From: Flavihumibacter sp.
Lineage (GTDB): Bacteria; Bacteroidota; Bacteroidia; Chitinophagales; Chitinophagaceae
Reading direction: 5' to 3'
Length of the DNA: 64,000 bases
Assembly (NCBI RefSeq): GCF_036676075.1
Contig: NZ_JAKFDQ010000016.1
Location: 104,071-168,070 of the forward strand
Shown: piece by piece, positions 1 to 64,000 of the stretch
How positions within the stretch are numbered: the stretch's first letter is position 1
How the letters are laid out: every line of letters begins with the position of its first letter
Position numbers and translations under genes: made by a program
The notes under the pieces: generated by a model
What the model saw: the letters and a program-made list of their open reading frames with translations, nothing else
What the model was told of the DNA's origin: nothing
Databases searched by the model: none

Positions 1-127
1 ACTGTGCGCCAGCTTGTGTGTATGTAGCTATTCCGGATGGGTCATCATCACTGGCACCGGTAATAAGGCTGGGACCAAGTGCTTTTCGGATATAATTGAT
101 CCGCTTTGCTTTTCTTCTTTTTCTCAT
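1..127 (-). CDS. NRAMP-family divalent metal transporter, N-terminus only (runs off the left edge)
   Basis: Manual translation MRKRRKAKRINYIRKALGPSLITGASDDDPSGIATYTQAGAQ contains the LGPxLITGASDDDPSGIATY signature. The ATG overlaps the upstream TGA (ATGA). Not in the ORF track. Confidence 0.85.
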   Translation of the reverse strand, partial: MRKRRKAKRINYIRKALGPSLITGASDDDPSGIATYTQAGAQ

Positions 128-801
128 GTTCGGTCGGCTTTCACCCAGCCGGCACGGATCGCAAAAAGAACGAGCCCAACCCGGCTCTTCACCTGTAACT
201 TTTCAAAAAGAGCTTCCCTGTAACCATCAATTGTTCGCTCACTGAGTTTCATGGAATTCGCGATCTCTTTATAAGTCATTTCAGAGGCTGCATATTTAAG
301 GAATTCCATCTCGCGCTCTGTAAGCCTTACCAATTGATCAGGATTCTTTTCTTCTTTATGTATCGTGTGTATCAACTTGCCCGTAACAAAATCTGAATAA
401 TAAAATCCGCGTTCGAGAATCTCTGTCATGGCACGCTGAAGTTCTGACTGGGTGCAATCTTTCAGCAGATAACCGCGGCAGCCCGCCCTTATCATCTGTA
501 TCACCGAAGTTTCATCGTCATTCATACTCAGGGCCAGCAACCGGATATTGGGATAGCTCTCCGAAAGCTGCCTGGCTGTTGCCACACCATTCATCTCCGG
601 CATATTAATATCCAGGATGGCGATATCAGGAAGGGTGGGAGAGCTGGCAAGTTTTTCCAATAATACTTTTCCATTACTTCCTATGAGTATAACTTCAAAG
701 CCAGGTATATCATTTATAAGATGTGAAAGCGACTCGGCAACTAAACGGTGATCATCGGCGATGGCAACCATATAACGCGATGGTGATTTACTGGGTGACA
801 T
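124..801 (-). CDS. NarL/LuxR-family response regulator
   Basis: REC domain (IADDH, LDINMP, GYLLK) plus C-terminal LuxR HTH (LTEREMEFL...SERTIDGYR). Confidence 0.95.
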   Translation of the reverse strand: MSPSKSPSRYMVAIADDHRLVAESLSHLINDIPGFEVILIGSNGKVLLEKLASSPTLPDIAILDINMPEMNGVATARQLSESYPNIRLLALSMNDDETSVIQMIRAGCRGYLLKDCTQSELQRAMTEILERGFYYSDFVTGKLIHTIHKEEKNPDQLVRLTEREMEFLKYAASEMTYKEIANSMKLSERTIDGYREALFEKLQVKSRVGLVLFAIRAGWVKADRT

Positions 802-1606
802 TTTCTGTTATTTTAGGAAGTCTGATGGTAATAATTGTGCCCATACCCGGACTGCTATCTATATTTATTTCTGCTCCCACAAGCGCTGCCCGCTTCTGCA
901 GGTTACGGAGGCCTGATCCGGCATCTTCAATTGTACGGGAATAATTATCGCCGGGACTAAATCCTTTTCCGTTATCACTGATCCTGAGTTGGAAATCCAA
1001 TGCTGTATAAACCATTGAAATGCTGATCTCAGTAGCGGCAGCGTGTTTCAGGATATTATTCAGTATCTCCTGAACCATCCTGAAAATTACTATCTCTTTT
1101 TTGGAATCTATATTGAAATCTTCACCCTGTGTATGGAACTGGCAATTGATCATTGCCGTTTGCTCGATTCGTTGTAATTCAAAACGGATCGATTCGCGAA
1201 GGCCATAAGAAGTTAGCATATCAGAATTTAAACCCTTCGATAGCATCCTGATATATTTAATAACATCTGCCAGAATCTGGTTGGTATCGGTGATACGTTT
1301 AACTGGTGCCTGTCCGTCCAGTTCTTTCTCAAGTATGTTGAGATTGATCCTGGCCACACTGAGAAGCTGCCCCATATTATCATGGATCTCCTGGCTCACA
1401 TCTCGCAGGGTCTGGTCCCTGCTTTCAATCTGTGTGGTAAGCACCTCTTTCTCATAGGCCTCTTTTAGTTGCTGCTGTTCATGATCCTGCCTGATCCTTC
1501 TTTTCTGACTACTGAAGATAAAATACACAACAAATCCACTCAACGCCAGCATAATTATTACCGCCGCTGCAAGGGTGTAAATGATCTCAAATTCGGTAGG
1601 CTTCAT
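788..1606 (-). CDS. HisKA_3-type sensor histidine kinase with one N-terminal TM helix
   Basis: H-box SQEIHDNMGQ, N-box QEILNNILKHA, DNGKGF, GSGLRN, G2 box PGMGT. Confidence 0.95.
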   Translation of the reverse strand: MKPTEFEIIYTLAAAVIIMLALSGFVVYFIFSSQKRRIRQDHEQQQLKEAYEKEVLTTQIESRDQTLRDVSQEIHDNMGQLLSVARINLNILEKELDGQAPVKRITDTNQILADVIKYIRMLSKGLNSDMLTSYGLRESIRFELQRIEQTAMINCQFHTQGEDFNIDSKKEIVIFRMVQEILNNILKHAAATEISISMVYTALDFQLRISDNGKGFSPGDNYSRTIEDAGSGLRNLQKRAALVGAEINIDSSPGMGTIITIRLPKITENVTQ

Positions 1607-1615
1607 GAAACATAT

Positions 1616-2254
1616 TTATCCTGTTACCCTTTTCTTCTGTAATGTAAAATTAATTATGAATGAAAGGTAAAAAAGCCATTCACTAACTATCAGAATTGGG
1701 ATCACCTTAACCTGACCCTCCCGGCTAAGAAAGTTATGAATGCCCATGGAAAGAAAGGAAGAAATAGAATTGATAAGGATACCCATCGCAATCCAGAAAC
1801 TGTACTGGTGGATGGTCTCCTGCCAGTTGTTGCGATCAAACAGCCGGGCTATATAGAACAGGATCTGGATGATCAGTAAGAGACAGGTTAAAACTATTAT
1901 GATCGTATTAAGGCTGGTGGTGGGAGGTTGAAGATAATATCCATTCAAAATTGCGGCGATATATACAAAACCTATCGATAATTTAAGGGCATTCTTCAAC
2001 CTCCCCATTTCACCCAACAATGCAATTGTCAGCAAAGCATAGTATATGGGACGGTAGGTGTGATAGTAAAGAAAATTATTTTCATAGATACGAGCCATCA
2101 AAGCATCCATGATTTCGCCCGGCAATGCTACAAGCAGGAAAAAAAGAAACAACCTGTTGGCATTGCTAAGTTTTTCCTCACGTATAAAACCCACGATCAG
2201 TGCTATTACAATGAGCGCTAATTTTACAAGGGTTCCGATCACATATATATTCAT
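1616..2254 (-). CDS. multi-pass (about 6-7 TM) membrane protein, candidate sensory partner of the kinase
   Basis: Consecutive hydrophobic segments; ends 9 bp before the kinase start. Confidence 0.75.
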   Translation of the reverse strand: MNIYVIGTLVKLALIVIALIVGFIREEKLSNANRLFLFFLLVALPGEIMDALMARIYENNFLYYHTYRPIYYALLTIALLGEMGRLKNALKLSIGFVYIAAILNGYYLQPPTTSLNTIIIVLTCLLLIIQILFYIARLFDRNNWQETIHQYSFWIAMGILINSISSFLSMGIHNFLSREGQVKVIPILIVSEWLFYLSFIINFTLQKKRVTG

Positions 2255-2276
2255 TGTCCTTGAAGCTTAAGGGAAA

Positions 2277-2669
2277 TTACCCTTTTCCGCAGATGGTTGG
2301 GCATGGATAATATACCATATAGATTACATCAGCGAAAGCATCAGATCTTTTGTAATTGAGTTGCTGACGTGATCCGTATATTATGAAAACAGGGCTTTTG
2401 AATTCAGGATGTTTGCCATAATAAATGGATATACCTGAAATGCCTTCCTGGCGGATCAGCGAATCGAGTACAACGTTAGGAATAAACATTCCCCTTTTAA
2501 ACTTTCCCCTGAATAATGGCTTCTTTTCGTAATTCTTTATATACTCGGATGCTGTAGAATCTGAGATCTGGACTGCCTGGTATTTTCCTTCGTCAACGAT
2601 CTTGTTGATGGAAGTGCAGGAAGCAAGTACTATCATACCTGCAAACAGGTATAGCATAAAATATTTCAT
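2277..2669 (-). CDS. lipoprotein with C-terminal PCPxxC motif
   Basis: Lipobox LASC at residues 15-18; ends YYPCPTICGKG. Confidence 0.8.
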   Translation of the reverse strand: MKYFMLYLFAGMIVLASCTSINKIVDEGKYQAVQISDSTASEYIKNYEKKPLFRGKFKRGMFIPNVVLDSLIRQEGISGISIYYGKHPEFKSPVFIIYGSRQQLNYKRSDAFADVIYMVYYPCPTICGKG

Positions 2670-2781
2670 GGCAACTGGTTTAGGTTAATGTGTATTATAA
2701 ATATAACTAAATGGTCATGGAAAAACCAGGGTTTGTTGTTCACGCCCCCTGGTTATATGAAAAGTAAGCACACATACTACT

Positions 2782-2919
2782 TCATTCTTTCCTGTTGATC
2801 TTGATATGCTGTTGACGTTTGTGATAAAGCACCACAAGCATGGTCACCAGCGTCAGCAATGCCATAATTAGCATCAGCCAGGGAAGTGTTTCGATGGAAA
2901 GGCTAAGCAATTTTTCCAT
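2782..2919 (-). CDS. 45-aa single-TM small protein (below the ORF-track cutoff)
   Basis: MEKLLSLSIETLPWLMLIMALLTLVTMLVVLYHKRQQHIKINRKE: one hydrophobic helix and a basic tail, co-directional with the operon. Confidence 0.55.
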   Translation of the reverse strand: MEKLLSLSIETLPWLMLIMALLTLVTMLVVLYHKRQQHIKINRKE

Positions 2920-3099
2920 ACAACTGATTTGAACTGTTTATAATAGAGGCCGGTATGGCTGTGGCGCCACGAGGCTACCACAACCGTGACCGACCGAACC
3001 CGATTCTTTGGTGAAAGTAGTTCACCCGCTATCCCCGGGAAAGGGGAGATTCCTCGTTTTACCACGGGAAAAACCCCGTATGCATGATTTAACAACAAC

Positions 3100-3126
3100 A
3101 AAAAAAAGGTCCGCCGTTGGCAGACC
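3100..3126 (-). terminator. intrinsic terminator-like hairpin upstream of the signalling operon
   Basis: Minus strand GGTCTGCC-AAC-GGCGGACC followed by T8. Confidence 0.6.
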
Positions 3127-3283
3127 GGGGCTAAAATAGGTGCGAGGGAATAAAAGCCCATTTGATAAGGTAATGGTTAGTGGTATCTGATGTAAGCATC
3201 CCAACACTGTAAATCTAAGATCATTTTCCAGGGTAATAACGGGCGTTAATCACGTGTGCAGGGGGGTATTTTCCCCGTTACAT

Positions 3284-3314
3284 AAAAAAGCCGCTGTGTA
3301 TTATACAGCGGCTT
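3284..3314 (-). terminator. intrinsic terminator of aconitase
   Basis: AAGCCGCTGT-N7-ACAGCGGCTT with a T-run on the minus strand. Confidence 0.8.
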
Positions 3315-3335
3315 CTATATTTTGCTAAGTTGAAA

Positions 3336-5603
3336 TTAACTGACGAACTGGTTACGAATGATATTCAATGCAGCACCTGCTTTGAACCATTCTATCTGCT
3401 GGTCATTATAGCTGTGATTGGCCAGTATCGTGTCGGAACTTCCATCCGTATGATTCAAAACGATCTGCAGCGGCTCGCCTGGTGAGAAAGTAGTCAGACC
3501 AAGAATATCTATACTATCATCTTCCAGGATCTTGTCGTAATCCGATTTCTCCGCAAATGTCAGTGCCAGCATTCCCTGCTTTTTGAGGTTGGTTTCGTGT
3601 ATACGTGCAAAGCTCTTCACCAACACCGCCCTAACACCAAGATGACGCGGTTCCATGGCAGCATGCTCGCGACTGGAGCCTTCTCCATAGTTCTCATCAC
3701 CTACAACTATAGATCCTATGCCCGCTGCTTTATACGCACGTTGTGTTCCTGGCACTGCACCATAATCACCCGTCAACTGGTTCTTTACATTATCAGTTTT
3801 CTCATTGAAGAAATTCACCGCTCCAATAAGAAGGTTGTTACTGATATTATCCAGATGGCCCCTGAACTTCAGCCATGGACCCGCCATTGAAATATGGTCG
3901 GTTGTACATTTCCCTTTAGCCTTGATCAGCAATTTCAATCCCCTCAGGTCTGTTCCTTCCCAAGCCGGGAATGGATCCAACAACTGAAGTCGCTTTGACG
4001 CCGGATCAACTTTTACCTGCACCCCGCTACCATCGGCTGCTGGTGCCTGGTAGCCTGCATCTTCCACATCAAAACCTCTTGCAGGAAGCTCATCACCCGT
4101 TGGTGGATCAAGTTTTACCTGCTCACCTTTATCATTGGTTAATGTATCTGTAAGCGGATTGAAAGAAAGATCACCTGCAATGGCCAGGGCCGTTACAATT
4201 TCCGGTGAAGCTACAAATGCATAAGTATTAGGGTTACCATCAGCCCTCTTTGCAAAGTTCCTGTTGAAGGAATGTACGATGGTATTCTTTTCCTGCTTTT
4301 CTGCTCCCATGCGATCCCACATTCCGATACAGGGTCCGCATGCATTCGCGAATACCTTGGCACCTATGCCATTGAATATATCGAGGAATCCATCGCGCTC
4401 AATGGTATAACGTACTTGTTCAGAACCCGGGGTTATCATGAACTCGGCTTTCGTCTTCAGGCCTTTTTCATTTACCTGTTTTGCCAGACTTACTGCTCTA
4501 CTGATATCTTCATAAGATGAGTTGGTGCAGGAACCAATCAGACCAACTTCAACTTTTGTAGGCCAGCCATTCTTAGCAGCCTCTTCCTTCATTTGGGAGA
4601 TCGGTGTTGCCAGGTCGGGCGTGAAAGGACCATTAAGATGTGGCTCCAGTTCACTCAGGTTGATCTCGATCACCTGGTCAAAATATTGTTCTGGATTGGC
4701 ATACACTTCAGCATCTGCAGTAAGATGTTCGCGAATGCCATCAGCCAGAGCAGCAACTTCTGCACGGCCGGTAGCTTTCAGGTACCTGCTCATACTGTCA
4801 TCATATCCAAAGGTGGAAGTAGTAGCTCCTATTTCCGCACCCATATTACAAATTGTTCCTTTACCGGTACAGCTCATGCTGGTAGCGCCTTCGCCAAAAT
4901 ATTCCACCACGGCACCAGTACCGCCTTTCACGGTAAGGATACCCGCAACCTTAAGGATCACATCCTTAGGGGCTGTCCAGCCATTGAGTTTGCCGGTAAG
5001 TTTTACCCCGATCAGTTTAGGCATTTTCAATTCCCATGCAAGTCCACTCATTACATCACAGGCATCTGCACCACCAACTCCTATCGCGATCATTCCCAGT
5101 CCACCCGCATTCACGGTATGACTATCTGTTCCTATCATCATTCCACCAGGGAAGGCATAATTCTCCAGCACAACCTGGTGAATAATTCCTGCTCCCGGCT
5201 TCCAGAAGCCAATTCCATATTTGTTTGAAACCGAAGCAAGGAAATCATACACTTCACTGCTCTCATGCACGGCACGGTCGAGGTCAACTTTACTATTGTC
5301 CTTGGCCACTATCAGGTGATCACAATGCACGGTGGAAGGAACCGCTACAGTAGTTCTGCCCGCCTGCATAAATTGCAACAGCGCCATCTGGGCCGTCGCA
5401 TCCTGCATGGCTACACGGTCGGGTGCAAAATCCACATAGCTTTTTCCTCTTTCAAAAGACTCTGTGGCGTCTCCCTGCCAGAGGTGGGCATACAATATCT
5501 TTTCTGTTAATGTGAGTGGTCGGCCAACAACCTTACGGGCAGCACTAACGCGGCCGGGGAAGCTGGCATACACTTTTCTGATCATCTCTAGGTCGAAAAC
5601 CAT
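3336..5603 (-). CDS. acnA: aconitate hydratase (mitochondrial-like Bacteroidota type)
   Basis: [43 protein letters not shown] and [10 protein letters not shown] motifs. Confidence 0.96.
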
Positions 5604-5776
5604 AACGATGTATGTTTGAGGTTTGATTTATAGAGGTTTGAAACCTGGCCTCAACTTTTCCCGGTTTGGGGAACAGGACCAGGGGAAAACCATGGGCACC
5701 GCGAAATTACCGATAAAACCGCTTTCTTTATAACCTTTTCGACTGCTAAATTGTTGAAATTGTCTAATTTGCTATT

Positions 5777-5998
5777 ATGAAGAACTTCAAACACTTTATT
5801 GAGTGGCATGTGTTTGGCGTGTGCTCCTATTTGGGCGACAAGATGGGTATAGCACCAGCTACCATCCGAAAACACTTCATGTATATTTCACTGCTCACCA
5901 TGGGATCTCCCATCGTGTTCTATCTTTTCACAGCTTTCTGGCTGAACATCCGTCAGTATATATATGACGGAAGAAGAAATCCGCTTCGGAATTTCTAG
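5777..5998 (+). CDS. PspC-domain small membrane protein
   Basis: FGVCSYLGDKMGI...IR..F followed by a TM segment. Confidence 0.75.
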   Translation: MKNFKHFIEWHVFGVCSYLGDKMGIAPATIRKHFMYISLLTMGSPIVFYLFTAFWLNIRQYIYDGRRNPLRNF

Positions 5999-6000
5999 GA

Positions 6001-6621
6001 TCAACGGCTGAAATAGTACCCGATTCCAACGCCTGCCTGCGCTGTTCGCATCTTAGGCTTGGTATCACCGTTGGTTATACTCACCAATCCATAGTGATAT
6101 CCTGCATCTACAAAGAACCCGTTGCTGAAATGATATCCAAGAATCCCGCTCACAGATACATTCACCGGATTATACTGTGTCATGCTGAATACCAGTGGGT
6201 CAGTTGCTTCAGAGGTTTTAACTGATCCCGAAAATGCATATCCCAACGCCGGACCAAATTCTGTATACAACCCCTGGTGATGTATCCGCCCCAGTTCAAT
6301 ATGGAAGAGCATGGGGATCTCAATATAATGTAAGCGAAAGGTTTCAGTATCTCCATTTGTTTCACCAGGCAACTTAAGTCCGTTGGTAGAATACTGCAGC
6401 CTTGGAGCAAAATAAAGACGGTTATCAAAATCCGCTTTCATTCCTATCGAAGCAGTAAAACCCTGCACAGATGTTCCATTGGTTGTATTTCCATTGTCCT
6501 TGTCAACCCTTTTGCCAGAACTCATCTGCCATCCTGCTCTTACATTCCACCTGGTTGATTGTGCATGTGTAGTGCCCGCAATTAATATTACGGTTGCCGC
6601 TGCTAAAATTCGTTTCCTCAT
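6001..6621 (-). CDS. outer-membrane beta-barrel (PorT-like) protein
   Basis: Signal peptide, LHYIEIPMLF strand, aromatic C-terminal strand. Confidence 0.75.
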   Translation of the reverse strand: MRKRILAAATVILIAGTTHAQSTRWNVRAGWQMSSGKRVDKDNGNTTNGTSVQGFTASIGMKADFDNRLYFAPRLQYSTNGLKLPGETNGDTETFRLHYIEIPMLFHIELGRIHHQGLYTEFGPALGYAFSGSVKTSEATDPLVFSMTQYNPVNVSVSGILGYHFSNGFFVDAGYHYGLVSITNGDTKPKMRTAQAGVGIGYYFSR

Positions 6622-6637
6622 TGATTGTTTTGGTTAT

Positions 6638-8332
6638 TTAGAATCCTTCCGCTGCATCATCACCCCGCTTGTCTCCTACAGCTTCAATAGTTCCGTCATC
6701 TAATATTTTTATCACTTCTGTTCTTCCGATTTGTCCCCTGCGCTTTATCTCATACCCCATTTTTTCAAGGGCGGCACTGATCTCTAATGGAAAATCTTTT
6801 TCCAGGAAAAGAATATCTGGCGACCATTGCATATGAAATTTCGGTTTGTTCACTGCATCGAAAGTACTCATATTGAAATCGATCATATTCACCAGTGTCT
6901 GATAAACCGATGTTGTGATGGTAGTACCTCCCGGCGTTCCGGCTACAATATAGGGCTTACCGTTTTTAAGTACAATAGTCGGCGTCATTGAACTTAGCAT
7001 GCGTTTGCCGGCTACAATGGCATTGGCCTCACCGCCAATGGCGCCAAACATATTTGGCACTCCCGGCTTTACACTAAAATCATCCATCTCATTGTTCAAT
7101 AGAAATCCAGCCCCGCCCACTACAGTACAGGCGCCATATCCGCCATTAAGTGTGGTAGTGATCGCAACAGCATTTCCTGAACCATCAACAATGCTGAGGT
7201 GAGTGGTTTCTTCACTTTCCTTTTCTACAGATCCTTCCCTTATTGCCTTGCTATTGCCGGCAGTATCAGGCTTGTATAAACGCAATCTTTCCTTTATATA
7301 GGCATCGCTGGTAAGCTTTGCTACCGGCACTTTATAAAAATCCTCATCGCCTAAATAAAAGGCACGGTCAGCATAGGCAAGCCTTTCGATCTCTGTCATC
7401 AGTTGTACCGCCTTCAACGAATGGAATCCATATTCAGCAATCGGAAACTGGTCGGTCATCTTCAGCATCATCGGTAATAAAACGCCTCCACTCGATGGAA
7501 GCGGCATCGTTACCACATCATATCCTTTGTATTTAAACGCAGATGGATTCCTGCTCACCGCTTTATAATCTTTCAGGTCCTTACGGCTGATGATTCCACC
7601 ACCTCTTTTCATTTCTGCCACCAGCAGCTTAGCTGTTTTGCCGGCGTAAAATCCTTTCATCCCACGCTTGCTGATCCGCCTTAATGTATTGGCAAGGTCT
7701 TTCTGCACCAGCGTATCACCAGCCTTCCATGGATTTTTTTTCGTGAAAACAGTTGACGTAGTATTGTATTTCAGGAAGTTTTCCCGCTCACTATTAAGTC
7801 CATCTGCTTCTTCTTCTGTGATCCTGAATCCATTCTCTGCCAGTTCAATAGCTGGCGCGATGAGATCACGGAATGGCAACCGGGCATATGTATGCGCAGT
7901 AAACAATCCGGCAACCGAACCGGGAACACCTGCCGCCAAATGCCCATACTGGCTCTTATCAAGGTCGGCATTGCCTGCAGAATCGAGGTACATATCACGA
8001 TGGGCCTTGCCCGGGGCTTTCTCCCTGAAATCAAGGGTGATATTTCTTCCGTCATTCAGGTGGGCCACCATAAATCCACCCCCGCCAATATTTCCCGCCC
8101 CCGGATAAACAACCGCCAGGGCAAGCTTTGTCGCAATAGCGGCATCTATGGCATTGCCACCTTTCTTCAGGATCATCACACCCACCTTACTGGCAAGCGG
8201 ATGTGCCGATACCACTGCTCCATTCCTTCCTTTGAATGTTTTTTGTATTGAATAGTTATAGGGATCCAACTCCTGGGCCACAACCACATTAACCACTAAC
8301 AGTCCATAAATAACCGGGAGAAAATATTTCAT
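6638..8332 (-). CDS. ggt: gamma-glutamyltransferase
   Basis: GGNAIDAA, GNIGGGGF, catalytic ETTHLS, NNEMDDF and LSSMTP motifs. Confidence 0.96.
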   Translation of the reverse strand: MKYFLPVIYGLLVVNVVVAQELDPYNYSIQKTFKGRNGAVVSAHPLASKVGVMILKKGGNAIDAAIATKLALAVVYPGAGNIGGGGFMVAHLNDGRNITLDFREKAPGKAHRDMYLDSAGNADLDKSQYGHLAAGVPGSVAGLFTAHTYARLPFRDLIAPAIELAENGFRITEEEADGLNSERENFLKYNTTSTVFTKKNPWKAGDTLVQKDLANTLRRISKRGMKGFYAGKTAKLLVAEMKRGGGIISRKDLKDYKAVSRNPSAFKYKGYDVVTMPLPSSGGVLLPMMLKMTDQFPIAEYGFHSLKAVQLMTEIERLAYADRAFYLGDEDFYKVPVAKLTSDAYIKERLRLYKPDTAGNSKAIREGSVEKESEETTHLSIVDGSGNAVAITTTLNGGYGACTVVGGAGFLLNNEMDDFSVKPGVPNMFGAIGGEANAIVAGKRMLSSMTPTIVLKNGKPYIVAGTPGGTTITTSVYQTLVNMIDFNMSTFDAVNKPKFHMQWSPDILFLEKDFPLEISAALEKMGYEIKRRGQIGRTEVIKILDDGTIEAVGDKRGDDAAEGF

Positions 8333-8460
8333 GCACCTTATTATGGGCTAAAAATAATGATTCTTTTCACCTATCGTTTAAATCGATTCATGAGTTTACC
8401 CATCGGGTGAAATTCCTTAGCTTCACAACTCTTTTTACAATTAATATGTTTTAACGCAAT

Positions 8461-10974
8461 ATGAAAAGGATCATCCTGATGCTGGCCGCCTTTATGGGAA
8501 GCGCCGTGGCCATGGCGCAATTGCAATCGCCCGACCAATTCCTGGGTTATAAAATTGGTACCCGCTATACTCCACATTATCGTATTGTACAATATTACCA
8601 GCACGTGGCAAAAGAAATGCCCGCACAGGTGAAGCTGGAACAATATGGAGAGTCTACCGAAGGCCGGCCCCTGTTACTCGCCACCGTGGGATCTGCAGAG
8701 AATATTGCAAATATTGAGCAGGTGCGGAACAATAACTTGCGGCTTGCCAATGCAGCCCGCGACAGGATGGCTCCAAATGAGAATGGTCCGGCCATTGTTT
8801 GGCTGAGTTATAATGTTCATGGCAATGAAACTTCCTCGTCTGAAGCTTCCATGATGACCATCTATGAATTACTCAATCCATCAAATGCACAATCAAAAGA
8901 ATGGCTGAAGAATACTGTTGTACTCATCGACCCCTGCCTGAATCCGGATGGGCGTGATCGTTATGTTAACTGGTATACCAGCGTTTTGGGAAAGAATGTG
9001 AATCCACAACCCATCGCCCGCGAACACCGCGAGCCATGGCCCGGTGGAAGAAGCAACCATTATAATTTTGACCTGAACCGCGACTGGGCCTGGCAATCGC
9101 AGGTTGAAAGCCGTCACCGTATCAAAAAATACAATGAATGGCTTCCCCACGTACATGTTGATTTTCATGAGCAGGGGGTAAACGAACCCTACTATTTCGC
9201 ACCGGCAGCTGAACCATTTCACGAGGTCATCAGTAAATGGCAGCGCGAATTCCAGACCATGATCGGCAGAAACCACGCGAAGTATTTTGATAAGAATGGC
9301 TGGCTATATTTTACAAGAGAAAGATTCGACCTCTTTTATCCTTCTTACGGTGATACCTATCCCACCTATAGCGGATCGATCGGGATGACCTATGAGCAGG
9401 GGGGTATCAGGGCCGGACTTGGAATAATAAACGAAGACGGCGATACGCTTACACTTGTTGACAGGGCCCTCCATCATCATACAACGGGTATGAGCACGGT
9501 AGAAATTACCTCGCAGAATGCAGCCCGCGTGGTGAAAGAATTCCGCAGCTATTTCAATAATGCTATCAATAATCCGATCGGCGAATTCAAATCATGGGTC
9601 ATAAAGAATGATGGAACTGATCGTGTAACAAGATTGAAAGAACTCCTTGACCGTAACCAGATAGACTGGTCATGGGCCAACGGTGGTAACCTCAGCGGAT
9701 TGAATTATCTCACTGGTAAATCTGAATCTTTTAAGGCAGAGAAAGGGGATATTGTAATAAACGTTAACCAGCCCAAAGGGAATTTTATAAAAGTGTTGTT
9801 TGAAAGAACTTCCAAATTAAGCGATTCAGCTACCTATGATATCACTGCATGGTCGGTGCCTTTTGCGTATGGATTAAAAACATATGGTGTCGCCAATTAT
9901 ATTACTGCAGTAAATAAAACAGCACCAGAAAATACGGCAACTACCTTCACTGATAACGCTTATGCCTATGCGGTTAAATGGGATGGACTCAACAGCGCGC
10001 GACTGCTGTCAGAATTATTGCAGAAGGGGATCAGGGTTCGCTATGCCGAACAACCCTTCCATATTGGAACGGAGCAATTTGAAAAAGGTACCCTGCTGGT
10101 AACCCAGGCAGCAAATACAGGGAAGCCTGTGAGGCAGGCGCTGGAGGCAGCAGCTAAAAGTACCGGTACAAAAGTATTCCCTGTTGCATCAGGATTTGTT
10201 GATAAGGGCTATGACTTTGGATCTGATCGTGTACGTATAATCAATGCGCCGAAAGTTGCTATGTTATATGGTGAAAATGTTTCCTCCCTTGCCATGGGAG
10301 AACTTTGGCATTTCTTTGATCAGCAACTGGAGTATCCTGTTACGCTAACCAGCGCCAATGATTTCATGCGCGAGGGAATGAATAAGTATAATGTGCTTAT
10401 CCTCGCCGATGGTATGTATGATTTCTTCAGCAAAAAAGAAACCAATGAAGAACTCAAAGCCTGGGTAAGAAGGGGTGGAAAGATCATCGCTCTGGAGAAT
10501 GCTGTAGCACAAATGGCAAAAACAGACTGGGGTATCAAGCTGAAAGAAGATGATGACGATAAAAAAGATGACGATAAAAAAGCAGATTACAGTCTCCTTC
10601 GCAAATATGAAAACCGCGAGCGCGACTGGCTGATGAACAGCATGCCCGGATCAATATTCAAAGTTGAACTCGACCATACACATCCACTGGGTTTTGGCTA
10701 CCCTGATTTTTATTACACCTTAAAGCAGGATGGTAATATATATGAGTATATAAAAGAAGACGGATGGAATGTTGGAGTTATCAAGAAAGACAATTATGTG
10801 AGCGGATTCACCGGAAGTGTTCTGAAAGAAAAGTTAAAGGATGGTTTATTGATCGGTGCACAGGATATGGGAAGGGGACAGGTTGTTTATCTTGCTGATA
10901 ACCCCATATTCAGGAGCTTCTGGGAAAATGGTAAACTGCTGCTTTGCAATGCCGTATTCCTGGTTGGTCAGTAA
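8461..10974 (+). CDS. secreted M14 zinc carboxypeptidase with C-terminal GATase-like domain
   Basis: Signal peptide; VHGNE, NPDG, DLNRD and DFHE zinc motifs. Confidence 0.9.
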   Translation: MKRIILMLAAFMGSAVAMAQLQSPDQFLGYKIGTRYTPHYRIVQYYQHVAKEMPAQVKLEQYGESTEGRPLLLATVGSAENIANIEQVRNNNLRLANAARDRMAPNENGPAIVWLSYNVHGNETSSSEASMMTIYELLNPSNAQSKEWLKNTVVLIDPCLNPDGRDRYVNWYTSVLGKNVNPQPIAREHREPWPGGRSNHYNFDLNRDWAWQSQVESRHRIKKYNEWLPHVHVDFHEQGVNEPYYFAPAAEPFHEVISKWQREFQTMIGRNHAKYFDKNGWLYFTRERFDLFYPSYGDTYPTYSGSIGMTYEQGGIRAGLGIINEDGDTLTLVDRALHHHTTGMSTVEITSQNAARVVKEFRSYFNNAINNPIGEFKSWVIKNDGTDRVTRLKELLDRNQIDWSWANGGNLSGLNYLTGKSESFKAEKGDIVINVNQPKGNFIKVLFERTSKLSDSATYDITAWSVPFAYGLKTYGVANYITAVNKTAPENTATTFTDNAYAYAVKWDGLNSARLLSELLQKGIRVRYAEQPFHIGTEQFEKGTLLVTQAANTGKPVRQALEAAAKSTGTKVFPVASGFVDKGYDFGSDRVRIINAPKVAMLYGENVSSLAMGELWHFFDQQLEYPVTLTSANDFMREGMNKYNVLILADGMYDFFSKKETNEELKAWVRRGGKIIALENAVAQMAKTDWGIKLKEDDDDKKDDDKKADYSLLRKYENRERDWLMNSMPGSIFKVELDHTHPLGFGYPDFYYTLKQDGNIYEYIKEDGWNVGVIKKDNYVSGFTGSVLKEKLKDGLLIGAQDMGRGQVVYLADNPIFRSFWENGKLLLCNAVFLVGQ

Positions 10975-10995
10975 CAAAATACACGATAAGAAATC

Positions 10996-13503
10996 ATGAT
11001 CAAAAGGATACTCCCCCTGTTGTTATTTATAGCAGCAGCAAATGGATCGAATGCCCAGACTCCTCAGATGCCCACGGCAGCCGACATCCTGTTGTCAATG
11101 CAGAAACTTAAAGTGCTGGGCTCAGTACTCTATGTGGCAGCACATCCTGATGATGAGAATACCCGCCTCCTTGCATGGCTGGCTAAGGAAAGAAAATTCC
11201 GAACCGGTTATCTCTCCATAACAAGAGGGGATGGGGGACAGAACCTCATAGGAACTGAGCAGGGTGTATCACTCGGCCTGGTAAGAACACAGGAATTACT
11301 GGCAGCACGTCGTATTGATGGAGCCGAACAATTTTTTACCAGTGCCTACGATTTTGGGTTTTCGAAATCAACTGACGAGGCCCTGCGTGTGTGGAAGAAA
11401 GAAAAGATACTGAGTGATGTGGTTTGGGTTATAAGGAAATTCAGACCCGATGTAATTATCACGCGATTTCCACCCGACGAGAGGGCAGGGCATGGACATC
11501 ATTCGGCATCAGCAGTGCTTGCAATTGAAGCCTTCAAGGCTGCTGCTGATCCAAAAAGATTTCCGGAGCAATTACAATTTCTCAAGCCATGGCAGGCAAA
11601 GAGAATTCTTTGGAACACCTACAATTTCGGTAATACCAATACACAACGCGAAGACCAGTTCAAACAGGATGTTGGAATTTTTAATCCACTCCTTGGAAAA
11701 GGATACGGTGAACTGGCGGCAGAAAGCAGGAGCCAGCACAAGAGCCAGGGATTTGGTGTTCCCCGCCAGCGTGGTCCCCTCTTTGAATATTTCTCGCATA
11801 CAGATGGGGAAGTTCTTCAATCTGACCTCGCCGATGGTGTTATCCTAAACTGGAGCAGGATCGGCTTACCTGAAGTAAACAACAGGATCGATGCCATAGT
11901 CAATAACTTCAAACCACTGGATCCTTCCCAAAGTGTTACTGCCCTGATTGACCTGCGCATTTTAATAAAACAAAAGGCTAACGATGAATACTGGAAGTCT
12001 GTAAAGGTCAAAGAGATCGATGCACTCATCCAGGCATGCATGGGAATCTATTTTGAAGCAGTTACCAATCAGCAGGTTGCTGTAACAGGAGACTCCATTA
12101 GAATAACACTGAATTTTATAAACAGGAGTGCCATCCCCGCGCAAAAGATCAGCGTATCTGTATTTGACTCTTCTTTTACCCTTGCCCCATCGGCCAGCAA
12201 TAACCAGTTGATCAGTACGAGTTTCAACCAGTTTGTGAAGTATGATTTCATGAGCGACCAGCCCTACTGGTTACGCGAGCAGATGGATACCGGCAGCTTT
12301 AATATTAAAACAAACCTGCTGATAGGTGAGCCCCAAAATATTGCGAATGATATATCTGTGAATTTTAGCGTTGGTGCTGTAAACCTAACTATGAAATATC
12401 CCCTTCTCTATAAATTCACAGACCCGGTAAAGGGCGAAATATACCAACCTGTATTTACTGTGCCGCAGGTGGTGGCAGGTGTTCAACCCGCAGTAGTATT
12501 GAGTAATCTGCAACCTAAGCATACTCAGTATGTGCAGCTTTCTTATAAGAGTTATTCGCAGAGTGATACAGCAGAATCAAATATTCGATTTGAAATGCAG
12601 AATGGAAAATCATTGCGCGAAAAGAATATTCCTGTCAAATTACCACTGGTTAAGAACACCATGCAATCCATCACCTTCCCGCTCGATTCTCTCATTGGTG
12701 ATCAAAAACCTAACCTGGTATATCCCTGGCTTGAGTTCAAGGGTAAAGGGAAAAAGAACGGCTTCAATAATGCCATGAAAATTATTGAATACGATCATAT
12801 CCCCACCATCCATTATTTTTTCCCTACCAGTGTTCGTGTGATCAATGAAGAAATAAAAACGGTTGGGAAAAGGATTGGATATATACCCGGATCGGGAGAT
12901 GGGGTAATGGATGCCTTGAAACAAATGGGCTTTATTGTTGACATTCTCGATGAGGCATCACTTGCAGCGGCTGACCTGAGCCGTTATGATGCCATCATTA
13001 CCGGCGTGCGTGCCTATAATGTGCGCGAATCGCTCAATAACCACTATGATAAGCTGATGGCGTATATTAATAATGGGGGTAACCTCATTGTTCAGTATAA
13101 TACTTCCAGCCAGCTGGGCCCGGTAAAGGCTAAGATCGGTCCCTATCCCTTTGATATTTCAAGAACACGCATCACCGATGAGAAGGCTGTAATTAAATTT
13201 GAACAACCTTCGCACCAGCTCATGGAATTCCCTAATAAGATCACGGAAAAGGATTTTGAAGGCTGGGTGCAGGAGCGGAGTATTTACCACGCTTCCAACT
13301 GGGATAAGCGATACGAGACTATCTTTAGTATCAATGACCCCTCCGAAAAGCCTGATTCAGGAAGCCTGATCATGGCCAGATATGGAAAAGGTAATTTTGT
13401 ATATACAGGATTGGTATTTTTCAGGCAGTTGCCTGCAGGTGTGCCCGGAGCTTATCGCTTACTGGCAAACCTCGTGGCACTCAATCAAAAGAAAGGATTC
13501 TAA
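10996..13503 (+). CDS. secreted PIG-L/LmbE-family deacetylase
   Basis: AAHPDDE, TRGDGGQN and HGHH motifs; signal peptide. Confidence 0.9.
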   Translation: MIKRILPLLLFIAAANGSNAQTPQMPTAADILLSMQKLKVLGSVLYVAAHPDDENTRLLAWLAKERKFRTGYLSITRGDGGQNLIGTEQGVSLGLVRTQELLAARRIDGAEQFFTSAYDFGFSKSTDEALRVWKKEKILSDVVWVIRKFRPDVIITRFPPDERAGHGHHSASAVLAIEAFKAAADPKRFPEQLQFLKPWQAKRILWNTYNFGNTNTQREDQFKQDVGIFNPLLGKGYGELAAESRSQHKSQGFGVPRQRGPLFEYFSHTDGEVLQSDLADGVILNWSRIGLPEVNNRIDAIVNNFKPLDPSQSVTALIDLRILIKQKANDEYWKSVKVKEIDALIQACMGIYFEAVTNQQVAVTGDSIRITLNFINRSAIPAQKISVSVFDSSFTLAPSASNNQLISTSFNQFVKYDFMSDQPYWLREQMDTGSFNIKTNLLIGEPQNIANDISVNFSVGAVNLTMKYPLLYKFTDPVKGEIYQPVFTVPQVVAGVQPAVVLSNLQPKHTQYVQLSYKSYSQSDTAESNIRFEMQNGKSLREKNIPVKLPLVKNTMQSITFPLDSLIGDQKPNLVYPWLEFKGKGKKNGFNNAMKIIEYDHIPTIHYFFPTSVRVINEEIKTVGKRIGYIPGSGDGVMDALKQMGFIVDILDEASLAAADLSRYDAIITGVRAYNVRESLNNHYDKLMAYINNGGNLIVQYNTSSQLGPVKAKIGPYPFDISRTRITDEKAVIKFEQPSHQLMEFPNKITEKDFEGWVQERSIYHASNWDKRYETIFSINDPSEKPDSGSLIMARYGKGNFVYTGLVFFRQLPAGVPGAYRLLANLVALNQKKGF

Positions 13504-13668
13504 ATGGCAACCAATAATAACACCCGCAGAGATATGGGGATCATCATTTGTGTGATTCTCGGATTAGTGATCGGTGTCTTCATTAAACGGGTGCATATTG
13601 GACTCATTATTGGATTGGCGATCGGATTACTCACCGCCGGACTGGTATCTGGCAGAAAAAGATCTTAG
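13504..13668 (+). CDS. 54-aa Gly-rich two-TM small protein
   Basis: Manual translation MATNNNTRRDMGIIICVILGLVIGVFIKRVHIGLIIGLAIGLLTAGLVSGRKRS; ATG directly follows the upstream TAA. Confidence 0.7.
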   Translation: MATNNNTRRDMGIIICVILGLVIGVFIKRVHIGLIIGLAIGLLTAGLVSGRKRS

Positions 13669-13670
13669 CC

Positions 13671-13787
13671 ATGTCAGAAGATAAAGTGCCTCTCTTTAAA
13701 TCCTGGACTCACTGGTACATCTTTGTACTGGCATTCCTGCTATTGCTGATCATCGGATTTCATTTTTTTACCCAATACTTCTCATGA
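13671..13787 (+). CDS. 38-aa single-TM protein coupled to the symporter
   Basis: MSEDKVPLFKSWTHWYIFVLAFLLLLIIGFHFFTQYFS; ATGA overlap with the symporter start. Confidence 0.75.
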   Translation: MSEDKVPLFKSWTHWYIFVLAFLLLLIIGFHFFTQYFS

Positions 13788-15481
13788 GTTATATCGACTG
13801 GATAGTGCTGATAGCAACTCTCACAGGTATTATCTCCTATGGATTATACAGGAGCAAAACCAGTAAAGATCTCGATGGCTATTTTCTGAGCAACAGGAGC
13901 ATGCCATGGTACCTGGTTCTCTTAAGTATAATGGGTACTCAGGCGAGTGCCATTACATTTCTTTCAGCACCCGGACAGGCTTTCACCGACGGCATGCGAT
14001 TCGTTCAGTATTATTTCGGATTGCCGCTGGCAATGATCATCATCTCCATTTTCTTTGTGCCCATTTTTCATAAGCTCAAAGTGTTTACCGCCTATGAATT
14101 CCTGGAGAAACGTTTCGATAAAAAAACACGAACCTTCACTTCATTTCTCTTTCTTGTAAGCCGCGGACTATCAACCGGTATCAGCATTTATGCACCGGCA
14201 ATTATACTCTCTTCACTGATGGGATGGAATATTTACTGGACCAATATTTTTATGGGTGGTCTCCTCATCATCTATACCGTTAGTGGAGGCGCTAAAGCTG
14301 TTGCCTATACGCAGCAGCTCCAACTGATTATCATCTTCACCGGAATGTTCATTGCTGCATACATGATGGTGCATCTCCTTCCCGATGGTATCGGGTTCAT
14401 TGATTCACTGAAAGTGAGTGGTAAACTGGGCAGACTGAATGTGATCACCAGCGGTGTCAATGAAAATGGCTTTGCCTGGAACGATCGCTATAATATCTGG
14501 AATGGTATCATTGGCGGCGGCTTCCTCGCACTTTCTTATTTCGGCACCGACCAAAGCCAGGTGGGACGATACCTCACCGCCAAAAGCCTCTCTGAGAGCA
14601 GGGTAGGGCTCCTCATGAACGGCATCGTGAAAGTGCCGATGCAGTTCGCCATCTTACTGATCGGCGCGCTTGTATTCACTTTTTACCAATTTAACCCGGC
14701 TCCCGTTTTCTTTAATAAGGCAGTGGCAGGAAATGTGGTTGACAGTGCAGCCAATCACCGTCTCAAGGCAATTGAGTCCACCTTTAATGAACATTCGGCA
14801 ACACAAACAAGGCTTGTAAATGCATTCGCCAAAGCACCGGAGAACCAGCTGATCATTGATTCAATGCAGGCTAACCAGGCGCTGGTAAACGGAACAAGGG
14901 AAGAATACAAACTCGTATTGAAACAAGCCATGCCGCTTGCTGATACAAATGATACCAACTATATATTCCTGCGATTTGTGGTTGATCATATGCCGGTTGG
15001 ATTAGTAGGGCTACTCATTGCCGTTATATTCCTCGCGGCCTGGGGGAGTATTGCTGCTGCCCTCAATTCACTCGCCTCCAGCACCATGTGCGATATCCAT
15101 AAACAATATGCAGGAACCCCTCGTACTGAATTACAGGAATACAAGATATCCAAATGGTATACGCTGGCTTGGGGAGTGTTCTGCATTTTCGTGGCACAGT
15201 TCGCAACCGATATGGGAAGCCTTATTGAAGCAGTGAATGTGCTGGGATCACTTTTCTATGGCGTAATACTCGGGATATTCCTGGTGGCTTTCTTCTTTAA
15301 GAAGGTTGGCGGCGATGCAACATTCTGGAGTGCCGTCATCACCGAAACAATTATAATCCTTCTCTTCTGGAAATCAGATATTGCCTTCCTCTGGCTCAAT
15401 GTGGTTGGAGCGATGGTGCTGATTATCCTGGCTTTACTCATCAATGCAACGATTGGATCCGGAAAGCGGTCAACAGTATAA
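13784..15481 (+). CDS. sodium:solute symporter (SSS family)
   Basis: About 13 TM; TAYEFLEKRF and GTDQSQVGRYL motifs. Confidence 0.93.
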   Translation: MSYIDWIVLIATLTGIISYGLYRSKTSKDLDGYFLSNRSMPWYLVLLSIMGTQASAITFLSAPGQAFTDGMRFVQYYFGLPLAMIIISIFFVPIFHKLKVFTAYEFLEKRFDKKTRTFTSFLFLVSRGLSTGISIYAPAIILSSLMGWNIYWTNIFMGGLLIIYTVSGGAKAVAYTQQLQLIIIFTGMFIAAYMMVHLLPDGIGFIDSLKVSGKLGRLNVITSGVNENGFAWNDRYNIWNGIIGGGFLALSYFGTDQSQVGRYLTAKSLSESRVGLLMNGIVKVPMQFAILLIGALVFTFYQFNPAPVFFNKAVAGNVVDSAANHRLKAIESTFNEHSATQTRLVNAFAKAPENQLIIDSMQANQALVNGTREEYKLVLKQAMPLADTNDTNYIFLRFVVDHMPVGLVGLLIAVIFLAAWGSIAAALNSLASSTMCDIHKQYAGTPRTELQEYKISKWYTLAWGVFCIFVAQFATDMGSLIEAVNVLGSLFYGVILGIFLVAFFFKKVGGDATFWSAVITETIIILLFWKSDIAFLWLNVVGAMVLIILALLINATIGSGKRSTV

Positions 15482-15489
15482 AAGATACC

Positions 15490-15918
15490 ATGGCCTTTCT
15501 AAAGGGTGGTTTAATACTACTGCTTATTCCGGTTCTCCTGTTCTCCTGCAAGAAAGAACAACTTCGCTCGGGCAGGGAACTGATCGGCGTTTGGGTTGAT
15601 ATTGCACACACGGCCGATACACTGGTGATAACCCGTGAAGCGGGTGGAACCGTTTTGTTCGATAATTCCCTTGCATACCGCACCAATCTTCAAACCTTTT
15701 CATTAGCTACAACTTATCGCTACTATATTAGATTAGGTGATGATGTTATTGCTACAAAACCATTGATAGAATACGGCGTGGATAACGCTTTTGAATCATA
15801 CCGCGAATTTCCCTTTGAATGGCTGGAACCAGGAAGACGATTTAAAATTGAACCTGGGGCCTTCCGGCCCTATATCAGCTGCAGAGGCTGTCTGCTTACT
15901 TTTGAAAGAGTCAGGTGA
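15490..15918 (+). CDS. hypothetical lipoprotein
   Basis: Lipobox LFSC followed by KKE. Confidence 0.7.
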   Translation: MAFLKGGLILLLIPVLLFSCKKEQLRSGRELIGVWVDIAHTADTLVITREAGGTVLFDNSLAYRTNLQTFSLATTYRYYIRLGDDVIATKPLIEYGVDNAFESYREFPFEWLEPGRRFKIEPGAFRPYISCRGCLLTFERVR

Positions 15919-15926
15919 GTGAAGCA

Positions 15927-15962
15927 AAAAAAATCCGGCAACCATGTGGTGCCGGATTTCTG
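15927..15962. terminator. bidirectional terminator between convergent genes
   Basis: AAATCCGGCA-N9-TGCCGGATTT flanked by A/T runs. Confidence 0.7.
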
Positions 15963-15994
15963 TTTTTAATTCAATCCTATTTCTATGGATCTTA

Positions 15995-16831
15995 TTATTT
16001 GAGTGTTGCAAGCAACTTCTCGTTCAAAGCAACATAATCATCGTTCTGTGCTTTCTTAGCAAGTTCAATTGACTTGTTTGCAGTGGCGATTGCTTCCTGC
16101 TTCTTACCCTGTTTTGCAAGGGCATTGGCTTTCTGGTGGTAGATCCAGAATGCATTCGGATTCTGCTCAATTGCTTTGTCGAGCCAACCCACTGCCTTGT
16201 TAAGATCTTTTCCATTCTCCAGATAGTACATCGCTGCATTAAAATAAGGACGGTTATCCTTATTCATCAGGTTGTCGATCTGGCTCATGATCTTGTCTTC
16301 AATGTTGGCCTTAACGGGAACGGCTACCCCAACATTCGCCCAGATGATCTCGAGATCCATGGATGATGCTTTCACATTATCAAAAACGATCATGAAGTTC
16401 TCAACATTAAAAGGTAATGTCTCCGCCTTGGCAGTGATGCGGGCAACATCCTGGTCTTGCTTATATGCAGCCGGACTGGTTACATCAGTTTGCTTGGAAA
16501 TGATGATGGTCCACTCTGATTGTCCGGGTATAGTAAGCAATCCATATTTACCTGCTGGTACGGGCTTATCGCCAACAATCACATCTTCACCAAAAGTGAT
16601 GGTGGTGGCAGCATTTGCCCCTGTGCGCCATACTTTTCCAAAAGGAACCAGGTCGCCGAATACCTTACGGCCACGCACAGCCGGGCGTGAATAATTCACT
16701 TCAACATTTGATAGGGCAAACTCCTGTTTGATAGTAGTTGCCGGACTAGGCGCCGGCGTACGAAGTTGCTGCGCCTCCACCGCCTGCAAAGTGCAGAAGG
16801 CAAGTGTGAAGGCTAAAATCGCTTTTTTCAT
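15995..16831 (-). CDS. DUF2911-domain protein with C-terminal TPR
   Basis: YSRPAVRGRKVFGDLVPFGKVWRTGAN signature; TPR-like tail. Confidence 0.88.
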   Translation of the reverse strand: MKKAILAFTLAFCTLQAVEAQQLRTPAPSPATTIKQEFALSNVEVNYSRPAVRGRKVFGDLVPFGKVWRTGANAATTITFGEDVIVGDKPVPAGKYGLLTIPGQSEWTIIISKQTDVTSPAAYKQDQDVARITAKAETLPFNVENFMIVFDNVKASSMDLEIIWANVGVAVPVKANIEDKIMSQIDNLMNKDNRPYFNAAMYYLENGKDLNKAVGWLDKAIEQNPNAFWIYHQKANALAKQGKKQEAIATANKSIELAKKAQNDDYVALNEKLLATLK

Positions 16832-16913
16832 ATTGGTTAAATTTGAGGTGGTAAAGATAACAGCTAATAAGCTTAATTGTTTATGAAGTTGGATTTCAGG
16901 TTGGTGGAATTTA

Positions 16914-17816
16914 CTATCGACGGAAGGAAGGATGGAAATCGTGCAGGGTCTTTCTCAGGAACTCCCGGTCCAAATGCGTATAGATCTCAGTGGTGGTAAT
17001 GCTTTCATGGCCCAGCATTTCCTGCACCGCTCTCAGGTCGGCCCCACCTTCCACTAAATGGGTGGCAAAAGAATGCCGGAAAGTATGCGGCGAAACGGTC
17101 TTCGTTATGCCCGCCACCTTCGCCAGCTCTTTGATCATCAGGAAGATCATCACCCTTGTCAGCTTGTCGCCCCGCCGGTTAAGAAATAATATATCCTCAG
17201 CACCGCTCTTAATGGTCATAAATCGTCTCGTGTGTTCACGGTATATCCCGATCTGCTGAACTGCCTTATCACCAATAGGTACCAGCCGCTCTTTATCACC
17301 TTTTCCTGTTACCCTGATAAAACCACTTTCCAGAAAAAGGCAGGAGATTTTGAGTCCAACTACCTCGCTCACCCGAAGTCCGCAGCTATACATGGTCTCC
17401 AGTATCGCCTTGTTGCGTTCGCCCTCAGGTTTACTTCTGTCAACAGCTCCTATAAGCATCTCTATCTCTTCAAAACTCAAAGTATCAGGTAACATCCTTT
17501 TCAGCTTTGGACTCTCCAGCAGAATCGTCGGATCTTCTCTGCTGATCTGCTCCACCAGGCAGTACTTATAAAAACTGCGAATGCCCGATAATATCCTTGC
17601 CTGTGATGCCTGCGTCATTCCCAGTTCACCTACCCACCGGATGAACTGCTGCAGGTGCTCCATCTGCAGTTGGTCCGGATTGTACATCCACCCCTGTAGC
17701 TGTAAATATTGCGTGAGCTTTTCCAGATCATGGAGATAAGCTTCCACCGAATGATCCGATAGTGATTTCTCCAACCTCAGCCATGCTTTGAATCCTTTTT
17801 TATAGGGCGCCCACAT
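16914..17816 (-). CDS. xerD: site-specific tyrosine recombinase XerD (start revised to ATG 17816)
   Basis: N-terminal SAM-like domain; GLRVSE, GKGDKER, HTFRHSFATHL, LGHESITTTEIY. Confidence 0.9.
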   Translation of the reverse strand: MWAPYKKGFKAWLRLEKSLSDHSVEAYLHDLEKLTQYLQLQGWMYNPDQLQMEHLQQFIRWVGELGMTQASQARILSGIRSFYKYCLVEQISREDPTILLESPKLKRMLPDTLSFEEIEMLIGAVDRSKPEGERNKAILETMYSCGLRVSEVVGLKISCLFLESGFIRVTGKGDKERLVPIGDKAVQQIGIYREHTRRFMTIKSGAEDILFLNRRGDKLTRVMIFLMIKELAKVAGITKTVSPHTFRHSFATHLVEGGADLRAVQEMLGHESITTTEIYTHLDREFLRKTLHDFHPSFRR

Positions 17817-17888
17817 TTTCTGCTCCGATTCTTTTGGAAAGCAATTTAACGCATTGAAACCTTTATATTGCGCTTTCTTAAAATCAGT

Positions 17889-18419
17889 ATGGAGAGCATG
17901 ATCGCAGCAATTAATACCCGTGCCGTTAACCTCAGGAAGTTTAAAAAACAACTGCTTACTACAAAGAGTAAATTTCGTCGCTTCCTTACTAAACTGGAAG
18001 CTAAAAGGCCGAGGGGATTAGACCAGCTCACACCCGTATTGGAAAAAGAAGTTTGGGAAGAGATCGATTGCCTTACCTGCGCCAACTGCTGTAAGACCAT
18101 GAGCCCCACCTTCAATAAAAAAGATATCACACGCATCTCCGCTCACCTTGGAATGACCGAAGCCGCTTTTAAAGATAAATGGCTCTACCTCGAGAAAAAA
18201 GATAACGACTGGATGAATCGCAAACAGCCCTGCCAGTTCCTGAATCTCCAGACCAATATGTGCAACATATATGAAGTGAGACCAGCGGATTGTGCCGGCT
18301 TTCCTCATCTTTCAAAAAAGAAATATGTGGACTATGTGCATGTGCATAAACAGAATATACAGTATTGTCCCGCCACACATAGAATGGTCGAAAAAATGAA
18401 AGCTGTTGTGCCTGTTTAA
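17889..18419 (+). CDS. YkgJ-family Cys-cluster (putative Fe-S/Zn) protein; start uncertain
   Basis: CxxCxxCC, PCQFL, CNIYEVRPADCAGFP. Confidence 0.85.
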   Translation: MESMIAAINTRAVNLRKFKKQLLTTKSKFRRFLTKLEAKRPRGLDQLTPVLEKEVWEEIDCLTCANCCKTMSPTFNKKDITRISAHLGMTEAAFKDKWLYLEKKDNDWMNRKQPCQFLNLQTNMCNIYEVRPADCAGFPHLSKKKYVDYVHVHKQNIQYCPATHRMVEKMKAVVPV

Positions 18420-18448
18420 AAGGCAGCGCACTCTTTTACTGGCATCTC

Positions 18449-18799
18449 TTAGGAAATATCTTCCAGCAATTGAATATTATGCCCCTCTGGTGCAAAGATG
18501 ATACTTACAATGTCAAACTGCACCCTTCGCCATTGAGGAAAGATTTCCAGGTAAGCTTCCGCGGCAGTTTTTATATTCTTTAGTTTTCTTCTTGTCACCT
18601 GTTCTTCAGGCATACCAAAGCCATGTCCCCTCCGGGTTTTGACTTCAATAAAATGCAGGATATTATCAAGGGAGGCAATGATATCTATTTCTTTGCGGCC
18701 ATATTTCCAGTTGCAGGCCAGGATGGTGTAGCCTCTTTGTGCAAGCCATTGGGCGGCGAGCTTTTCACCACTTTGGCCAGTATCAAGGTGAATCCGCAT
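18449..18799 (-). CDS. YraN (UPF0102) family endonuclease-like protein; start revised
   Basis: GQSGEKLA...EIDIIA...FIEVKTR...FDIVSI. Confidence 0.9.
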   Translation of the reverse strand: MRIHLDTGQSGEKLAAQWLAQRGYTILACNWKYGRKEIDIIASLDNILHFIEVKTRRGHGFGMPEEQVTRRKLKNIKTAAEAYLEIFPQWRRVQFDIVSIIFAPEGHNIQLLEDIS

Positions 18800-18832
18800 G
18801 GTTTGATGTTTTGCAGTACTTTCGACCAGCAT

Positions 18833-20047
18833 ATGAAAAATCAAAATAAAGTATTTGTGCTGGAAGGGAAAGTTCAGCACTATCAATGGGGTGGTTTCAC
18901 CTACCTGCCTGAATTGCTGGGAATTGACAACCAGAAGGGCGAGCCTTTCGCAGAATACTGGCTGGGCGCACATTCACAGGCAGCTTCTATTATCAGGGGA
19001 GATGGATCGCTGGCAGAATTAATTGCGAATGATCCTGCTGTACTGGGAGAAAAGGTGAAAAACACCTTTGGCCGTTTGCCCTACCTGCTCAAGATCCTCG
19101 ATGTAAAAGATATGCTCAGCATACAGGTGCACCCAACAAAGGAGATGGCCGTCAAAGGATTTGCCGCTGAGAATTCGGCAGGCCTGGCGGCTACTGCTTC
19201 CAACCGGAATTATAAAGATGATAACCACAAGCCAGAACTGATGGTGGCGCTGGGCGATTTCTGGCTATTGCATGGTTTCAGGCCGGTACAGTCCATGCAT
19301 AATATTCTCGACTCCATTCCTGAGTTGCAATTCCTGCTGGAGATTTTTGGAGATGGCGACTATAAAGCTCTTTATAAAGAGGTTATGGAGATGCCACAGG
19401 AGGAAGTGAATCGCAGACTGGGTCCACTCCTTGAGCGCATACTGCAGGTTTATGAGAAAGGAAAGCTCCAAAAGTCAGCACCCGACTTCTGGGCAGCAAG
19501 AGCAGCCCTCACCTTTAAAAACGGTGAGAATATCGATCGTGGAATATTTTCTGTTTACCTGCTGAACCTGGTATTCCTGAAGAAAGGGGAGGCCATCTTT
19601 CAGGATGCAGGAATTCTGCATGCCTATCTGGAGGGACAGAATGTAGAGATCATGGCCAATTCTGATAATGTTTTGAGAGGCGGACTTACACCCAAGCATA
19701 TTGATGTTCCCGAGTTACTAAAGCATGTTTCTTTTCATGCAGTGGAACCGAAGGTGATAGTGGGAACCACGCTGAATGGTTTCGAGAAGAAGTTCTTTAG
19801 CCCTGCTGCCGATTTCGAACTGAGCCAGCTCCATATTGTGAAAGACAGCAGCAAGAGCCTGCATACCCCAACCACTGATATACTGATTGTTTTGGAGGGA
19901 AAGCTGGTAGCAGAGGAAGAAAACGCAGGAAGCCAAACCCCCATAATTGTGGATAAAGGGGGTAGCCTACTGCTTACGGCAGGGGCCCGGATAAGGCTGG
20001 AATCCCCAACAGGAGCGGTTTTATACCGCGCCACGGTACCATCCTGA
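18833..20047 (+). CDS. manA: mannose-6-phosphate isomerase class I; start revised
   Basis: QHYQWGG, AEYWLGAH, LSIQVHP, NHKPE, HAYLEG, ANSDNVLRGGLT. Confidence 0.95.
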   Translation: MKNQNKVFVLEGKVQHYQWGGFTYLPELLGIDNQKGEPFAEYWLGAHSQAASIIRGDGSLAELIANDPAVLGEKVKNTFGRLPYLLKILDVKDMLSIQVHPTKEMAVKGFAAENSAGLAATASNRNYKDDNHKPELMVALGDFWLLHGFRPVQSMHNILDSIPELQFLLEIFGDGDYKALYKEVMEMPQEEVNRRLGPLLERILQVYEKGKLQKSAPDFWAARAALTFKNGENIDRGIFSVYLLNLVFLKKGEAIFQDAGILHAYLEGQNVEIMANSDNVLRGGLTPKHIDVPELLKHVSFHAVEPKVIVGTTLNGFEKKFFSPAADFELSQLHIVKDSSKSLHTPTTDILIVLEGKLVAEEENAGSQTPIIVDKGGSLLLTAGARIRLESPTGAVLYRATVPS

Positions 20048-20115
20048 GGGCCCTGAAAAACTTTAATGGCCGGAGCCCTCTTTTATTTTATTTTTGCCAT
20101 CTATCTTCACTCATT

Positions 20116-20673
20116 ATGAAACTGAACAGATCTATAATCATTTCACTTGTTTTACTGATTATCGTTGCGGCCCTATACCGTATCATCCCTTCCCGTCCCC
20201 TTGGTTTTGCTCCCCATATTGCCATGGCATTGTTTGGTGGCGCTATGCTTAAAGACAGGAAATGGGCTTTCGCACTTCCCATATTTTCCATGTTCATTAG
20301 TGATGCCCTCTATGAGGTGTTGTACAGAAATGGCCTTTCAGATATCTCCGGATTCTACAAGGGACAGATCACCAATTATATTCTCTTCATGGGTCTCACA
20401 CTAATTGGATTCATGATCCGTAAGGTGAATGTTATCAATGTTGCCGCCGCATCACTCGCTGCGCCAACTGTTTATTTCCTTGTTTCTAACTTCCTGGTAT
20501 GGATCTCTGGTGGTGGTTTCAACCGTCCCAAAACTTTCGGCGGATTGATGCAGTGCTACACCGATGCACTTCCATTCTATACTGGTAGCCTTGCTGCAAC
20601 TGCAGTTTTCAGCCTGGTACTTTTTGGAGGATATTATTTTGTAAGCAAACAATCCAAAGCAAGCCTCGCATAA
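20116..20673 (+). CDS. DUF6580-like putative membrane transport protein
   Basis: AMALFGGA, FLVSNF..W and L.QCYTDALPF pattern; multi-TM. Confidence 0.7.
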   Translation: MKLNRSIIISLVLLIIVAALYRIIPSRPLGFAPHIAMALFGGAMLKDRKWAFALPIFSMFISDALYEVLYRNGLSDISGFYKGQITNYILFMGLTLIGFMIRKVNVINVAAASLAAPTVYFLVSNFLVWISGGGFNRPKTFGGLMQCYTDALPFYTGSLAATAVFSLVLFGGYYFVSKQSKASLA

Positions 20674-20695
20674 TATTATTTTTCCGACCAATCAT

Positions 20696-20732
20696 AAAAA
20701 AAGATCCCGCACTAAATGCGGGATCTTTTTTT
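20696..20732. terminator. bidirectional intrinsic terminator
   Basis: A7-GATCCCGCA-CTAAA-TGCGGGATC-T7. Confidence 0.85.
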
Positions 20733-20753
20733 ATACATAAACCTGTCAATTTT

Positions 20754-21812
20754 TTAAGGAAGCAAAGTTCCGTTCTCTACATAATGCGTGAGCGCATTGC
20801 CGCCCGAAAAACTTGTCCAGTTATTCAGATCAAAACTTCCATTGCCGGTTCCTGACCCTGTAATTCTATATCCTGCCACTGCCAATTGATTGCGATTCCA
20901 GGTAAGGGGAGTTTTTGCTATGCAGGTTTCAGGCCCTGTAGAATTGTTCCAGAGGAAATATGCAGAATTGGTTCCAAATACTTTTGCAATTCCATTTGCT
21001 TCAATAGCTACCGCCGTTTGTTCATCAACACCAATTCCTCTTACAGTTGGCATAGCCCTGTCTTTCATCATGCGCGCCAGCCAGCTTATATGCCTGCCCA
21101 TGCGGGTGCGCTGCGAATAATGGGAATCAGTAATCGTATTGGCTAAAATTGGAGCAGCAACAAAATCCGCGTGACCAAGTGTGTTATAACGATGATAGGG
21201 GTCACCCAATGCCTGCACCGATGTTACCGAGCCGGCAGATGCACTATAATAACTGCTGCCAAGAATTGCCAGTCCCGCACTGGTACCACCCACCGGAACC
21301 TTTTTGGTATTGATGAGATAGTTGATAGCATCTTCCGTTGGCGTATCCTTCCAGTAGCTTATATAATTCCACTGGTCGCCACCCGCAATGAAAAGCATTT
21401 CTGCATTTCTTATCTTCTGCGCTACCCCGGCATCCATGGCTTTTGTTCTGCTGTCAAGCATTATCGTTTCAACTGAATTGACGGTACCCAATCCAAACAT
21501 ATAACTGTTATACCCATCCGCACCGGAAGACCTTATCACCACAACATCACCACCGCCACTTTTGCCTATCATCCACTGGATGGCAGCATCTACATCTGTG
21601 CTTCCACCCATCAGCAATAATCCTCCCGTGGTAGTTGTTTGAACGTCGGCTGCATCACCTGTTAAATAGGTTACGATGCCTCCGCTGCCACCTCCTCCTG
21701 GCTTAGCCATTTGAATGGGATCTAATGTTGCAGTATCTATTTTTTCCTGCGTCTTTGCACAGGAGCTCAGAATAGTGAGCGCAATAATTGTTGGGATAAA
21801 GCCTGACTTCAT
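20754..21812 (-). CDS. lipoprotein cyanophycinase / peptidase S51
   Basis: Lipobox LSSC; LLLMGG, FIAGGDQ, GGTSAG nucleophile, DSHYSQRTRMGR, GVDEQTA. Confidence 0.85.
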   Translation of the reverse strand: MKSGFIPTIIALTILSSCAKTQEKIDTATLDPIQMAKPGGGGSGGIVTYLTGDAADVQTTTTGGLLLMGGSTDVDAAIQWMIGKSGGGDVVVIRSSGADGYNSYMFGLGTVNSVETIMLDSRTKAMDAGVAQKIRNAEMLFIAGGDQWNYISYWKDTPTEDAINYLINTKKVPVGGTSAGLAILGSSYYSASAGSVTSVQALGDPYHRYNTLGHADFVAAPILANTITDSHYSQRTRMGRHISWLARMMKDRAMPTVRGIGVDEQTAVAIEANGIAKVFGTNSAYFLWNNSTGPETCIAKTPLTWNRNQLAVAGYRITGSGTGNGSFDLNNWTSFSGGNALTHYVENGTLLP

Positions 21813-21847
21813 AGTGCTGGTTTTTTGTATAAGATAGTAAAATTATC

Positions 21848-22732
21848 TTATGCCATAACCGCTACCATACCCAATGCCTCTCTCGCGAGTTCTTTACTAC
21901 CGTCTATCTCCACCCGCTCCATTGCTTCAAGGGGATTGATTGCCCTGGTAAATAGTTGCCAGGCGAGTTCTGCTGGTATGCGGATGCTGGCAGTAGCAAT
22001 CATGCCTGCATCATTTGTTTCCTTTTCGGTGACACCAGCAATTGTATTTCCATTATAACCAACTTCAGCCTCTTCAATCAACACCCAGCCCTCACCCGTT
22101 TTTTTCCATTGCCAACGGAGCAGACTAGCCGAAATGATCTCCATCCTCAAAACAGAACCTTCCCCAGCCTTGCTGTTTCTTAATGCATGGGGCATTCCCA
22201 TTAATAATGTGCTGATAAACGGATCGAATAATTCAGGCACCATCAGTGGTTCGGGCATGCCAAGTGCTGTCCTGATCTGCTGCTGGTGATGCCATTTTTC
22301 AGTGTACTCCCTTGCAACATGAAACCAATTGAGTGATCGTGTTTCTCCTGCCCAACTCACCGCAAAGATCGCTTCAGCCATGGGATCAAGCGATGCCATG
22401 CAGGCACAGAATTCCAGACCCGTTGTTTCCAACTGCTCAATCAATAACTCGGCACTCACACGCTTATATGCCGATACCCATTCAGCATTCAGCTTATTGA
22501 GAAAATCCACCAGATCTGAATAGGAATTTATTGCTCCAGGCGGCTCCCCAAAATGGCCATCCCTCAGCATGGAAATGGTCCGGATATTTCCATCCAGCAA
22601 ATGCGCCGCCACATCTTTCACGGTCCACTTCCTGGCCAGCGTATACCGCTTCCAGTCTTCTTTAGAGCAGGATCGCAGGCATTCTATAAGCAGCGTGTCC
22701 AATACAGGGAAGAGGGCAACAGTATGGATCAT
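21848..22732 (-). CDS. DinB/MDMPI-N family (maleylpyruvate isomerase-like) protein
   Basis: WTVKDVAAHL and EKWHHQQQIR metal-binding His pattern. Confidence 0.75.
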   Translation of the reverse strand: MIHTVALFPVLDTLLIECLRSCSKEDWKRYTLARKWTVKDVAAHLLDGNIRTISMLRDGHFGEPPGAINSYSDLVDFLNKLNAEWVSAYKRVSAELLIEQLETTGLEFCACMASLDPMAEAIFAVSWAGETRSLNWFHVAREYTEKWHHQQQIRTALGMPEPLMVPELFDPFISTLLMGMPHALRNSKAGEGSVLRMEIISASLLRWQWKKTGEGWVLIEEAEVGYNGNTIAGVTEKETNDAGMIATASIRIPAELAWQLFTRAINPLEAMERVEIDGSKELAREALGMVAVMA

Positions 22733-22757
22733 CGGCTATTTTTTTAGGTTGAAATGA

Positions 22758-23957
22758 TCAGAGTAACTGGTCGGGATAATTGGTTTGGGGGATGGCAGTG
22801 TTTTTATTAAAGAGATACCTGTTCTTCCATGCTGCAAAAGCCGCGGCCAGCGTAAGGAAGAATAGTATGCTTAGTCCGGAGGCAACACTGTACTGTTCTG
22901 CCACCAATCCGATCATCGACGGACCAGCAAGAAATCCTATCAGCCCACCACTGGCTACTGCCGAAATGCCCGTTACAGCGCTTACTCCCGGTACCTTGGT
23001 CGCCGCGCTGAATAGCACCGGCACAATACAGGAGAATCCAAGCCCTATCAAAGTAAATCCTGTTATTGCCACTGGTATCGAATTAAATGCAATGGCCAGC
23101 AGAAATCCTATACCTGCAATGATACTACCGGCAATGGTTATCCGTTTGCTCCCCACCCTCGGTATCCAGTTATCACCATTGAACCTGCCAATGGCCATGG
23201 CAATGGAGAAGCCTGCAAATCCCAGTCCTGCAATGGCCTTGCTTCCTTCCAGTGATTCCTTAAGATAAATAGCACTCCAGTCGGCCACGCATCCTTCGCC
23301 CATAAAAGTGACGAAGCAAATAAATGCGAGTCCCAATACACTCCCCGAAGGTAACCGGAAGCCCTGGTCTGATTCAATGATCTGACGGTAGGAGAGGAAG
23401 TGGTTACGCATCAGCAATATGCTTACCATCAATACTGCTGCTACCAATAGTATCTGATGATAGGCCGTCATCTGCATGCTGTAAAAGAATGCCGCCAGAC
23501 CAGCACTGAAGCCTCCTCCCAAACTGTACATACCGTGAGAGGTACTCATTATATGCCTGTTATGTTTTTTCTCCAGCAGGTCAACAACAGCGTTGGTGGA
23601 AACGCCATTTAGAAAGCCGATGAGTCCTGTTGCATATAGCGCTATCCACAACATCACCGCACTATTAGCTGTTACCTGGCCAATGAAGGCAATACAATAT
23701 AGCAGGTGCCCGATCACCAGCCATTTACCAACTGCTATCCTGCGAAACACCGAAGAGGAAATGGCCACCCCTGTTAAGGCACCCACGGGTGCTAACAGTA
23801 AGGATAGTCCCAGTGTTGCATCAGTGAGGTTTAACCTCGTTTTGATTTGCGGAATAGCAGCCACCCATATCCCTAATAAAATACTGGCTACTGCAAAAAG
23901 GAACCCGATGCTGATGCTGGGCCTATGCCGGAAATAGGAGATGGTATTCTGGAGCAT
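22758..23957 (-). CDS. MFS transporter
   Basis: 12 TM segments; MSTSHGMYSLGG, EGCVADWSAIYL. Confidence 0.9.
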   Translation of the reverse strand: MLQNTISYFRHRPSISIGFLFAVASILLGIWVAAIPQIKTRLNLTDATLGLSLLLAPVGALTGVAISSSVFRRIAVGKWLVIGHLLYCIAFIGQVTANSAVMLWIALYATGLIGFLNGVSTNAVVDLLEKKHNRHIMSTSHGMYSLGGGFSAGLAAFFYSMQMTAYHQILLVAAVLMVSILLMRNHFLSYRQIIESDQGFRLPSGSVLGLAFICFVTFMGEGCVADWSAIYLKESLEGSKAIAGLGFAGFSIAMAIGRFNGDNWIPRVGSKRITIAGSIIAGIGFLLAIAFNSIPVAITGFTLIGLGFSCIVPVLFSAATKVPGVSAVTGISAVASGGLIGFLAGPSMIGLVAEQYSVASGLSILFFLTLAAAFAAWKNRYLFNKNTAIPQTNYPDQLL

Positions 23958-23972
23958 ATATATACGCTAAGG

Positions 23973-24440
23973 TCAGGGATTTTCTGACTCATACACCTCA
24001 TCCACTTCTAATCCCGACCCGTCGGCTGCCGCCGTGGCAAGAATATCACATCGGTTGTTGTAGGGATTGTCGGCATGCCCTTTCACCCATACAAACTTTA
24101 TCTGGTGCTGCATGGCGAGGCGGTAATAATGTTCCCAGAGGTCGCGGTTTTTTTTGCCACCCTTAAATCCGGTGGCGATCCAGTTCTTCAGCCAGCCTTG
24201 TTCAACCGCTTTTACAACATACTGGCTATCGCTGTATATAGTGATTTTTAATCCCGTCTTTGTTAGTGCTTCCAATCCCGCGATCACCGCCATCAGTTCC
24301 ATGCGGTTATTGGTTGTTTTGCGGAACCCACCTGAAAGTTCTTTCTCCCTGCTTCCCCATTTCAGTATTGTTCCATATCCACCTCTTCCCGGATTGCCCC
24401 TGCTAGCCCCATCCGTGTACATAACTAAGCCTTCTTTCAT
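23973..24440 (-). CDS. rnhA: ribonuclease HI; start revised to 24440
   Basis: YTDGASRGNPG, TTNNRMEL, YSDSQYV, WVKGH, NNRCD. Confidence 0.96.
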   Translation of the reverse strand: MKEGLVMYTDGASRGNPGRGGYGTILKWGSREKELSGGFRKTTNNRMELMAVIAGLEALTKTGLKITIYSDSQYVVKAVEQGWLKNWIATGFKGGKKNRDLWEHYYRLAMQHQIKFVWVKGHADNPYNNRCDILATAAADGSGLEVDEVYESENP

Positions 24441-24462
24441 GCTGCAAATTAAAAGACTTTTT

Positions 24463-24520
24463 CCATCCCTCCATCCCTCCATCTCTCCATTCCATCCCTC
24501 CATCCCTCCATCCCTCCATC
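24463..24520. repeat. imperfect 8-bp tandem repeat (CCATCCCT, about 7 units)
   Basis: Read directly between the carboxylase stop codon and rnhA. Confidence 0.9.
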
Positions 24521-26147
24521 ACACCTGAAACACCCCCACACTCATATTCCCCACCACCGGGTTATGATTCGCCGCATGTATTCCCTCAGCAATCACCCGC
24601 CGCGTTTGCAGCGGATCTATAATTTCGTCTACCCAAAGACGTGATGCTGCATAATATGGACTGGTTTGTTTTTCATAGCTTCCCTTGATCTCATTGAGTA
24701 AACGCTGCTCGTCTTCCGGCGCTACTTCCTGTCCCTTGGCTTTCATCGCAGCAACCTGTATCTGTAACAGTGTTTTAGCAGCCTGGTCGCCGCCCATCAC
24801 TGCAATACGCGCACTAGGCCATGCATAGATAAATCGTGGGTCATACGCCTTTCCACACATCGCATAATTGCCCGCGCCATAAGAGTTGCCGAGTACAATA
24901 GTGATCTTTGGAACAACTGAATTGGCAACGGCATTCACCATTTTTGCACCATCTTTAATAATACCTGAATGCTCACTTCTTGAGCCAACCATAAAGCCGG
25001 TTACATCCTGTAAGAAAACCAGCGGTATTCTTTTCTGGTTACAGTTGAGAATGAAACGCGCGGCCTTGTCGGCACTGTCGTTATAGATAACACCACCCAT
25101 CTGCATCTCGCCCTTCTTGGTTTTTAATACAAGCCGCTGGTTGGCTACAATACCAACAGCCCATCCCTCAATTCGCGCATAACCGCAAACGATAGTCTTG
25201 CCATACTCGGCTTTGAACTCATCAAATGTGGAGCCATCAACAATGCATTCAATGATCTCCTTCATATCATAGGGCTTGGTATTGCCCTCCGGGAAAATGG
25301 TATAGATATCTTTCGGATCACGACTTGGTGCAACTGCAGCAATGCGGTCGAAACCCGCTGTGGGTTTATGTCCCAGCCTGCTCACAATACGCTTCACCTG
25401 CCTCAGGCAATCCTCTTCTGTATCAAATTTATAATCGGCGATACCACTGATAGCATTATGCGTAACAGCACCACCAAGGGTTTCTGCATCAACGTCTTCT
25501 CCTACAGCAGCCTTAACCAGGTATGGACCGGCAAGAAATATCGAGCCCTTGCCCTCCACCATCAGCGTTTCATCACTCATGATGGGCAGATATGCACCGC
25601 CCGCCACACAGGCACCCATCACCGCTGCGATCTGGGTGATACCCATGGCGCTCATCTTTGCATTGTTGCGGAACACCCTGCCAAAATGTTCTTTGTCGGG
25701 GAAGATCTCATCCTGCATCGGAAGAAAAACACCTGCACTGTCAACCAGGTAAATCACGGGTAGGTGATTCTCCATGGCGATCTCCTGAAGCCTTAAATTT
25801 TTCTTTCCGGTAATAGGAAACCAGGCGCCTGCCTTCACGGTCTGGTCGTTGGCAAGTATCACACACTGCCTTCCACTCACATAGCCGATGCCCGCAACGG
25901 TGCCACCAGCCGGGCATCCGCCCTGTTCTTCATACTGCTCATACCCGGCAAAGGCTCCCAGCTCAATGAAGCTCGCCATATCATCCACCAGAAACTCAAT
26001 GCGCTCCCTGGCAGTAAGTTTTTCGCGCTCATGCTGTTTGGCAATGGCTTTCTTTCCACCCCCCTCATAGATCTTTTCCAGCCGCTGCTTCATTTCTGCC
26101 AGGCTCAGTTTCATCGAATCTTCATTGCGGTTCTTTTCTATATTCAT
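24519..26147 (-). CDS. acyl-CoA carboxylase beta subunit (methylcrotonyl-CoA carboxylase-like)
   Basis: LTARERIEFL, TVKAGAWFP, DSAGVFLP, GACVAGGAY, SYGAGNYAMCG. Confidence 0.92.
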   Translation of the reverse strand: MNIEKNRNEDSMKLSLAEMKQRLEKIYEGGGKKAIAKQHEREKLTARERIEFLVDDMASFIELGAFAGYEQYEEQGGCPAGGTVAGIGYVSGRQCVILANDQTVKAGAWFPITGKKNLRLQEIAMENHLPVIYLVDSAGVFLPMQDEIFPDKEHFGRVFRNNAKMSAMGITQIAAVMGACVAGGAYLPIMSDETLMVEGKGSIFLAGPYLVKAAVGEDVDAETLGGAVTHNAISGIADYKFDTEEDCLRQVKRIVSRLGHKPTAGFDRIAAVAPSRDPKDIYTIFPEGNTKPYDMKEIIECIVDGSTFDEFKAEYGKTIVCGYARIEGWAVGIVANQRLVLKTKKGEMQMGGVIYNDSADKAARFILNCNQKRIPLVFLQDVTGFMVGSRSEHSGIIKDGAKMVNAVANSVVPKITIVLGNSYGAGNYAMCGKAYDPRFIYAWPSARIAVMGGDQAAKTLLQIQVAAMKAKGQEVAPEDEQRLLNEIKGSYEKQTSPYYAASRLWVDEIIDPLQTRRVIAEGIHAANHNPVVGNMSVGVFQV

Positions 26148-26271
26148 GTAAGCAAGTATAAGGATGCAAAATAAGCAGATCTGTTTCTACAAACAAACAG
26201 CTGTTAGTATTTGGTAATTGGCCCGAACATTCTTTTATTGCCGTTAGTTTTACATTCAACCCCGCGGGCCA

Positions 26272-27357
26272 ATGAATCAAAGATACCGTTACATAGGATT
26301 GTTCTCACTGGTAGGAATTGCCTTTTTGATCAAGCTGTTTTCCCTCTTCCCCAAAGCGGTGGAGAAATATTATTCCACCGGGGCCTATCCCATCATCTCG
26401 CGGGTGCTTCGCTGGCTGTTTGGATGGATGCCATTCAGTTTCGGCGACCTTGTATATGCAGTGGCGGTGATCTTTATGGGGATAGCCCTCTATAAGCTGA
26501 TCCGCGCCTTTGTTCGCAAAACAGTTACCAATGCCTGGCTGCTGCGAAACGGCGTTCGCTTCATGGTGCTCTGGCTCTGGATCTATATAATCTTCAACCT
26601 GTTCTGGGGACTGAATTATAACCGCCTCGGCATTGCCGAGCAGTCACAACTCCAGGTTACACGCTACCGCACTTATGAACTCGATACCCTGGTGGTGACC
26701 CTCATAACCCGCATGAACAGTCTGCACGCTGCCTCCGTGGAAGAAAGAAATCCCCTCCATCATAAACGAACCCTATTCACCAGGGCCTTCAACGCCTACC
26801 AGTCGCCCTCGCGCAATACGCCTTACCTACGTTACGGCGGACAATCAGTTAAACCATCCCTCTATAGTTATATCGGCAATTATCTCGGCTTCACGGGATA
26901 TTATAATCCATTTACCGGCGAAGCACAGGTGAATACCACCGTTCCGGTTTTTGTTCAGCCCTTCACCACCTGCCATGAAATTGGCCACCAGCTTGGCTAT
27001 GCCAAAGAGAACGAAGCCAATATGGCCGGCTTTCTCACCGCCAAACACAGTGAGAGCGCGGCTTTCAGGTATTCTGCCTATTTCGATCTCTACCTCTATG
27101 CCATCCGCGATCTCTACCTGCGCGACTCGGTAAGAAGTCGTGTGCTGCAGGAAAGAATTTCGCCGGGCGTGAAGGCCGATCTCAAGTTCCTGCGCGATTT
27201 TAACCGGCGCCATGTAGGCCTCCTGGAACCCGCCGTGCGCAGCCTTTATGCACAGTTTTTAGTGGCCAATAATCAGCCCCACGGACTCATGAGTTATAAC
27301 CAGGTGGTGGCCCTGGTGATCGCCTATATGAGAAAATATGGGATTGATGGCTTATAA
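26272..27357 (+). CDS. DUF3810 putative membrane zinc peptidase
   Basis: GYYNPFTGEAQVN and CHEIGHQLGYAKENEAN (HExxH). Confidence 0.85.
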   Translation: MNQRYRYIGLFSLVGIAFLIKLFSLFPKAVEKYYSTGAYPIISRVLRWLFGWMPFSFGDLVYAVAVIFMGIALYKLIRAFVRKTVTNAWLLRNGVRFMVLWLWIYIIFNLFWGLNYNRLGIAEQSQLQVTRYRTYELDTLVVTLITRMNSLHAASVEERNPLHHKRTLFTRAFNAYQSPSRNTPYLRYGGQSVKPSLYSYIGNYLGFTGYYNPFTGEAQVNTTVPVFVQPFTTCHEIGHQLGYAKENEANMAGFLTAKHSESAAFRYSAYFDLYLYAIRDLYLRDSVRSRVLQERISPGVKADLKFLRDFNRRHVGLLEPAVRSLYAQFLVANNQPHGLMSYNQVVALVIAYMRKYGIDGL

Positions 27358-27427
27358 TTTACCACTCAAATAAAGTTTGAAGGCGTACACAAGATTTTCA
27401 GCATATTGTCAGACAATTTTAACTTGT

Positions 27428-30070
27428 ATGAGAAAAAACAGTATTCTGCTGATGTTCGCCCTTGCACTGGCCACCGGAGCCATGGCGCAAAAGAAGAACA
27501 AGAAGCAAAAACAGCCCGCGCCTGTTGCCGCGGACACAGCAAAAAAGGCCGCCCCGGCCGCTCCCGCCAAGGCCTCCATTAAAGACAAAGTGAAGTCCAG
27601 CAAGAAGATCGACGGGATGTTCACCCTCTACCAGGATACTGTTACCGGCAGTGTGCAGATGTACCTGAGAAAAGACCAGCTCGGAAAAGAATATATCTAC
27701 CAGAGCTTTTCTATGGGTGGACCAACAGCTTTATTCCTTCACCAGAACATGCTTCGCGAGACCTTCCCCTTCAAAGTACAGAAGGCCTACGACAAGCTGG
27801 AGTTCATGCAGCTCAACACCAATTTCTATTATGATAAAGGCAACGCTGTTAGCAAAGCTGCCAATGTGGATGTGAGCGATGCGGTTTTCTTTGCCGAGAA
27901 ATTCACTGTGGAAGATAGCCTCGGCTACCTGATTCCAGTGGATGGTCTCTTGCTTGGCGATAAGCTCGACCAGGTTAAACCAACCATGCCGCCAACAATT
28001 CCTCCTGGCGCTGTATTCAACCTCGGAAACCTGAACCCTGCCAAATCTAAATATGGTATGGTGCGCAGCTTCCCTAATAATACAGACGTATTGGTGGAAC
28101 TGGCATACGACAATCCAAACCCACTGAACCGTGGTGGAAAAGATATCACCGACGCGCGTTTTGTTCGCGTTAAAATGCAGCATTCATTCCTGGCTATGCC
28201 CGAGAATGATTACCGCGCAAGAAGAGATGATCCAAGGGTTGGATATTTTGGCGGACAGGTTGATGACCTTACATCACTTTCCTTTACTCCCTACAAAGAT
28301 TTTATCAGCCGCTGGCATCTTGTAAAGAAAGATCCATCTGCTGCCATCAGCGAGCCGGTTGAACCGATCGTTTGGTGGATCGAGAATACAACCCCTGTTG
28401 AATTCAGGCAAACCATCAAGGAAGCAGGAGAGAAGTGGAATGAAGCTTTCGAGAAAGCTGGTTTCCGCAATGCTGTAGTGATGAAGATCATGCCTGATGA
28501 TGCCGATTGGGATCCTGCTGATATCCGCTATAATGTTATCCGCTGGGTAAGCAGTGCCAATCCGCCTTATGGTGCCATCGGACCAAGTTTCTTTAATCCA
28601 CGCACCGGACAGATCCTCGGGTCTGATATCACGGTAGAGTGGAGGAGTGGTGCCGGTACACCAAATTTTGATGAGCTGTTCAACGGCGGACTATCAACTG
28701 CAGCAGTAACAATGCCGTGGGATAATCCTGCTGAAGCAGTTAAGCCTCCGGTAACAAATGGTTTTGGTCATAAGCACCTTGCCACCTGTGCAATGGCAAA
28801 TGAACTCGCTATTCAATTCCAGACAGGACTTGCAGCAGTTGAAATTCTTGATGATGCACCTGCTAATGGAAAAGCAGCAGGTGAAATCAGTGAGATGCAC
28901 AAGCAGTTCCTCTATTATCTGATCATGCATGAAATGGGTCATACACTTGGACTGAACCATAACATGAAAGCAAGCCAGATGCTGAGTCCGGAGCAGATCC
29001 ACGACAAGGAGATCACTTCAAAGATCGGTTCGCTGGGTTCAGTGATGGACTATCCATCCATCAACGTTAACAGCAACCGCGCTAAGCAGGGTGATTACTA
29101 TACAACTAAAGCTGGTCCATATGATATATGGGCTATCGAATATGGTTATAAGCCATTCTCTGCTGCTGAAGAAGAGAGTGCTCTCGCGGCTATCCTTAGT
29201 CGCAGTACTGATCCTCAGCTCGCCTTCGGTAATGATGCCGATGATATGCGTGGCTCAGGTGGTATCGATCCAAGGGTAATGGTGAATGATAACAGTAATG
29301 ACATGATTGCATATGCAGAGGACAGGTTCAAGTTGGTGAACACTATGCTCCCCAAATTGAAAGCTCGCTTTGCACGTCCTGACCAGAGCTGGAATGAACT
29401 CCGTACACGTTACCTGATGTTACAGGGACAGCGTTCACAAATGGCGAATGCGGTTAGCCGTTATATTGGTGGTGTGTATGTAGATAGAAGTTACCCCGGA
29501 CAAAAAAGCAAGAGCAATCCTTTCACTGTAGTTCCTGTTGAATACCAGAAGAAGGCGATGGCGTTGCTTACGAAGTATCTCTATTCACCAAATGCCTTCC
29601 AGGCCGATGCACAGTTATTCCCTTACCTGCAGGCGCAGCGTCGTGGATTCTCTTTCTTTGGTGTTGGCGAAGATTTCAAAGCACAGAATGTTGCACAGCA
29701 GGTACAGATGCCTTCATTGGGACATATCCTGCATCCCAATACCCTGGCGCGTATCAACAACAGCTCACTCTATGGAAATACCTATAGTGTTGCTGATGTT
29801 ATGGGCGACCTGGCAAAAGGAATTTTCAGTGAAGACCTGAAAGGAAATGTGAATCTTTATCGCCAGAACCTGCAGACAGAATTTGTAAAAGGTGCAGCAG
29901 CAATAGTTGATGCAAAAGCTGGTTATGATAATTCTTCAAAGGCAGCCGCGCTGTTAACTTTGAAGAAAGTGAAGACTATGCTTGCCGGTGCTGTAAGTAC
30001 AAATGAGCAGACAAAAGCACACAGGATGAACCTTGTGCTTATCATTGATAATGCACTTGATCCTGAATAA
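27428..30070 (+). CDS. secreted zinc-dependent metalloprotease (EcxA/DUF4953-type); start revised
   Basis: Signal peptide; DDPRVGYF, HEMGHTLGLNHN and Met-turn SVMDY. Confidence 0.9.
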   Translation: MRKNSILLMFALALATGAMAQKKNKKQKQPAPVAADTAKKAAPAAPAKASIKDKVKSSKKIDGMFTLYQDTVTGSVQMYLRKDQLGKEYIYQSFSMGGPTALFLHQNMLRETFPFKVQKAYDKLEFMQLNTNFYYDKGNAVSKAANVDVSDAVFFAEKFTVEDSLGYLIPVDGLLLGDKLDQVKPTMPPTIPPGAVFNLGNLNPAKSKYGMVRSFPNNTDVLVELAYDNPNPLNRGGKDITDARFVRVKMQHSFLAMPENDYRARRDDPRVGYFGGQVDDLTSLSFTPYKDFISRWHLVKKDPSAAISEPVEPIVWWIENTTPVEFRQTIKEAGEKWNEAFEKAGFRNAVVMKIMPDDADWDPADIRYNVIRWVSSANPPYGAIGPSFFNPRTGQILGSDITVEWRSGAGTPNFDELFNGGLSTAAVTMPWDNPAEAVKPPVTNGFGHKHLATCAMANELAIQFQTGLAAVEILDDAPANGKAAGEISEMHKQFLYYLIMHEMGHTLGLNHNMKASQMLSPEQIHDKEITSKIGSLGSVMDYPSINVNSNRAKQGDYYTTKAGPYDIWAIEYGYKPFSAAEEESALAAILSRSTDPQLAFGNDADDMRGSGGIDPRVMVNDNSNDMIAYAEDRFKLVNTMLPKLKARFARPDQSWNELRTRYLMLQGQRSQMANAVSRYIGGVYVDRSYPGQKSKSNPFTVVPVEYQKKAMALLTKYLYSPNAFQADAQLFPYLQAQRRGFSFFGVGEDFKAQNVAQQVQMPSLGHILHPNTLARINNSSLYGNTYSVADVMGDLAKGIFSEDLKGNVNLYRQNLQTEFVKGAAAIVDAKAGYDNSSKAAALLTLKKVKTMLAGAVSTNEQTKAHRMNLVLIIDNALDPE

Positions 30071-30097
30071 GGTGATGGTGTAGATGAAAGAATAAAC

Positions 30098-30129
30098 AAA
30101 GAAGCCGTCTCATTTGAGGCGGCTTCTTT
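30098..30129. terminator. bidirectional terminator
   Basis: AAAGAAGCCG-TCTCATTTGAGG-CGGCTTCTTT. Confidence 0.8.
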
Positions 30130-30136
30130 GTTTATA

Positions 30137-30673
30137 TCAAAACGCATTCTTCCACATCATACTTTCAATAGGCCTGTCTGGCTGTCCGCTATACTTCGCA
30201 TTTTTCTTCTGGTTGTACTTCACTTCAATTTCACCATCCACCGGGAAATAGATCAACTGCCCGATCGGCATCCCCTTATAAACCTTCACCGGTTGCTTAA
30301 CCGAAATTTCGAGGGTCCAGTGCCCGCAGAAACCAACATCTCCCTTACCCGCGGTAGCATGAATGTCGATACCCAGCCGGCCGGTTGATGATTTTCCTTC
30401 CAGGAAAGGCACATGCGCATGCGTTTCAGTATACTCTTCCGTTACGCCCAGGTAAAAGATATGCGGGTATAATACAAACCCATCTTCAGGTATCTCGAAA
30501 TATTCGATCTGGTTATGTTTTTTGGCATCGAGGATATGCTCCTTATAAGTGGCAAGCCATTTGCCCAGATGAACATCATAGGAGTTGCTTCCAAGGCATT
30601 CACGCTGGTAGGGTTCGATCTTAATGGTTCCTTTTTCAAATTCTTCCAGAATACGGGTGTCCGACAGAATCAT
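30137..30673 (-). CDS. dcd: dCTP deaminase
   Basis: NSYDVHLG, EGKSSTGRLG, GDVGFCGHWTLE. Confidence 0.93.
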   Translation of the reverse strand: MILSDTRILEEFEKGTIKIEPYQRECLGSNSYDVHLGKWLATYKEHILDAKKHNQIEYFEIPEDGFVLYPHIFYLGVTEEYTETHAHVPFLEGKSSTGRLGIDIHATAGKGDVGFCGHWTLEISVKQPVKVYKGMPIGQLIYFPVDGEIEVKYNQKKNAKYSGQPDRPIESMMWKNAF

Positions 30674-30750
30674 GTGCTTCGCTTATTTTATATTTGATGA
30701 TCAGTGCCCTTTGAAACGGGTCCTGCAATGTTACCTTCAAAATCGCAACC

Positions 30751-31389
30751 TTGGCCTTATTTTATCAACATAATATCAACCATTCCACCCGGCTGGCTAT
30801 TTGGCGCATAGAAGAACCTGAAGAATTTTTCCTGGAGCGCGTTCCGCTGAAAAAAGATGTCACCCATCCCTATAAACGCCTGCAGCACCTGGCTGGCCGA
30901 TACCTGCTGCTGGAACTGTTCAATGATTTCCCGCTTTCGGAGATCATGGTCGCCGATACCCGCAAGCCCTACCTGCCAGGAGAGAAATACCATTTTTCCA
31001 TCTCCCATTGTGGCAATTTCGCAGCGGCCATTGCCAGCAGCGAAAAAAGAGTGGGGATAGATATAGAACTGGTAACACCCCGCATTGAAAGGATCTCTCA
31101 TAAGTTCCTCACAGAAAAAGAGCAGGATTTCCTCCGCGAATGGGAATTGTTCGACCGGTTACAGTTAGAACTGGTTACCACTCTCTGGAGCGCCAAAGAG
31201 GCGGTGTTCAAATGGTATGGCAATGGAAAAGTTGATTTCCGCGAGCATATCAAACTGGCCGGACCGCTTCATTATACCGCCAGTGAATGGATGCGGCTGC
31301 CTTTCAGTTTTGAAAAGGAAGCACCGGTTGAACTCAATATTGAAGCCAGGATCTTTGAACACCTGGTGCTTGCCTTCACGGTATCATAA
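30751..31389 (+). CDS. 4'-phosphopantetheinyl transferase superfamily protein (TTG start)
   Basis: FSISHC, VGIDIE, WSAKEAVFK. Confidence 0.9.
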   Translation: MALFYQHNINHSTRLAIWRIEEPEEFFLERVPLKKDVTHPYKRLQHLAGRYLLLELFNDFPLSEIMVADTRKPYLPGEKYHFSISHCGNFAAAIASSEKRVGIDIELVTPRIERISHKFLTEKEQDFLREWELFDRLQLELVTTLWSAKEAVFKWYGNGKVDFREHIKLAGPLHYTASEWMRLPFSFEKEAPVELNIEARIFEHLVLAFTVS

Positions 31390-31403
31390 ATTCGGTATAC
31401 ATA

Positions 31404-32675
31404 TTATTCGGGAAGCTCAAGTGGATCGTCATCCGCCAGACTAAGATTCACCATATCAGCACCGGCGATCCCTTCAATACTTCCTTTAACATGCGCGGCA
31501 TTCAGTAAAACTTTTTCAAGCTGCTTCTCACGTGCCTTCCAGAGTTTTTCCATGGCATCCCTTTCACGCTGAATGCTGAGCTTCATGCTGAGAAATCCTT
31601 CGCGTATGGCTTTCCACTGTTCACTGAATTCATTGCTGGTGAGATAATCATAGAGCATATGCATCTTATCTCCCTTATTCTCCTGGTTGCGCGCGGCATT
31701 AGAAATTTTGATGATGCTATCCCTCAATACTTGCACCAGTGGCTTCACTTCAGCAAAGCTGCAGATCCAGATGCCATTCTTCTCTCCAAACTGGTCCATA
31801 TCGGCTGGCATGTTCTGCGTTACAAGGATGGCCATATCAGCGCCCTGGTTTCTGCAATCGGCCTTTAGTTTTTCTATCCAGTCCTGCGAGAAAACTTTTG
31901 TTCGCTTGCTTTCAAAAATGATACTGCCACATTCCTGTCCAAACTGGTTGCGGATAGTTAGAATACAATCTGCCCCTCTCACACCTTTCCCCACTTCAGA
32001 AACCATATCAAATGGAAAGCAGGTTCTAAGCATTTCTTCCAGTGCGAGTTCCATCACTTCACCCTGTAACTGCATACTGCCCTGTTCTGCCTTGCGACGC
32101 ATTTCTTCTGCCAGCTTTTTCTGGTCTTCCAATTGTTTTTCCAGCTCTTTCAGTCGAAGCTGAAACTCAGTTTCCTTAGCGATATTTTTCTGCTCTTCTA
32201 TCTTTCTTATCTCATCAGAAAGCTTTCCTCTTTCCTCCTGAAGCTTGGTGTGCAATACAATCTCCAGTTCGGCTTCCTTATTTTTTAGCTCCTGCTCTTT
32301 GCGAAGAAAGTCGAGTTCCTTCTTCCTCGACTCACGAAGTTTTTCTTCATTGTCTCGGTTGGTATCCTGCAATATTTTTAACTGGTTCTCAAAATCAGCA
32401 TGCATGCTTTTGCGAATGGATTCTTCCAGTTGCTGGTTCTGTTTTTTTAATTCCTGGTCGAGCTGGCTCCTGTACGCAGCTTCCTGGCTGCGCTTGAAAA
32501 CTTCAAACGCTTCATCTTTTTTACGAAGCTCTTCTTCCTTCTGGTTCCTGTATTCGATCATCTTTTCCCGCAGTTCCTGCTTCTCCTTTTCTATCGCCTC
32601 CTTCAGCTCATCATTGAGCGCCTCTTCCAGCGGAAATTCATGTCCGCAGTTGGGACATTTAATATTTGTGGCCAT
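31404..32675 (-). CDS. DUF2130 coiled-coil protein
   Basis: IKCPNC N-terminus, long coiled coil, GSMQLQGEVME, IIFESKRTK. Confidence 0.88.
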   Translation of the reverse strand: MATNIKCPNCGHEFPLEEALNDELKEAIEKEKQELREKMIEYRNQKEEELRKKDEAFEVFKRSQEAAYRSQLDQELKKQNQQLEESIRKSMHADFENQLKILQDTNRDNEEKLRESRKKELDFLRKEQELKNKEAELEIVLHTKLQEERGKLSDEIRKIEEQKNIAKETEFQLRLKELEKQLEDQKKLAEEMRRKAEQGSMQLQGEVMELALEEMLRTCFPFDMVSEVGKGVRGADCILTIRNQFGQECGSIIFESKRTKVFSQDWIEKLKADCRNQGADMAILVTQNMPADMDQFGEKNGIWICSFAEVKPLVQVLRDSIIKISNAARNQENKGDKMHMLYDYLTSNEFSEQWKAIREGFLSMKLSIQRERDAMEKLWKAREKQLEKVLLNAAHVKGSIEGIAGADMVNLSLADDDPLELPE

Positions 32676-32801
32676 TCCTTCAGATTTATGGCAATTTAAG
32701 GGATGAGCGCCGAAGCATTAACAATTTCATATCATTCTTTAACCGGGCTATAGTAAAAGATTAACAGATGCAGTGGTAATTTTAGATCTAAAGCAAAACC
32801 T

Positions 32802-33572
32802 ATGAATCGTTTTTTACTTACTCTCTTTGCCGCAATCAGCTTAGCGCTGCCCACCATGGCACAGGACGATGCCTGGAAGCCGGGCGAAAAGATCAATTAC
32901 ACGGTATTTTACAGTGTGATGGGATTATATGTAAACGCCGGAACAGCCAGCTTTACAACCTCCAGCGCCGTGCATGAAGATCGTAATGTATATCATGTTG
33001 TAGGAGAGGGAAGAACCAATCCAAGCTACGACTGGATCTTTAAGGTGCGCGATCGTTATGAAACATTCATCGACCAGGAAAGTAAGAAGCCGGTGAAGTT
33101 TATCCGCAATGTTCATGAGGGCAACTACAAGCGTTATGAAGAAGTTGTTTTTGATCATGGCGAGAAGGCAGCAGTAACTAAAAAAGGTATCTATAAAATT
33201 CCTAATGAGGTGCAGGATGTGGTGAGTTCACTCTACTATGCGCGCAACCTCGATTACGATAAATTCAAACCCAATGATAAGATCCGTTTCAACATGTTCC
33301 TCGGTGATGAAGTATATGATATGTATATCCGTTATGTTGGAAAGGAAACGATCAAGACCAAGTTCGGAACCTACCGTGCTATAAAACTCAAGCCTTTGCT
33401 GATAAAAGGAAATGTGTTTGAAGGAGGAGAGAAAATGACGGTGTGGGTAACCGATGATGCCAACCATATTCCCGTACGTATTGAAAGTGATCTCAGTGTA
33501 GGAAAGGTTAAGGTGGACCTTAATAACCATAAAAACCTGAAGTACCCGCTTACATCGCTTGCAACCAAATAA
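32802..33572 (+). CDS. DUF3108 exported protein
   Basis: Signal peptide; GEKINY, FKVRDRYE, VWVTDDANHIPVRIES. Confidence 0.82.
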   Translation: MNRFLLTLFAAISLALPTMAQDDAWKPGEKINYTVFYSVMGLYVNAGTASFTTSSAVHEDRNVYHVVGEGRTNPSYDWIFKVRDRYETFIDQESKKPVKFIRNVHEGNYKRYEEVVFDHGEKAAVTKKGIYKIPNEVQDVVSSLYYARNLDYDKFKPNDKIRFNMFLGDEVYDMYIRYVGKETIKTKFGTYRAIKLKPLLIKGNVFEGGEKMTVWVTDDANHIPVRIESDLSVGKVKVDLNNHKNLKYPLTSLATK

Positions 33573-33607
33573 TCATTTGTGATGGTTAATCCATCCCTAT
33601 TTTCGAA

Positions 33608-33635
33608 AAGAGAAGGCTTAGGCCTTCTTTTTTTA
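33608..33635 (+). terminator. intrinsic terminator
   Basis: AGAAGGC-TTAG-GCCTTCT followed by a T-run. Confidence 0.7.
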
Positions 33636-33719
33636 TGCCCATTTGCTATTGATGCCTAATCAAACTTGGCTATCTCTTCAAAATGCTATAATATGAAGAT
33701 CAATTTTTAAAAAGGGGAA

Positions 33720-34793
33720 ATGAGCAAGATTCGAGTATTGGTAGTAGGCTGCGGAAATATGGGAACCGCCCATGCAATAGCCTATCATAATAATGATGCC
33801 TTCAAGATCTGCGGCATCGTGGCAAGAGGAAACAGCAAGCATATACTAAATGAAAAGCTGGGCAATGCCTATGATGTATATGATGATTATTTTACAGCGC
33901 TTGAAGCTTCCTCTCCTGATGCGGTTTGTATATCCACCTATCCCGATACGCACGAAAGCTATGCAATAGCCGCATTGGAAAAGAATCTGCATGTGTTCAT
34001 CGAAAAGCCACTGGCCGACACCGTTGAAGGAGCAGAGCGGGTAGTGGAGATGGCGAAAAGAAAAGACAGAAAACTGGTTACAGGATACATACTCCGCCAT
34101 CATCCATCCTGGCAGTATTTTATCAAAGCATCACATGAGTTGGGAAAGCCACTGGTGATGCGCATGAACCTCAACCAGCAGAGCAATGGTAAGAAATGGG
34201 CCGTGCATAAGAACCTGCTGGAAAGTCTGAGTCCCATCGTTGACTGTGGTGTTCACTATATTGATGTGATGTGCCAGATGACAAGATCGAGGCCGGTGCA
34301 GGTGAGTGCCATAGGCGCGCGATTAAGCGATGATATCCCCGCCGATAATTACAACTACGGACAACTACAGATCCGCTTTGAAGATGGTTCTGTGGGATGG
34401 TATGAAGCAGGCTGGGGGCCAATGATTAGTGAGACGGCATTTTTTGTGAAGGATGTTTTCGGTCCGATGGGATCAGCCTCCATTGTTGCGAAGCAGGCCG
34501 CTGCGGCCGGCAAATCAGATGATATTGATTCACATACAAAAACAGAATCTATTCTTATCCACCATGCTGCATTGGATGGTGATGGAAACTATATCCGCGA
34601 AGATGAATGGGTTGACCTTAGTGATGAACCCGATCACCAGGAATTATGCAATCGCCAGCAGGCATATTTCCTGCGGACCATCCGCGAGAGCATCGATCTC
34701 TCCGATCATATGCTGGATGCCGTAAACAGCTTGCGAATTGCATTCGCCTGTGATGAATCTGTCAGAACCGGTAAAGTGGTCATGCTCCCATAA
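33720..34793 (+). CDS. Gfo/Idh/MocA oxidoreductase
   Basis: VVGCGNMG, HVFIEKP, DCGVHYID. Confidence 0.9.
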   Translation: MSKIRVLVVGCGNMGTAHAIAYHNNDAFKICGIVARGNSKHILNEKLGNAYDVYDDYFTALEASSPDAVCISTYPDTHESYAIAALEKNLHVFIEKPLADTVEGAERVVEMAKRKDRKLVTGYILRHHPSWQYFIKASHELGKPLVMRMNLNQQSNGKKWAVHKNLLESLSPIVDCGVHYIDVMCQMTRSRPVQVSAIGARLSDDIPADNYNYGQLQIRFEDGSVGWYEAGWGPMISETAFFVKDVFGPMGSASIVAKQAAAAGKSDDIDSHTKTESILIHHAALDGDGNYIREDEWVDLSDEPDHQELCNRQQAYFLRTIRESIDLSDHMLDAVNSLRIAFACDESVRTGKVVMLP

Positions 34794-34802
34794 TACATTT
34801 TC

Positions 34803-36074
34803 ATGAAGCGATCATTCAGCATCCATCCTTTCATTGCCTTCCTGCTGGTATCCGTTGCCGTGGGGATCATATTCGGACTGCCACTTAAATCAATAGCCGG
34901 CAGTCTCGAAAAAGGAATAGGCGATATCATGTCGGCGCTGGTGATACTGCTTGTATGCGGCGCCATGTTTGGAAAGATCATCGCTGAATCAGGCGCTGCA
35001 CAAAGAATAGCATCAGCGATGATTGCCGCTGTTGGCGTAAAGCATATACAATGGGCCATGATGGCCATCGGCTTTATTATCGGCATTCCACTTTTCTATG
35101 GAGTAGGATTTGTGTTGCTGGTGCCGCTGCTTTTTTCGGTATGTTATAGCTCAAAAATATCTCCTGTATATGCCGGCCTTCCCATGCTTGCGGCATTATC
35201 GGTTACTCACGGCTTTTTGCCACCACATCCATCTCCCAGTGCGCTGGTGGTGCAGTTTGGAGCAGATATGTCGCTCACCCTCATACTCGGATTGATAATC
35301 GCCATCCCGGCTATCCTGGTAGCTGGTCCGCTGCTCGCCCGGTTCCTGAAAAATATGGACTCAAAACCACTGGCAGCCTTTGTTATAGAAGAAAGACCCG
35401 CGACCGAACTGCCTGGCATTTTCAATAGTTTCTTTACTGCCCTGCTGCCGGTATTATTATTGGTGACGGCAGCTTTATTGACATTTCTATGGCCCGTGAA
35501 AGGTGCTGCCATCGATATTGTTGCATTTCTCGGATCACCATCCATCGTGTTATTGTTTTCACTTGTTTATGCAGGTATTGCATTGGGCATTTCAAGAGGC
35601 ATGAGCTTGGCAGCACTCACCGCCCATTGCGGCAGCGCTGTAGTAAGCATCGCACCGATACTACTGATCATCGCCGGTTCGGGCGCACTCAAGCAGGTGC
35701 TTACAGATACAGGTCTTAGTCAGTCCATTGCCACTGCATTAAATAAGTTGCCATTGAACCCATTGGTATTGGGATGGTTGATGGCCGCTATCATCCGCGC
35801 CTTTATTGGATCCGCCACTGTGGCTGGATTAACAACGGCCGGCATCATGACCAGTTATGCAACAGAAAGTCTCTCGTCTCCAAGCCTGATGGTACTGGCC
35901 GTTGGCGCCGGTAGCCTGGCTTTCAGTCACGTGAATGATGCAGGCTTCTGGATGTACAAAGAATACTTTAATCTTACCATGAAACAAACGCTTTTGAGTT
36001 GGTCGGTGATGGAAACGCTGGTGGCCATCGTGGGACTGATTGGCGTTTTGATCCTGAATTTTATCTTACATTAA
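34803..36074 (+). CDS. GntP-family (gluconate:H+) permease
   Basis: IHPFIAFL, HGFLPPHP, GSATVA, SHVNDAGFWM. Confidence 0.92.
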   Translation: MKRSFSIHPFIAFLLVSVAVGIIFGLPLKSIAGSLEKGIGDIMSALVILLVCGAMFGKIIAESGAAQRIASAMIAAVGVKHIQWAMMAIGFIIGIPLFYGVGFVLLVPLLFSVCYSSKISPVYAGLPMLAALSVTHGFLPPHPSPSALVVQFGADMSLTLILGLIIAIPAILVAGPLLARFLKNMDSKPLAAFVIEERPATELPGIFNSFFTALLPVLLLVTAALLTFLWPVKGAAIDIVAFLGSPSIVLLFSLVYAGIALGISRGMSLAALTAHCGSAVVSIAPILLIIAGSGALKQVLTDTGLSQSIATALNKLPLNPLVLGWLMAAIIRAFIGSATVAGLTTAGIMTSYATESLSSPSLMVLAVGAGSLAFSHVNDAGFWMYKEYFNLTMKQTLLSWSVMETLVAIVGLIGVLILNFILH

Positions 36075-36083
36075 ATATCGTTT

Positions 36084-36554
36084 ATGCAAATCATTAATGC
36101 CGACAACCAGTTAGAATCACTGGGACTAACATTGCCTCCGCCCCCCAAGCCGCTGGGTGTTTATAAGCCCTGCCTGGTGGATGGAGAATACCTTTATGTA
36201 TCGGGTCATGGAACCGTGCAGGCCGATGGCAGTCTGATAATTGGCAGGGTGGGAGACACCATCAGTATGGAAGAAGGCAAACTCGCTGCAAGGCAGGTGG
36301 GGCTTGCCATTCTGTCCACCATCAAAGCCAACCTGGGAAGTTTGAATAGAGTGAAAAGAGTGATCAAGGTATTGGGGATGGTGAACTGTGTTCCCGAGTT
36401 TGAAAAGCATCCCTATATCATCAATGGCTGCAGTGAACTCTTCGCCGAAATTTGGGGAGAAGAAAATGGCATTGGTGTACGCAGCGCGGTAGGGATGGGG
36501 TCACTACCGGATAATATTCCGGTGGAGATAGAAGCACTATTTGAATTGCATTAA
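36084..36554 (+). CDS. RidA/YjgF-family protein (atypical subfamily)
   Basis: LYVSGHG, INGCSELF, RSAVGMGSLP.NIPVEIE. Confidence 0.88.
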   Translation: MQIINADNQLESLGLTLPPPPKPLGVYKPCLVDGEYLYVSGHGTVQADGSLIIGRVGDTISMEEGKLAARQVGLAILSTIKANLGSLNRVKRVIKVLGMVNCVPEFEKHPYIINGCSELFAEIWGEENGIGVRSAVGMGSLPDNIPVEIEALFELH

Positions 36555-36564
36555 ATTGAAAACT

Positions 36565-37725
36565 ATGGTGCAGCATCAGCAACCCTGGTACACGGTTAAC
36601 GGAGTTGAAGAATTAGATTCCCCGGCCCTTCTTCTTTATCCCGATCGGGTGAAAAAGAATATCGCCACGCTCATCGAAATGGCCGGCGGAGTAGAAAGAC
36701 TGCGGCCACATGTAAAAACAAGTAAGTCTGCCGATGCCTGTCAACTGATGTTGGATGCCGGCATCTCCAAATTTAAATGCGCCACTATTGCCGAGGCCGA
36801 GATGCTTGCTACCATTGGTGCTCCTGATGTATTACTCGCCTACCAACCTGTTGGACCAAAAATCGACAGACTAATTCAACTTACCCTAACCTACACCAAC
36901 ACACGCTTTAGTTGTTTAATTGACAATGAGGCAGCCCTGGCGGCCATAGCTTTAGCGACGGCCGCCGCTAAAGCTTTGGCCGTCGGAGACGGCAGCACGA
37001 ACAGTTTAGAGCAACCATTAAACATCTACATTGATCTCAACGTCGGCATGAACCGCACCGGTATCCCCCCTGGCGATGAAGCATTTAACCTTTACATGGC
37101 AGCAAGGGAAATGAAAGGCATCAAACCCGTGGGACTGCATGCCTATGATGGACATATTCATGATGCATCGCTTTCAACCAGGAAAGAACGCTCTGCTGCT
37201 GCATTTGAACCCGTGTACAAATTGCTGGAAAGGATCGGAGAGCAGGTTGAAGACTATCCTGAATTGATTACAGGAGGAACGCCTTCTTTCCCCTATCATC
37301 TTGAAGAAGGAAGGGCAATTTGCAGTCCGGGTACTTTTGTATACTGGGACAAAGCCTATCTCGAAAAATTTACCGAACAACCCTTTCTTCTGGCGGCAAT
37401 TATTCTCACAAGGGTTGTATCAAAGCCTGGCCCCAACTTATTATGCCTTGACCTTGGGCATAAATCCATTGCCGCTGAAAATGAACTGGCGCGGCGCGTT
37501 GGGTTTCTAAATGATACTAACCTGCAACCCGTTAGCCAGAGCGAGGAACATATGGTGGTGACTTCGGCTGATGCCGATCGTTATAAGGTGGGAGATGCCA
37601 TGTATGCACTTGCCTATCATATTTGTCCATCTGTTGCCCTCTACCGCGAAGCAACATTAATCATTGACCATAAGGTTGCCGGCGTTTGGAAGACAACTGC
37701 CCGCGACAGGCGTATCACTCTTTAA
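36565..37725 (+). CDS. D-threonine aldolase/DSD1-type fold III PLP enzyme; start revised
   Basis: LDSPALL, RPHVKT (PLP Lys), GMNRTG, HAYDGH, QSEEH, HICP. Confidence 0.88.
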   Translation: MVQHQQPWYTVNGVEELDSPALLLYPDRVKKNIATLIEMAGGVERLRPHVKTSKSADACQLMLDAGISKFKCATIAEAEMLATIGAPDVLLAYQPVGPKIDRLIQLTLTYTNTRFSCLIDNEAALAAIALATAAAKALAVGDGSTNSLEQPLNIYIDLNVGMNRTGIPPGDEAFNLYMAAREMKGIKPVGLHAYDGHIHDASLSTRKERSAAAFEPVYKLLERIGEQVEDYPELITGGTPSFPYHLEEGRAICSPGTFVYWDKAYLEKFTEQPFLLAAIILTRVVSKPGPNLLCLDLGHKSIAAENELARRVGFLNDTNLQPVSQSEEHMVVTSADADRYKVGDAMYALAYHICPSVALYREATLIIDHKVAGVWKTTARDRRITL

Positions 37726-37728
37726 CTA

Positions 37729-38802
37729 TTGTCTATGTTCATACTCGATGCACATCTCGACCTGTCAATGAATGCGATGGAATGGAACCGCAATCTCCGG
37801 CTGCCGGTGGACCAGATCAATGCCCGGGAAAAGCATCTCACGGATAAGCCTGACCGCGGAAAGGCAGTGGTATCTTTACCCGAGCTGAGGAAGGGCAATA
37901 TCGGGTTAGTGGTAGCCACACAGATCGCACGCTATGTTGCTCCCGATAATAAATTGCCAGGATGGCATTCGCCCGAGCAGGCATGGGCTCAAACACAGGG
38001 GCAGCTTGCCTGGTACAGGACCATGGAAGCCGCAGGTGAAATGGTCCAGGTAAAAGACCGCGAAAGCCTCGAAACACATCTTCGGTTATGGATGGATGAT
38101 AGTGAGAACAGTTCAAAGCCGGTGGGTTACATACTGAGCCTGGAAGGCGCTGATTCACTGGTGGATATTTCATATTTAGAGAAAGCTTACCACGATGGAT
38201 TGAGAGCAGTGGGACCAGCACATTATGGTCCGGGCCGATATGCCCAGGGCACGGATGCCACCGGCCCTTTAGGCAGTGCCGGCAGGGAATTATTGAAAGA
38301 GATGGAGCGACTCAATATCATTTTAGATGCAACGCATTTATGTGACGACAGTTTTTGGGAAGCGCTGGAAAATTTCAATGGACATGTATGGGCGAGTCAC
38401 AATAATTGCCGTGCACTGGTAGATCATAACCGTCAGTACAGTGATGACCAGATCAAAGCATTGATTGAAAGAGGCGCTGTAATTGGCGGCGCCATGGATG
38501 CATGGATGATGGTACCCGGCTGGGTGCGTGGTAAATCGGATCCGCTCAGCATGGGTTGCAATCTTGAATCGCTGATCGATCATATGGATCATATCTGCCA
38601 GCTCGCAGGCAATAGTTTACATGTAGGGATAGGATCCGATCTTGACGGTGCCTTTGGGAAAGAGCAATGCCCCTATGATGTAGAGAGCATTTCCGATATC
38701 AGTAAGCTGGAAGGCCTGCTGCGGGCTCGTGGCTATGCTGATACCGATATCACCAATATCATGCACGGCAACTGGATCAGATTCCTTAAAAATGCGTGGT
38801 GA
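37729..38802 (+). CDS. membrane dipeptidase (M19/amidohydrolase)
   Basis: DAHLD, SLEGAD, LDATH, ASHNN, GSDLDG. Confidence 0.9.
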   Translation: MSMFILDAHLDLSMNAMEWNRNLRLPVDQINAREKHLTDKPDRGKAVVSLPELRKGNIGLVVATQIARYVAPDNKLPGWHSPEQAWAQTQGQLAWYRTMEAAGEMVQVKDRESLETHLRLWMDDSENSSKPVGYILSLEGADSLVDISYLEKAYHDGLRAVGPAHYGPGRYAQGTDATGPLGSAGRELLKEMERLNIILDATHLCDDSFWEALENFNGHVWASHNNCRALVDHNRQYSDDQIKALIERGAVIGGAMDAWMMVPGWVRGKSDPLSMGCNLESLIDHMDHICQLAGNSLHVGIGSDLDGAFGKEQCPYDVESISDISKLEGLLRARGYADTDITNIMHGNWIRFLKNAW

Positions 38803-38828
38803 TTCAACAACATGGTCGGAAGATAAAT

Positions 38829-39548
38829 TTAATCCACACGACTTGCTTGAACCAACTCAGAATTGTATTGAATACCAGCCGGCGCTCTCCCATGAATTTT
38901 GATATAGCTCCTCGCCGTTATGATCAACCATGAAACATAAGCCAGGATCAATAACCTGTTCACATATCCCCCCAATGCAATAACACCATCAGGAACAGAT
39001 TCAGGTGGCGCAGCATTTTCAGCATATTCAATTCCCGCATTTTGAAATCCACTCATCATCAACATCATCGCAGCAACCATTAATACTAAACTAAGCCAGG
39101 TGGAATGTGCCGATAATAGCAACCGCTTTTTATCCGCTGCCCAATATGGTTTTTTACTGAGATGATAACTGATCAGCAATGCCGCAATAATCAGGGTGGG
39201 TATTCCAAGTGCAGCCGCTAGGCCATGAAGCGGATGTTCAACATCAAAGGCCGCCGCCATTGCTGTGCCGATGCCGGAAACAAATAATAAGAAAACACCT
39301 GCTTTTGCCCAGATCGATGAAACCTCTTTCTTTAAAATTATCGCAAGGCAAATAGTACTGCATCCCCAAAACAAAAAGAATAGGGTTAGTGCCCACTGGT
39401 GACTGCCCAATGCGTATTCACTCACCATTCGCCAGGAGGGGTCAAACTCCGGACTAATAAAATGCAGTATTACCAACAGCAGCAATGCAAGAACAGAGCT
39501 GATTATTACAAGCTTAGCCACACTTGTATTTTGTTCTGAATTTTCCAT
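38829..39548 (-). CDS. DUF998-like membrane protein, copy 1
   Basis: LHFISPEFDPSWRMVSEYA; multi-TM. Confidence 0.78.
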   Translation of the reverse strand: MENSEQNTSVAKLVIISSVLALLLLVILHFISPEFDPSWRMVSEYALGSHQWALTLFFLFWGCSTICLAIILKKEVSSIWAKAGVFLLFVSGIGTAMAAAFDVEHPLHGLAAALGIPTLIIAALLISYHLSKKPYWAADKKRLLLSAHSTWLSLVLMVAAMMLMMSGFQNAGIEYAENAAPPESVPDGVIALGGYVNRLLILAYVSWLIITARSYIKIHGRAPAGIQYNSELVQASRVD

Positions 39549-39565
39549 GACGCAAGATTTTGAAG

Positions 39566-40207
39566 TTATAAACCCAATAATATTTTAGCGATCAGTAGCA
39601 GCCAGAGGATATAAGTAAATACAAGTATTCTGTTGGCATAGCCGGCAACTGCAATAACACCAGGCGGCACCGATTCAGGTGGTGTTGCATCGGGGCCCAT
39701 GGGCATACCGGCTTTCTTGAAACCGGACATCATGATGATCATGGTAACAACCATCAGCACGATACTGATCCAGGTGGAATGAGCCGATAGCAGTACCGAT
39801 GATCTGTATTCACTCCAATATCCCGTGGACGGAAGACGATAACTTATCAGCAAAGCGGCGATGGGAAGGAAAGGCACGCCCAGCACGGCAGAGAGCCCAT
39901 GCAGTTTATGTTTGGCATCAAATAGTCCGCCCATGATGGCACCGATTCCTGAAATAAAGAGCAGTACCACACCAATCTTTGCCCAGTTACTGCTTACAAT
40001 TCCCCATAGAGAAATGGCGAGCAGAATAGAGCTTAAGCCCCATAGAAAAAAGAAAGCGGTGAGCAGCCATTTATGTTTGCCAAAGGCATATTCACTCACC
40101 ATGCGCCAGCTGGCTTTAAACTCCGGACTCACAAAATGAAGCACCAGCAGGCATGCCAGTGAAAGAATTCCAGCAATCAGGCTGGCAAGAGCAAGCGTAT
40201 TTTCCAT
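39566..40207 (-). CDS. DUF998-like membrane protein, copy 2; start revised
   Basis: LHFVSPEFKASWRMVSEYA; paralog of the adjacent gene. Confidence 0.78.
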   Translation of the reverse strand: MENTLALASLIAGILSLACLLVLHFVSPEFKASWRMVSEYAFGKHKWLLTAFFFLWGLSSILLAISLWGIVSSNWAKIGVVLLFISGIGAIMGGLFDAKHKLHGLSAVLGVPFLPIAALLISYRLPSTGYWSEYRSSVLLSAHSTWISIVLMVVTMIIMMSGFKKAGMPMGPDATPPESVPPGVIAVAGYANRILVFTYILWLLLIAKILLGL

Positions 40208-40341
40208 AACATAATTTTTAATTCCGCAACCTTCTGGTTGCAAATATAAATGCAACCGATGAGTTGCGCAAATATTTTTTTAGGGGTATTATTCAAATAG
40301 GGTGGGATTAGATATTTACGGCTGCCGGCAATGAATAAATT

Positions 40342-40761
40342 TTATTGCAGAAGATAGTTTTTAAGAGATTCCCCGATAATCTGGTTCCATCCTTCCTGGT
40401 AATTTTCAGGGGCAAAAGCAGGCCCGCCATCGGCGAGGTTTTCAATTCCTTCGTGGGTTAGTTTCACAAGGGTGCTATCGCCTTCCGGAACTAACTCCCA
40501 GGTTAGGAGGGAAGTTCCCTTGCTGTGATGGGGATGGGTCCATGTATGCTGCAGCAGCTTCTTTGGCTCAACGCAGGTAATGGTGCAACGGTGGAGATAC
40601 TGATGCTCTTCACCCGGCTCATAAAACTCAAATACAGCCCCTTCTTCGACCTTAAAGCCGGGGATTGTAAAATACCACTCCCTCATAGCCTCGGGGTCAG
40701 TGATGGCCTTCCAGATTATTTCTGCAGGCACTCCAAATTTTTGTTCAATGATGATAGGCAT
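40342..40761 (-). CDS. SRPBCC/Aha1-domain protein
   Basis: IWKAITDPEAMREWY...EGWNQII. Confidence 0.88.
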   Translation of the reverse strand: MPIIIEQKFGVPAEIIWKAITDPEAMREWYFTIPGFKVEEGAVFEFYEPGEEHQYLHRCTITCVEPKKLLQHTWTHPHHSKGTSLLTWELVPEGDSTLVKLTHEGIENLADGGPAFAPENYQEGWNQIIGESLKNYLLQ

Positions 40762-40886
40762 TTAGGTGATTTTATGGGTGTTTAAAGCTCAGAAATTGCC
40801 TGTTAGGCCTTATCTAATTTAATTAATCTATTTAAATGGATCGTTCAGGTATAGCAGGAGGGTTGTTTGGCATAATTTTCAGTGCT

Positions 40887-41128
40887 GTGGACGCTTTGAG
40901 GACTACTCATTGACTACTAAAAGACGCTTCAAAGACGCTTCAAAGACGCTTCAAAGACGCTTCAAAGGCGTTTCAAAGACGTTTCTGACACGCTTCTGAG
41001 TCGCTTAGAGAAAGCTTAGAGAAAGCTTAGAGAAAGCTCAGAGAAGGCTTAGAGAAAGCTTAGAGACGGCTCTTAGTCGGCTCTTCGTCGGCTTTTCGTC
41101 GGCTTCAAACACCGCTCATATGTCGCTT
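40887..41128. repeat. 11-bp-period drifting tandem repeat (about 22 units)
   Basis: AAAGACGCTTC x4 exact from 40920, grading into GAGAAAGCTTA-type and then TCGTCGGCTTY units in unbroken register. Confidence 0.92.
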
Positions 41129-41257
41129 GTCTGGTCTTAAAAAAACTTTACACCTGTTTATAATCAGGCGGGGGGTGTAAGTACCGGAAATATTGGTGTA
41201 AAGGCCTTTTGCATTAACAACCAAAGGCTCTATTTTTATAAATCTAAGAGATGAGTT

Positions 41258-41482
41258 ATGGAGAAAATGCCGGTTGTAATAGATTATCTGAAACGTGCTG
41301 CTGTTTTTGATTATGCAAAAATTGAAGAGTATTGCAGTGTGCCCGCTGCATTGATAATTGATGCAGTGAATGGAAATAATAAATTGGATGAGATCCAGGT
41401 AAGAAGACTTGAATGGTTTTTAGGAATGCTAGGTATTGATTTCAGGATTGTGGAGAAGCTTGATGGGGATAAGAAAGCTTAG
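41258..41482 (+). CDS. 74-aa small protein, possible Cro-like HTH
   Basis: AKIEEYCSVPAALIIDAVNG resembles an HTH; AT-rich upstream region. Confidence 0.5.
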   Translation: MEKMPVVIDYLKRAAVFDYAKIEEYCSVPAALIIDAVNGNNKLDEIQVRRLEWFLGMLGIDFRIVEKLDGDKKA

Positions 41483-41497
41483 GAAATTACAGCAGAT

Positions 41498-41917
41498 TCA
41501 TCTTCTACCGGGCTCCGTGCCTGTATTATTAACTCTCCTAAACATCACATTGGGACTTGATTCATCCTTATAGAGTGTAAGGAAAGATTGATCCACATTT
41601 ACGATCTGTATAGTATCATCTTCAATTACTAATTTATTACCTGGAAGCAGCTTATAGTCTGAAATTTTATTATTCCCCTCGTCGCCACCGGGCTGGTCAG
41701 ATTCATATTCCCCCTGTGGCGAAAATCTGATAGTCAGCCCCTTGTTTAAGCTATTATAGCTTTCAAGCTCAGCATCCATCTCTTTGGTTGTTTCAGATTC
41801 GGTATAAAACTTTAGAAACGCCCATTTCCCAATTAGTAATTTTGAAGAATCTTCATTTGAGCAGCATAGTAAAAAGGTGGTAGATAATACTAATAAAGTC
41901 AATAAAGTTAAGCGCAT
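41498..41917 (-). CDS. lipocalin-like lipoprotein
   Basis: Cys-containing signal peptide and LIGKW motif. Confidence 0.65.
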   Translation of the reverse strand: MRLTLLTLLVLSTTFLLCCSNEDSSKLLIGKWAFLKFYTESETTKEMDAELESYNSLNKGLTIRFSPQGEYESDQPGGDEGNNKISDYKLLPGNKLVIEDDTIQIVNVDQSFLTLYKDESSPNVMFRRVNNTGTEPGRR

Positions 41918-41947
41918 AGAGATGGTGTTAAGGAAACAAAGAATCGT

Positions 41948-42490
41948 CTATTGCCCCTGTGATTTTACTTTGTCTATTAATGTTGCCATAAGCTCGTCAA
42001 AAGATATTTTAAGTCCGTTGGCAGAAATGCTTAAAGGAGTTCCATACATGTTATAATTCATCTGCATCATCTTTCTTTTAAAACCACTGGTTTGTTTGTC
42101 AATATATTCCTGTGGATTTTTTACATGCAGCATTATGAGTTTTTGACGGTGCATTTCCATTACTGAAATGTCCTCCAGGTCTGACCATAAAATTTGCCCG
42201 GCCGAAACACCACTTGAATTATCTGTAACCCCTGTACCGTCTATAATTAAACCGGGTTTGTTGTCTGATAGCTTACGAAAGAACAGGAAAGCAAAAAGCC
42301 CAAATATTAATATGGAGGCAAAGCCAACAATGGCAAGTTTTGTTGGATTACCCCAATAGGGATTGGAAATGGGAGGGGGTGATATTACAAACCAAAATCC
42401 AATGCCAACGAATGCCAATGATCCTAAAAGCATTAAGAGTATTTTTTTCTTGCTTAGTTCGATCTCTATGATTTCTGCAGATGTTTCCAT
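41948..42490 (-). CDS. STM3941-like two-TM protein
   Basis: PGLIIDGTGVTDNSS...ILWSDL...ISANGLKISFDEL. Confidence 0.65.
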   Translation of the reverse strand: METSAEIIEIELSKKKILLMLLGSLAFVGIGFWFVISPPPISNPYWGNPTKLAIVGFASILIFGLFAFLFFRKLSDNKPGLIIDGTGVTDNSSGVSAGQILWSDLEDISVMEMHRQKLIMLHVKNPQEYIDKQTSGFKRKMMQMNYNMYGTPLSISANGLKISFDELMATLIDKVKSQGQ

Positions 42491-42545
42491 AAAAATTTAT
42501 TAGGGTTATGTGGATTTATAAATATACATAATCGCAACATTATAT

Positions 42546-43382
42546 TTACCTGCCGAAAGCCTTTCCTGGTGTTACGCCATAAAAATTCCTGAACTCTTTT
42601 ATAAAATGTGCCTGGTCGTAATATCCAACATCAAAGAAGAGCTTGTTTTGTTTAAGACTCTGTTTTGAAGGTTTTGCCTTCAGGATATTTTGGAAGCGAA
42701 TAACCTTGCTAAATGTCTTAGGCGTGTCGCCAATATAAAATTCAAAGAGCCGCCTAAGTTGGCGATAGCTAATACCTGTATTTATATCCTTTTCAATATC
42801 CAGTACGCCAGCCCTGCTAAGGATAATTTCAATAGCCTCATAAAGCCTGGGATCATTATCGAACTTTGATTTTTGAAGAACTTCTGTGAAGTAAGTATCA
42901 AGTATCTTTTTAGCTTCACCAATATTTTGTATTGCATTAAAATGACTGGCAATGAAATGGGAAGTTGCCGGTACCACCATTTGAAGTTCTTCAAAGCGAT
43001 TGCTTAATTCGGAGGCATCCACTTTGAATAGTTGCGGAAACATGGTTGGTAAGAAACGAACGCCAATATAATTGAAAGAATGATGGAGCGGGAACTCAGT
43101 GAACTTCTTACAAAATCCCATTACGAAGTTGTCGGCCGGATTATTCAGTTCAAAAAATATGTCAATACAGCCATCTGCTACTACACGATAAGTGAAAGGC
43201 GATGAAAGCGGCCTGGTGCTTTTGAGCTGCCAATAGCAATAAATTACATTTTGTAGTTCAAGGGCAGGCAACATTTCTATGTAGCTAACATCTTCAGCCG
43301 ATTGTTTAACGGTTGGCTGAATTGGTTTATATAGTTGCCGTATGGTGTTATTTAAATTCAACATGCTCTCCGTCAAAGTCAA
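42546..43382 (-). CDS. AraC-family regulator (DUF6597-like N-domain)
   Basis: VADGCIDIFF; C-terminal HTH ending GYYDQAHFIKEF. Confidence 0.88.
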   Translation of the reverse strand: MTLTESMLNLNNTIRQLYKPIQPTVKQSAEDVSYIEMLPALELQNVIYCYWQLKSTRPLSSPFTYRVVADGCIDIFFELNNPADNFVMGFCKKFTEFPLHHSFNYIGVRFLPTMFPQLFKVDASELSNRFEELQMVVPATSHFIASHFNAIQNIGEAKKILDTYFTEVLQKSKFDNDPRLYEAIEIILSRAGVLDIEKDINTGISYRQLRRLFEFYIGDTPKTFSKVIRFQNILKAKPSKQSLKQNKLFFDVGYYDQAHFIKEFRNFYGVTPGKAFGR

Positions 43383-43861
43383 ACTTTTTTCCTTACCGGA
43401 ATCCAGATCTCTTCTTCAGAATCAGGATCGTCATTTTTATACTTTGATCCCATCAGGGCAAAATGTGGTCTTTCATCTACAACGAAATTTGACTGGGGCA
43501 TCCATGTTGAGAAAATGTATTGATAGGTTTTTGCTGCTTCACGGGCGGGACCTTTGTGTATAAAAATTGCGTATAGTCCCTCGGGAATAGTAACAACATT
43601 CATGCCTGCCGGAACCCGGTCAAAATCTGACACCTCGGTAGCTGCCCACTTTTCAAAAGCACTCGTTGGATTGAAATGCTTAAAGAAATCTGGCGGATAA
43701 ATTTCAAGCGAATACAAGTCAGCGCCAACACTGTTTATTATTTCCGCTCTTCTGGGCATAAACATTTGCCATAATTCCCTGGTCTTATTATTCGCAAATG
43801 ACATCTCCGTTTTAAGTCCAGCCAATTTCTTTTTAGTCAGAATTTCTAGTCTTGGTTCCAT
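43379..43861 (-). CDS. GyrI-like small-molecule-binding protein
   Basis: GLYAIFIHKG, YIFSTWMP, EEEIWIPV. Confidence 0.88.
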   Translation of the reverse strand: MEPRLEILTKKKLAGLKTEMSFANNKTRELWQMFMPRRAEIINSVGADLYSLEIYPPDFFKHFNPTSAFEKWAATEVSDFDRVPAGMNVVTIPEGLYAIFIHKGPAREAAKTYQYIFSTWMPQSNFVVDERPHFALMGSKYKNDDPDSEEEIWIPVRKKV

Positions 43862-43880
43862 TATTATTTCCAGGTCAATA

Positions 43881-44651
43881 TTAAATCTCTGTTACCTTAT
43901 CGCCGGTTTTCGGTTGAACTTTCAATGTTTTCTTTGTTACTTTCAGATCTTTGAAATACCCAATCGTACCTATATCCACATATAGTCCGATTCCCCCTTT
44001 TTTATGTGTGCCGAGCAATTTGTCAACTATGAAAGTAGAATATTTCATGTCATTTATAAACATTTCGGCCGTTTCTCCGTTCACTTCGATCCGCATGGTG
44101 ATCCACTCATTCAATGCAACAGGGGCGGAGCCTTCATATTTGAATGGGGCGATCTTTCGCAATGTATCAAATTTATAATGTGGATACGATATGTATTGCA
44201 CTGCATGATTCCTGTATTGCTGGTTGTTGACTCTGCCAACTTTTGGTCTTACATAAATGCTCTCAAAAGCAGAATCGTTTTCTGCCACCCGAAAGTATAA
44301 CCCAATAAATCCTGCGATTCCCGCATAAGGCGCTGGATTTTGAAGCTGGCTATACATTTTCACTTCTATGGTTCCATTTTCAAAATCATCCAGCCCGGCA
44401 AGTTTGGCATAGTGTGGCTCGTCTACTGTTTCTTCAATATTAGTGCTGTCAAAAGGGATAGCAGTGAGATCCCGTTCTATTTTTAGAACATCCTTACCCT
44501 GGAATTTGATTATTTCTCCTGTAACATTATGCAGCTCGAAAGTTTGTTTACCCAGCTTTAACTGCTGTCTGTTCAAGGCATTTTGAGCCACTGCACCAAA
44601 GGAGATGCCCAAAACGAAACAAAGGGTTGAAATCAGGAATTTGGTATTCAT
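43881..44651 (-). CDS. exported DUF1080-like beta-sandwich protein; start revised
   Basis: Signal peptide; FENGTIEV, EWITMRIEV, GIGLYVDIGT.GYFKDL. Confidence 0.6.
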   Translation of the reverse strand: MNTKFLISTLCFVLGISFGAVAQNALNRQQLKLGKQTFELHNVTGEIIKFQGKDVLKIERDLTAIPFDSTNIEETVDEPHYAKLAGLDDFENGTIEVKMYSQLQNPAPYAGIAGFIGLYFRVAENDSAFESIYVRPKVGRVNNQQYRNHAVQYISYPHYKFDTLRKIAPFKYEGSAPVALNEWITMRIEVNGETAEMFINDMKYSTFIVDKLLGTHKKGGIGLYVDIGTIGYFKDLKVTKKTLKVQPKTGDKVTEI

Positions 44652-44782
44652 TATTTTAGTTTTTAATAAATTATACCACAAAGATGCGTTGGCATACAGG
44701 CTCCGTCCAATGAACTGTATTAAGAAAAACCATTGATCTAGGTTAAGGTTTTTACGTGTGAGTATTCTTCAACGTTAATTCT

Positions 44783-45176
44783 TTACAATTCGAAAGTAGG
44801 TATAACAGGGATGTTGGTTTTCAAGTAAGCTATTAATTCACAATTTGAAAGTAGTTGTAGAAGGTATGTTGTTTTTTAAGTTCGATATTAATTTACAATT
44901 CGAAAGTAGATGTTGAAGGGAAATTGTTTCTTGAGATCGATATTAATTTACAATTCGATAGTAGGTGTAGGGGGATGTTGAAATTTATCGGCGTGAGCTA
45001 CTTTCGATTTGTAAGAAATCAATACACTGAGTTATAGGTAGCAGTTGTTCTGTACTTTCGATTTGTAAGAAATCAATACACTGAGTTATAGGTAGCAGTT
45101 GTTCTGTACTTGCGATTTGTAATAAATCAATAGAATGGTGTATAGTAACTAGTGTAACTGTACATTCCATTTGCAA
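44783..45176. repeat. divergent repeat array A: 4 forward + 4 inverted copies of TTACAAWTCGAAAGTAG, 54-55 bp period
   Basis: Forward copies at 44783, 44838, 44893, 44948; inverted copies at 44998, 45052, 45106 and 45160 (degenerate). Confidence 0.92.
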
Positions 45177-45316
45177 GAAATCCATACAATTTGTTTAAGG
45201 TTTTTATATTGGCGGTAGTTTCTATTGTACAGTATCGCAACTGAGCACTAGTTGTCAACTTCACCGGCTTTGCAGTAAAAGCAAATAAAAAATCTACTAA
45301 CTTTATTTATCAATAT

Positions 45317-45898
45317 ATGCTCATGCACCAACTACACAGTTATCTTAATGCATATGCTTCAAATCCAGTTACAGACGAAGACTTTGAAATAATTAAAAGC
45401 CATTTCACCAACAAGACCCTACGAAAAAGACAATATTTTTTAGAAGAGGGGGAAATATGTAAACATTTTGCTTATATCATTAAAGGCGCTATGCGAAAGT
45501 ATCATGTAGACGACCAGGGAAAAGAACATGTAGTAGACCTTTATATTGAGAATTGGTGGGCAGGTGACCTTGAGAGCTTTGTTATGCTAAAACCTAGTAT
45601 CTATTACGTAGATGCCTGCGAAGATTGTGAATTGATGCTCATTACAAATGAAAGCAAAATAAAATTGTGTAGTCAATTACCTTCTTTTAATCAATTCTTA
45701 TTAAAGCTTGATGAGAGAAATCATATTGCTACACAAAGAAGAATAACTTCTACAATCAGCTCTTCTGCCAAAGTTCGTTATGACGATTTTGCAAGTTGTT
45801 ATCCTGAATTTTTACAACGCTTTCCTCAACATATCATCGCCTCCTACCTGGGCATTACAAAAGAAACCCTTAGCCGTGTGCGTAGCCAGGTTTCTTAA
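45317..45898 (+). CDS. Crp/Fnr-family transcriptional regulator
   Basis: cNMP-binding fold and C-terminal IASYLGITKETLSR HTH. Confidence 0.92.
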   Translation: MLMHQLHSYLNAYASNPVTDEDFEIIKSHFTNKTLRKRQYFLEEGEICKHFAYIIKGAMRKYHVDDQGKEHVVDLYIENWWAGDLESFVMLKPSIYYVDACEDCELMLITNESKIKLCSQLPSFNQFLLKLDERNHIATQRRITSTISSSAKVRYDDFASCYPEFLQRFPQHIIASYLGITKETLSRVRSQVS

Positions 45899-45926
45899 AA
45901 CATAAACCACTGTATACTTTTTAGAC

Positions 45927-45944
45927 TGTTGACATTTGTCAACA
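45927..45944. promoter_or_regulatory. palindromic operator candidate TGTTGACA-TT-TGTCAACA
   Basis: Perfect 8-bp arms between the Crp gene and the downstream operon. Confidence 0.6.
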
Positions 45945-46024
45945 TTTTATTTTACCATATATCATCGTTTTAAGCTTATCATTCTATGCAAATTTGTGCT
46001 ATCAAGCATTTAAATTTTAAAACG

Positions 46025-46678
46025 ATGTCAAAGAATCCCACCATAGGTCTTGCTGGCCTTCTTCGTCCTGAAGATAGTATAGTTGTACTGATCGATCACC
46101 AACCTTATCAGTTCACAAATCTGAACAGCCATGAACCAACAATGATTATTAATAATGTTGTCGGTCTTGCAAAAACAGCAAAAGTATTTAAGGTGCCAAC
46201 TATTCTTACCACCGTCATTGAAGAGCGGGGTGGTTACATCATCAAAGGATTACAGGATGTATTCCCTGAACAAAAACCCATAAACCGTACGTTCATCAAC
46301 ACCTGGGAAGATCCGAAGGTGACTAATATCGTAAATGAAAGCGGTCGTAAGCAACTTATACTTGCCGGACTATTCACTGAGATCTGTGTGGTTATGCCAG
46401 CAATTCAGGCACTGGAAGAAGGGTATGAAGTATTCGTTGTGACCGATGCCTGTGGCGGTGTAAGTTCAGAAGCTCATGACATGGCAGTACGCCGTTTGGT
46501 TCAAGCAGGTGTTGTTCCGATTAACTGGATGGCTGTAGCAGGTGAATGGCAGCGCGACTGGGCCCGTACCGATACGGCAGCTGGTATGGCTAGCGTCATT
46601 TTGGAGCACGGTGGAGCTAGTGGTATTTCTTTAGCCTGGGAATTACAGCTTCTTGCAACTCCTCCTGAAGCACATTAA
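46025..46678 (+). CDS. YcaC-like isochorismatase-family hydrolase; start revised
   Basis: LIDHQP, INTWED, LFTEICV, VVTDACGG. Confidence 0.88.
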   Translation: MSKNPTIGLAGLLRPEDSIVVLIDHQPYQFTNLNSHEPTMIINNVVGLAKTAKVFKVPTILTTVIEERGGYIIKGLQDVFPEQKPINRTFINTWEDPKVTNIVNESGRKQLILAGLFTEICVVMPAIQALEEGYEVFVVTDACGGVSSEAHDMAVRRLVQAGVVPINWMAVAGEWQRDWARTDTAAGMASVILEHGGASGISLAWELQLLATPPEAH

Positions 46679-46700
46679 GGATAGATCTAAAATTATAATC

Positions 46701-47057
46701 ATGAATAATAATTTGGCTTCTCTTATGGAAGAGAATCTATCCCGGGTATGGAGTGAAAGGAACGCTTCCCTTAGATTTAATTCAATACAAACCATTTATA
46801 CTGCGGATAGTAGTTTATATCATACCGGGCATCAAATATCAGGGCATGAGGCTATCAACGAAAGCGTCAATAACCTACTTGCGGATATGCCTGCCGCTTT
46901 TACATTTTTTAAACTTAAACCAGTTGTTATCAATAATATTATTGGACGACTAATCTGGGGGATGGGACCCAATATAGATTCGCTTGTTGGCAAGGGAATG
47001 GATATAGCTGTGTTTGAAGAGGGGAAAATAAAATCATTATACGTATTCCTTGATTAG
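46701..47057 (+). CDS. SnoaL/NTF2-like protein; start revised
   Basis: VWSERN...GMDIAVFEEGKIKSLYVF. Confidence 0.75.
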   Translation: MNNNLASLMEENLSRVWSERNASLRFNSIQTIYTADSSLYHTGHQISGHEAINESVNNLLADMPAAFTFFKLKPVVINNIIGRLIWGMGPNIDSLVGKGMDIAVFEEGKIKSLYVFLD

Positions 47058-47067
47058 ACATAAGAAC

Positions 47068-47940
47068 ATGAAGAAAAAAACCAGTTTTTCAACAAAAGGC
47101 CATAGAGCCGATATCGGCGACTTAACAATCTATAGAATACTAGCAAACAGATATGCAGATGCCGTTGGCCCATTTGTATTTCTGGACCATTTAGTTCCAC
47201 AAATTCCCTCATCCTCCATGATGAAAGGAACTGGTGCTCACCCCCATCGTGGAATAGCTACATTAAGTTATATTTTAGAAGGCGAAGATGAGCATTTCGA
47301 TAGCGCAGGAAATTATGCGAAAGTTTATTCCGGAGGTATTCAATGGATGAAAGCCGGAAATGGAATTATTCATGATGAGACGCTGAATGCAGACTCACGC
47401 ACAGGAAATAACTATATCCATGGTTTTCAATTTTGGATTAATCTTCCTTCTAAGAATAAAGCTGAAAAGCCGGAATACTTAGCGATCCAAAATAATGAAG
47501 TTCCAAAGAAAAAATTATCTGATGATGGTGGTTTTATAAAAGTGATAGTGGGTAATTACGAAGATTTGAATGCTATAATTCCAAATTATTCTAAGCAGTT
47601 TTTATATCATATTCAACTTCAGCCGGGCAAAAACATCAGCTTTTTTATTGAGGAAAAAATAGAGGTTGCCGCATTCCTGCCAGCTAAAAATGCGACGCTT
47701 AACGATGTTGAATTCCATGGAGGAGAGTTTGTAGAATTTGACAGAAATGCTGGTGAGATAGTTATTGAAAACAAACTGCAGGAAACTACCGACATCATTC
47801 TGTTTGGAGGAGAACCTTATACAGAGTCTATTGTGGCCGAAGGCCCTTTCGTGATGAACAGTTCTGCTGAAATAGCAGAAGCCTACCGCGACTTTCATGC
47901 CGGTAAATACGGCAAAATCGATTATGATAAAAGTGAATAA
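47068..47940 (+). CDS. pirin-family protein; start revised
   Basis: GPFVFLDH, HPHRG, WMKAGNGIIHDE, FQFWINLP, GPFVMN. Confidence 0.92.
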   Translation: MKKKTSFSTKGHRADIGDLTIYRILANRYADAVGPFVFLDHLVPQIPSSSMMKGTGAHPHRGIATLSYILEGEDEHFDSAGNYAKVYSGGIQWMKAGNGIIHDETLNADSRTGNNYIHGFQFWINLPSKNKAEKPEYLAIQNNEVPKKKLSDDGGFIKVIVGNYEDLNAIIPNYSKQFLYHIQLQPGKNISFFIEEKIEVAAFLPAKNATLNDVEFHGGEFVEFDRNAGEIVIENKLQETTDIILFGGEPYTESIVAEGPFVMNSSAEIAEAYRDFHAGKYGKIDYDKSE

Positions 47941-47959
47941 ACAAATTAAAAATATTGAA

Positions 47960-48823
47960 ATGGACAAGAAGATTGTATTGATTACAGGAACCAATAGTGG
48001 TTTTGGATGGCTTACCGCCCATAGTGTAGCCGCATCAGGACATAAAGTTTATGCTACTATGCGGCACACTAATGGGAAGAATGCCGATAAAGCAGAAGCC
48101 TTATCCCAGGTAAAGAATATAACTGTTTTAGATGTTTCGTTAACTGATGAAACAAGCGTCAAAAATGCTTTTGATACCATTATAGCAAAGGAGGGAACGA
48201 TAGATGTATTGGTAAACAATGCAGGTGGAGCGATGTTTGGTGTTGCTGAAAGTTCTACAACGGAAGATGTGCAGCGGATGCTTGATATCAATATGATCGC
48301 CCCCTGGAGATTGATGAAATTGGCAATACCCTATATGCGTAAACAATCAGAAGGTTTGATCATAAATATCTCGAGTGGCTGGGGTAGATTTTCCGCTCCT
48401 TTTGCTGTTGTATATGCCGCTTCAAAATTCGGTCTGGAAGGTTTGAGCGAAGGTTTACACTATGAACTACGGCCGTTGGGCGTTGATGTAACCATTATTC
48501 AACCCGGTGCCTTTCCTACTGAAATGTCTCAGAAGATCCAGTTTGGATCCGACACATCAGTTGTTGATGAATATAAAGCGATAGCAGATGTTCCTGGTAA
48601 AATGGGTACTGCCCGTGATCAAATGTTTGAAACTGCAAATCCTGATCCACAGGATGTTGCAGATGCCGTGGTGAAGCTGATCAATATGCCTAAAGGACAA
48701 AGGCCACTAAGAACAGTTGTTGACCCAACTACAGGAGAGTTTATCAAAAGGGCTAATGAGGCTGTAAACGTTGAGTATGGAAATATTTTAACAGCATTTG
48801 GGATGAAAGGCTTGTTAAACTAA
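47960..48823 (+). CDS. short-chain dehydrogenase; start revised
   Basis: TGTNSGFG, NNAG, YAASK. Confidence 0.92.
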   Translation: MDKKIVLITGTNSGFGWLTAHSVAASGHKVYATMRHTNGKNADKAEALSQVKNITVLDVSLTDETSVKNAFDTIIAKEGTIDVLVNNAGGAMFGVAESSTTEDVQRMLDINMIAPWRLMKLAIPYMRKQSEGLIINISSGWGRFSAPFAVVYAASKFGLEGLSEGLHYELRPLGVDVTIIQPGAFPTEMSQKIQFGSDTSVVDEYKAIADVPGKMGTARDQMFETANPDPQDVADAVVKLINMPKGQRPLRTVVDPTTGEFIKRANEAVNVEYGNILTAFGMKGLLN

Positions 48824-48860
48824 ATCGGCATTTAGATCGTCACAAAACATTTAAAGTAAT

Positions 48861-49256
48861 ATGAAAATGAGCAATAAAGAAATTGTGTTGAAGGCAATGA
48901 ATGAGTTGTTTCACGAAAAAGACAGCAGGGCCATAGAACGATATTGGCATGAATCTTATGTGCAGCACAATCCATCGATGATAAATGGCCACGAGGGACT
49001 TAGAAATCTTCTGCCCATGTTAGATTCAAACTTTAAGTGGCAGCCAGGTATCATAGTTGAGGAAAACAATATTGTGATTACACATAGTCTCGTACATGGA
49101 TGGGGCCCGGTGCAAGTTATTGTTGTGGATATTTTCCGCATTGAAGATGGAAAAATTGCAGAGCATTGGGATGTTGTACAGGAAGAAACCCCGGCTTTGA
49201 AATCTGCGAGTGGAAATGTTATGACATCTTTCAATGTATTAACCAATGAAAAGTAA
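48861..49256 (+). CDS. SnoaL-like ester cyclase/NTF2 protein
   Basis: YVQHNP, VDIFRIEDGKIAEHWDV. Confidence 0.88.
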   Translation: MKMSNKEIVLKAMNELFHEKDSRAIERYWHESYVQHNPSMINGHEGLRNLLPMLDSNFKWQPGIIVEENNIVITHSLVHGWGPVQVIVVDIFRIEDGKIAEHWDVVQEETPALKSASGNVMTSFNVLTNEK

Positions 49257-49560
49257 ATTAACAGGCAATAGGTACAAAATGGATGTGGGTGTTCTGAAAA
49301 CAGAACTCTATTTCGAATCAGATGAAGCTATGGTTTTTACTGTTTTAGAAGGAGGGGAGTTAACAAAAAATGGCTATTCCGAAAGAGTGGAAACAGTAAT
49401 AGCTGAAATACGTCCACAGGTGTATATGGTAGCATGGAAAGAAATTTCAGGTGCTACGGTAACGCATGTTGAAGACCATGAAAATGGAATTATTTATAGT
49501 AATGCCACATTGCCCGATGGTAGTTTTTATACGCTGAAGGGGTCCATACAACAAATTTAA
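49246..49560 (+). CDS. MoaF-like domain protein
   Basis: VYMVAWKE.SGATVTHVED pattern. Confidence 0.7.
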   Translation: MKSKLTGNRYKMDVGVLKTELYFESDEAMVFTVLEGGELTKNGYSERVETVIAEIRPQVYMVAWKEISGATVTHVEDHENGIIYSNATLPDGSFYTLKGSIQQI

Positions 49561-49574
49561 AAAGAAATATAATT

Positions 49575-49859
49575 ATGGAAATACTATTAAAAGAAGAAAG
49601 CAGCAAAGGCTTTGCGATGGCAAGATATAATAATGAACGCGCAGGGATGATGACCTATTCCATAGCATCAGCAGAATTGATCATCATAGATCATACAGAA
49701 GTTGAGCCGGCTTACAATGGTAAAGGCGTGGGCAAACAGATGCTCTATAAAATTGTAGAAATGGCAAGAGAGAAAAATATCAAAATCATCCCTTTGTGCC
49801 CGTTTGCAGCATCTGTGTTCAGGAAAGCAGTTGATATTAAAGACGTATTGAAAAATTAA
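49575..49859 (+). CDS. YjdJ-like GNAT acetyltransferase
   Basis: IIDHTEV...GKGVG...IIPLCPF. Confidence 0.88.
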   Translation: MEILLKEESSKGFAMARYNNERAGMMTYSIASAELIIIDHTEVEPAYNGKGVGKQMLYKIVEMAREKNIKIIPLCPFAASVFRKAVDIKDVLKN

Positions 49860-49861
49860 TC

Positions 49862-50080
49862 ATGGCAATGGAAACGATCAAATATTATCAGAAAGACAAT
49901 TTGACAATAATCTGGGAGCCGAAAAAATGCATCCATTCAGGCGTATGTGTAAGAACGTTACCAAAGGTTTACGATCCAAAAGGAACGCCTTGGATTAATA
50001 CAGATAATGCTTCGGTAGTGGCCTTAAAGCGTCAGATTGATGCTTGCCCATCCGGAGCATTAAGTTATATCGTTCCATAG
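49862..50080 (+). CDS. YjdI-like divergent 4Fe-4S protein
   Basis: CIHSGVC...PWI...CPSGALSY. Confidence 0.88.
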   Translation: MAMETIKYYQKDNLTIIWEPKKCIHSGVCVRTLPKVYDPKGTPWINTDNASVVALKRQIDACPSGALSYIVP

Positions 50081-50147
50081 CTAATTCCGTTTACGCAGGC
50101 TTTGCTGGAAAATCAAAAGTGTATTCCTAACCAATTATCAGAATAGT

Positions 50148-51197
50148 ATGAAACAGATCAGCATATCGGTAACAACAATTTTATTCTTTTTATTCAATTT
50201 AAATTCAAACATCATGGCACAAGCAATCGCCGGTGAAAAAGATCCGAATATCTCAAAACATACCCGTGAATTTTTGAAAGCACTAAACAGTGGAGATGGT
50301 CCGCCCTTGGAAAAATTATCACCCAGGGATGCCCGTCAGGTTCTGGTGAATGCACAAAATTCAGTATCCTATGACTACAGTGATATTGAAGAGTCAGAAC
50401 GAACCATTACCCAGGATGGCCATACAATCACCATTCATGTTGTGAAACCCAAAGGAGCCAAAGACAATCTTCCCGTATTCATGTTTTTCCATGGTGGTGG
50501 TTGGGTACTCGGTGATTACCCAACGCATAAACGTTTAGTAAGGGATTTAGTGGTGAAAAGCGGAGCGGTAGCCGTGTTCCCCGATTATACTCCTACACCC
50601 GATGCTCAATTTCCAGTAGCTATCAACCAGGCTTATGCGGCTACTAAATGGGTTGCAGAAAATGGAAAGGTTATAGGCGTTGATGGTTCCCGGTTGGCGG
50701 TTGCAGGTAACAGTGTGGGAGGAAATATGTCCACCGTAGTTGCCTTAATGGCCAAAGAGAAAAAGGGACCTAAGCTGGCCTTTCAACTTCTGCTCTGGCC
50801 GCTTATTGATGCAGACATGAGCCGTCCTTCTTATACGAAATTTGCACAGGGCAGATTCTTGACCACGTCCACAATGAAATGGATGTGGGATATGTATATT
50901 CCTAATCCTGAAGACCGCAAACAAAAATACGTTTCTCCAATTAATGCTACTCTGGAAGAATTAAAGGGATTGCCACCCGCATTAATTCAGGTTGCCGAAA
51001 ATGACATCTTGTATGATGAAGGAATTGCCTATGGCCGCAAACTGGATGAAGCAGGTGTAGCCACCACTGTTACAGTATATACAGGAATGATTCACGACTA
51101 TGGAATGTTGAATCCCTTATCACATATTCCGGGTGTGCAGGAAGCATTAAGTCAGGCTTCAGCTTTATTGCGCGAAGCTTTGTTCCGGAACCCTTAA
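50148..51197 (+). CDS. HSL-family alpha/beta hydrolase (esterase)
   Basis: HGGGW, GNSVGG, DILYDEG, GMIHDY. Confidence 0.9.
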   Translation: MKQISISVTTILFFLFNLNSNIMAQAIAGEKDPNISKHTREFLKALNSGDGPPLEKLSPRDARQVLVNAQNSVSYDYSDIEESERTITQDGHTITIHVVKPKGAKDNLPVFMFFHGGGWVLGDYPTHKRLVRDLVVKSGAVAVFPDYTPTPDAQFPVAINQAYAATKWVAENGKVIGVDGSRLAVAGNSVGGNMSTVVALMAKEKKGPKLAFQLLLWPLIDADMSRPSYTKFAQGRFLTTSTMKWMWDMYIPNPEDRKQKYVSPINATLEELKGLPPALIQVAENDILYDEGIAYGRKLDEAGVATTVTVYTGMIHDYGMLNPLSHIPGVQEALSQASALLREALFRNP

Positions 51198-51348
51198 ATA
51201 TATTTTTATGATGGCAGCAGTATTATATGAATTCGGGTCGTATGACAGTTTCAATAGAGGTTGAGCATTAAATGCTTTCTTAAGACTGGTAGATGAACCT
51301 AAAGAGTATTTGACAGAGTAGCAAACATTAATTGAAAATGAAAGTAAA

Positions 51349-52218
51349 ATGCAACAAATTAAATACAGGTCATTAGATGTAAATGGAGTGAACATCGCAT
51401 ATCGTGAAGCTGGAAACATCAAAAAGCCAACAATAGTATTGCTGCATGGTTACCCTTCATCTTCCCATCAGTACAGAAAACTATTGAATCAACTTTCAGA
51501 TGAATTCCATCTGATAGCGCCTGATTACCCGGGATTCGGAAACAGTGACTTTCCATCCCCCGAAGAATACGAATACACATTTGATAATATTGCGGCAACT
51601 AGGAATGCATTTTTAGAGTTAAAATGCATTACTTCTTATGCTATAATGATGCAGGATTATGGTGCCCCTATTGGATTCAGAATCGCAACCATGCATCCGG
51701 AAAGGGTAACCGCAATAATCAATCAAAATGGCAATGCTTATGAGGAAGGGCTTGGAAAAGGATGGGCACCTATTAAAGCATTATGGGCCAATAGAAATGA
51801 AAGTACTGAAAAGGCCTTATTACCTGCCTTTACATTAGAAGGTTTAAAATGGCAATATACCCACGGAACCAGAAACCCTGAAAATGTAAATCCTGATTCC
51901 TGGCATTTGGATTACCTCAGAATGAGCCGTCCTGATGCCCATAAGGTAAATATAGATCTGTGGTATGATTACCGGAATAATGTAAAATTATACCCCCAAT
52001 GGCAACAATACCTGAGAAAACATCAACCCCCCATGTTAATTGTATGGGGTAAGAATGATGAATACTTTCCCGAAACTGGTGCAGAAGCTTTTAAGAAAGA
52101 TCTCGATAATATCGACTATAATATATACGATACCGGGCATTTTGCTTTAGAAGAAGAAGGGGATGAGATCATTGAAAAGATCAGGGCTTTTATGGCAAAT
52201 GTTTATAAGGCAAACTAG
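51349..52218 (+). CDS. epoxide-hydrolase-like alpha/beta hydrolase
   Basis: LLHGYP, PDYPGFG, QDYG nucleophile, TGHFALE. Confidence 0.9.
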   Translation: MQQIKYRSLDVNGVNIAYREAGNIKKPTIVLLHGYPSSSHQYRKLLNQLSDEFHLIAPDYPGFGNSDFPSPEEYEYTFDNIAATRNAFLELKCITSYAIMMQDYGAPIGFRIATMHPERVTAIINQNGNAYEEGLGKGWAPIKALWANRNESTEKALLPAFTLEGLKWQYTHGTRNPENVNPDSWHLDYLRMSRPDAHKVNIDLWYDYRNNVKLYPQWQQYLRKHQPPMLIVWGKNDEYFPETGAEAFKKDLDNIDYNIYDTGHFALEEEGDEIIEKIRAFMANVYKAN

Positions 52219-52223
52219 TTGTA

Positions 52224-52661
52224 ATGGAAATCAAAACACAAATCACCATCAATGCCACGCCTGATAAAGTTTGGGCAGTGTTAACAGATTTTGAAAACTA
52301 TACCAATTGGAATCCATTTATTAAAAGCATCACTGGGAAACCTATAGTTGGTAGTCAAATTGCAGTAAGCATTGTACCGCCACAAGGTAAGAGCATGACA
52401 TTCAGTCCAACTGTGTTAGTGTTTGAGCGAAACAGAGAGTTTCGCTGGATAGGCAGATTATTATTTAAAGGTGTATTTGACGGAGAGCATAAGTTTGAAC
52501 TCATTGATAACGGAAACGGGATAACTCTCTTTAATCATAGTGAAACGTTTAAAGGGATCCTGGTAGGCTTATTCAAAAAACAACTTGAAACCAATACCAG
52601 GAAAGGCTTTGAACTGATGAATGAAAGCTTAAAGAAAATTGTGGAAAGCAGTAATAGATAG
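52224..52661 (+). CDS. SRPBCC (polyketide cyclase-like) protein
   Basis: VWAVLTDFENY..WNPFI, FDGEHKF, MNESLK. Confidence 0.88.
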   Translation: MEIKTQITINATPDKVWAVLTDFENYTNWNPFIKSITGKPIVGSQIAVSIVPPQGKSMTFSPTVLVFERNREFRWIGRLLFKGVFDGEHKFELIDNGNGITLFNHSETFKGILVGLFKKQLETNTRKGFELMNESLKKIVESSNR

Positions 52662-52738
52662 CAATTACTGAAATGAGATAATCATCTTCTTATCCATTTA
52701 ATAAATGTGATGTATTCATAAAATAAAAAGTCGAGAAT

Positions 52739-53128
52739 ATGGAAAAACGTGTAATTAACCCCTGGACCTGGCAAAAAGAACGTAGTTACAACCAGGCGGT
52801 AGAAGTAAAGAATGTAACAGGAACCCTCTATGTTTCCGGGCAAACCGCCATCAATGATAAAGGCGAATCAAGTACCGCTGATATGAAAACTCAACTGGAG
52901 TTGGCGATTGAGAATCTGGAGAAAGTAGTTACTGAAGCGGGTTATGATTGCAAAAATATTGTACGCCTTAATATTTACACCACATCCACCAAAGATCTTT
53001 GGCCGCATTTTAGCATACTCCAAAATTGGGTGGAAAAACACGGAATGGAACAGGCTTTGACGTTATTGGAGGTTGTAAGTCTTTTTGAAACCTTAACTGT
53101 TGAGCTCGAGGCAACTGTTGTAAAGTAG
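52739..53128 (+). CDS. RidA/YjgF-family protein
   Basis: LYVSGQ...VELEATVV. Confidence 0.85.
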   Translation: MEKRVINPWTWQKERSYNQAVEVKNVTGTLYVSGQTAINDKGESSTADMKTQLELAIENLEKVVTEAGYDCKNIVRLNIYTTSTKDLWPHFSILQNWVEKHGMEQALTLLEVVSLFETLTVELEATVVK

Positions 53129-53216
53129 TTGATAAAAAGCTCATGATCTTGTAATGAGGGGTGGGCTGACCAATAGAAGCGAATGAATAGTCATCAGTGA
53201 AAATTACGTAAGTATT

Positions 53217-53702
53217 TTATTGAACCCGCTTGTATATGAAATCAGCCTTCTTCATCCATTCCCCATTATTTACGGCTGCTTCTTCTACAAAATGAAGATT
53301 TTTGTCAATTGGAGTAATCGTAATTCTCCATTTTGTGGTTTTTTCTGGAATTATTCGCTGACCTTCAAAAATGAAATGATCTGTTTCCCACCTTCCTCTT
53401 AGCGTTCTTGAATTGCCGGAAGTGTAAAGCCCATAATAAATATATGTTTTCTCGAGCGGGGAATAGGACAGATAACTTACAGAACTATCAACACCTTCTT
53501 TCTCTTTCGAAGCAGATATGCATTGAATATGGTTTCCTTGTATCCTGTCACAAATTTCCAGGTAAGTGGCTTCACTTCCTTCAACCGTCCAGTGACCCTG
53601 GAAAACGCTAAGTCTTTGTTGCTCTGGGAGCACCGTTTTTTCCTGGGCCTGCACTCCCATCCAAAAGAATAAAATATATGATAAAGTGAAAAACAGGTTC
53701 AT
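53217..53702 (-). CDS. exported beta-barrel protein (DUF1579-like)
   Basis: Signal peptide, GHWTVEG, beta-rich; starts 25 nt after a core site. Confidence 0.6.
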   Translation of the reverse strand: MNLFFTLSYILFFWMGVQAQEKTVLPEQQRLSVFQGHWTVEGSEATYLEICDRIQGNHIQCISASKEKEGVDSSVSYLSYSPLEKTYIYYGLYTSGNSRTLRGRWETDHFIFEGQRIIPEKTTKWRITITPIDKNLHFVEEAAVNNGEWMKKADFIYKRVQ

Positions 53703-53727
53703 TTTATAAACATTTAAGGGATGAATT

Positions 53728-53925
53728 ACTGGTAACGAGTCGGGCTATATGCAGGTTGGGAATTAGTATTCCGTCTGCCGATAACCGCCGATGATTGAAA
53801 ATATGTTGATGAAGTTATGTACAAAAGCTGATAGTTATTCGTCTGCTGGAACTGAAGCTGGGATTTGCAATTGGTTGATGTTACAATGTCAAGCCCAACT
53901 TGCACAAAACCCAATGTTAGCTGTG
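53728..53925 (-). mobile_element. attC-like hairpin site 1
   Basis: Plus-strand ACTGGTAAC-GAGTC-GGGCTATATGCAGGTTGGG ... CCCAACTTGCACAAAACCC-AAT-GTTAGCTGTG: imperfect inverted arms with unpaired extra bases. The AraC stop codon lies inside the core. Confidence 0.7.
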
Positions 53926-54726
53926 GTTTTTCTCGATTGCTGATGGGTTCACCCCAAATTTTGATTTAAACGTTCTTGAAAAATGAGAGAAGTTTACAAA
54001 GCCAACGTCAAAGTAAACGTCTGTCGGCTTTTGGTGTTTTTTAGAAATTAAAAAGTGTGCTAAGTCAAGCCGTTTTTTAATCAGCCATTTGTTAGGTGTC
54101 TCGTTAAATATGGCTTGAAAATCTCTTTTAAAAGTTGAAATACTACGTCCTGTCAACGTTGCAAATTTTTCTAATGGAATGTTGTGCATATAGTTCTTGT
54201 TCATATATGCTTCTAAATCAATTTTGAAGTCTGTGTCAAAATTGAAAAGTATGTTTTGCATTGAAGTCTTTTTAAGCAATAGTTCTATCACTTCAATGGT
54301 TTTGATTGTCGCTAAATTGTTGGTTAGAGCATCTGGATTTTCAAAGTAAGGAATCAAAGAGTCAAAATAACCTTTTAGAAAAGAATCATGAGGAAACACA
54401 AAACTTGGCTTTCCTGTGTAGTTTCCCCTCGGAATAATATTATGCTCTTTAGAATAATTGTATAAGATTTCTTTTGGTAGTAAAATGCTAATGCTCATAA
54501 AGGGCTTATTATCCTGAGGTATTTTTTGGATTTTTAAAAGCTGATTTTTGGAAATAAAAGCCATTTCACTTTTATTAAATGTTATTTCTACAAGACCGTC
54601 ATTGATTATCAACTTACCGTTTAAAATAAATGACAAGGCATGGTCTTCAACAAAAGGTTCAAAATCTTTTCTTGCCTCACCCGTGCAGGAGAATAAAATA
54701 TTATCTTTTGTTCTGTCTTTAATCAT
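53917..54726 (-). CDS. AraC-family regulator
   Basis: GRSISTFKRDF and VGFVNFSHFSRTFK HTH motifs. Confidence 0.92.
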   Translation of the reverse strand: MIKDRTKDNILFSCTGEARKDFEPFVEDHALSFILNGKLIINDGLVEITFNKSEMAFISKNQLLKIQKIPQDNKPFMSISILLPKEILYNYSKEHNIIPRGNYTGKPSFVFPHDSFLKGYFDSLIPYFENPDALTNNLATIKTIEVIELLLKKTSMQNILFNFDTDFKIDLEAYMNKNYMHNIPLEKFATLTGRSISTFKRDFQAIFNETPNKWLIKKRLDLAHFLISKKHQKPTDVYFDVGFVNFSHFSRTFKSKFGVNPSAIEKNHS

Positions 54727-54727
54727 T

Positions 54728-55237
54728 TTATTGATTTTGCTGAGTGTAATTGATTATTTGTTTGTAGTAAATAGCTGAACGTTCTTTTGAAAAATAATCA
54801 ATTACCATAAATGCGAAACCGAATACAGTTAATGCAATAGCAATGGCATGTAAATGATGATTTTTCATAAAGCCTAAAAAAACTACTGCTATAACAAAAC
54901 AAACAGCACTAATGCTAAGAGAAAGAGGATAGAGATATTGAAAATCTTCCACTCTTTTTTTTTCAGCTGTCACAAACTCACCAATATTTTCTTTGCTGGC
55001 TTGTACAACCGTTGCCATTGTCTTTTGATTTGAATAACCCATTGAGCCGCCAATGGCAATAAATATTAGTCCAACAATCAGCATAGGAATAAATAATGAT
55101 TTTGAATTGAGTGTACTTCCAAAATATCGGAACAAGGAAGCAACAAGGATTGTCGCCACTCCAAAAGCAAGAATAAATTTCGCTTCAAAAATTTCTCCTT
55201 TATACCAGTTTAAAGTGTGTTCTATCATTTTATTCAC
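54728..55237 (-). CDS. four-TM membrane protein
   Basis: Hydrophobic segments; located between the SDR and AraC genes. Confidence 0.7.
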   Translation of the reverse strand: MNKMIEHTLNWYKGEIFEAKFILAFGVATILVASLFRYFGSTLNSKSLFIPMLIVGLIFIAIGGSMGYSNQKTMATVVQASKENIGEFVTAEKKRVEDFQYLYPLSLSISAVCFVIAVVFLGFMKNHHLHAIAIALTVFGFAFMVIDYFSKERSAIYYKQIINYTQQNQ

Positions 55238-55257
55238 AGTTATTGAATTATAAATTT

Positions 55258-55290
55258 AAAAAAGTCTGCCTAAATAATAGGGCAGACATT
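55258..55290 (-). terminator. intrinsic terminator after the SDR gene
   Basis: GTCTGCCCTA-TTATT-TAGGCAGAC followed by a T-run on the minus strand. Confidence 0.6.
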
Positions 55291-55308
55291 TAAATGGCTT
55301 TTGCTTAT

Positions 55309-56055
55309 TTATTTTGCGTTGTAACCACCATCAATACTCAATACAGTTCCTGTCATAAATTGATTCTCATCGGAAGCTAAAAAATAAATTCCCTTTGCAA
55401 TATCTTCAACTTCTCCCAAACGTTTCATTGGATGCAACGCTTCAATGCCTGAAACATCGTAAGTGCCCGAAGCGATAGCATTTTTCAAAATGTCGGTTTT
55501 GATAGCCCCTGGTGCAACTGCATTTACACGAATGCCTTGTGTCGCATAATCAAGTGCTGCACCTTTTGTCAAACCGACAACCGCATGTTTGGAAGCATTG
55601 TATTGTGCAGTACTTACCAACCCATTCAAACCTGCGATTGATGCAAGATTTACAATTGTTCCGCCTCCCGTTTTCAACATTGCCTTTATAGCATGTTTCA
55701 TACCGTAATAAACTCCCATTACATTAGTTTCCAGCATTTGTTTTAACTCGTCAGATTCTGTGTCTGCCAATAAAGCGTTGCCTAAAGAAATTCCTGAATT
55801 GTTTACAATAGAATCAAGTTTGCCGAATTTTTCAACTGTTTTTTCAATTACAGTTTTTACTTGTTCTTCATTAGTTACGTCCAAAGAGAAAAATGTTACC
55901 GAAGCTCCATTTTTTTCAAAGTCTTTTAGTACTTCTGCTTCTTTGTTTGCATTTCTGCTTGTTACAATAACGTTGTATCCATTTTTAGCAAATAGTATTG
56001 CTGTTGCTTTACCGATACCGGTTGTTCCGCCTGTAATAATTACTGTCTTTTTCAT
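55309..56055 (-). CDS. short-chain dehydrogenase (glucose 1-dehydrogenase-like)
   Basis: TGGTTGIG, NNSG, YNASK, IDGG. Confidence 0.92.
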   Translation of the reverse strand: MKKTVIITGGTTGIGKATAILFAKNGYNVIVTSRNANKEAEVLKDFEKNGASVTFFSLDVTNEEQVKTVIEKTVEKFGKLDSIVNNSGISLGNALLADTESDELKQMLETNVMGVYYGMKHAIKAMLKTGGGTIVNLASIAGLNGLVSTAQYNASKHAVVGLTKGAALDYATQGIRVNAVAPGAIKTDILKNAIASGTYDVSGIEALHPMKRLGEVEDIAKGIYFLASDENQFMTGTVLSIDGGYNAK

Positions 56056-56080
56056 ATTCTGTTTTTTTAATTGTACAGGG

Positions 56081-56088
56081 CAAAGGTA
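56081..56088 (-). promoter_or_regulatory. Bacteroidota -7 promoter box TACCTTTG
   Basis: Matches TAnnTTTG, about 25 nt upstream of the SDR start. Confidence 0.6.
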
Positions 56089-56164
56089 AAAAGAGAGTAA
56101 GTCGGGGATTTTTCTGTAAGGTTCAAATTACTGTCCTGTGAGGTCGTGTAGGGTATGCTAAAAT

Positions 56165-56264
56165 CACAGCTAACGTTAAAGTATTGGCGAAGGCGGGCGC
56201 ATTTGATTTTTTTCATCCACCTGGATGTTGGCAGCCCGCTTTTGCCAATACCATGTTGTAGGCA
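56165..56264 (-). mobile_element. attC-like hairpin site 2
   Basis: CACAGCTAAC-GTTAAA-GTATTGGCGAAGGCGGGC ... GCCCGCTTTTGCCAATAC-CAT-GTTGTAGGCA. Confidence 0.75.
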
Positions 56265-56270
56265 GTATTA

Positions 56271-56891
56271 TTATTTATATGTATTAGACCCATTAAAGTT
56301 TCTATTATAGATGTTTCTTAAAAAGAACACCCTCTTTTCGATCATCTCGAAATAATAGCTCCAACAATAAAGTCTAGAATTATGGTTTCCAAAGTCGTTC
56401 AAATCAAAAATGAATTCCTTCTCTTTAATAAAAAAATCAAGCCATTTTCTTTGCGAGTCAATTAGTTTTCTTTTCATTTCTGGCGTTAATACCGAAAGTG
56501 ACTTTTGATAGTACTTGTTAAGAAAATTGTCATACGCGTCCATATACTTTGAACCTTTCCAGTTCATACCCATTGTTGTCGTTGCCATTGAATATGATCC
56601 ATCATATTCGGATAAAAACTCATTAATCCTAATCGTGTCTTTCGCAAATTCAATTTCATCTAGTCTCTGTTCATCTGTCAAGGTTTCAAAATTGCTTTTA
56701 TTGTCAATTTTAAATTTTTCAAGTTTTTGCTTGATTATAGGTTCAATTCTCTTATTTATTTTCTGCTCAACTTCTGGTTTAAGTACTAAATAATTCAGTT
56801 TATCAACTTCAAAAATATCAGTAGTGTCAATTATTTGAGCCACACTTAATTGACAAATAAAGATGGATAGGATTAGTAAGGTTGGTTTCAT
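56271..56891 (-). CDS. exported LprI/DUF1311-domain protein
   Basis: Signal peptide; LNKYYQ...KLIDSQRKWLDF pattern; ATG 15 nt after a core site. Confidence 0.75.
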   Translation of the reverse strand: MKPTLLILSIFICQLSVAQIIDTTDIFEVDKLNYLVLKPEVEQKINKRIEPIIKQKLEKFKIDNKSNFETLTDEQRLDEIEFAKDTIRINEFLSEYDGSYSMATTTMGMNWKGSKYMDAYDNFLNKYYQKSLSVLTPEMKRKLIDSQRKWLDFFIKEKEFIFDLNDFGNHNSRLYCWSYYFEMIEKRVFFLRNIYNRNFNGSNTYK

Positions 56892-56905
56892 CGGGCTGTT
56901 AATAT

Positions 56906-56990
56906 TGCCTACAACGTTTGTATTAATGAAATATACGAAAATTAGGGACCATCAGAAATAGTTACGTTCATTTAATGAATGGTTTTTAGG
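56906..56990 (-). mobile_element. decayed attC-like site 3 (one intact core)
   Basis: TGCCTACAAC at 56906-56915 is the exact inverse of 56255-56264. The partner arm is only weakly complementary. Confidence 0.45.
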
Positions 56991-57038
56991 AATATTTGGT
57001 AATGATTTCTGCAAACTGGAAAAGCTAGTATTGCTGAT

Positions 57039-57860
57039 TCATTTCAGAAAATCATTTGTCTTTACTCGTGTGAACTCCGGTGAACAATCAAAAAAGTAAT
57101 TTAGCAGATTCAGGTGATCTGAACCAAATATTACCAGAATTCTATCAGATGCATTGGCATTAATTCGCTGAATATTTCTGAATATTTTTAAATTTCTACT
57201 GAACCATCGGCCTGTTTCAAAATCAACACCTGTAAAATCATGCTCCTGCGATTCATATTTAAATAGGCCTATCAGATAGTTACCCAGACTTTTTTTTATG
57301 TTTACTTCATCATTGGATTGACGTAAATCAGCCAGAATACCTTTGGTTTTGAATAGTGGAATACTATTATATCGTTTCGAAGAATCAGGATTGTTTACAA
57401 AATATGTTTCAAATTTATTGGCTTCAATGCTGTCCTTCCCACTTATGATGCTATCGATTTTATTATTAAAATTCCCCCACTCATCAACACAGTATAATTT
57501 CTTTAGGCCCATCTGTTTTGCTAACCTGAATCCAATTTGTTCTTCTTCGTTTCTTTTAAGCTGGTAGTTACCTTTTAGGTATTGATTAAAGATTGAATCA
57601 GTTTTATGTTGTTTATTAGGTTGCCTTTCTATGACAATAATGGTGGGTTTGAACCTCGCAATTTTACTCACTATATCTTCTATCTCTTTTTGAAACCTAG
57701 GTTCCAGAACATCAATTTGATCATTTTTACTGATTTGTTTTACGTCTAAATTTGGGAAATTGAAATGAAAGGTCCCCAATGTCATCACTTCCGTTTTGGG
57801 GGACTGGGCAACTATAATGGCAGAGAAGAGTGTCAGCAAGATTGTGAAAATTGCTTTCAT
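57039..57860 (-). CDS. exported DUF5694-like protein; start revised to 57860
   Basis: Signal peptide; LGTFHF, EQIGFRLAK, RNLKIFRNI, FGSDH. Confidence 0.75.
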   Translation of the reverse strand: MKAIFTILLTLFSAIIVAQSPKTEVMTLGTFHFNFPNLDVKQISKNDQIDVLEPRFQKEIEDIVSKIARFKPTIIVIERQPNKQHKTDSIFNQYLKGNYQLKRNEEEQIGFRLAKQMGLKKLYCVDEWGNFNNKIDSIISGKDSIEANKFETYFVNNPDSSKRYNSIPLFKTKGILADLRQSNDEVNIKKSLGNYLIGLFKYESQEHDFTGVDFETGRWFSRNLKIFRNIQRINANASDRILVIFGSDHLNLLNYFFDCSPEFTRVKTNDFLK

Positions 57861-57869
57861 TTTATTTTT

Positions 57870-57906
57870 GACGTATAACGGTCTGAGCGCCGGACTTGTT
57901 ACAGCC
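57870..57906 (-). mobile_element. minimal attC-like site 4
   Basis: GACGTATAAC-GGTCTGAGCGCCGGACTT-GTTACAGCC: AAC/GTT cores around an 18-nt centre, 9 nt before the downstream ATG. Confidence 0.5.
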
Positions 57907-57933
57907 ACTTATAAAGTTTCTTTGTTGGCAATG

Positions 57934-58356
57934 CTATTGTACAATTTTACAACCTTTAGTATCGGCTTTTAATTGGTTCTCAATATTTTGTGCATCAATC
58001 AATGCCCAATGTTCAATAATTCTTCCTTCTTTTATTTTAAACTGCCTGTATCCGCTTGTTTGCAATTCAACGCCTGTAGGTTCAATGCCCCGCCAAATAC
58101 CGATATGTTTTAAATTCATTCTTATTTTGACGATGCATTGGTCGCCTTCTGTTACCTGGTCTTCAATGATGGTCTGGTGTTCGAATGAAAGGCCGGTGTT
58201 GATGATCCATTTTTTTGTTCCTTCCTTATCAGGCGAAAGCATTGGTGGCAACGAGTGATCTTTAAAGTGGGGATGTAAGAAGTTTCCCAGGTCTTCCAGC
58301 GTTTTGTTGTTCCAGATCTGGTCAATAAATTTCTGTACCAAAATTGAGTTGTCCAT
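57934..58356 (-). CDS. SnoaL-like ester cyclase
   Basis: HIGIWRGIEPTG...GRIIEHW. Confidence 0.88.
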   Translation of the reverse strand: MDNSILVQKFIDQIWNNKTLEDLGNFLHPHFKDHSLPPMLSPDKEGTKKWIINTGLSFEHQTIIEDQVTEGDQCIVKIRMNLKHIGIWRGIEPTGVELQTSGYRQFKIKEGRIIEHWALIDAQNIENQLKADTKGCKIVQ

Positions 58357-58410
58357 TTGCGAATGATTTTAATGTATTCGCAAAATTGGTGATCAGACTA
58401 ATAACGCACC

Positions 58411-58426
58411 TGTGTCAAAAATCACA
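58411..58426. promoter_or_regulatory. CRP-box-like site TGTGT-CAAAAA-TCACA
   Basis: 9/10 match to TGTGA-N6-TCACA, between the Crp gene and the ester cyclase gene. Confidence 0.55.
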
Positions 58427-58430
58427 AAAT

Positions 58431-58994
58431 TCATTTTACAGCACGAAATCTGCTTAATGTTTCTCTGCTGATTCCTAGGTACGATGCTGTTTGAGTAAGT
58501 GAAATTCTTTGTAAGAAGTCGGGATGTTTTGAAACTAATGCATCAAAACGTTGTTTGGGTGATAATAGTTTGAAGCTGTCTGAATGTTCTTCCTGTTTGG
58601 CCATGATCTGTTCTAATACCTTCCTTCCAAAAGTTTCAATCTGGTGCGATTGGTTGTAGGCCTCAAGCAGTTTGGATTTGTCAATTCGTATCGCCTTTGT
58701 TTTCTCAGAAGCTTTTATGGTGTATGCGGATTTTACAGATTTAGTGAGGCTCTGGATATTTGTGGCGAAATCATTTTCAAAATAGAATGCGGTATTAATT
58801 TCTTTTCCATCCAGGTTATAGCACGATTTGCATAGCCCTGAACTGATAAAGAAAATTGCGTTGCAGATTTGTCCTTCTTTCAGAACGGGTTCATTTTTTT
58901 TAAATTCCATTTCTCTCAGACATGTGCATAGAACCGTCCAGTTTTGCTCTGAAAGTTCGGTTATAGATCTGATGTAATTTTTAAAGTTTTCCAT
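58431..58994 (-). CDS. Crp/Fnr-family transcriptional regulator
   Basis: cNMP fold; ASYLGISRETLSR HTH. Confidence 0.92.
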   Translation of the reverse strand: MENFKNYIRSITELSEQNWTVLCTCLREMEFKKNEPVLKEGQICNAIFFISSGLCKSCYNLDGKEINTAFYFENDFATNIQSLTKSVKSAYTIKASEKTKAIRIDKSKLLEAYNQSHQIETFGRKVLEQIMAKQEEHSDSFKLLSPKQRFDALVSKHPDFLQRISLTQTASYLGISRETLSRFRAVK

Positions 58995-59052
58995 GCAGGT
59001 GGTTGTCCGGAAAAATAATGGCGGCCAATATTTGAATTTATGAAATTTTGAA

Positions 59053-59453
59053 GAAGGGATCGATAGTACTATAGCCGGCTAGTTTGGTCATCTTCCCGGT
59101 TACTTTTTTACAAATCGGAACTAGGTGGTAGTGCTAGATGGTTTTTTGGTTGCGCGATTATTTTACAATTCGAAAGTAGGTGTGGGGAGGGATGTTGTTT
59201 TTCGGGCGCGGGATTATTTTACAATTCGAAAGTAGGTGTGGTGAGGGATGTTGATATTCTGCTACGGTGATTTAGTTTCGATTTGTAAGAAATAAATGCA
59301 CTGAGCAATAGGTACTAGTTATTGCCGTACTTTCAATCTGTAAGAAATCAATGCACTGTGTTATAGGTACTAGTTGTGACCGTACTTTCGATTTGTAAGA
59401 AATCAATGCACTATGTTATAAGTACTAGTTGTGACCGTACTTTCGATTTGTAA
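59053..59453. repeat. divergent repeat array B, homologous to array A
   Basis: Forward copies at 59053 (degenerate), 59108, 59163, 59219; inverted copies at 59272, 59327, 59382, 59437. Confidence 0.92.
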
Positions 59454-59645
59454 AATCCCTCTCTTTCCGGCATTCAGATTAACTTCCCCCATTTTTTGGC
59501 CTCCCCAAAATACCTCCTGCGCCAGTTTTAATACCTCCTGCGCCATAAATCATACCACCCGCGAATTTCATTTGGAATCCTTACTGTAACATACTATTCT
59601 TGTTACTGTATTGATGACGGGTAGCCTGCAAAGGCTCATTTTTGC

Positions 59646-59777
59646 AAAAACCTACGGGACTGCCGTGAGAGTGCCGAGAGAGTGCCTAGATAGTCCTTAA
59701 AAACCCTGTAGAAACCCTGCAAAAACCCTATGGAAACCCCTGCCGAAGTACGGGAAAACCCAAGTGAACTGTCACGA
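59646..59777. repeat. second 11-bp-period degenerate tract (about 12 units)
   Basis: AGAGTGCCGAG/AGAGTGCCTAG, then AAACCCTGTAG/AAACCCTGCAA/AAACCCTATGG in register. Confidence 0.75.
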
Positions 59778-59891
59778 ATAGCACCCCCCGTATGGCACGA
59801 ATGACCTGTTTTGAAGCACTGATCAGCTTATTTTGCATTGTTCTACCCGGTCAACTGTCACGAATGAACATTTTTATAACGGAACCAGTAA

Positions 59892-60503
59892 ATGTATATA
59901 CCAAAACACTTTTCAGAAGAAGATATATCGCAAATTCTAAGCTTTATGAAGGAGTTTAGTTTTGCAACGATCGTTTCCATGCAGGATAGTATGCCTGTTG
60001 CAACGCACCTGCCGTTTGTAATTGAGGAAAGAGAAGACAAAATTATTCTTGTTGCTCATTTTGCCAGGGCAAATGAACAGTGGAAAGCGATGGAACAACA
60101 AACTGCTTTGATAATATTCGCTGAGCCACATGCCTATATTTCGCCAACGCATTATGAAACAGAGTTGAATGTACCAACCTGGAATTATGTTGCCGTTCAT
60201 GCCTATGGTAAAGTAGAGATTATAGCAGACAAGCAAAAGACTATTGAGGTGTTAGAGAAAACGATCCGCAATTATGAAGCAGGTTATGAGCAACAATGGA
60301 ACCAGCTTCCTGAAAAATATAAGGATGGTATGGTTAAGGGGATTGTTGCTTTTGAAGTTACAGTAACTGATCTCCAGGCAAAGTATAAATTAAGTCAGAA
60401 CAGGACTGAAATAGAAAGAAAATCAATTATTGAAAGCCTAAAGAATAGTAAGAGTGCCGTTGAACATAAGGTTGGTGAACTAATGGAGAATAGAAGTGTT
60501 TGA
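59892..60503 (+). CDS. PaiB-like FMN-binding negative transcriptional regulator
   Basis: MYIPKHF, ATHLPF, HAYISP, VPTWNYVAVH, KLSQNR. Confidence 0.92.
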   Translation: MYIPKHFSEEDISQILSFMKEFSFATIVSMQDSMPVATHLPFVIEEREDKIILVAHFARANEQWKAMEQQTALIIFAEPHAYISPTHYETELNVPTWNYVAVHAYGKVEIIADKQKTIEVLEKTIRNYEAGYEQQWNQLPEKYKDGMVKGIVAFEVTVTDLQAKYKLSQNRTEIERKSIIESLKNSKSAVEHKVGELMENRSV

Positions 60504-60558
60504 AATCTAAATTTCCCAACTAACCAAACAGAATCTCCTTCCCGTTGGTTATAACCAG

Positions 60559-62055
60559 ATGCCAAAACCGGTTACGATCATTTTTCCGCACCAGCTATTT
60601 CAAAATCATCCTGCCTTAGCACCAGGCAGCACGGTTTACCTCGTTGAAGAATGGTTGTTTTTTAGGCAGTATACCTTCCACAAACAAAAACTGGTCTTGC
60701 ATAGGGCCAGTATGAAGTTTTATGAAAGCTGGTTGCGTGAGAATGGTTTTACCGTCAATTATATTGAAACGACAGTTCCTGAAAATGATATCAGGCAATT
60801 GGTTGAAACCCTGGCTAAGCAACATGTAAACGATATCCATATTGCTGCTGTAGCCGATGACTGGTTGCATAAAAGAATAAGGGAGGCATGCACTAAGCAT
60901 AATATAAAACTGCAGATTTATGATAGTCCGGCATTTATAAATACTCCCCACGCTGTTGAAGATTACTTCAATAAGAAGAAGAAATATTTCCAGACCGATT
61001 TTTATACCAGTCAGCGGTCGCGGCGCAATATCTTACTGGACAAAGATGGAAAACCTCTCGGCGGCAAATGGACCTATGATGCTGAAAACCGACAGAAATT
61101 TCCAAAGAAGGAAAGGGTCCCTGCCATTCAATTGACTGCAGAGAATATGTTTGTATCTGAAGCCAGGCAGTATATAGAAAAGCATTTCCCCCACAATTAC
61201 GGCGACATCAACAGCCCCTGCTTATTTGCAGTCACCTTTTCAGATGCAGAAAACTGGCTGGATGATTTCCTTACCAACCGTTTTGAGAAGTTTGGAATTT
61301 ATGAAGACGCCATCGTCGCCAAAGAAGCCGTGCTGCATCATTCCGTACTAACCCCAATACTTAATACCGGTTTGCTGCAACCGCAACAGATTCTCGACAA
61401 AGCCCTGGCCGCTGGCAAAGAATTCAATATCCCTTTAAACTCCCAGGAAGGCTTTATCCGGCAGATCATGGGCTGGCGGGAGTTCATCCACATCGTGTAT
61501 GCGCGGGAAGGCAGCCGGCAACGCAGCACCAATTACTGGAAATTCAAGCGGAAGATCCCACAATCTTTCTGGACGGGTACAACAGGCATTGATCCCATCG
61601 ACATTACTATTAAAAAGGTGCTACAAACCGGCTATTGTCACCATATTGAAAGACTCATGGTGCTGGGGAATTTTATGCTCCTGTGCGAATTTGATCCCGA
61701 TGATGTGTATCGCTGGTTTATGGAAATGTTTATTGATGCCTATGATTGGGTAATGGTGCCAAATGTTTATGGAATGAGCCAGTTTGCTGATGGCGGCCTT
61801 ATGACCACCAAGCCCTATATCAGCGGAAGTAATTATTTAATGAAGATGAGCGATTATGCAAAAGGGGATTGGCAACCTGTATGGGATGGACTCTTCTGGC
61901 GTTTTATGCATGTGCACCGGAGTTTCTTTTTGTCAAATCCGCGCTTAGGCATGCTGGTGAACAGCTTTGATAAGATGCCTCCCGAAAAACAACAACTTCA
62001 TTTAAACAATGCAGAAAACTATTTACAAAACCTCGATACCCAATTCATACAATGA
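60559..62055 (+). CDS. cryptochrome/(6-4) photolyase-related protein (PhrB-like clade)
   Basis: IFPHQL, HKQKLVLHRASM, GGKWTYDAENR, GWREF, HHIERLM, DAYDWV, TKPYISG. Confidence 0.88.
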   Translation: MPKPVTIIFPHQLFQNHPALAPGSTVYLVEEWLFFRQYTFHKQKLVLHRASMKFYESWLRENGFTVNYIETTVPENDIRQLVETLAKQHVNDIHIAAVADDWLHKRIREACTKHNIKLQIYDSPAFINTPHAVEDYFNKKKKYFQTDFYTSQRSRRNILLDKDGKPLGGKWTYDAENRQKFPKKERVPAIQLTAENMFVSEARQYIEKHFPHNYGDINSPCLFAVTFSDAENWLDDFLTNRFEKFGIYEDAIVAKEAVLHHSVLTPILNTGLLQPQQILDKALAAGKEFNIPLNSQEGFIRQIMGWREFIHIVYAREGSRQRSTNYWKFKRKIPQSFWTGTTGIDPIDITIKKVLQTGYCHHIERLMVLGNFMLLCEFDPDDVYRWFMEMFIDAYDWVMVPNVYGMSQFADGGLMTTKPYISGSNYLMKMSDYAKGDWQPVWDGLFWRFMHVHRSFFLSNPRLGMLVNSFDKMPPEKQQLHLNNAENYLQNLDTQFIQ

Positions 62056-62210
62056 AAGCGGTAAAGAAAGAGAACCTGCCTACAAAAATATGCCTGGCTT
62101 GTAACCGACCCTTTAGCTGGCGCAAGAAATGGGCTAAGGTGTGGACGGATGTAAAATATTGTAGTGATAAATGCAGAAATAATAAAAATGCAAAAAGTAA
62201 TAACTCCTGA
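62052..62210 (+). CDS. DUF2256 small Cys-rich protein (not in the ORF track)
   Basis: MKAVKKENLPTKICLACNRPFSWRKKWAKVWTDVKYCSDKCR...; ATGA overlap with the photolyase stop. Confidence 0.88.
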   Translation: MKAVKKENLPTKICLACNRPFSWRKKWAKVWTDVKYCSDKCRNNKNAKSNNS

Positions 62211-62493
62211 ATTATCTGTGTCAACCTTAAATGTAAGAGACGTTGATCGCATTATTGAAATGGCCTGGGAAGATCGTACGCCCTTTGAAGCGATCGAGAT
62301 GCAGTTTGGCCTGAAAGAGAAAGATGTGATCGCGCTTATGCGCAGGGAAATGAAGTCTAGTAGTTTCCGGATGTGGCGGAAGCGAACCAACGGGAGAGGA
62401 ACAAAGCATGCAGCATTGAGAGGAGAGGAGGTAAAGCGATTTAAGTGTAAGCGGCAGAGAGTTATAACAAGCAATAGGGTCAGTAAGCGTTAG
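62188..62493 (+). CDS. TIGR03643/DUF2805 family protein; start revised
   Basis: RIIEMAWEDRTPFEAI...SSFRMWRKR. Confidence 0.88.
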   Translation: MQKVITPELSVSTLNVRDVDRIIEMAWEDRTPFEAIEMQFGLKEKDVIALMRREMKSSSFRMWRKRTNGRGTKHAALRGEEVKRFKCKRQRVITSNRVSKR

Positions 62494-62518
62494 ATGGTGT
62501 GCGGCAATAGGATTCTTT

Positions 62519-63358
62519 TCACCTATCTACAGTTTTGGGCATGTCAGGCTTCTCCTCAATATTCCTATCAATAGTAATAAATGGACTGATCATCAGGTAC
62601 CAAAAGGTTTGCTTCTTAGCACTGTCAAACTCCTTTAACCCATAATGGCGTGATGCAACCGGACTGTATTTATAGGTTCCGAATATTTTATCCCAGAAAA
62701 CAAATATGTCGGCAAAGTTTGAATCGGTATAATACTGGTTCTGGTCATGATGCACCTTATGGATGTTGGGTGTGATAAACACCTTCCCGAATACTTTATC
62801 GGTCCAGGCTGGTAACTGTACATTGGCATGTTGCGCTACCAGGAAGGGCAGTTGCACAATCAGGTAAACGCCTAAAATCTGAAGGTCGATTCCGAAAATA
62901 ATACAACCTACTGTACTGGCTGTTCCAAATACCAAAACTTCCAGTGGATGCCCCCTGAAAAACGTAGAGGTGTCCATCCTCGTATCACTGTGATGCACCC
63001 GGTGAAGCCTCCAGAACAAGGGTGACCTATGTGCCAGCCGATGGAACCAATAGGAGGAGAGATCGAGGCACATCACGCCAATGATCACCTTTAACCAAAG
63101 CGGTAGTTCAATCAAATGAAATAGCCCGATCTCATTTGCGGATGACCACTTTACGATGCCTACCTGAACTAGGGCAAAAGCCAGGTTGGCAAAGAAAAAC
63201 GGAAGCTGGAATAGAACGTTATTGACGAAGTGATTTAAGCGGTGGTCAAATTTAAATGGACTTCCAAGCAGATGCTCCAGACTGTAAAACAAAGCTATCA
63301 GGATGATGATAATATAATTACCATCAATCGAGCCAATGTATTTAATTATGCTTTCCAT
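62519..63358 (-). CDS. sterol desaturase/fatty-acid hydroxylase family protein
   Basis: His boxes HRLAH, HRVHH, HKVHH. Confidence 0.9.
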   Translation of the reverse strand: MESIIKYIGSIDGNYIIIILIALFYSLEHLLGSPFKFDHRLNHFVNNVLFQLPFFFANLAFALVQVGIVKWSSANEIGLFHLIELPLWLKVIIGVMCLDLSSYWFHRLAHRSPLFWRLHRVHHSDTRMDTSTFFRGHPLEVLVFGTASTVGCIIFGIDLQILGVYLIVQLPFLVAQHANVQLPAWTDKVFGKVFITPNIHKVHHDQNQYYTDSNFADIFVFWDKIFGTYKYSPVASRHYGLKEFDSAKKQTFWYLMISPFITIDRNIEEKPDMPKTVDR

Positions 63359-63374
63359 AATTCAGTGGTTGATT

Positions 63375-64000
63375 TTATTTAATCTCAAACAACACCATAT
63401 TTATTCCTGCATCACCATCGGCAGAAAAGTAAAATGCAGCACCTGGTTCTATATAGAAATACTCCCCCCACTTCAATCGCGAAAGTTCTTTTCCTTTTTC
63501 ATTATGGATGATTACCTGCCTGCCCGCAACCATCTGTGCTACCATCGGTCCACGGTCCTTAATGATTTCACCATTGAGCTCTCCCGCCATTAACCTGTAA
63601 GCAACCACTCTTTCATTTTCAAACAATAGCGGAAAGGGTAGTGGCTCCAATTTTGTTCCGGCTTAAAAGCCAAAAGCAACTCAACATCGGTTACATGAAA
63701 AGGGACAGTATCGCAATTACTCACCCTGTGCACCAGGGTGTCATTTTCAAATGATCTGTAAGAAGCATTACCTATGGTGTTTTTCCCGCTTTGCCATTCT
63801 TTTCCTTTTATCTGTGTGCATACCATGGTGGTTGAATAATGCACGAAAACAGAGGGGGTGGAATGGATATGAAACATAGTTGTATCGCCCGGCTCTATAT
63901 TTACATCCAATAGCCTGATATATTTATTTTCCAGGCTCAACTTATGCAATGGTTCTTTGCTTACCTGCACCTGGGCAGATACTGCATATGAGTTGCATAT
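63375..64000 (-). pseudogene. exported cupin-like protein split by a 1-nt frameshift; 5' end outside the window
   Basis: The frame is open from 64000 through the signal-peptide end (VSA-Q). Adding one A to the A4 run at 63651-63654 joins FKPEQ to KLEPLPFPLLFENERV. Confidence 0.65.

Follow-up and report, generated by a model that had tools for sequence, protein, structure and literature searches.

A candidate split-sensor signalling cassette of Bacteroidota with a stand-alone seven-helix protein and a single-helix histidine kinase

Two-component kinases devoid of a sensor domain are widespread, and most still await an explanation. In archaeal phototaxis a seven-helix receptor, sensory rhodopsin II, signals laterally to the membrane-anchored transducer HtrII, whose coiled coil controls a histidine kinase. 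In the SaePQRS system of Staphylococcus aureus, the lipoprotein SaeP (146 aa) and SaeQ, a protein with four helices, constitute an accessory pair that enters into a complex with the kinase and modulates the activity of the latter (PMC5083920). In the case of DesK from Bacillus subtilis the signal arises entirely within the membrane and is transmitted through a continuous helix to the phosphorylation domain, an engineered one-helix form of the kinase being functional (PMC8301901).

The locus described here lies at the beginning of a 64,000-nucleotide stretch of Flavihumibacter sp. DNA (contig NZ_JAKFDQ010000016.1, positions 104,071 to 168,070; hereafter "the window"). The reading that it belongs to a type of signalling cassette widespread among Bacteroidota but absent from the catalogues, with sensor and kinase on separate proteins, is one that we consider evenly poised between right and wrong; the cassette probably represents an undescribed route by which signals enter two-component systems. 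We class it among the accessory-protein two-component systems typified by SaePQRS and LiaFSR, as a variant not described before, literature searches on both the motif and the architecture having found no description. Like SaePQRS, the locus combines in one operon a lipoprotein, a polytopic membrane protein, a kinase without extracellular sensor domain and a regulator, and in both systems the accessory proteins resemble nothing of known function. Nevertheless, only this operon logic is common to the two, since neither protein yields a family match that would relate it to its Sae counterpart and SaeQ has four helices as opposed to seven here; furthermore, SaeS has two helices and a HisKA domain, SaeR is OmpR-type, SaeP lacks a CPxxC motif, the gene order is P-Q-R-S and the phylum is a different one.

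A first-pass annotation had proposed five co-directional genes, and all five ORFs do exist, all on the minus strand; that they are real genes, and not chance ORFs, follows from the conservation of homologues of each of them, identically ordered, in other genomes. In the direction of reading they encode a 45-aa single-pass membrane peptide (positions 2782..2919), a 130-aa accessory lipoprotein (2277..2669), a 212-aa stand-alone 7TM protein (1616..2254), a 272-aa histidine kinase (788..1606) and a 225-aa NarL/LuxR-type response regulator (124..801). The annotated spacing is exact, with 22 bp between the lipoprotein and 7TM genes, 9 bp between the latter and the kinase gene and a 14-bp overlap between kinase and regulator; the description of the genes as tightly packed applies from the lipoprotein through the regulator but not to the peptide gene, which is 112 bp away from the lipoprotein gene. 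A sixth, cassette-adjacent gene, also on the minus strand, which had escaped annotation because it is truncated by the window, encodes a 416-aa NRAMP divalent-metal transporter (PF01566, E 3.2e-79); its 5' end occupies positions 1..127, the remainder continuing past the window edge, and its ATG, starting at 127, overlaps the TGA of the regulator gene (ATGA). The NRAMP gene is probably translationally coupled to the regulator and the genes, all co-directional, are probably co-transcribed. As judged by neighbourhood comparison, the NRAMP linkage is restricted to this species group.

Upstream of the cassette and on the same strand, sequence conservation and RNAalifold delineate a leader hairpin (2948..3003) composed of an outer stem GGUCGGU/ACCGGC, an inner 9-bp stem (GGUUGUGGU/GCCACAGCC) and a variable apical stem-loop. 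The hairpin is present in one copy per genome in four of four Flavihumibacter genomes, always just 5' of the cassette, and its nucleotide identity is 80–88%, compared with the 34–42% identity of the proteins in the same comparisons; the RNAalifold structure, derived from three distinct sequences, contains 19 pairs, three of which display compensatory changes. The hairpin has no Rfam match, and Rfam and tRNA scans of bases 1–6000 likewise returned none. The 45-aa peptide, according to its hydropathy, has a short acidic N-terminus, a helix at about residues 12–32 and a basic C-terminal tail. Its identity is 98–100% in genomes L001/L002, and its counterpart in the congener G015 is a 46-aa ORF (57% identity, the lipoprotein having 42% there); it is absent from G162 and from the other genera examined. 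The idea that the peptide copies the membrane helix of the kinase, or serves as its decoy, was rejected, the alignment score being no higher than that of segment-preserving shuffles.

Kinase and regulator fall into the classical HisKA_3/NarL-type two-component class and form, by their domains, an ordinary phosphorelay pair. The kinase matches HisKA_3 (PF07730; E 6.9e-6, 27.0 bits with a cut-off of 24) and HATPase_c (PF02518; 7.2e-14) and its H-box reads EIHDNMGQ, while the regulator, rightly annotated as NarL-type, matches Response_reg (PF00072; 1.5e-21) in its REC domain and GerE (PF00196; 7.7e-15) in its HTH. The claim that the kinase has one TM and essentially no sensor domain also holds, because a single hydrophobic helix (residues 12–30), ahead of which there are ~11 residues located outside, is all that precedes the coiled-coil linker, which runs into the phosphorylation helix, and the catalytic part. 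Intramembrane-sensing kinases are defined by two helices joined by a linker of <25 residues, whereas here there is one helix, and this one-helix layout is common to all downstream kinases of the sampled loci. The pair resembles DesK/DesR in having a HisKA_3 kinase and a NarL-type regulator, but DesK as it occurs in nature carries its five helices on one polypeptide and works without partner proteins. The resemblance to LiaFSR/VraTSR of Firmicutes extends from a HisKA_3 kinase with minimal membrane input and a NarL-type regulator to the presence, directly upstream, of a membrane protein that in those systems controls the kinase. However, LiaF acts as an inhibitor and combines ~4 helices with a cytoplasmic DUF2154-type domain, no trace of which was detected in the 7TM protein, LiaS has two helices and a HAMP domain as opposed to one helix and no HAMP, and the Lia system has no accessory protein with a Cys pair.

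The membrane protein, to which six or seven TM helices had been attributed, is resolved by AlphaFold2 as a compact bundle of seven (pLDDT 88.5, pTM 0.86). The bias of K+R residues indicates an N-out/C-in orientation in nearly all 38 homologues scored, whatever the class of their partner; the loops have 3–11 residues, with lengths constant across homologues, and the C-terminal tail ~7 residues, so that loops of this size would offer little surface to a soluble partner. Alignment and model place a set of conserved polar residues (E47, Y64, H65, N104, Q109 and N174) towards the periplasmic side. No Pfam or NCBIfam match was obtained for the 212-aa protein even at E ≤ 1, nor any precomputed Pfam domain for 16 homologues; scans of 6–7 distant relatives of this protein and of the lipoprotein against the same two collections assigned no family, and a PDB profile search with the 7TM family gave nothing significant. 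By Pfam, the protein does not belong to the microbial rhodopsin, 7TMR-DISM or 5TMR-LYT families, and Foldseek finds for its model only weak GPCR/rhodopsin-like matches (TM-score 0.44–0.56, E > 0.05). The likeness to sensory rhodopsin II and HtrII consists in the pairing of a stand-alone seven-helix protein with a separate, membrane-anchored coiled-coil partner, the lateral transfer being, in the present case, presumed. Unlike sensory rhodopsin II, the protein shows no detectable homology to the microbial rhodopsins (Foldseek TM-score 0.5, E > 0.1) and lacks the retinal-binding lysine, its helix 7 (IPILIVSEWLFYLSFIINFTL) containing no Lys at all; unlike HtrII, which has two helices, the transducer is the kinase itself and has one.

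The 7TM family was found in 39 of 401 Bacteroidota genomes, representing 30 of 180 genera, and all 62 matches fall in frames of 59–260 aa, so that the protein is never fused to a kinase. The gene that follows encodes, in 28 of 30 loci, a signalling protein that starts with a single TM helix and continues into a coiled coil, namely a HisKA_3 kinase (22 loci), a PAS-PAS-HisKA kinase (four) or a PAS-only protein (two), and is often overlapped by the 7TM gene by 4–16 nt; the HisKA_3 partner is that of the Bacteroidia, the PAS-HisKA kinase or PAS-only partner that of the other classes. Two unrelated kinase families, therefore, share nothing but a single helix after the same 7TM gene, which is the pattern expected if this helix is a docking element. 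An iterated HMM located the accessory family directly 5' of the 7TM gene at 24 of the 30 loci, with no match elsewhere among the 358 ORFs. In terms of gene order, then, the conserved core is the 7TM protein with its single-helix transducer, and the initial view of a system built around a PCPxxC lipoprotein had to be abandoned. On the other hand, the statement that similar proteins lie beside such kinase pairs in other Bacteroidota was borne out by the comparison of loci. The order accessory protein, 7TM protein, kinase and regulator, together with the close spacing of these genes, is kept in 14 of 14 PCPxxC loci (from Chitinophagaceae and a Mucilaginibacter MAG). The genes flanking the cassette are not conserved between genera. 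At some loci the neighbours are related to redox or electrophile metabolism, with OsmC and Oxidored_FMN at L019 and a Lactamase_B-rhodanese gene at L021/L023. Neither the accessory nor the 7TM family is represented in Pfam, NCBIfam or PDB.

The accessory protein carries a lipobox, L-A-S-C18 (MKYFMLYLFAGMIVLAS-C18), that fits [LVI][ASTVI][GAS]C and marks it as a predicted lipoprotein; a Cys equivalent to C18, preceded by A, S or G, occurs in 11 of the 11 close relatives aligned. Its C-terminus, originally given as YPCPTIC, does contain this motif but actually ends YYPCPTICGKG. A phmmer search with the 130-aa protein retrieved 14 relatives among 1.84 billion representatives, and no Pfam or NCBIfam match emerged for the window protein and 33 accessory homologues. 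Within the PCPxxC clade the motif is invariant, as had been anticipated: G60, P122, C123, P124 and C127 never change in an alignment with a mean column identity of 31%. The AlphaFold2 model (pLDDT 71) is that of an alpha/beta domain with elements in the order b-b-a-a-a-b-b-b and the Cys motif in a disordered C-terminal tail; it matches no PDB fold (Foldseek best E 0.12, TM-score 0.2), and a PDB profile search with the family gave nothing significant. The order of the elements agrees with that of PAS, but the Foldseek comparisons with LOV, PYP and CitA are insignificant (E 0.1–2, TM-score ~0.2) and hhalign against the PAS domains from related loci returned a probability of 0.2%, so that PAS homology is unsupported.

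The characterization of this protein as a PCPxxC lipoprotein holds for some lineages but not for others, whose members have a Sec signal or a membrane anchor instead, or are devoid of any export signal (cytosolic). Moreover, the Cys pair is missing from six of 25 accessory homologues, among them the accessory protein of a second cassette present in the same genome, so that a Cys switch cannot be essential to the family; at the same time, the occurrence of the motif in exported and cytosolic members alike argues against a merely structural disulfide. Were the 7TM protein to follow these changes, its topology should flip, or its loops lengthen, with exported as opposed to cytosolic accessory proteins; neither is the case, and it is difficult to see how accessory proteins located on one side of the membrane in some lineages and on the other side elsewhere could dock on a single conserved face of a 7TM protein of unchanging topology and loops. 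Likewise, the covariation of 7TM residues with the presence of the Cys motif, expected of a shared metal site, follows no clear pattern. Compared with the same proteins of the congener, the accessory protein (42% identity) is the fastest-evolving in the operon, ahead of the 7TM protein (56%), the kinase (69–73%) and the regulator (73%), and a rate of this kind, here around an invariant PCPxxC, is what an exposed input component typically shows.

Many Sco proteins read C-P-x-x-C-P. The Cys-x-x-x-Cys of Sco/SenC, borne by a membrane-tethered periplasmic protein, is a known redox-active pair that coordinates copper and alternates between the dithiol and disulfide states (PMC5668878). The accessory protein has the same spacing and is likewise predicted to be membrane-tethered and periplasmic; yet the Sco motif sits in an internal loop of a thioredoxin fold and is complemented by a distal His, whereas here it is found at the extreme C-terminus of a protein of different predicted fold, without Pfam match, whose alignment contains no third conserved ligand such as the Sco His.

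Taken together, these data can be accommodated by the following mechanism. The seven-helix protein would be the receptor, and the polar cluster in its outer half (E47, Y64/H65, N104, Q109, N174) would bind or sense the stimulus; the resulting conformational change would be passed sideways, helix to helix, into the single membrane helix of the kinase, where it would set the kinase/phosphatase balance and hence the phosphorylation of the regulator. The accessory protein, here a periplasmic lipoprotein, may modulate the receptor through its C-terminal Cys-Pro-x-x-Cys acting as an unproven thiol/disulfide or metal-binding switch, and the phosphorylated regulator would control its own operon, including the 45-aa peptide and the NRAMP metal importer. 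The physical contacts between 7TM protein, kinase and accessory protein are proposed on the basis of the genes and of models of the single proteins. A doubtful, if possible, extension is that Bacteroidota possess, throughout the phylum, compact GPCR-like seven-helix receptors as separate subunits, combined with interchangeable single-helix transducers (HisKA_3, PAS-HisKA, PAS-only) and with a small subunit of their own, the C-terminal Cys-Pro-x-x-Cys tail of which either responds to redox state or a metal or serves as a tethered ligand; the result would be a modular bacterial counterpart of the archaeal rhodopsin–transducer pair and a new entry route for signals in two-component systems.

Among the other explanations, the one that survives best, although unlikely, attributes to the lipoprotein and 7TM protein a role as SaePQ-like modulators: the kinase helix would itself sense a property of the membrane (thickness, fluidity, charge) and the two proteins would stabilise the kinase or switch it to the phosphatase mode, thereby resetting the system instead of supplying the signal. 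Indeed, DesK is a HisKA_3 kinase and its engineered single-helix version (MS-DesK) still signals (PMC8301901), while the genes of SaeP and SaeQ, whose ternary complex with SaeS induces the phosphatase, precede saeRS and are dispensable for activation (PMC5083920). The order found here, accessory protein, membrane protein and then kinase pair, is as in sae, and the variable localisation of the accessory protein suits a modulator better than a ligand-presenting subunit. However, the retention of the 7TM gene before two unrelated kinase families and before PAS-only proteins, as well as the conserved polar cluster within the membrane, suggests more than a scaffold, and no conserved polar "caliper" features were found in the kinase helices.

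Operons of the liaIH-liaFSR type combine effectors and sensors and provide a precedent for a second, improbable explanation, namely that the accessory and 7TM proteins, with the peptide and NRAMP, are the effectors of an autoregulated stress operon (e.g., a thiol or metal buffer and a small transporter or channel), the stimulus reaching the kinase otherwise. Such an arrangement would leave the kinase without any sensor and is at odds with the succession of 7TM gene and single-helix transducer in 28 of the 30 loci, often with the 4–16 nt overlap. The co-directional, probably co-transcribed genes and the translational coupling of NRAMP are in its favor, but flanking genes are not conserved between genera and NRAMP is linked only in this species group; it would also fit the occurrence of the accessory protein both in the cytosol and beyond the membrane, since a protein that detoxifies or binds could be at work in either place, and the redox/electrophile-related neighbours at L019 and L021/L023. 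Finally, it is very improbable that the accessory protein is an Agr-like precursor of a secreted, cysteine-cyclised signal, processed or exported by the polytopic protein and sensed by the kinase pair, for although the order of small protein, polytopic protein, kinase and regulator resembles agrD/agrB/agrC/agrA and the fastest-evolving protein bears the conserved C-terminal Cys motif, this protein is a conserved folded domain of ~100 aa without a leader/core layout, many of its homologues are cytosolic or lack cysteines, neither AgrB nor a CPBP/Rce1-type protease is matched in Pfam, the kinase lacks a receptor portion outside the cell and two near-identical genomes (96–100% identity throughout the locus) display no swapping of specificity groups.

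For a large group of sensor-less kinases in soil and aquatic Bacteroidota, the split-sensor cassette offers a testable answer to the question of where their sensor is, namely in a separate seven-helix protein. If this is true, the 7TM proteins would constitute a new family of bacterial seven-helix receptors, and the minimal docking element would be a single membrane helix, reused with unrelated kinase families, that could serve receptor engineering. The invariant CPxxC tail gives mutagenesis and biochemistry a precise point of attack in two protein families that lack annotation and, in this species, the coupled NRAMP gene suggests manganese or iron supply as the first phenotype to consider.

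The candidate signalling cassette comprises five minus-strand ORFs within bases 124–2919 of the window, which encode, in order, a single-pass 45-aa peptide with a basic C-terminal tail (2782–2919), a 130-aa accessory lipoprotein with lipobox LAS-C18 and the C-terminal end YYPCPTICGKG (2277–2669), a stand-alone 212-aa seven-helix membrane protein, or 7TM (1616–2254), a 272-aa kinase with Pfam domains HisKA_3 and HATPase_c (788–1606) and a 225-aa regulator with Pfam receiver and GerE domains (124–801). From the 45-aa gene to the regulator the junctions measure 112 bp, 22 bp and 9 bp, followed by a 14-bp overlap; the tight packing claimed in the first-pass annotation is exact for the last three figures but does not extend to the gap between peptide and lipoprotein genes, which went unmentioned. 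Within this spacer, at 2695–2780 (minus strand), lie a weak hairpin with a T-run after it (CCAGGG...CCCTGGTTTTT) and a promoter-like TTTCCA-18-TATAAT; the corresponding gap in the congener G015 is only 18 bp. The kinase begins with ~11 residues and one hydrophobic helix (12–30), after which a basic segment and a long linker of heptad-like pattern lead into the H-box, and neither a HAMP nor an extracytoplasmic domain was detected by Pfam scan and hydropathy. In NCBIfam the kinase is nearest to MctS/UhpB/LiaS/NarQ and the regulator to MctR/NarL, both lying far under the equivalog cut-offs.

The conserved core of the cassette is the 7TM protein. Its profile finds matches in 39 of 401 Bacteroidota genomes and 30 of 180 genera, a single genome carrying as many as four copies; these numbers represent a lower bound because the divergent second 7TM of the window's own genome scores only E = 0.07. 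This copy belongs to a second, divergent cassette (G000:C11, ~111.1–113.7 kb; locus L054: 762–1223, 1294–2004, 2029–2865, 2907–3437) encoding a cytosolic accessory protein devoid of signal peptide and CPxxC, a 236-aa 7TM, a one-helix HisKA_3 kinase and a NarL-type regulator. Since all 62 matches sit within frames of 59–260 aa, the 7TM is never fused to a kinase. Among 30 loci inspected with 1.5-kb flanks, 22 have a gene for a one-helix HisKA_3 kinase next after the 7TM gene, followed by a NarL-type regulator gene in most of those with sufficient flank; in other classes of Bacteroidota the gene in this place encodes a one-helix PAS-PAS-HisKA-HATPase kinase (4/30) or a one-helix PAS-only protein (2/30). 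The phosphoacceptor domains of the HisKA_3 and PAS-HisKA kinases are unrelated, and what the two have in common is the N-terminal layout, where a few residues lead into one helix that is followed by a basic patch and a coiled coil. Because unrelated kinase families found after the 7TM gene share this layout, partner swapping, the strongest evidence at hand, suggests that the 7TM works with the N-terminal helix of the kinase.

The AlphaFold2 model of the 7TM is confident (pLDDT 88.5, pTM 0.86) and settles at seven the helices previously counted as six or seven. All loops are short and of constant length (2, 6, 3, 5, 7, 11, 4 and ~8 residues), and K+R counts indicate an N-out/C-in topology for nearly all of the 38 homologues scored, whichever side of the membrane the accessory protein occupies. 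The conserved polar residues E47, Y64, H65, N104, Q109, N174 and Y196 are predicted to occupy the outer half of the bundle. Foldseek returned only GPCRs and microbial rhodopsins (TM-score 0.44–0.56, E > 0.05), which is a generic seven-helix-bundle likeness and does not indicate homology; helix 7 lacks a lysine. Many homologues (L030, L031, L033, L034, L035, L037–L039, L041–L043, L045–L048, L050 and L051) carry a cysteine beside basic residues at the cytoplasmic end of helix 7 (e.g., SFLCK, FLCR), which is missing from the window's 7TM and uncorrelated with accessory localisation.

As to the accessory protein, an exhaustive phmmer search of 1.84 billion representatives yielded 14 relatives and a profile search of 5.8 billion proteins 15, the latter all labelled “hypothetical” and none with a Pfam domain. 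The expected linkage was borne out: in every PCPxxC locus with readable context (the window, L001, L002, L013–L018 and L019–L023) the order is accessory protein, polytopic membrane protein (195–221 aa), HisKA_3 kinase (252–280 aa) and NarL regulator, with small or overlapping junctions. These loci span six Chitinophagaceae genera of the genome sample, several metagenomic contigs and one Mucilaginibacter MAG. The motif likewise proved conserved, G60, P122, C123, P124 and C127 being invariant in the mature protein in a 17-sequence alignment whose mean column identity is 31%; in the window's lipoprotein C123 and C127 are the only cysteines besides C18.

The family is nevertheless broader and more variable than the first-pass annotation took it to be. 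Three HMM iterations on the 358 ORFs of the 30 7TM loci recruited 25 accessory ORFs in 24 loci, each directly upstream of the 7TM gene; this database is small and includes the HMM's own training sequences, so that later E-values are inflated, every recruit having entered at E < 1e-3. C-P-x-x-C occurs near the C-terminus of 19 of the 25, commonly as PCPP[FYW]C, and is absent in six; on these sequences the motif is dispensable for the family as a whole. The N-terminus is a lipobox in the Flavihumibacter clade, L016, L033, L044, L046 and L053, and a Sec-type signal or anchor in L015, L017, L028, L037, L042, L043, L045, L047 and L051; L019, L023, L026, L032, L038, L039, L048 and others lack any export signal, a stop codon lying a few codons upstream. 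Since exported and cytosolic members alike carry the motif, it is unlikely to form a disulfide of purely structural purpose; involvement of a metal, a cofactor or a reactive thiol would be more plausible. Two metagenomic proteins without signal peptide, P0011 (243 aa) and P0015 (230 aa), are tandem duplications in which each domain copy ends in PCPPYC or PCPPWC; the resulting four cysteines per chain would fit a single site in which the domain pair binds a metal or cluster through four Cys. Twin arginines occur in the signal peptides of two exported homologues (L021:5001–5498, MNRRNLI...; L037:2135–2614, MTRRFHH...); should these prove to be Tat signals, the domain would cross the membrane already folded, possibly cofactor-bound. 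The AlphaFold2 model of the accessory protein is moderate (pLDDT 71; elements b-b-a-a-a-b-b-b), with a CPxxC tail of low confidence; fold and sequence searches of the PDB gave no significant match, and hhalign lends no backing to the PAS-like order of elements.

Compared with congener G015, identity amounts to 92% for the neighbouring aconitase, 73% for both the regulator and the cytoplasmic part of the kinase, 69% for the N-terminal helix of the kinase, 57% for the 45-aa peptide, 56% for the 7TM and 42% for the lipoprotein. By these values the membrane and periplasmic components diverge fastest, the PCPxxC motif remaining fixed. No replacement of the cassette was seen at this locus among near-identical strains (96–100% identity). 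Loci in named genomes that are 95–96% identical to the window mark its source as a Flavihumibacter (Chitinophagaceae). In one Chitinophagaceae clade (L015, L017, L018, L021, L023) a lipid A-type acyltransferase gene (PF03279) always lies 5′ of the cassette on the same strand, with a convergent Lactamase_B-rhodanese fusion and an ArsR-type regulator 3′, and the Mucilaginibacter locus L019 has OsmC and an old-yellow-enzyme-type reductase as neighbours; this may hint at an envelope or thiol-stress context, or be mere synteny.

Extension of the contig past the window edge revealed a gene for a 416-aa NRAMP divalent-metal transporter (PF01566, 3e-79; minus strand, window 1–127, on to G000:C16 ~102947–104197, L055:6877–8127). 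Because its ATG overlaps the regulator TGA as ATGA, an arrangement of translational coupling, the operon very probably has six genes in the window's species; neither G015 nor G162, both congeners, has this linkage. The 45-aa gene is preceded by a leader block of ~55 nt (2948–3003, minus strand) that is 80–88% identical in all four Flavihumibacter genomes sampled, occurring once per genome and each time just 5′ of the cassette. Its predicted fold is a two-tier hairpin with 19 base pairs, of which three show compensatory changes (three distinct sequences), several invariant G-U pairs being consistent with sense-strand RNA; the block has no Rfam match and may serve as an mRNA leader, as an mRNA stabiliser or for protein binding. 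Farther upstream, between aconitase gene and cassette, two terminator-like hairpins (3108–3126 and 3288–3314, minus-strand reading) lie ~180 nt apart with a brief conserved stretch, ACCATTACCTTATC, between them; in G015 the second stem shows covariation (GGTCTGCC/GGCGGACC vs AACCTGCC/GGCAGGTT). This region may be a small independent transcript.

From gene content and order, conservation and predicted folds we infer contacts, stimulus and Cys-pair chemistry as follows. The 7TM would receive a stimulus in or at the membrane and control the kinase via lateral helix contact, the lipoprotein would modulate the 7TM from the periplasm through its Cys pair, and the regulator would control at least its own operon, NRAMP included in the window's species. 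To this split sensor we give roughly an even chance. Its chief difficulty is that the accessory domain lies on either side of the membrane, depending on the lineage, while the 7TM is unchanged; this suits a modulator or small-molecule-handling protein more than a subunit docked in one rigid position. The nearest working analogy would be SRII-HtrII, in which a seven-helix receptor stands alone and signals to a separate transducer. Among kinase classes LiaS and DesK come closest, and the closest operon logic is that of SaePQRS, in which a lipoprotein, a polytopic protein, a sensor-less kinase and a regulator are combined and a ternary complex is formed (PMC5083920). Accordingly, the lipoprotein and 7TM could be SaePQ-like auxiliary modulators, the kinase helix itself being a DesK-like membrane sensor (PMC5083920, PMC8301901), a reading that we consider distinctly less probable than the split sensor. 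That the two proteins are co-transcribed effectors instead of sensors is more doubtful still, and an Agr-like peptide circuit is highly improbable.

The cassette displays none of the defining homology features of the known families compared, and literature searches found no description of the PCPxxC motif or of this architecture. We place it among two-component systems with accessory membrane proteins, here drawn from two uncatalogued protein families.

What the first reader, a model, noticed from the sequence alone, without database searches (positions are those of the whole stretch)
44783..45176. Divergent 4+4 array of a 17-bp motif at five-helical-turn spacing (array A)
Four TTACAAWTCGAAAGTAG copies at exactly 55-bp spacing are followed by four inverted copies at 54-bp spacing. 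Linkers are conserved within each half but differ between halves, so the halves expanded separately. Each copy contains TACTTTCG, one mismatch from the Bacteroidota -7 box TAnnTTTG, and each half points toward the gene on its own side. The inverted units also contain TTGTAAGAAATCAA (8/10 to the FNR box). Hypotheses: stacked divergent promoters, a cooperative regulator platform, or recombination/partition sites. It matches no element I can name.
Basis: partly seen in the sequence, partly recalled or inferred. Interest (0 to 1): 0.75.

Follow-up and report, generated by a model that had tools for sequence, protein, structure and literature searches.

The report
Dispersed two-armed 55-bp repeat element
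The 4+4 array is real, but it is one of about fifteen copies of a non-coding repeat family found in only three closely related Flavihumibacter species. The family consists of two facing runs of 55-bp units with a conserved 16-bp core, lies in every kind of gene gap, and flanks DNA segments that differ between species, so it is not a promoter stack or a Crp docking site.

Summary
There are four direct cores at 55-bp spacing and four inverted cores at 54-bp spacing, against 0.33 matches expected by chance.

The array is not a local regulatory feature.
- **Family:** the genome holds about 112 such units in about 15 intergenic arrays. Each array is a direct run followed by an inverted run, and units are 54-56 bp long.
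- **Conservation:** the 16-bp core TTACAAATCGmAAGTA is strongly conserved, while the linkers differ between arrays.
- **Distribution:** the family occurs in 3 of 24 genomes of the genus and in none of 400 other genomes of the order.
- **Context:** arrays lie between divergent, tandem and convergent genes. One fills a hemN/gpsA gap that is only 19-30 bp in five of the other congeners examined.
- **Dynamics:** arrays sit at the same positions in the three species, but copy numbers differ.
- **Gain and loss:** the 14.3-kb segment between arrays A and B is replaced by a single array in one species. An array-flanked ATPase gene and one whole array are also present in some species and absent in others.
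- **What was not found:** a Bacteroidota promoter, a family-wide FNR box, an Rfam match, RNA pairing, or a linked recombinase or transposase.

Best reading: a lineage-restricted, foldback-like mosaic repeat comparable to neisserial NIMEs. Its core is probably a protein recognition site, and its arrays serve as recombination substrates around accessory genes. The binding protein is unknown.

The parts
44783..44964 (+). Left arm of array A: four direct 55-bp units with cores at 44783, 44838, 44893 and 44948 (TTACAATTCGAAAGTAG type) and purine-rich 'L-type' linkers
44965..44997 (.). Centre between the two arms (33 bp). It is homologous to the centre of array B. Across the family, centres range from 18 to 427 bp and are not conserved.
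44998..45176 (-). Right arm of array A: four inverted 54-bp units with cores at 44998, 45052, 45106 and 45160 (the last is degenerate) and 'R-type' linkers (GAAATCAATACACTGAGTTATAGGTAGC...)
45177..45212 (-). Decayed terminal R-type linker. It contains TTAAGGTTTTTA (45195-45206), which repeats exactly at 44743-44754 on the other side of the array.
44743..44782 (+). Left border: the 12-bp direct-repeat copy TTAAGGTTTTTA, followed by a partial L-type linker before the first core
59108..59453 (.). Array B, a homologous second copy (3 direct and 4 inverted units) in the same overall orientation as array A. Together with A it bounds the 14.3-kb segment that is missing in a sister species.
45177..59107 (.). 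Low-GC accessory segment bounded by arrays A and B (37.4% GC against 43.6% for the genome). It is about 8.5 kb in G014 and is replaced by a single array in G002.
43881..44681 (-). Left neighbour gene, a 3-keto-disaccharide-hydrolase-like protein. It also flanks the array in both sister species.
45317..45898 (+). Right neighbour gene, a Crp/Fnr-family regulator (cNMP_binding). It is part of the variable segment and is not tied to the repeat family.

Best explanation
Array A is one copy of an old, lineage-restricted, dispersed non-coding repeat: a 'two-armed' or foldback-like mosaic array.

**Architecture.** Each copy is a run of about 55-bp units followed by an inverted run. Every unit carries an oriented 16-bp core (TTACAAATCGmAAGTA) followed by a 38-40-bp linker.

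**Shown:**
- The family is dispersed across the genome, always has the same polarity, and has a fixed unit length.
- It occurs in only three species.
- It arrived as inserted DNA in otherwise tight gene gaps.
- Arrays gain and lose units.
- Whole arrays, and gene segments flanked by arrays, are present in some species and absent in others.

**Inferred:**
- The core is the recognition site of a sequence-specific DNA-binding protein. A recombination or transposition protein is the most likely kind. The fixed spacing would reflect a multi-subunit complex assembled on each arm.
- The arrays act as substrates for recombination. Recombination between directly oriented arrays excises or integrates the DNA between them, and unequal exchange changes the number of units.
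- As a result, the arrays flank and reshuffle accessory genes such as the low-GC Crp-to-Crp segment between A and B.

The array does not drive or regulate the two genes beside it.
For: - **Family and polarity:** the genome has 65 core matches at up to 1 mismatch and none for the reversed-pattern control. About 112 units lie in about 15 arrays. Wherever both arms are present, the direct run comes first.
- **Unit length and core:** spacing is 55 bp in 51 cases, 54 in 16 and 56 in 13. Core positions carry about 1.5 bits of information each, against about 0.1 bits for linker positions. All 54-56-bp and 110-111-bp tandem repeats in the genome belong to this family.
- **Distribution:** 3 of 24 genus genomes have 59-81 cores each, and the rest have 0-2. 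In a scan of 400 further genomes from 157 genera of the order, only G000 matched.
- **Insertion:** the convergent hemN and gpsA genes are 6-30 bp apart in five congeners, but 1.2-1.75 kb apart and filled by the array in the three carrier species.
- **Dynamics:** arrays sit at the same positions in the three species, with differing unit numbers.
- **A-to-B segment:** G002 has one array with A's left flank and B's right flank, where G000 and G014 have A, then 14.3 or 8.5 kb, then B.
- **ATPase segment:** the block of 9 direct units, the AAA_14-DUF4143 gene and 7 inverted units is absent from G002. The flanking homology there stops at the outermost cores.
- **Array x:** it is present in G014 and G002 and cleanly absent in G000.
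- **Unit types:** the same L-type and R-type units recur at unlinked loci and occur in different combinations.
- **Selection on the core:** in orthologous arrays of equal length, core divergence is 1.8% against 3.6% for linkers.
- **GC content:** the A-to-B segment is 37.4% GC against 43.6% for the genome.
- **Known analogue:** NIME arrays behave in the same way (PMC1797815).
Against: - **No enzyme found:** G000 has only 3 tyrosine recombinases, none next to an array. It has no IS110-family gene. Its only rve-type transposase is an IS21-like copy whose ends are unrelated to the core.
- **No clear target-site duplication**. The 12-bp repeat flanking array A is borderline, reached by 1 of 500 shuffles.
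- **No recent movement:** no two arrays at different loci are nearly identical, so no spread since the three species split is demonstrated.
- **Direction unresolved:** each presence/absence difference could be either a loss or a gain.
- **Homologous recombination may suffice:** ordinary recombination between repeats would explain the segment differences without a dedicated protein.
- **Boundaries do not always match:** some segment differences in the region do not end at arrays.
- **Weak short-term signal:** the difference between core and linker divergence between species is only about two-fold. Core conservation is partly inflated because units were found by matching the core.
Confidence: 0.58

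Rival explanations
1. The array is a neutral interspersed minisatellite. An ancestral 55-bp unit spread once, and the arrays now only drift through slippage and unequal crossing-over. No protein partner and no function are involved, and segment differences next to arrays are by-products of homologous recombination between repeats.
For: - No linked enzyme was found.
- The arrays are old and sit at the same positions in the three species.
- Copy number changes by whole units.
- G002 keeps about 59 cores although it lacks the only array-enclosed ATPase.
Against: - The core is kept at about 1.5 bits per position while the linkers of different arrays have diverged almost completely.
- Unit length stays at 54-56 bp despite that divergence.
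- A T-tract and an AT-rich stretch before the core are kept at fixed positions.
- The polarity rule has no exception.
- Core divergence between species is about half that of the linkers.
Confidence: 0.2
2. The array is a docking platform of the AAA_14-DUF4143 ATPase, which has a PD-(D/E)XK nuclease fold and matches the PADLOC defence candidate PDC-S01. The core would derive from this gene's own upstream operator, and the protein would bind, and possibly cut or move, all arrays in the genome.
For: - The gene at G000 C7:556824-558095 is enclosed by 9 direct and 7 inverted units, in both G000 and G014.
- Core-like TTACAA motifs continue up to and across its start codon.
- Five of five paralogues examined in other species carry private tandem or palindromic repeats just upstream of the start codon.
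- Pfam, PADLOC and literature assignments support the domain and defence-candidate labels.
Against: - G002 has no homologue at E<=1e-5 but keeps the arrays.
- Only one of about 15 arrays encloses the gene.
- In G023 the private repeat is found only next to its gene and is not dispersed.
- The region just upstream of the start codon has no regular repeat period.
Confidence: 0.1
3. The array is a local regulatory platform: stacked divergent promoters, or a cooperative operator array for the adjacent Crp/Fnr regulator.
For: - Arrays A and B each lie between divergent genes and next to a Crp-family gene.
- TACTTTCG and TCGATTTG are each one mismatch from TAnnTTTG.
- The R-type units of A and B contain TTGTAAGAAATCAA.
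Against: - No -33 partner lies at a usable distance, except for one box at the array centre.
- Sigma-70-type promoter matches are no more frequent than in shuffled sequence.
- Other arrays lie between convergent or tandem genes of unrelated function.
- The ATCAA motif is absent from the other unit types.
- The Crp gene faces the R arm at array A and the L arm at array B.
- G002 keeps the array without either Crp gene.
- The core is not a palindrome, whereas Crp/Fnr dimers are known to bind palindromic sites.
Confidence: 0.05
4. The array is a structural chromosome site: a centromere-like partition site, a replication-fork trap, or a transcription barrier built from oriented protein-binding sites in two opposed groups.
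For: The opposed polarity and regular spacing recall sopC and parC centromeres and opposed Ter sites. This comparison rests on my own knowledge.
Against: - About 15 loci are scattered over several contigs.
- The family is absent from 21 of 24 congeners, so it has no conserved chromosomal role.
- No ParB-, SopB- or Tus-like partner was looked for or seen.
- Arrays vary and are lost without any visible replacement.
Confidence: 0.03

Closest known systems
Neisserial intergenic mosaic elements (NIMEs: dRS3 cores separating RS spacers; PMC1797815)
   Same: - A short conserved core alternates with variable spacers in intergenic arrays.
- There are many arrays per genome, at the same positions in related genomes, with changing repeat number.
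- They are associated with variable flanking genes.
- The core is proposed to be a recombinase recognition site, and array-flanked genes are proposed to insert into arrays.
   Different: - dRS3 is a 20-bp inverted repeat (ATTCCCN8GGGAAT), whereas this core is asymmetric and oriented.
- RS spacers range from 19 to 214 bp, whereas this unit is fixed at 54-56 bp.
- NIME arrays have no rule of two opposed arms.
- dRS3 is the target of an IS110/Piv-like phage recombinase. No such gene exists in G000 or G014.
- The phylum differs.
Foldback (FB) transposable elements of Drosophila and similar long-inverted-repeat elements (own knowledge)
   Same: - Two long inverted arms are each built from tandem sub-repeats.
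- The arms can differ in length.
- The arms either meet directly or enclose a cargo 'loop'.
- Pairs of elements flank and move or delete the DNA between them.
   Different: - FB elements are eukaryotic and have other unit sizes (10, 20 and 31 bp).
- Here the two arms use different linker families.
- No transposase partner was found and no recent mobility is shown.
Multi-site ends of DDE transposons (Tn7 TnsB sites, Mu L1-3/R1-3, Tn5053/Tn402, IS21; own knowledge)
   Same: - Asymmetric sites of about 16-22 bp are repeated and face inward at both ends.
- The left and right ends are organised differently.
- In one case the flanking homology ends at the outermost cores.
   Different: - Up to 16 strictly tandem copies per arm is far more than the 2-4 sites of known transposon ends.
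- No transposase lies between the arms.
- There is no clear target-site duplication.
- The outermost core does not start with the usual TG.
- The only rve gene in G000 is an unrelated IS21-like copy.
Interspersed minisatellites and mosaic repeats of bacteria (MIRU of mycobacteria, BIME/REP of enterobacteria, BOX of pneumococci; own knowledge)
   Same: They are lineage-specific, intergenic and dispersed across tens of loci. They are tandem, with copy number varying between strains, and their function is largely unknown.
   Different: - MIRU arrays run in one direction and overlap the ends of small ORFs.
- REP and BIME cores are hairpin palindromes linked to RAYT transposases.
- None of these has a 55-bp unit with an asymmetric core in two opposed arms.
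Plasmid centromeres made of tandem units (F sopC 12 x 43 bp; R1 parC 2 x 5 iterons; own knowledge)
   Same: Units of fixed length each carry one protein-binding core, and the number of units varies.
   Different: Centromeres occur once per replicon beside their par genes. Here there are about 15 chromosomal loci with no par genes nearby.

Membership tests
NIME / dRS3 arrays | A conserved short core alternates with variable spacers in intergenic arrays that sit at the same positions in related genomes but change in repeat number | tested here: met
   definition taken from PMC1797815
NIME / dRS3 arrays | The core is the 20-bp inverted repeat ATTCCCN8GGGAAT | tested here: not met
   The core is TTACAAATCGmAAGTA. 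It is asymmetric, with only TAC-N9-GTA as short outer symmetry.
NIME / dRS3 arrays | The core is the integration target of an IS110/Piv-type recombinase | tested here: not met
   PF02371 has no match in G000 or G014.
Multi-site DDE transposon ends / MITE | Inward-facing repeated binding sites at both ends | tested here: met
   The polarity is a direct run followed by an inverted run at every two-armed locus in three genomes.
Multi-site DDE transposon ends / MITE | An autonomous copy carries a transposase between the ends | tested here: not met
   The enclosed genes are an AAA_14-DUF4143 ATPase, a lipoprotein and a 302-aa protein with no Pfam hit. The only rve gene is an IS21-like copy with unrelated ends.
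Multi-site DDE transposon ends / MITE | A target-site duplication flanks the element | tested here: inconclusive
   Only a 2-bp 'TC' repeat flanks array x. None was seen at the ATPase element. A 12-bp repeat flanks array A, reached by 1 of 500 shuffles.
Bacteroidota sigma-A promoter | A -33 TTTG and a -7 TAnnTTTG separated by about 19-21 bp | tested here: not met
   There are only one-mismatch -7 boxes. Just one, at the array centre, has a TTG at 17-22 bp. Arrays also lie between convergent genes.
Crp/FNR operator | A palindromic site (TTGAT-N4-ATCAA or TGTGA-N6-TCACA) present at the regulated promoters | tested here: not met
   The 8/10 match exists only in the R-type units of arrays A and B. 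It is absent from the other unit types. The core is not palindromic.
CRISPR array | Identical repeats separated by unique spacers, usually with a leader and cas genes | tested here: not met
   The linkers within an array are homologous to one another, and the two arms are opposed. The presence of cas genes near the arrays was not examined.
Structured RNA (any Rfam family) | A match to a covariance model, or covarying base pairs | tested here: not met
   No Rfam match at gathering thresholds. No base-pair covariation among 50 distinct units.
Foldback elements | Long inverted arms built from tandem sub-repeats, with or without a central loop | tested here: met
   Folding as single-stranded DNA gives z = -3.3. 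This shows architectural resemblance only; homology cannot be tested.
Integron attI/attC | An adjacent IntI integrase and attC sites with R''/L''/L'/R' structure | not tested
No integrase lies next to any array.

The most novel reading that the evidence does not exclude
The arrays may be the working parts of an undescribed way of moving genes in Bacteroidota. An oriented 16-bp core repeated every 55 bp would recruit a multi-subunit protein that pairs two arms and excises or integrates whatever lies between the arrays, without a classical integrase or DDE transposase. The candidate protein is the array-enclosed AAA+ ATPase with a PD-(D/E)XK nuclease domain (DUF4143, PADLOC candidate PDC-S01), whose paralogues all carry private repeats upstream of their start codons. 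This would also give a first function to the very widespread DUF4143 ATPases.
Probability: 0.1. Interest if true: 0.8.

Novelty: new variant of a known kind. Interest (0 to 1): 0.45.

Why it matters
- **Annotation:** a neat, phased motif array between divergent genes can look like a regulatory platform and yet be a copy of a dispersed repeat. This matters for annotation and for motif-based prediction of regulons.
- **A tractable case:** few interspersed repeat families have been described in Bacteroidota. This one has a clear architecture (oriented core, fixed 55-bp unit, two different arms). Three species also give filled and empty sites that can be compared.
- **Genome plasticity:** the arrays lie beside accessory, low-GC and defence-type genes that differ between sister species. 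They may therefore help explain how gene content changes in genomes with few classical mobile elements.
- **A testable lead:** if a binding protein exists, the core gives a direct handle for finding it.

Tried and rejected
- **Promoter stack:** rejected on sequence and on gene context.
- **Crp/FNR platform:** rejected.
- **RNA element:** no Rfam hit and no covariation.
- **tRNA-linked element in the window:** none found.
- **CRISPR:** the linkers are homologous to one another, so this is rejected.
- **Known plasmid or phage sequence:** no blastn match.
- **Phage or viral origin of the core:** only single chance matches.
- **IS110 target, as in NIMEs:** no IS110 gene in G000 or G014.
- **Tyrosine recombinase next to arrays:** none.
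- **Tn7/Mu-type partner:** the only rve gene is an unrelated IS21-like copy.
- **Conserved crossover site in the array centre:** centres are 18-427 bp long and not conserved.
- **Stand-alone LytTR protein beside one array as the binder:** it belongs to a multi-copy family present in all congeners, so the test was uninformative.
- **Decayed R-type unit left of array A:** the match to a generic R unit is not significant.
- **Metagenome scan for autonomous copies:** mostly chance hits, plus one short contig (L294) with a related 109-bp double unit.
- **Strain-level copy number from Logan contigs:** the contigs break inside the array.

Full report
**Observation.** Window 44783-45176 holds four direct copies of TTACAAWTCGAAAGTAG. 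They start at 44783, 44838, 44893 and 44948, exactly 55 bp apart. Four inverted copies follow at 44998, 45052, 45106 and 45160, 54 bp apart; the last is degenerate. Tandem Repeats Finder reports both halves: period 55 with 3.6 copies, and period 54 with 3.5 copies. The window has 13 matches at up to 3 mismatches, against 0.33 expected from shuffles. Linkers are alike within a half and different between halves. A homologous second array, B, lies at 59108-59453. The 'five helical turns' label is loose, because 55 bp is 5.24 turns of relaxed B-DNA.

**It is a genome-wide family, not a local feature.**
- The core (at up to 1 mismatch) occurs 65 times in the genome. The reversed-pattern control occurs 0 times.
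- With looser matching, about 112 units lie in about 15 arrays on contigs C6, C7, C16 and C22.
- Every two-armed locus has a direct run followed by an inverted run. This also holds in the two sister genomes.
- In some copies the two arms touch. In others they enclose 0.4-1.6 kb, including one or two genes.
- Unit length is 55 bp in 51 cases, 54 in 16 and 56 in 13.
- All 54-56-bp and 110-111-bp tandem repeats in the genome belong to this family.
- Core positions carry about 1.5 bits each, and linker positions about 0.1 bits. Exceptions are a T-tract at +34 to +37 and an AT-rich stretch before the next core.
- Linkers of different arrays are essentially unalignable, but they fall into recurring 'L-type' and 'R-type' classes. 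These classes appear at unlinked loci in different combinations.
- The units show no base-pair covariation, and Rfam gives no match.

**Distribution.** Only 3 of 24 genomes of the genus carry the core: G000, G014 and G002, the last being Flavihumibacter sp. ZG627. Each has 59-81 copies, while the others have 0-2. A scan of 400 further genomes from 157 genera of the order, for two half-cores 43-47 bp apart, matched only G000. Plasmid and phage collections give no blastn match. One short metagenome contig, L294, has a related 109-bp double unit with the core CCYCGATTTSYAAAATCC.

**The arrays are inserted DNA and sit in every gene context.** The largest array lies between the convergent 3' ends of a hemN-like gene and gpsA. 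These genes are 6-30 bp apart in five congeners and 0.25-2.6 kb apart in four others; in two of those four the gap holds an unrelated 14-bp palindromic repeat. In G000, G014 and G002 they are 1.2-1.75 kb apart, and the gap is filled by the array. Other arrays lie between tandem genes, next to tRNA-Asp, or around single accessory genes. Neighbours range from housekeeping enzymes to a hybrid two-component system, a phospholipase C and a patatin/peptidase/metallo-beta-lactamase trio. This context rules out a general promoter role.

Sequence points the same way. No unit has a perfect -7 box, and only one near-match has a TTG at a usable distance. Sigma-70-type promoters and terminators are no more frequent than in shuffled sequence.

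The FNR-like TTGTAAGAAATCAA exists only in the R-type units of arrays A and B. The two Crp proteins are 28% identical. The Crp gene faces the R arm at array A and the L arm at array B. G002 keeps the array without either Crp gene. A perfect palindrome, TGTTGACATTTGTCAACA (45927-45944), between the Crp gene and the next gene is a more ordinary candidate for the Crp operator. This last point is an inference.

**Dynamics.** The arrays sit at the same positions in the three species, but the number of units differs. The gpsA-side arm has about 16 core copies in G000, against about 7 55-bp units in G014 and about 5 in G002. At another locus one to four units are present. In orthologous G000/G014 arrays of equal length, cores differ at 9 of 498 positions (1.8%) and linkers at 51 of 1436 (3.6%).

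Three presence/absence differences stand out:
- **The A-to-B segment.** G002 has a single array whose left flank is that of array A and whose right flank is that of array B. G000 has A, then 14.3 kb, then B; G014 has A, then 8.5 kb, then B. The segment is 37.4% GC, against 43.6% for the genome.
- **The ATPase segment.** The block of 9 direct units, an AAA_14-DUF4143 ATPase gene and 7 inverted units is present in G000 and G014. In G002, 57 unrelated bp stand in its place. Flank homology stops within 1 bp of the outermost cores.
- **Array x.** This array, upstream of the photolyase-related gene in G014 and G002, is cleanly missing in G000 (window 60504-60558).

Not every segment difference in these regions ends at an array.

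**Search for a partner enzyme.**
- G000 has three tyrosine recombinases, none next to an array. One of them lies in this window at about 16965-17480 and is conserved in all congeners compared.
- G000 and G014 have no IS110-family gene.
- G000 has one rve gene, an IS21-like copy on a 2.3-kb contig with unrelated ends.
- The array-enclosed ATPase matches the PADLOC defence candidate PDC-S01. Its DUF4143 domain belongs to the PD-(D/E)XK nuclease superfamily.
- Five of five paralogues examined in other species carry private tandem or palindromic repeats directly upstream of the start codon. In G023 that repeat is found only next to its gene.
- G002 lacks the ATPase but keeps the arrays, so this link remains only a lead.

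**Interpretation.**

Shown:
- The array belongs to a dispersed, lineage-restricted, two-armed repeat family.
- Its oriented core and its unit length are both constrained.
- It arrived as inserted DNA.
- It changes by whole units.
- It often bounds gene segments that differ between sister species.

Inferred:
- The core is a protein recognition site.
- The arrays are recombination substrates. Exchange between directly oriented arrays removes or adds the DNA between them, and unequal exchange changes the number of units.

The closest described system is the neisserial NIME/dRS3 array, which shows the same behaviour and for which the same hypothesis was proposed (PMC1797815). The closest architecture is the eukaryotic foldback element, followed by the multi-site ends of Tn7- and Mu-type transposons; these comparisons rest on my own knowledge. 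The family fails the defining tests for membership in each: the core is not a dRS3 palindrome, there is no IS110 gene, no transposase lies between the arms, and there is no clear target-site duplication. Earlier notes of this scan describe similar 'opposed-array' repeats in other phyla (e1-2189211, e1-4093742, e1-3516638). These are unchecked, and I use them only as context.

**Limits.** Only G000 could be analysed as a whole genome. The direction of each presence/absence event is unknown. Core conservation is slightly inflated because units were found through the core, although only about 5% of in-phase units were missed.

Noticed in passing
window 45927-45944: A perfect palindrome, TGTTGACA-TT-TGTCAACA, lies between the Crp gene (45317-45898) and the isochorismatase-family gene. 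It is a plausible ordinary operator for that Crp-family regulator. A second palindrome, TTGCGAAT-N11-ATTCGCAA, lies at 58357-58383, between the other Crp gene and the SnoaL-like gene downstream of it.
   Followed up: no
window 59454-59890: The non-coding stretch to the right of array B holds 21-bp repeats (AATACCTCCTGCGCCAG, 59509-59563) and 11-bp repeats (59661-59739). The part next to the array, with the 21-bp repeats, is conserved in G014 and G002 and forms the right flank of the single G002 array; the 11-bp repeats were seen in G014 only.
   Followed up: partly
G000 C7:500907, 1029720, 1037125, 1060020, 1350111 and about 5 more loci: A second dispersed element of about 70 bp is built from two palindromic boxes (TTTATTGAyCcATATATGAAtCAATAAA). 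It sits in the centre of, or next to, three or four of the 55-bp arrays.
   Followed up: partly
L339-L343 (G017, G013, G023, G011): All five DUF4143/AAA_14 ATPase paralogues examined have 2-4 private tandem or palindromic repeats (period 23-36 bp, 64 bp in one case) directly upstream of the start codon. In G023 the motif occurs nowhere else in the genome. This looks like a general, undescribed feature of this candidate defence gene family.
   Followed up: partly
L024:886-1750 (G020), L032:4280-4526 (G003): Other Flavihumibacter species carry an unrelated 14-bp palindromic repeat family (TGTCAGACACCACA / GGTGTCTGACA) at the same hemN/gpsA gap. In G020 it flanks extra genes.
   Followed up: no
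G000 C7:469890-470340: The centre of the largest array holds a possible 34-codon ORF (MPLSYTIYGSLGLVFLAVILLRDWLVQRKQRNSVH) that looks like a small membrane peptide. It is followed by about 12 copies of an 18-bp tandem repeat (TTTCACCATTGCACTTTC).
   Followed up: no
window 40920-41104: Three abutting tracts with an 11-bp period (AAAGACGCTTC, GCTTAGAGAAA, CGGCTCTTCGT) lie 3.7 kb to the left of array A. They are already the subject of another note (e1-5246621).
   Followed up: no
window about 16965-17480 (-): A tyrosine recombinase (PF00589, E = 4e-45) lies here. Orthologues are present in all six other genomes compared, so it is probably a housekeeping Xer-type enzyme.
   Followed up: no
L294 (metagenome contig Ga0310342_100914354): Two arrays in the same orientation have a 109-bp double unit with the core CCYCGATTTSYAAAATCCAAAACTGT. 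They appear to be a related repeat family in an unidentified organism.
   Followed up: partly
G000 C6:604152-604387: A one-armed array of five inverted units abuts tRNA-Asp. The DNA on its other side is not at the same position in G014 or G002, as expected at the edge of a genomic island.
   Followed up: partly
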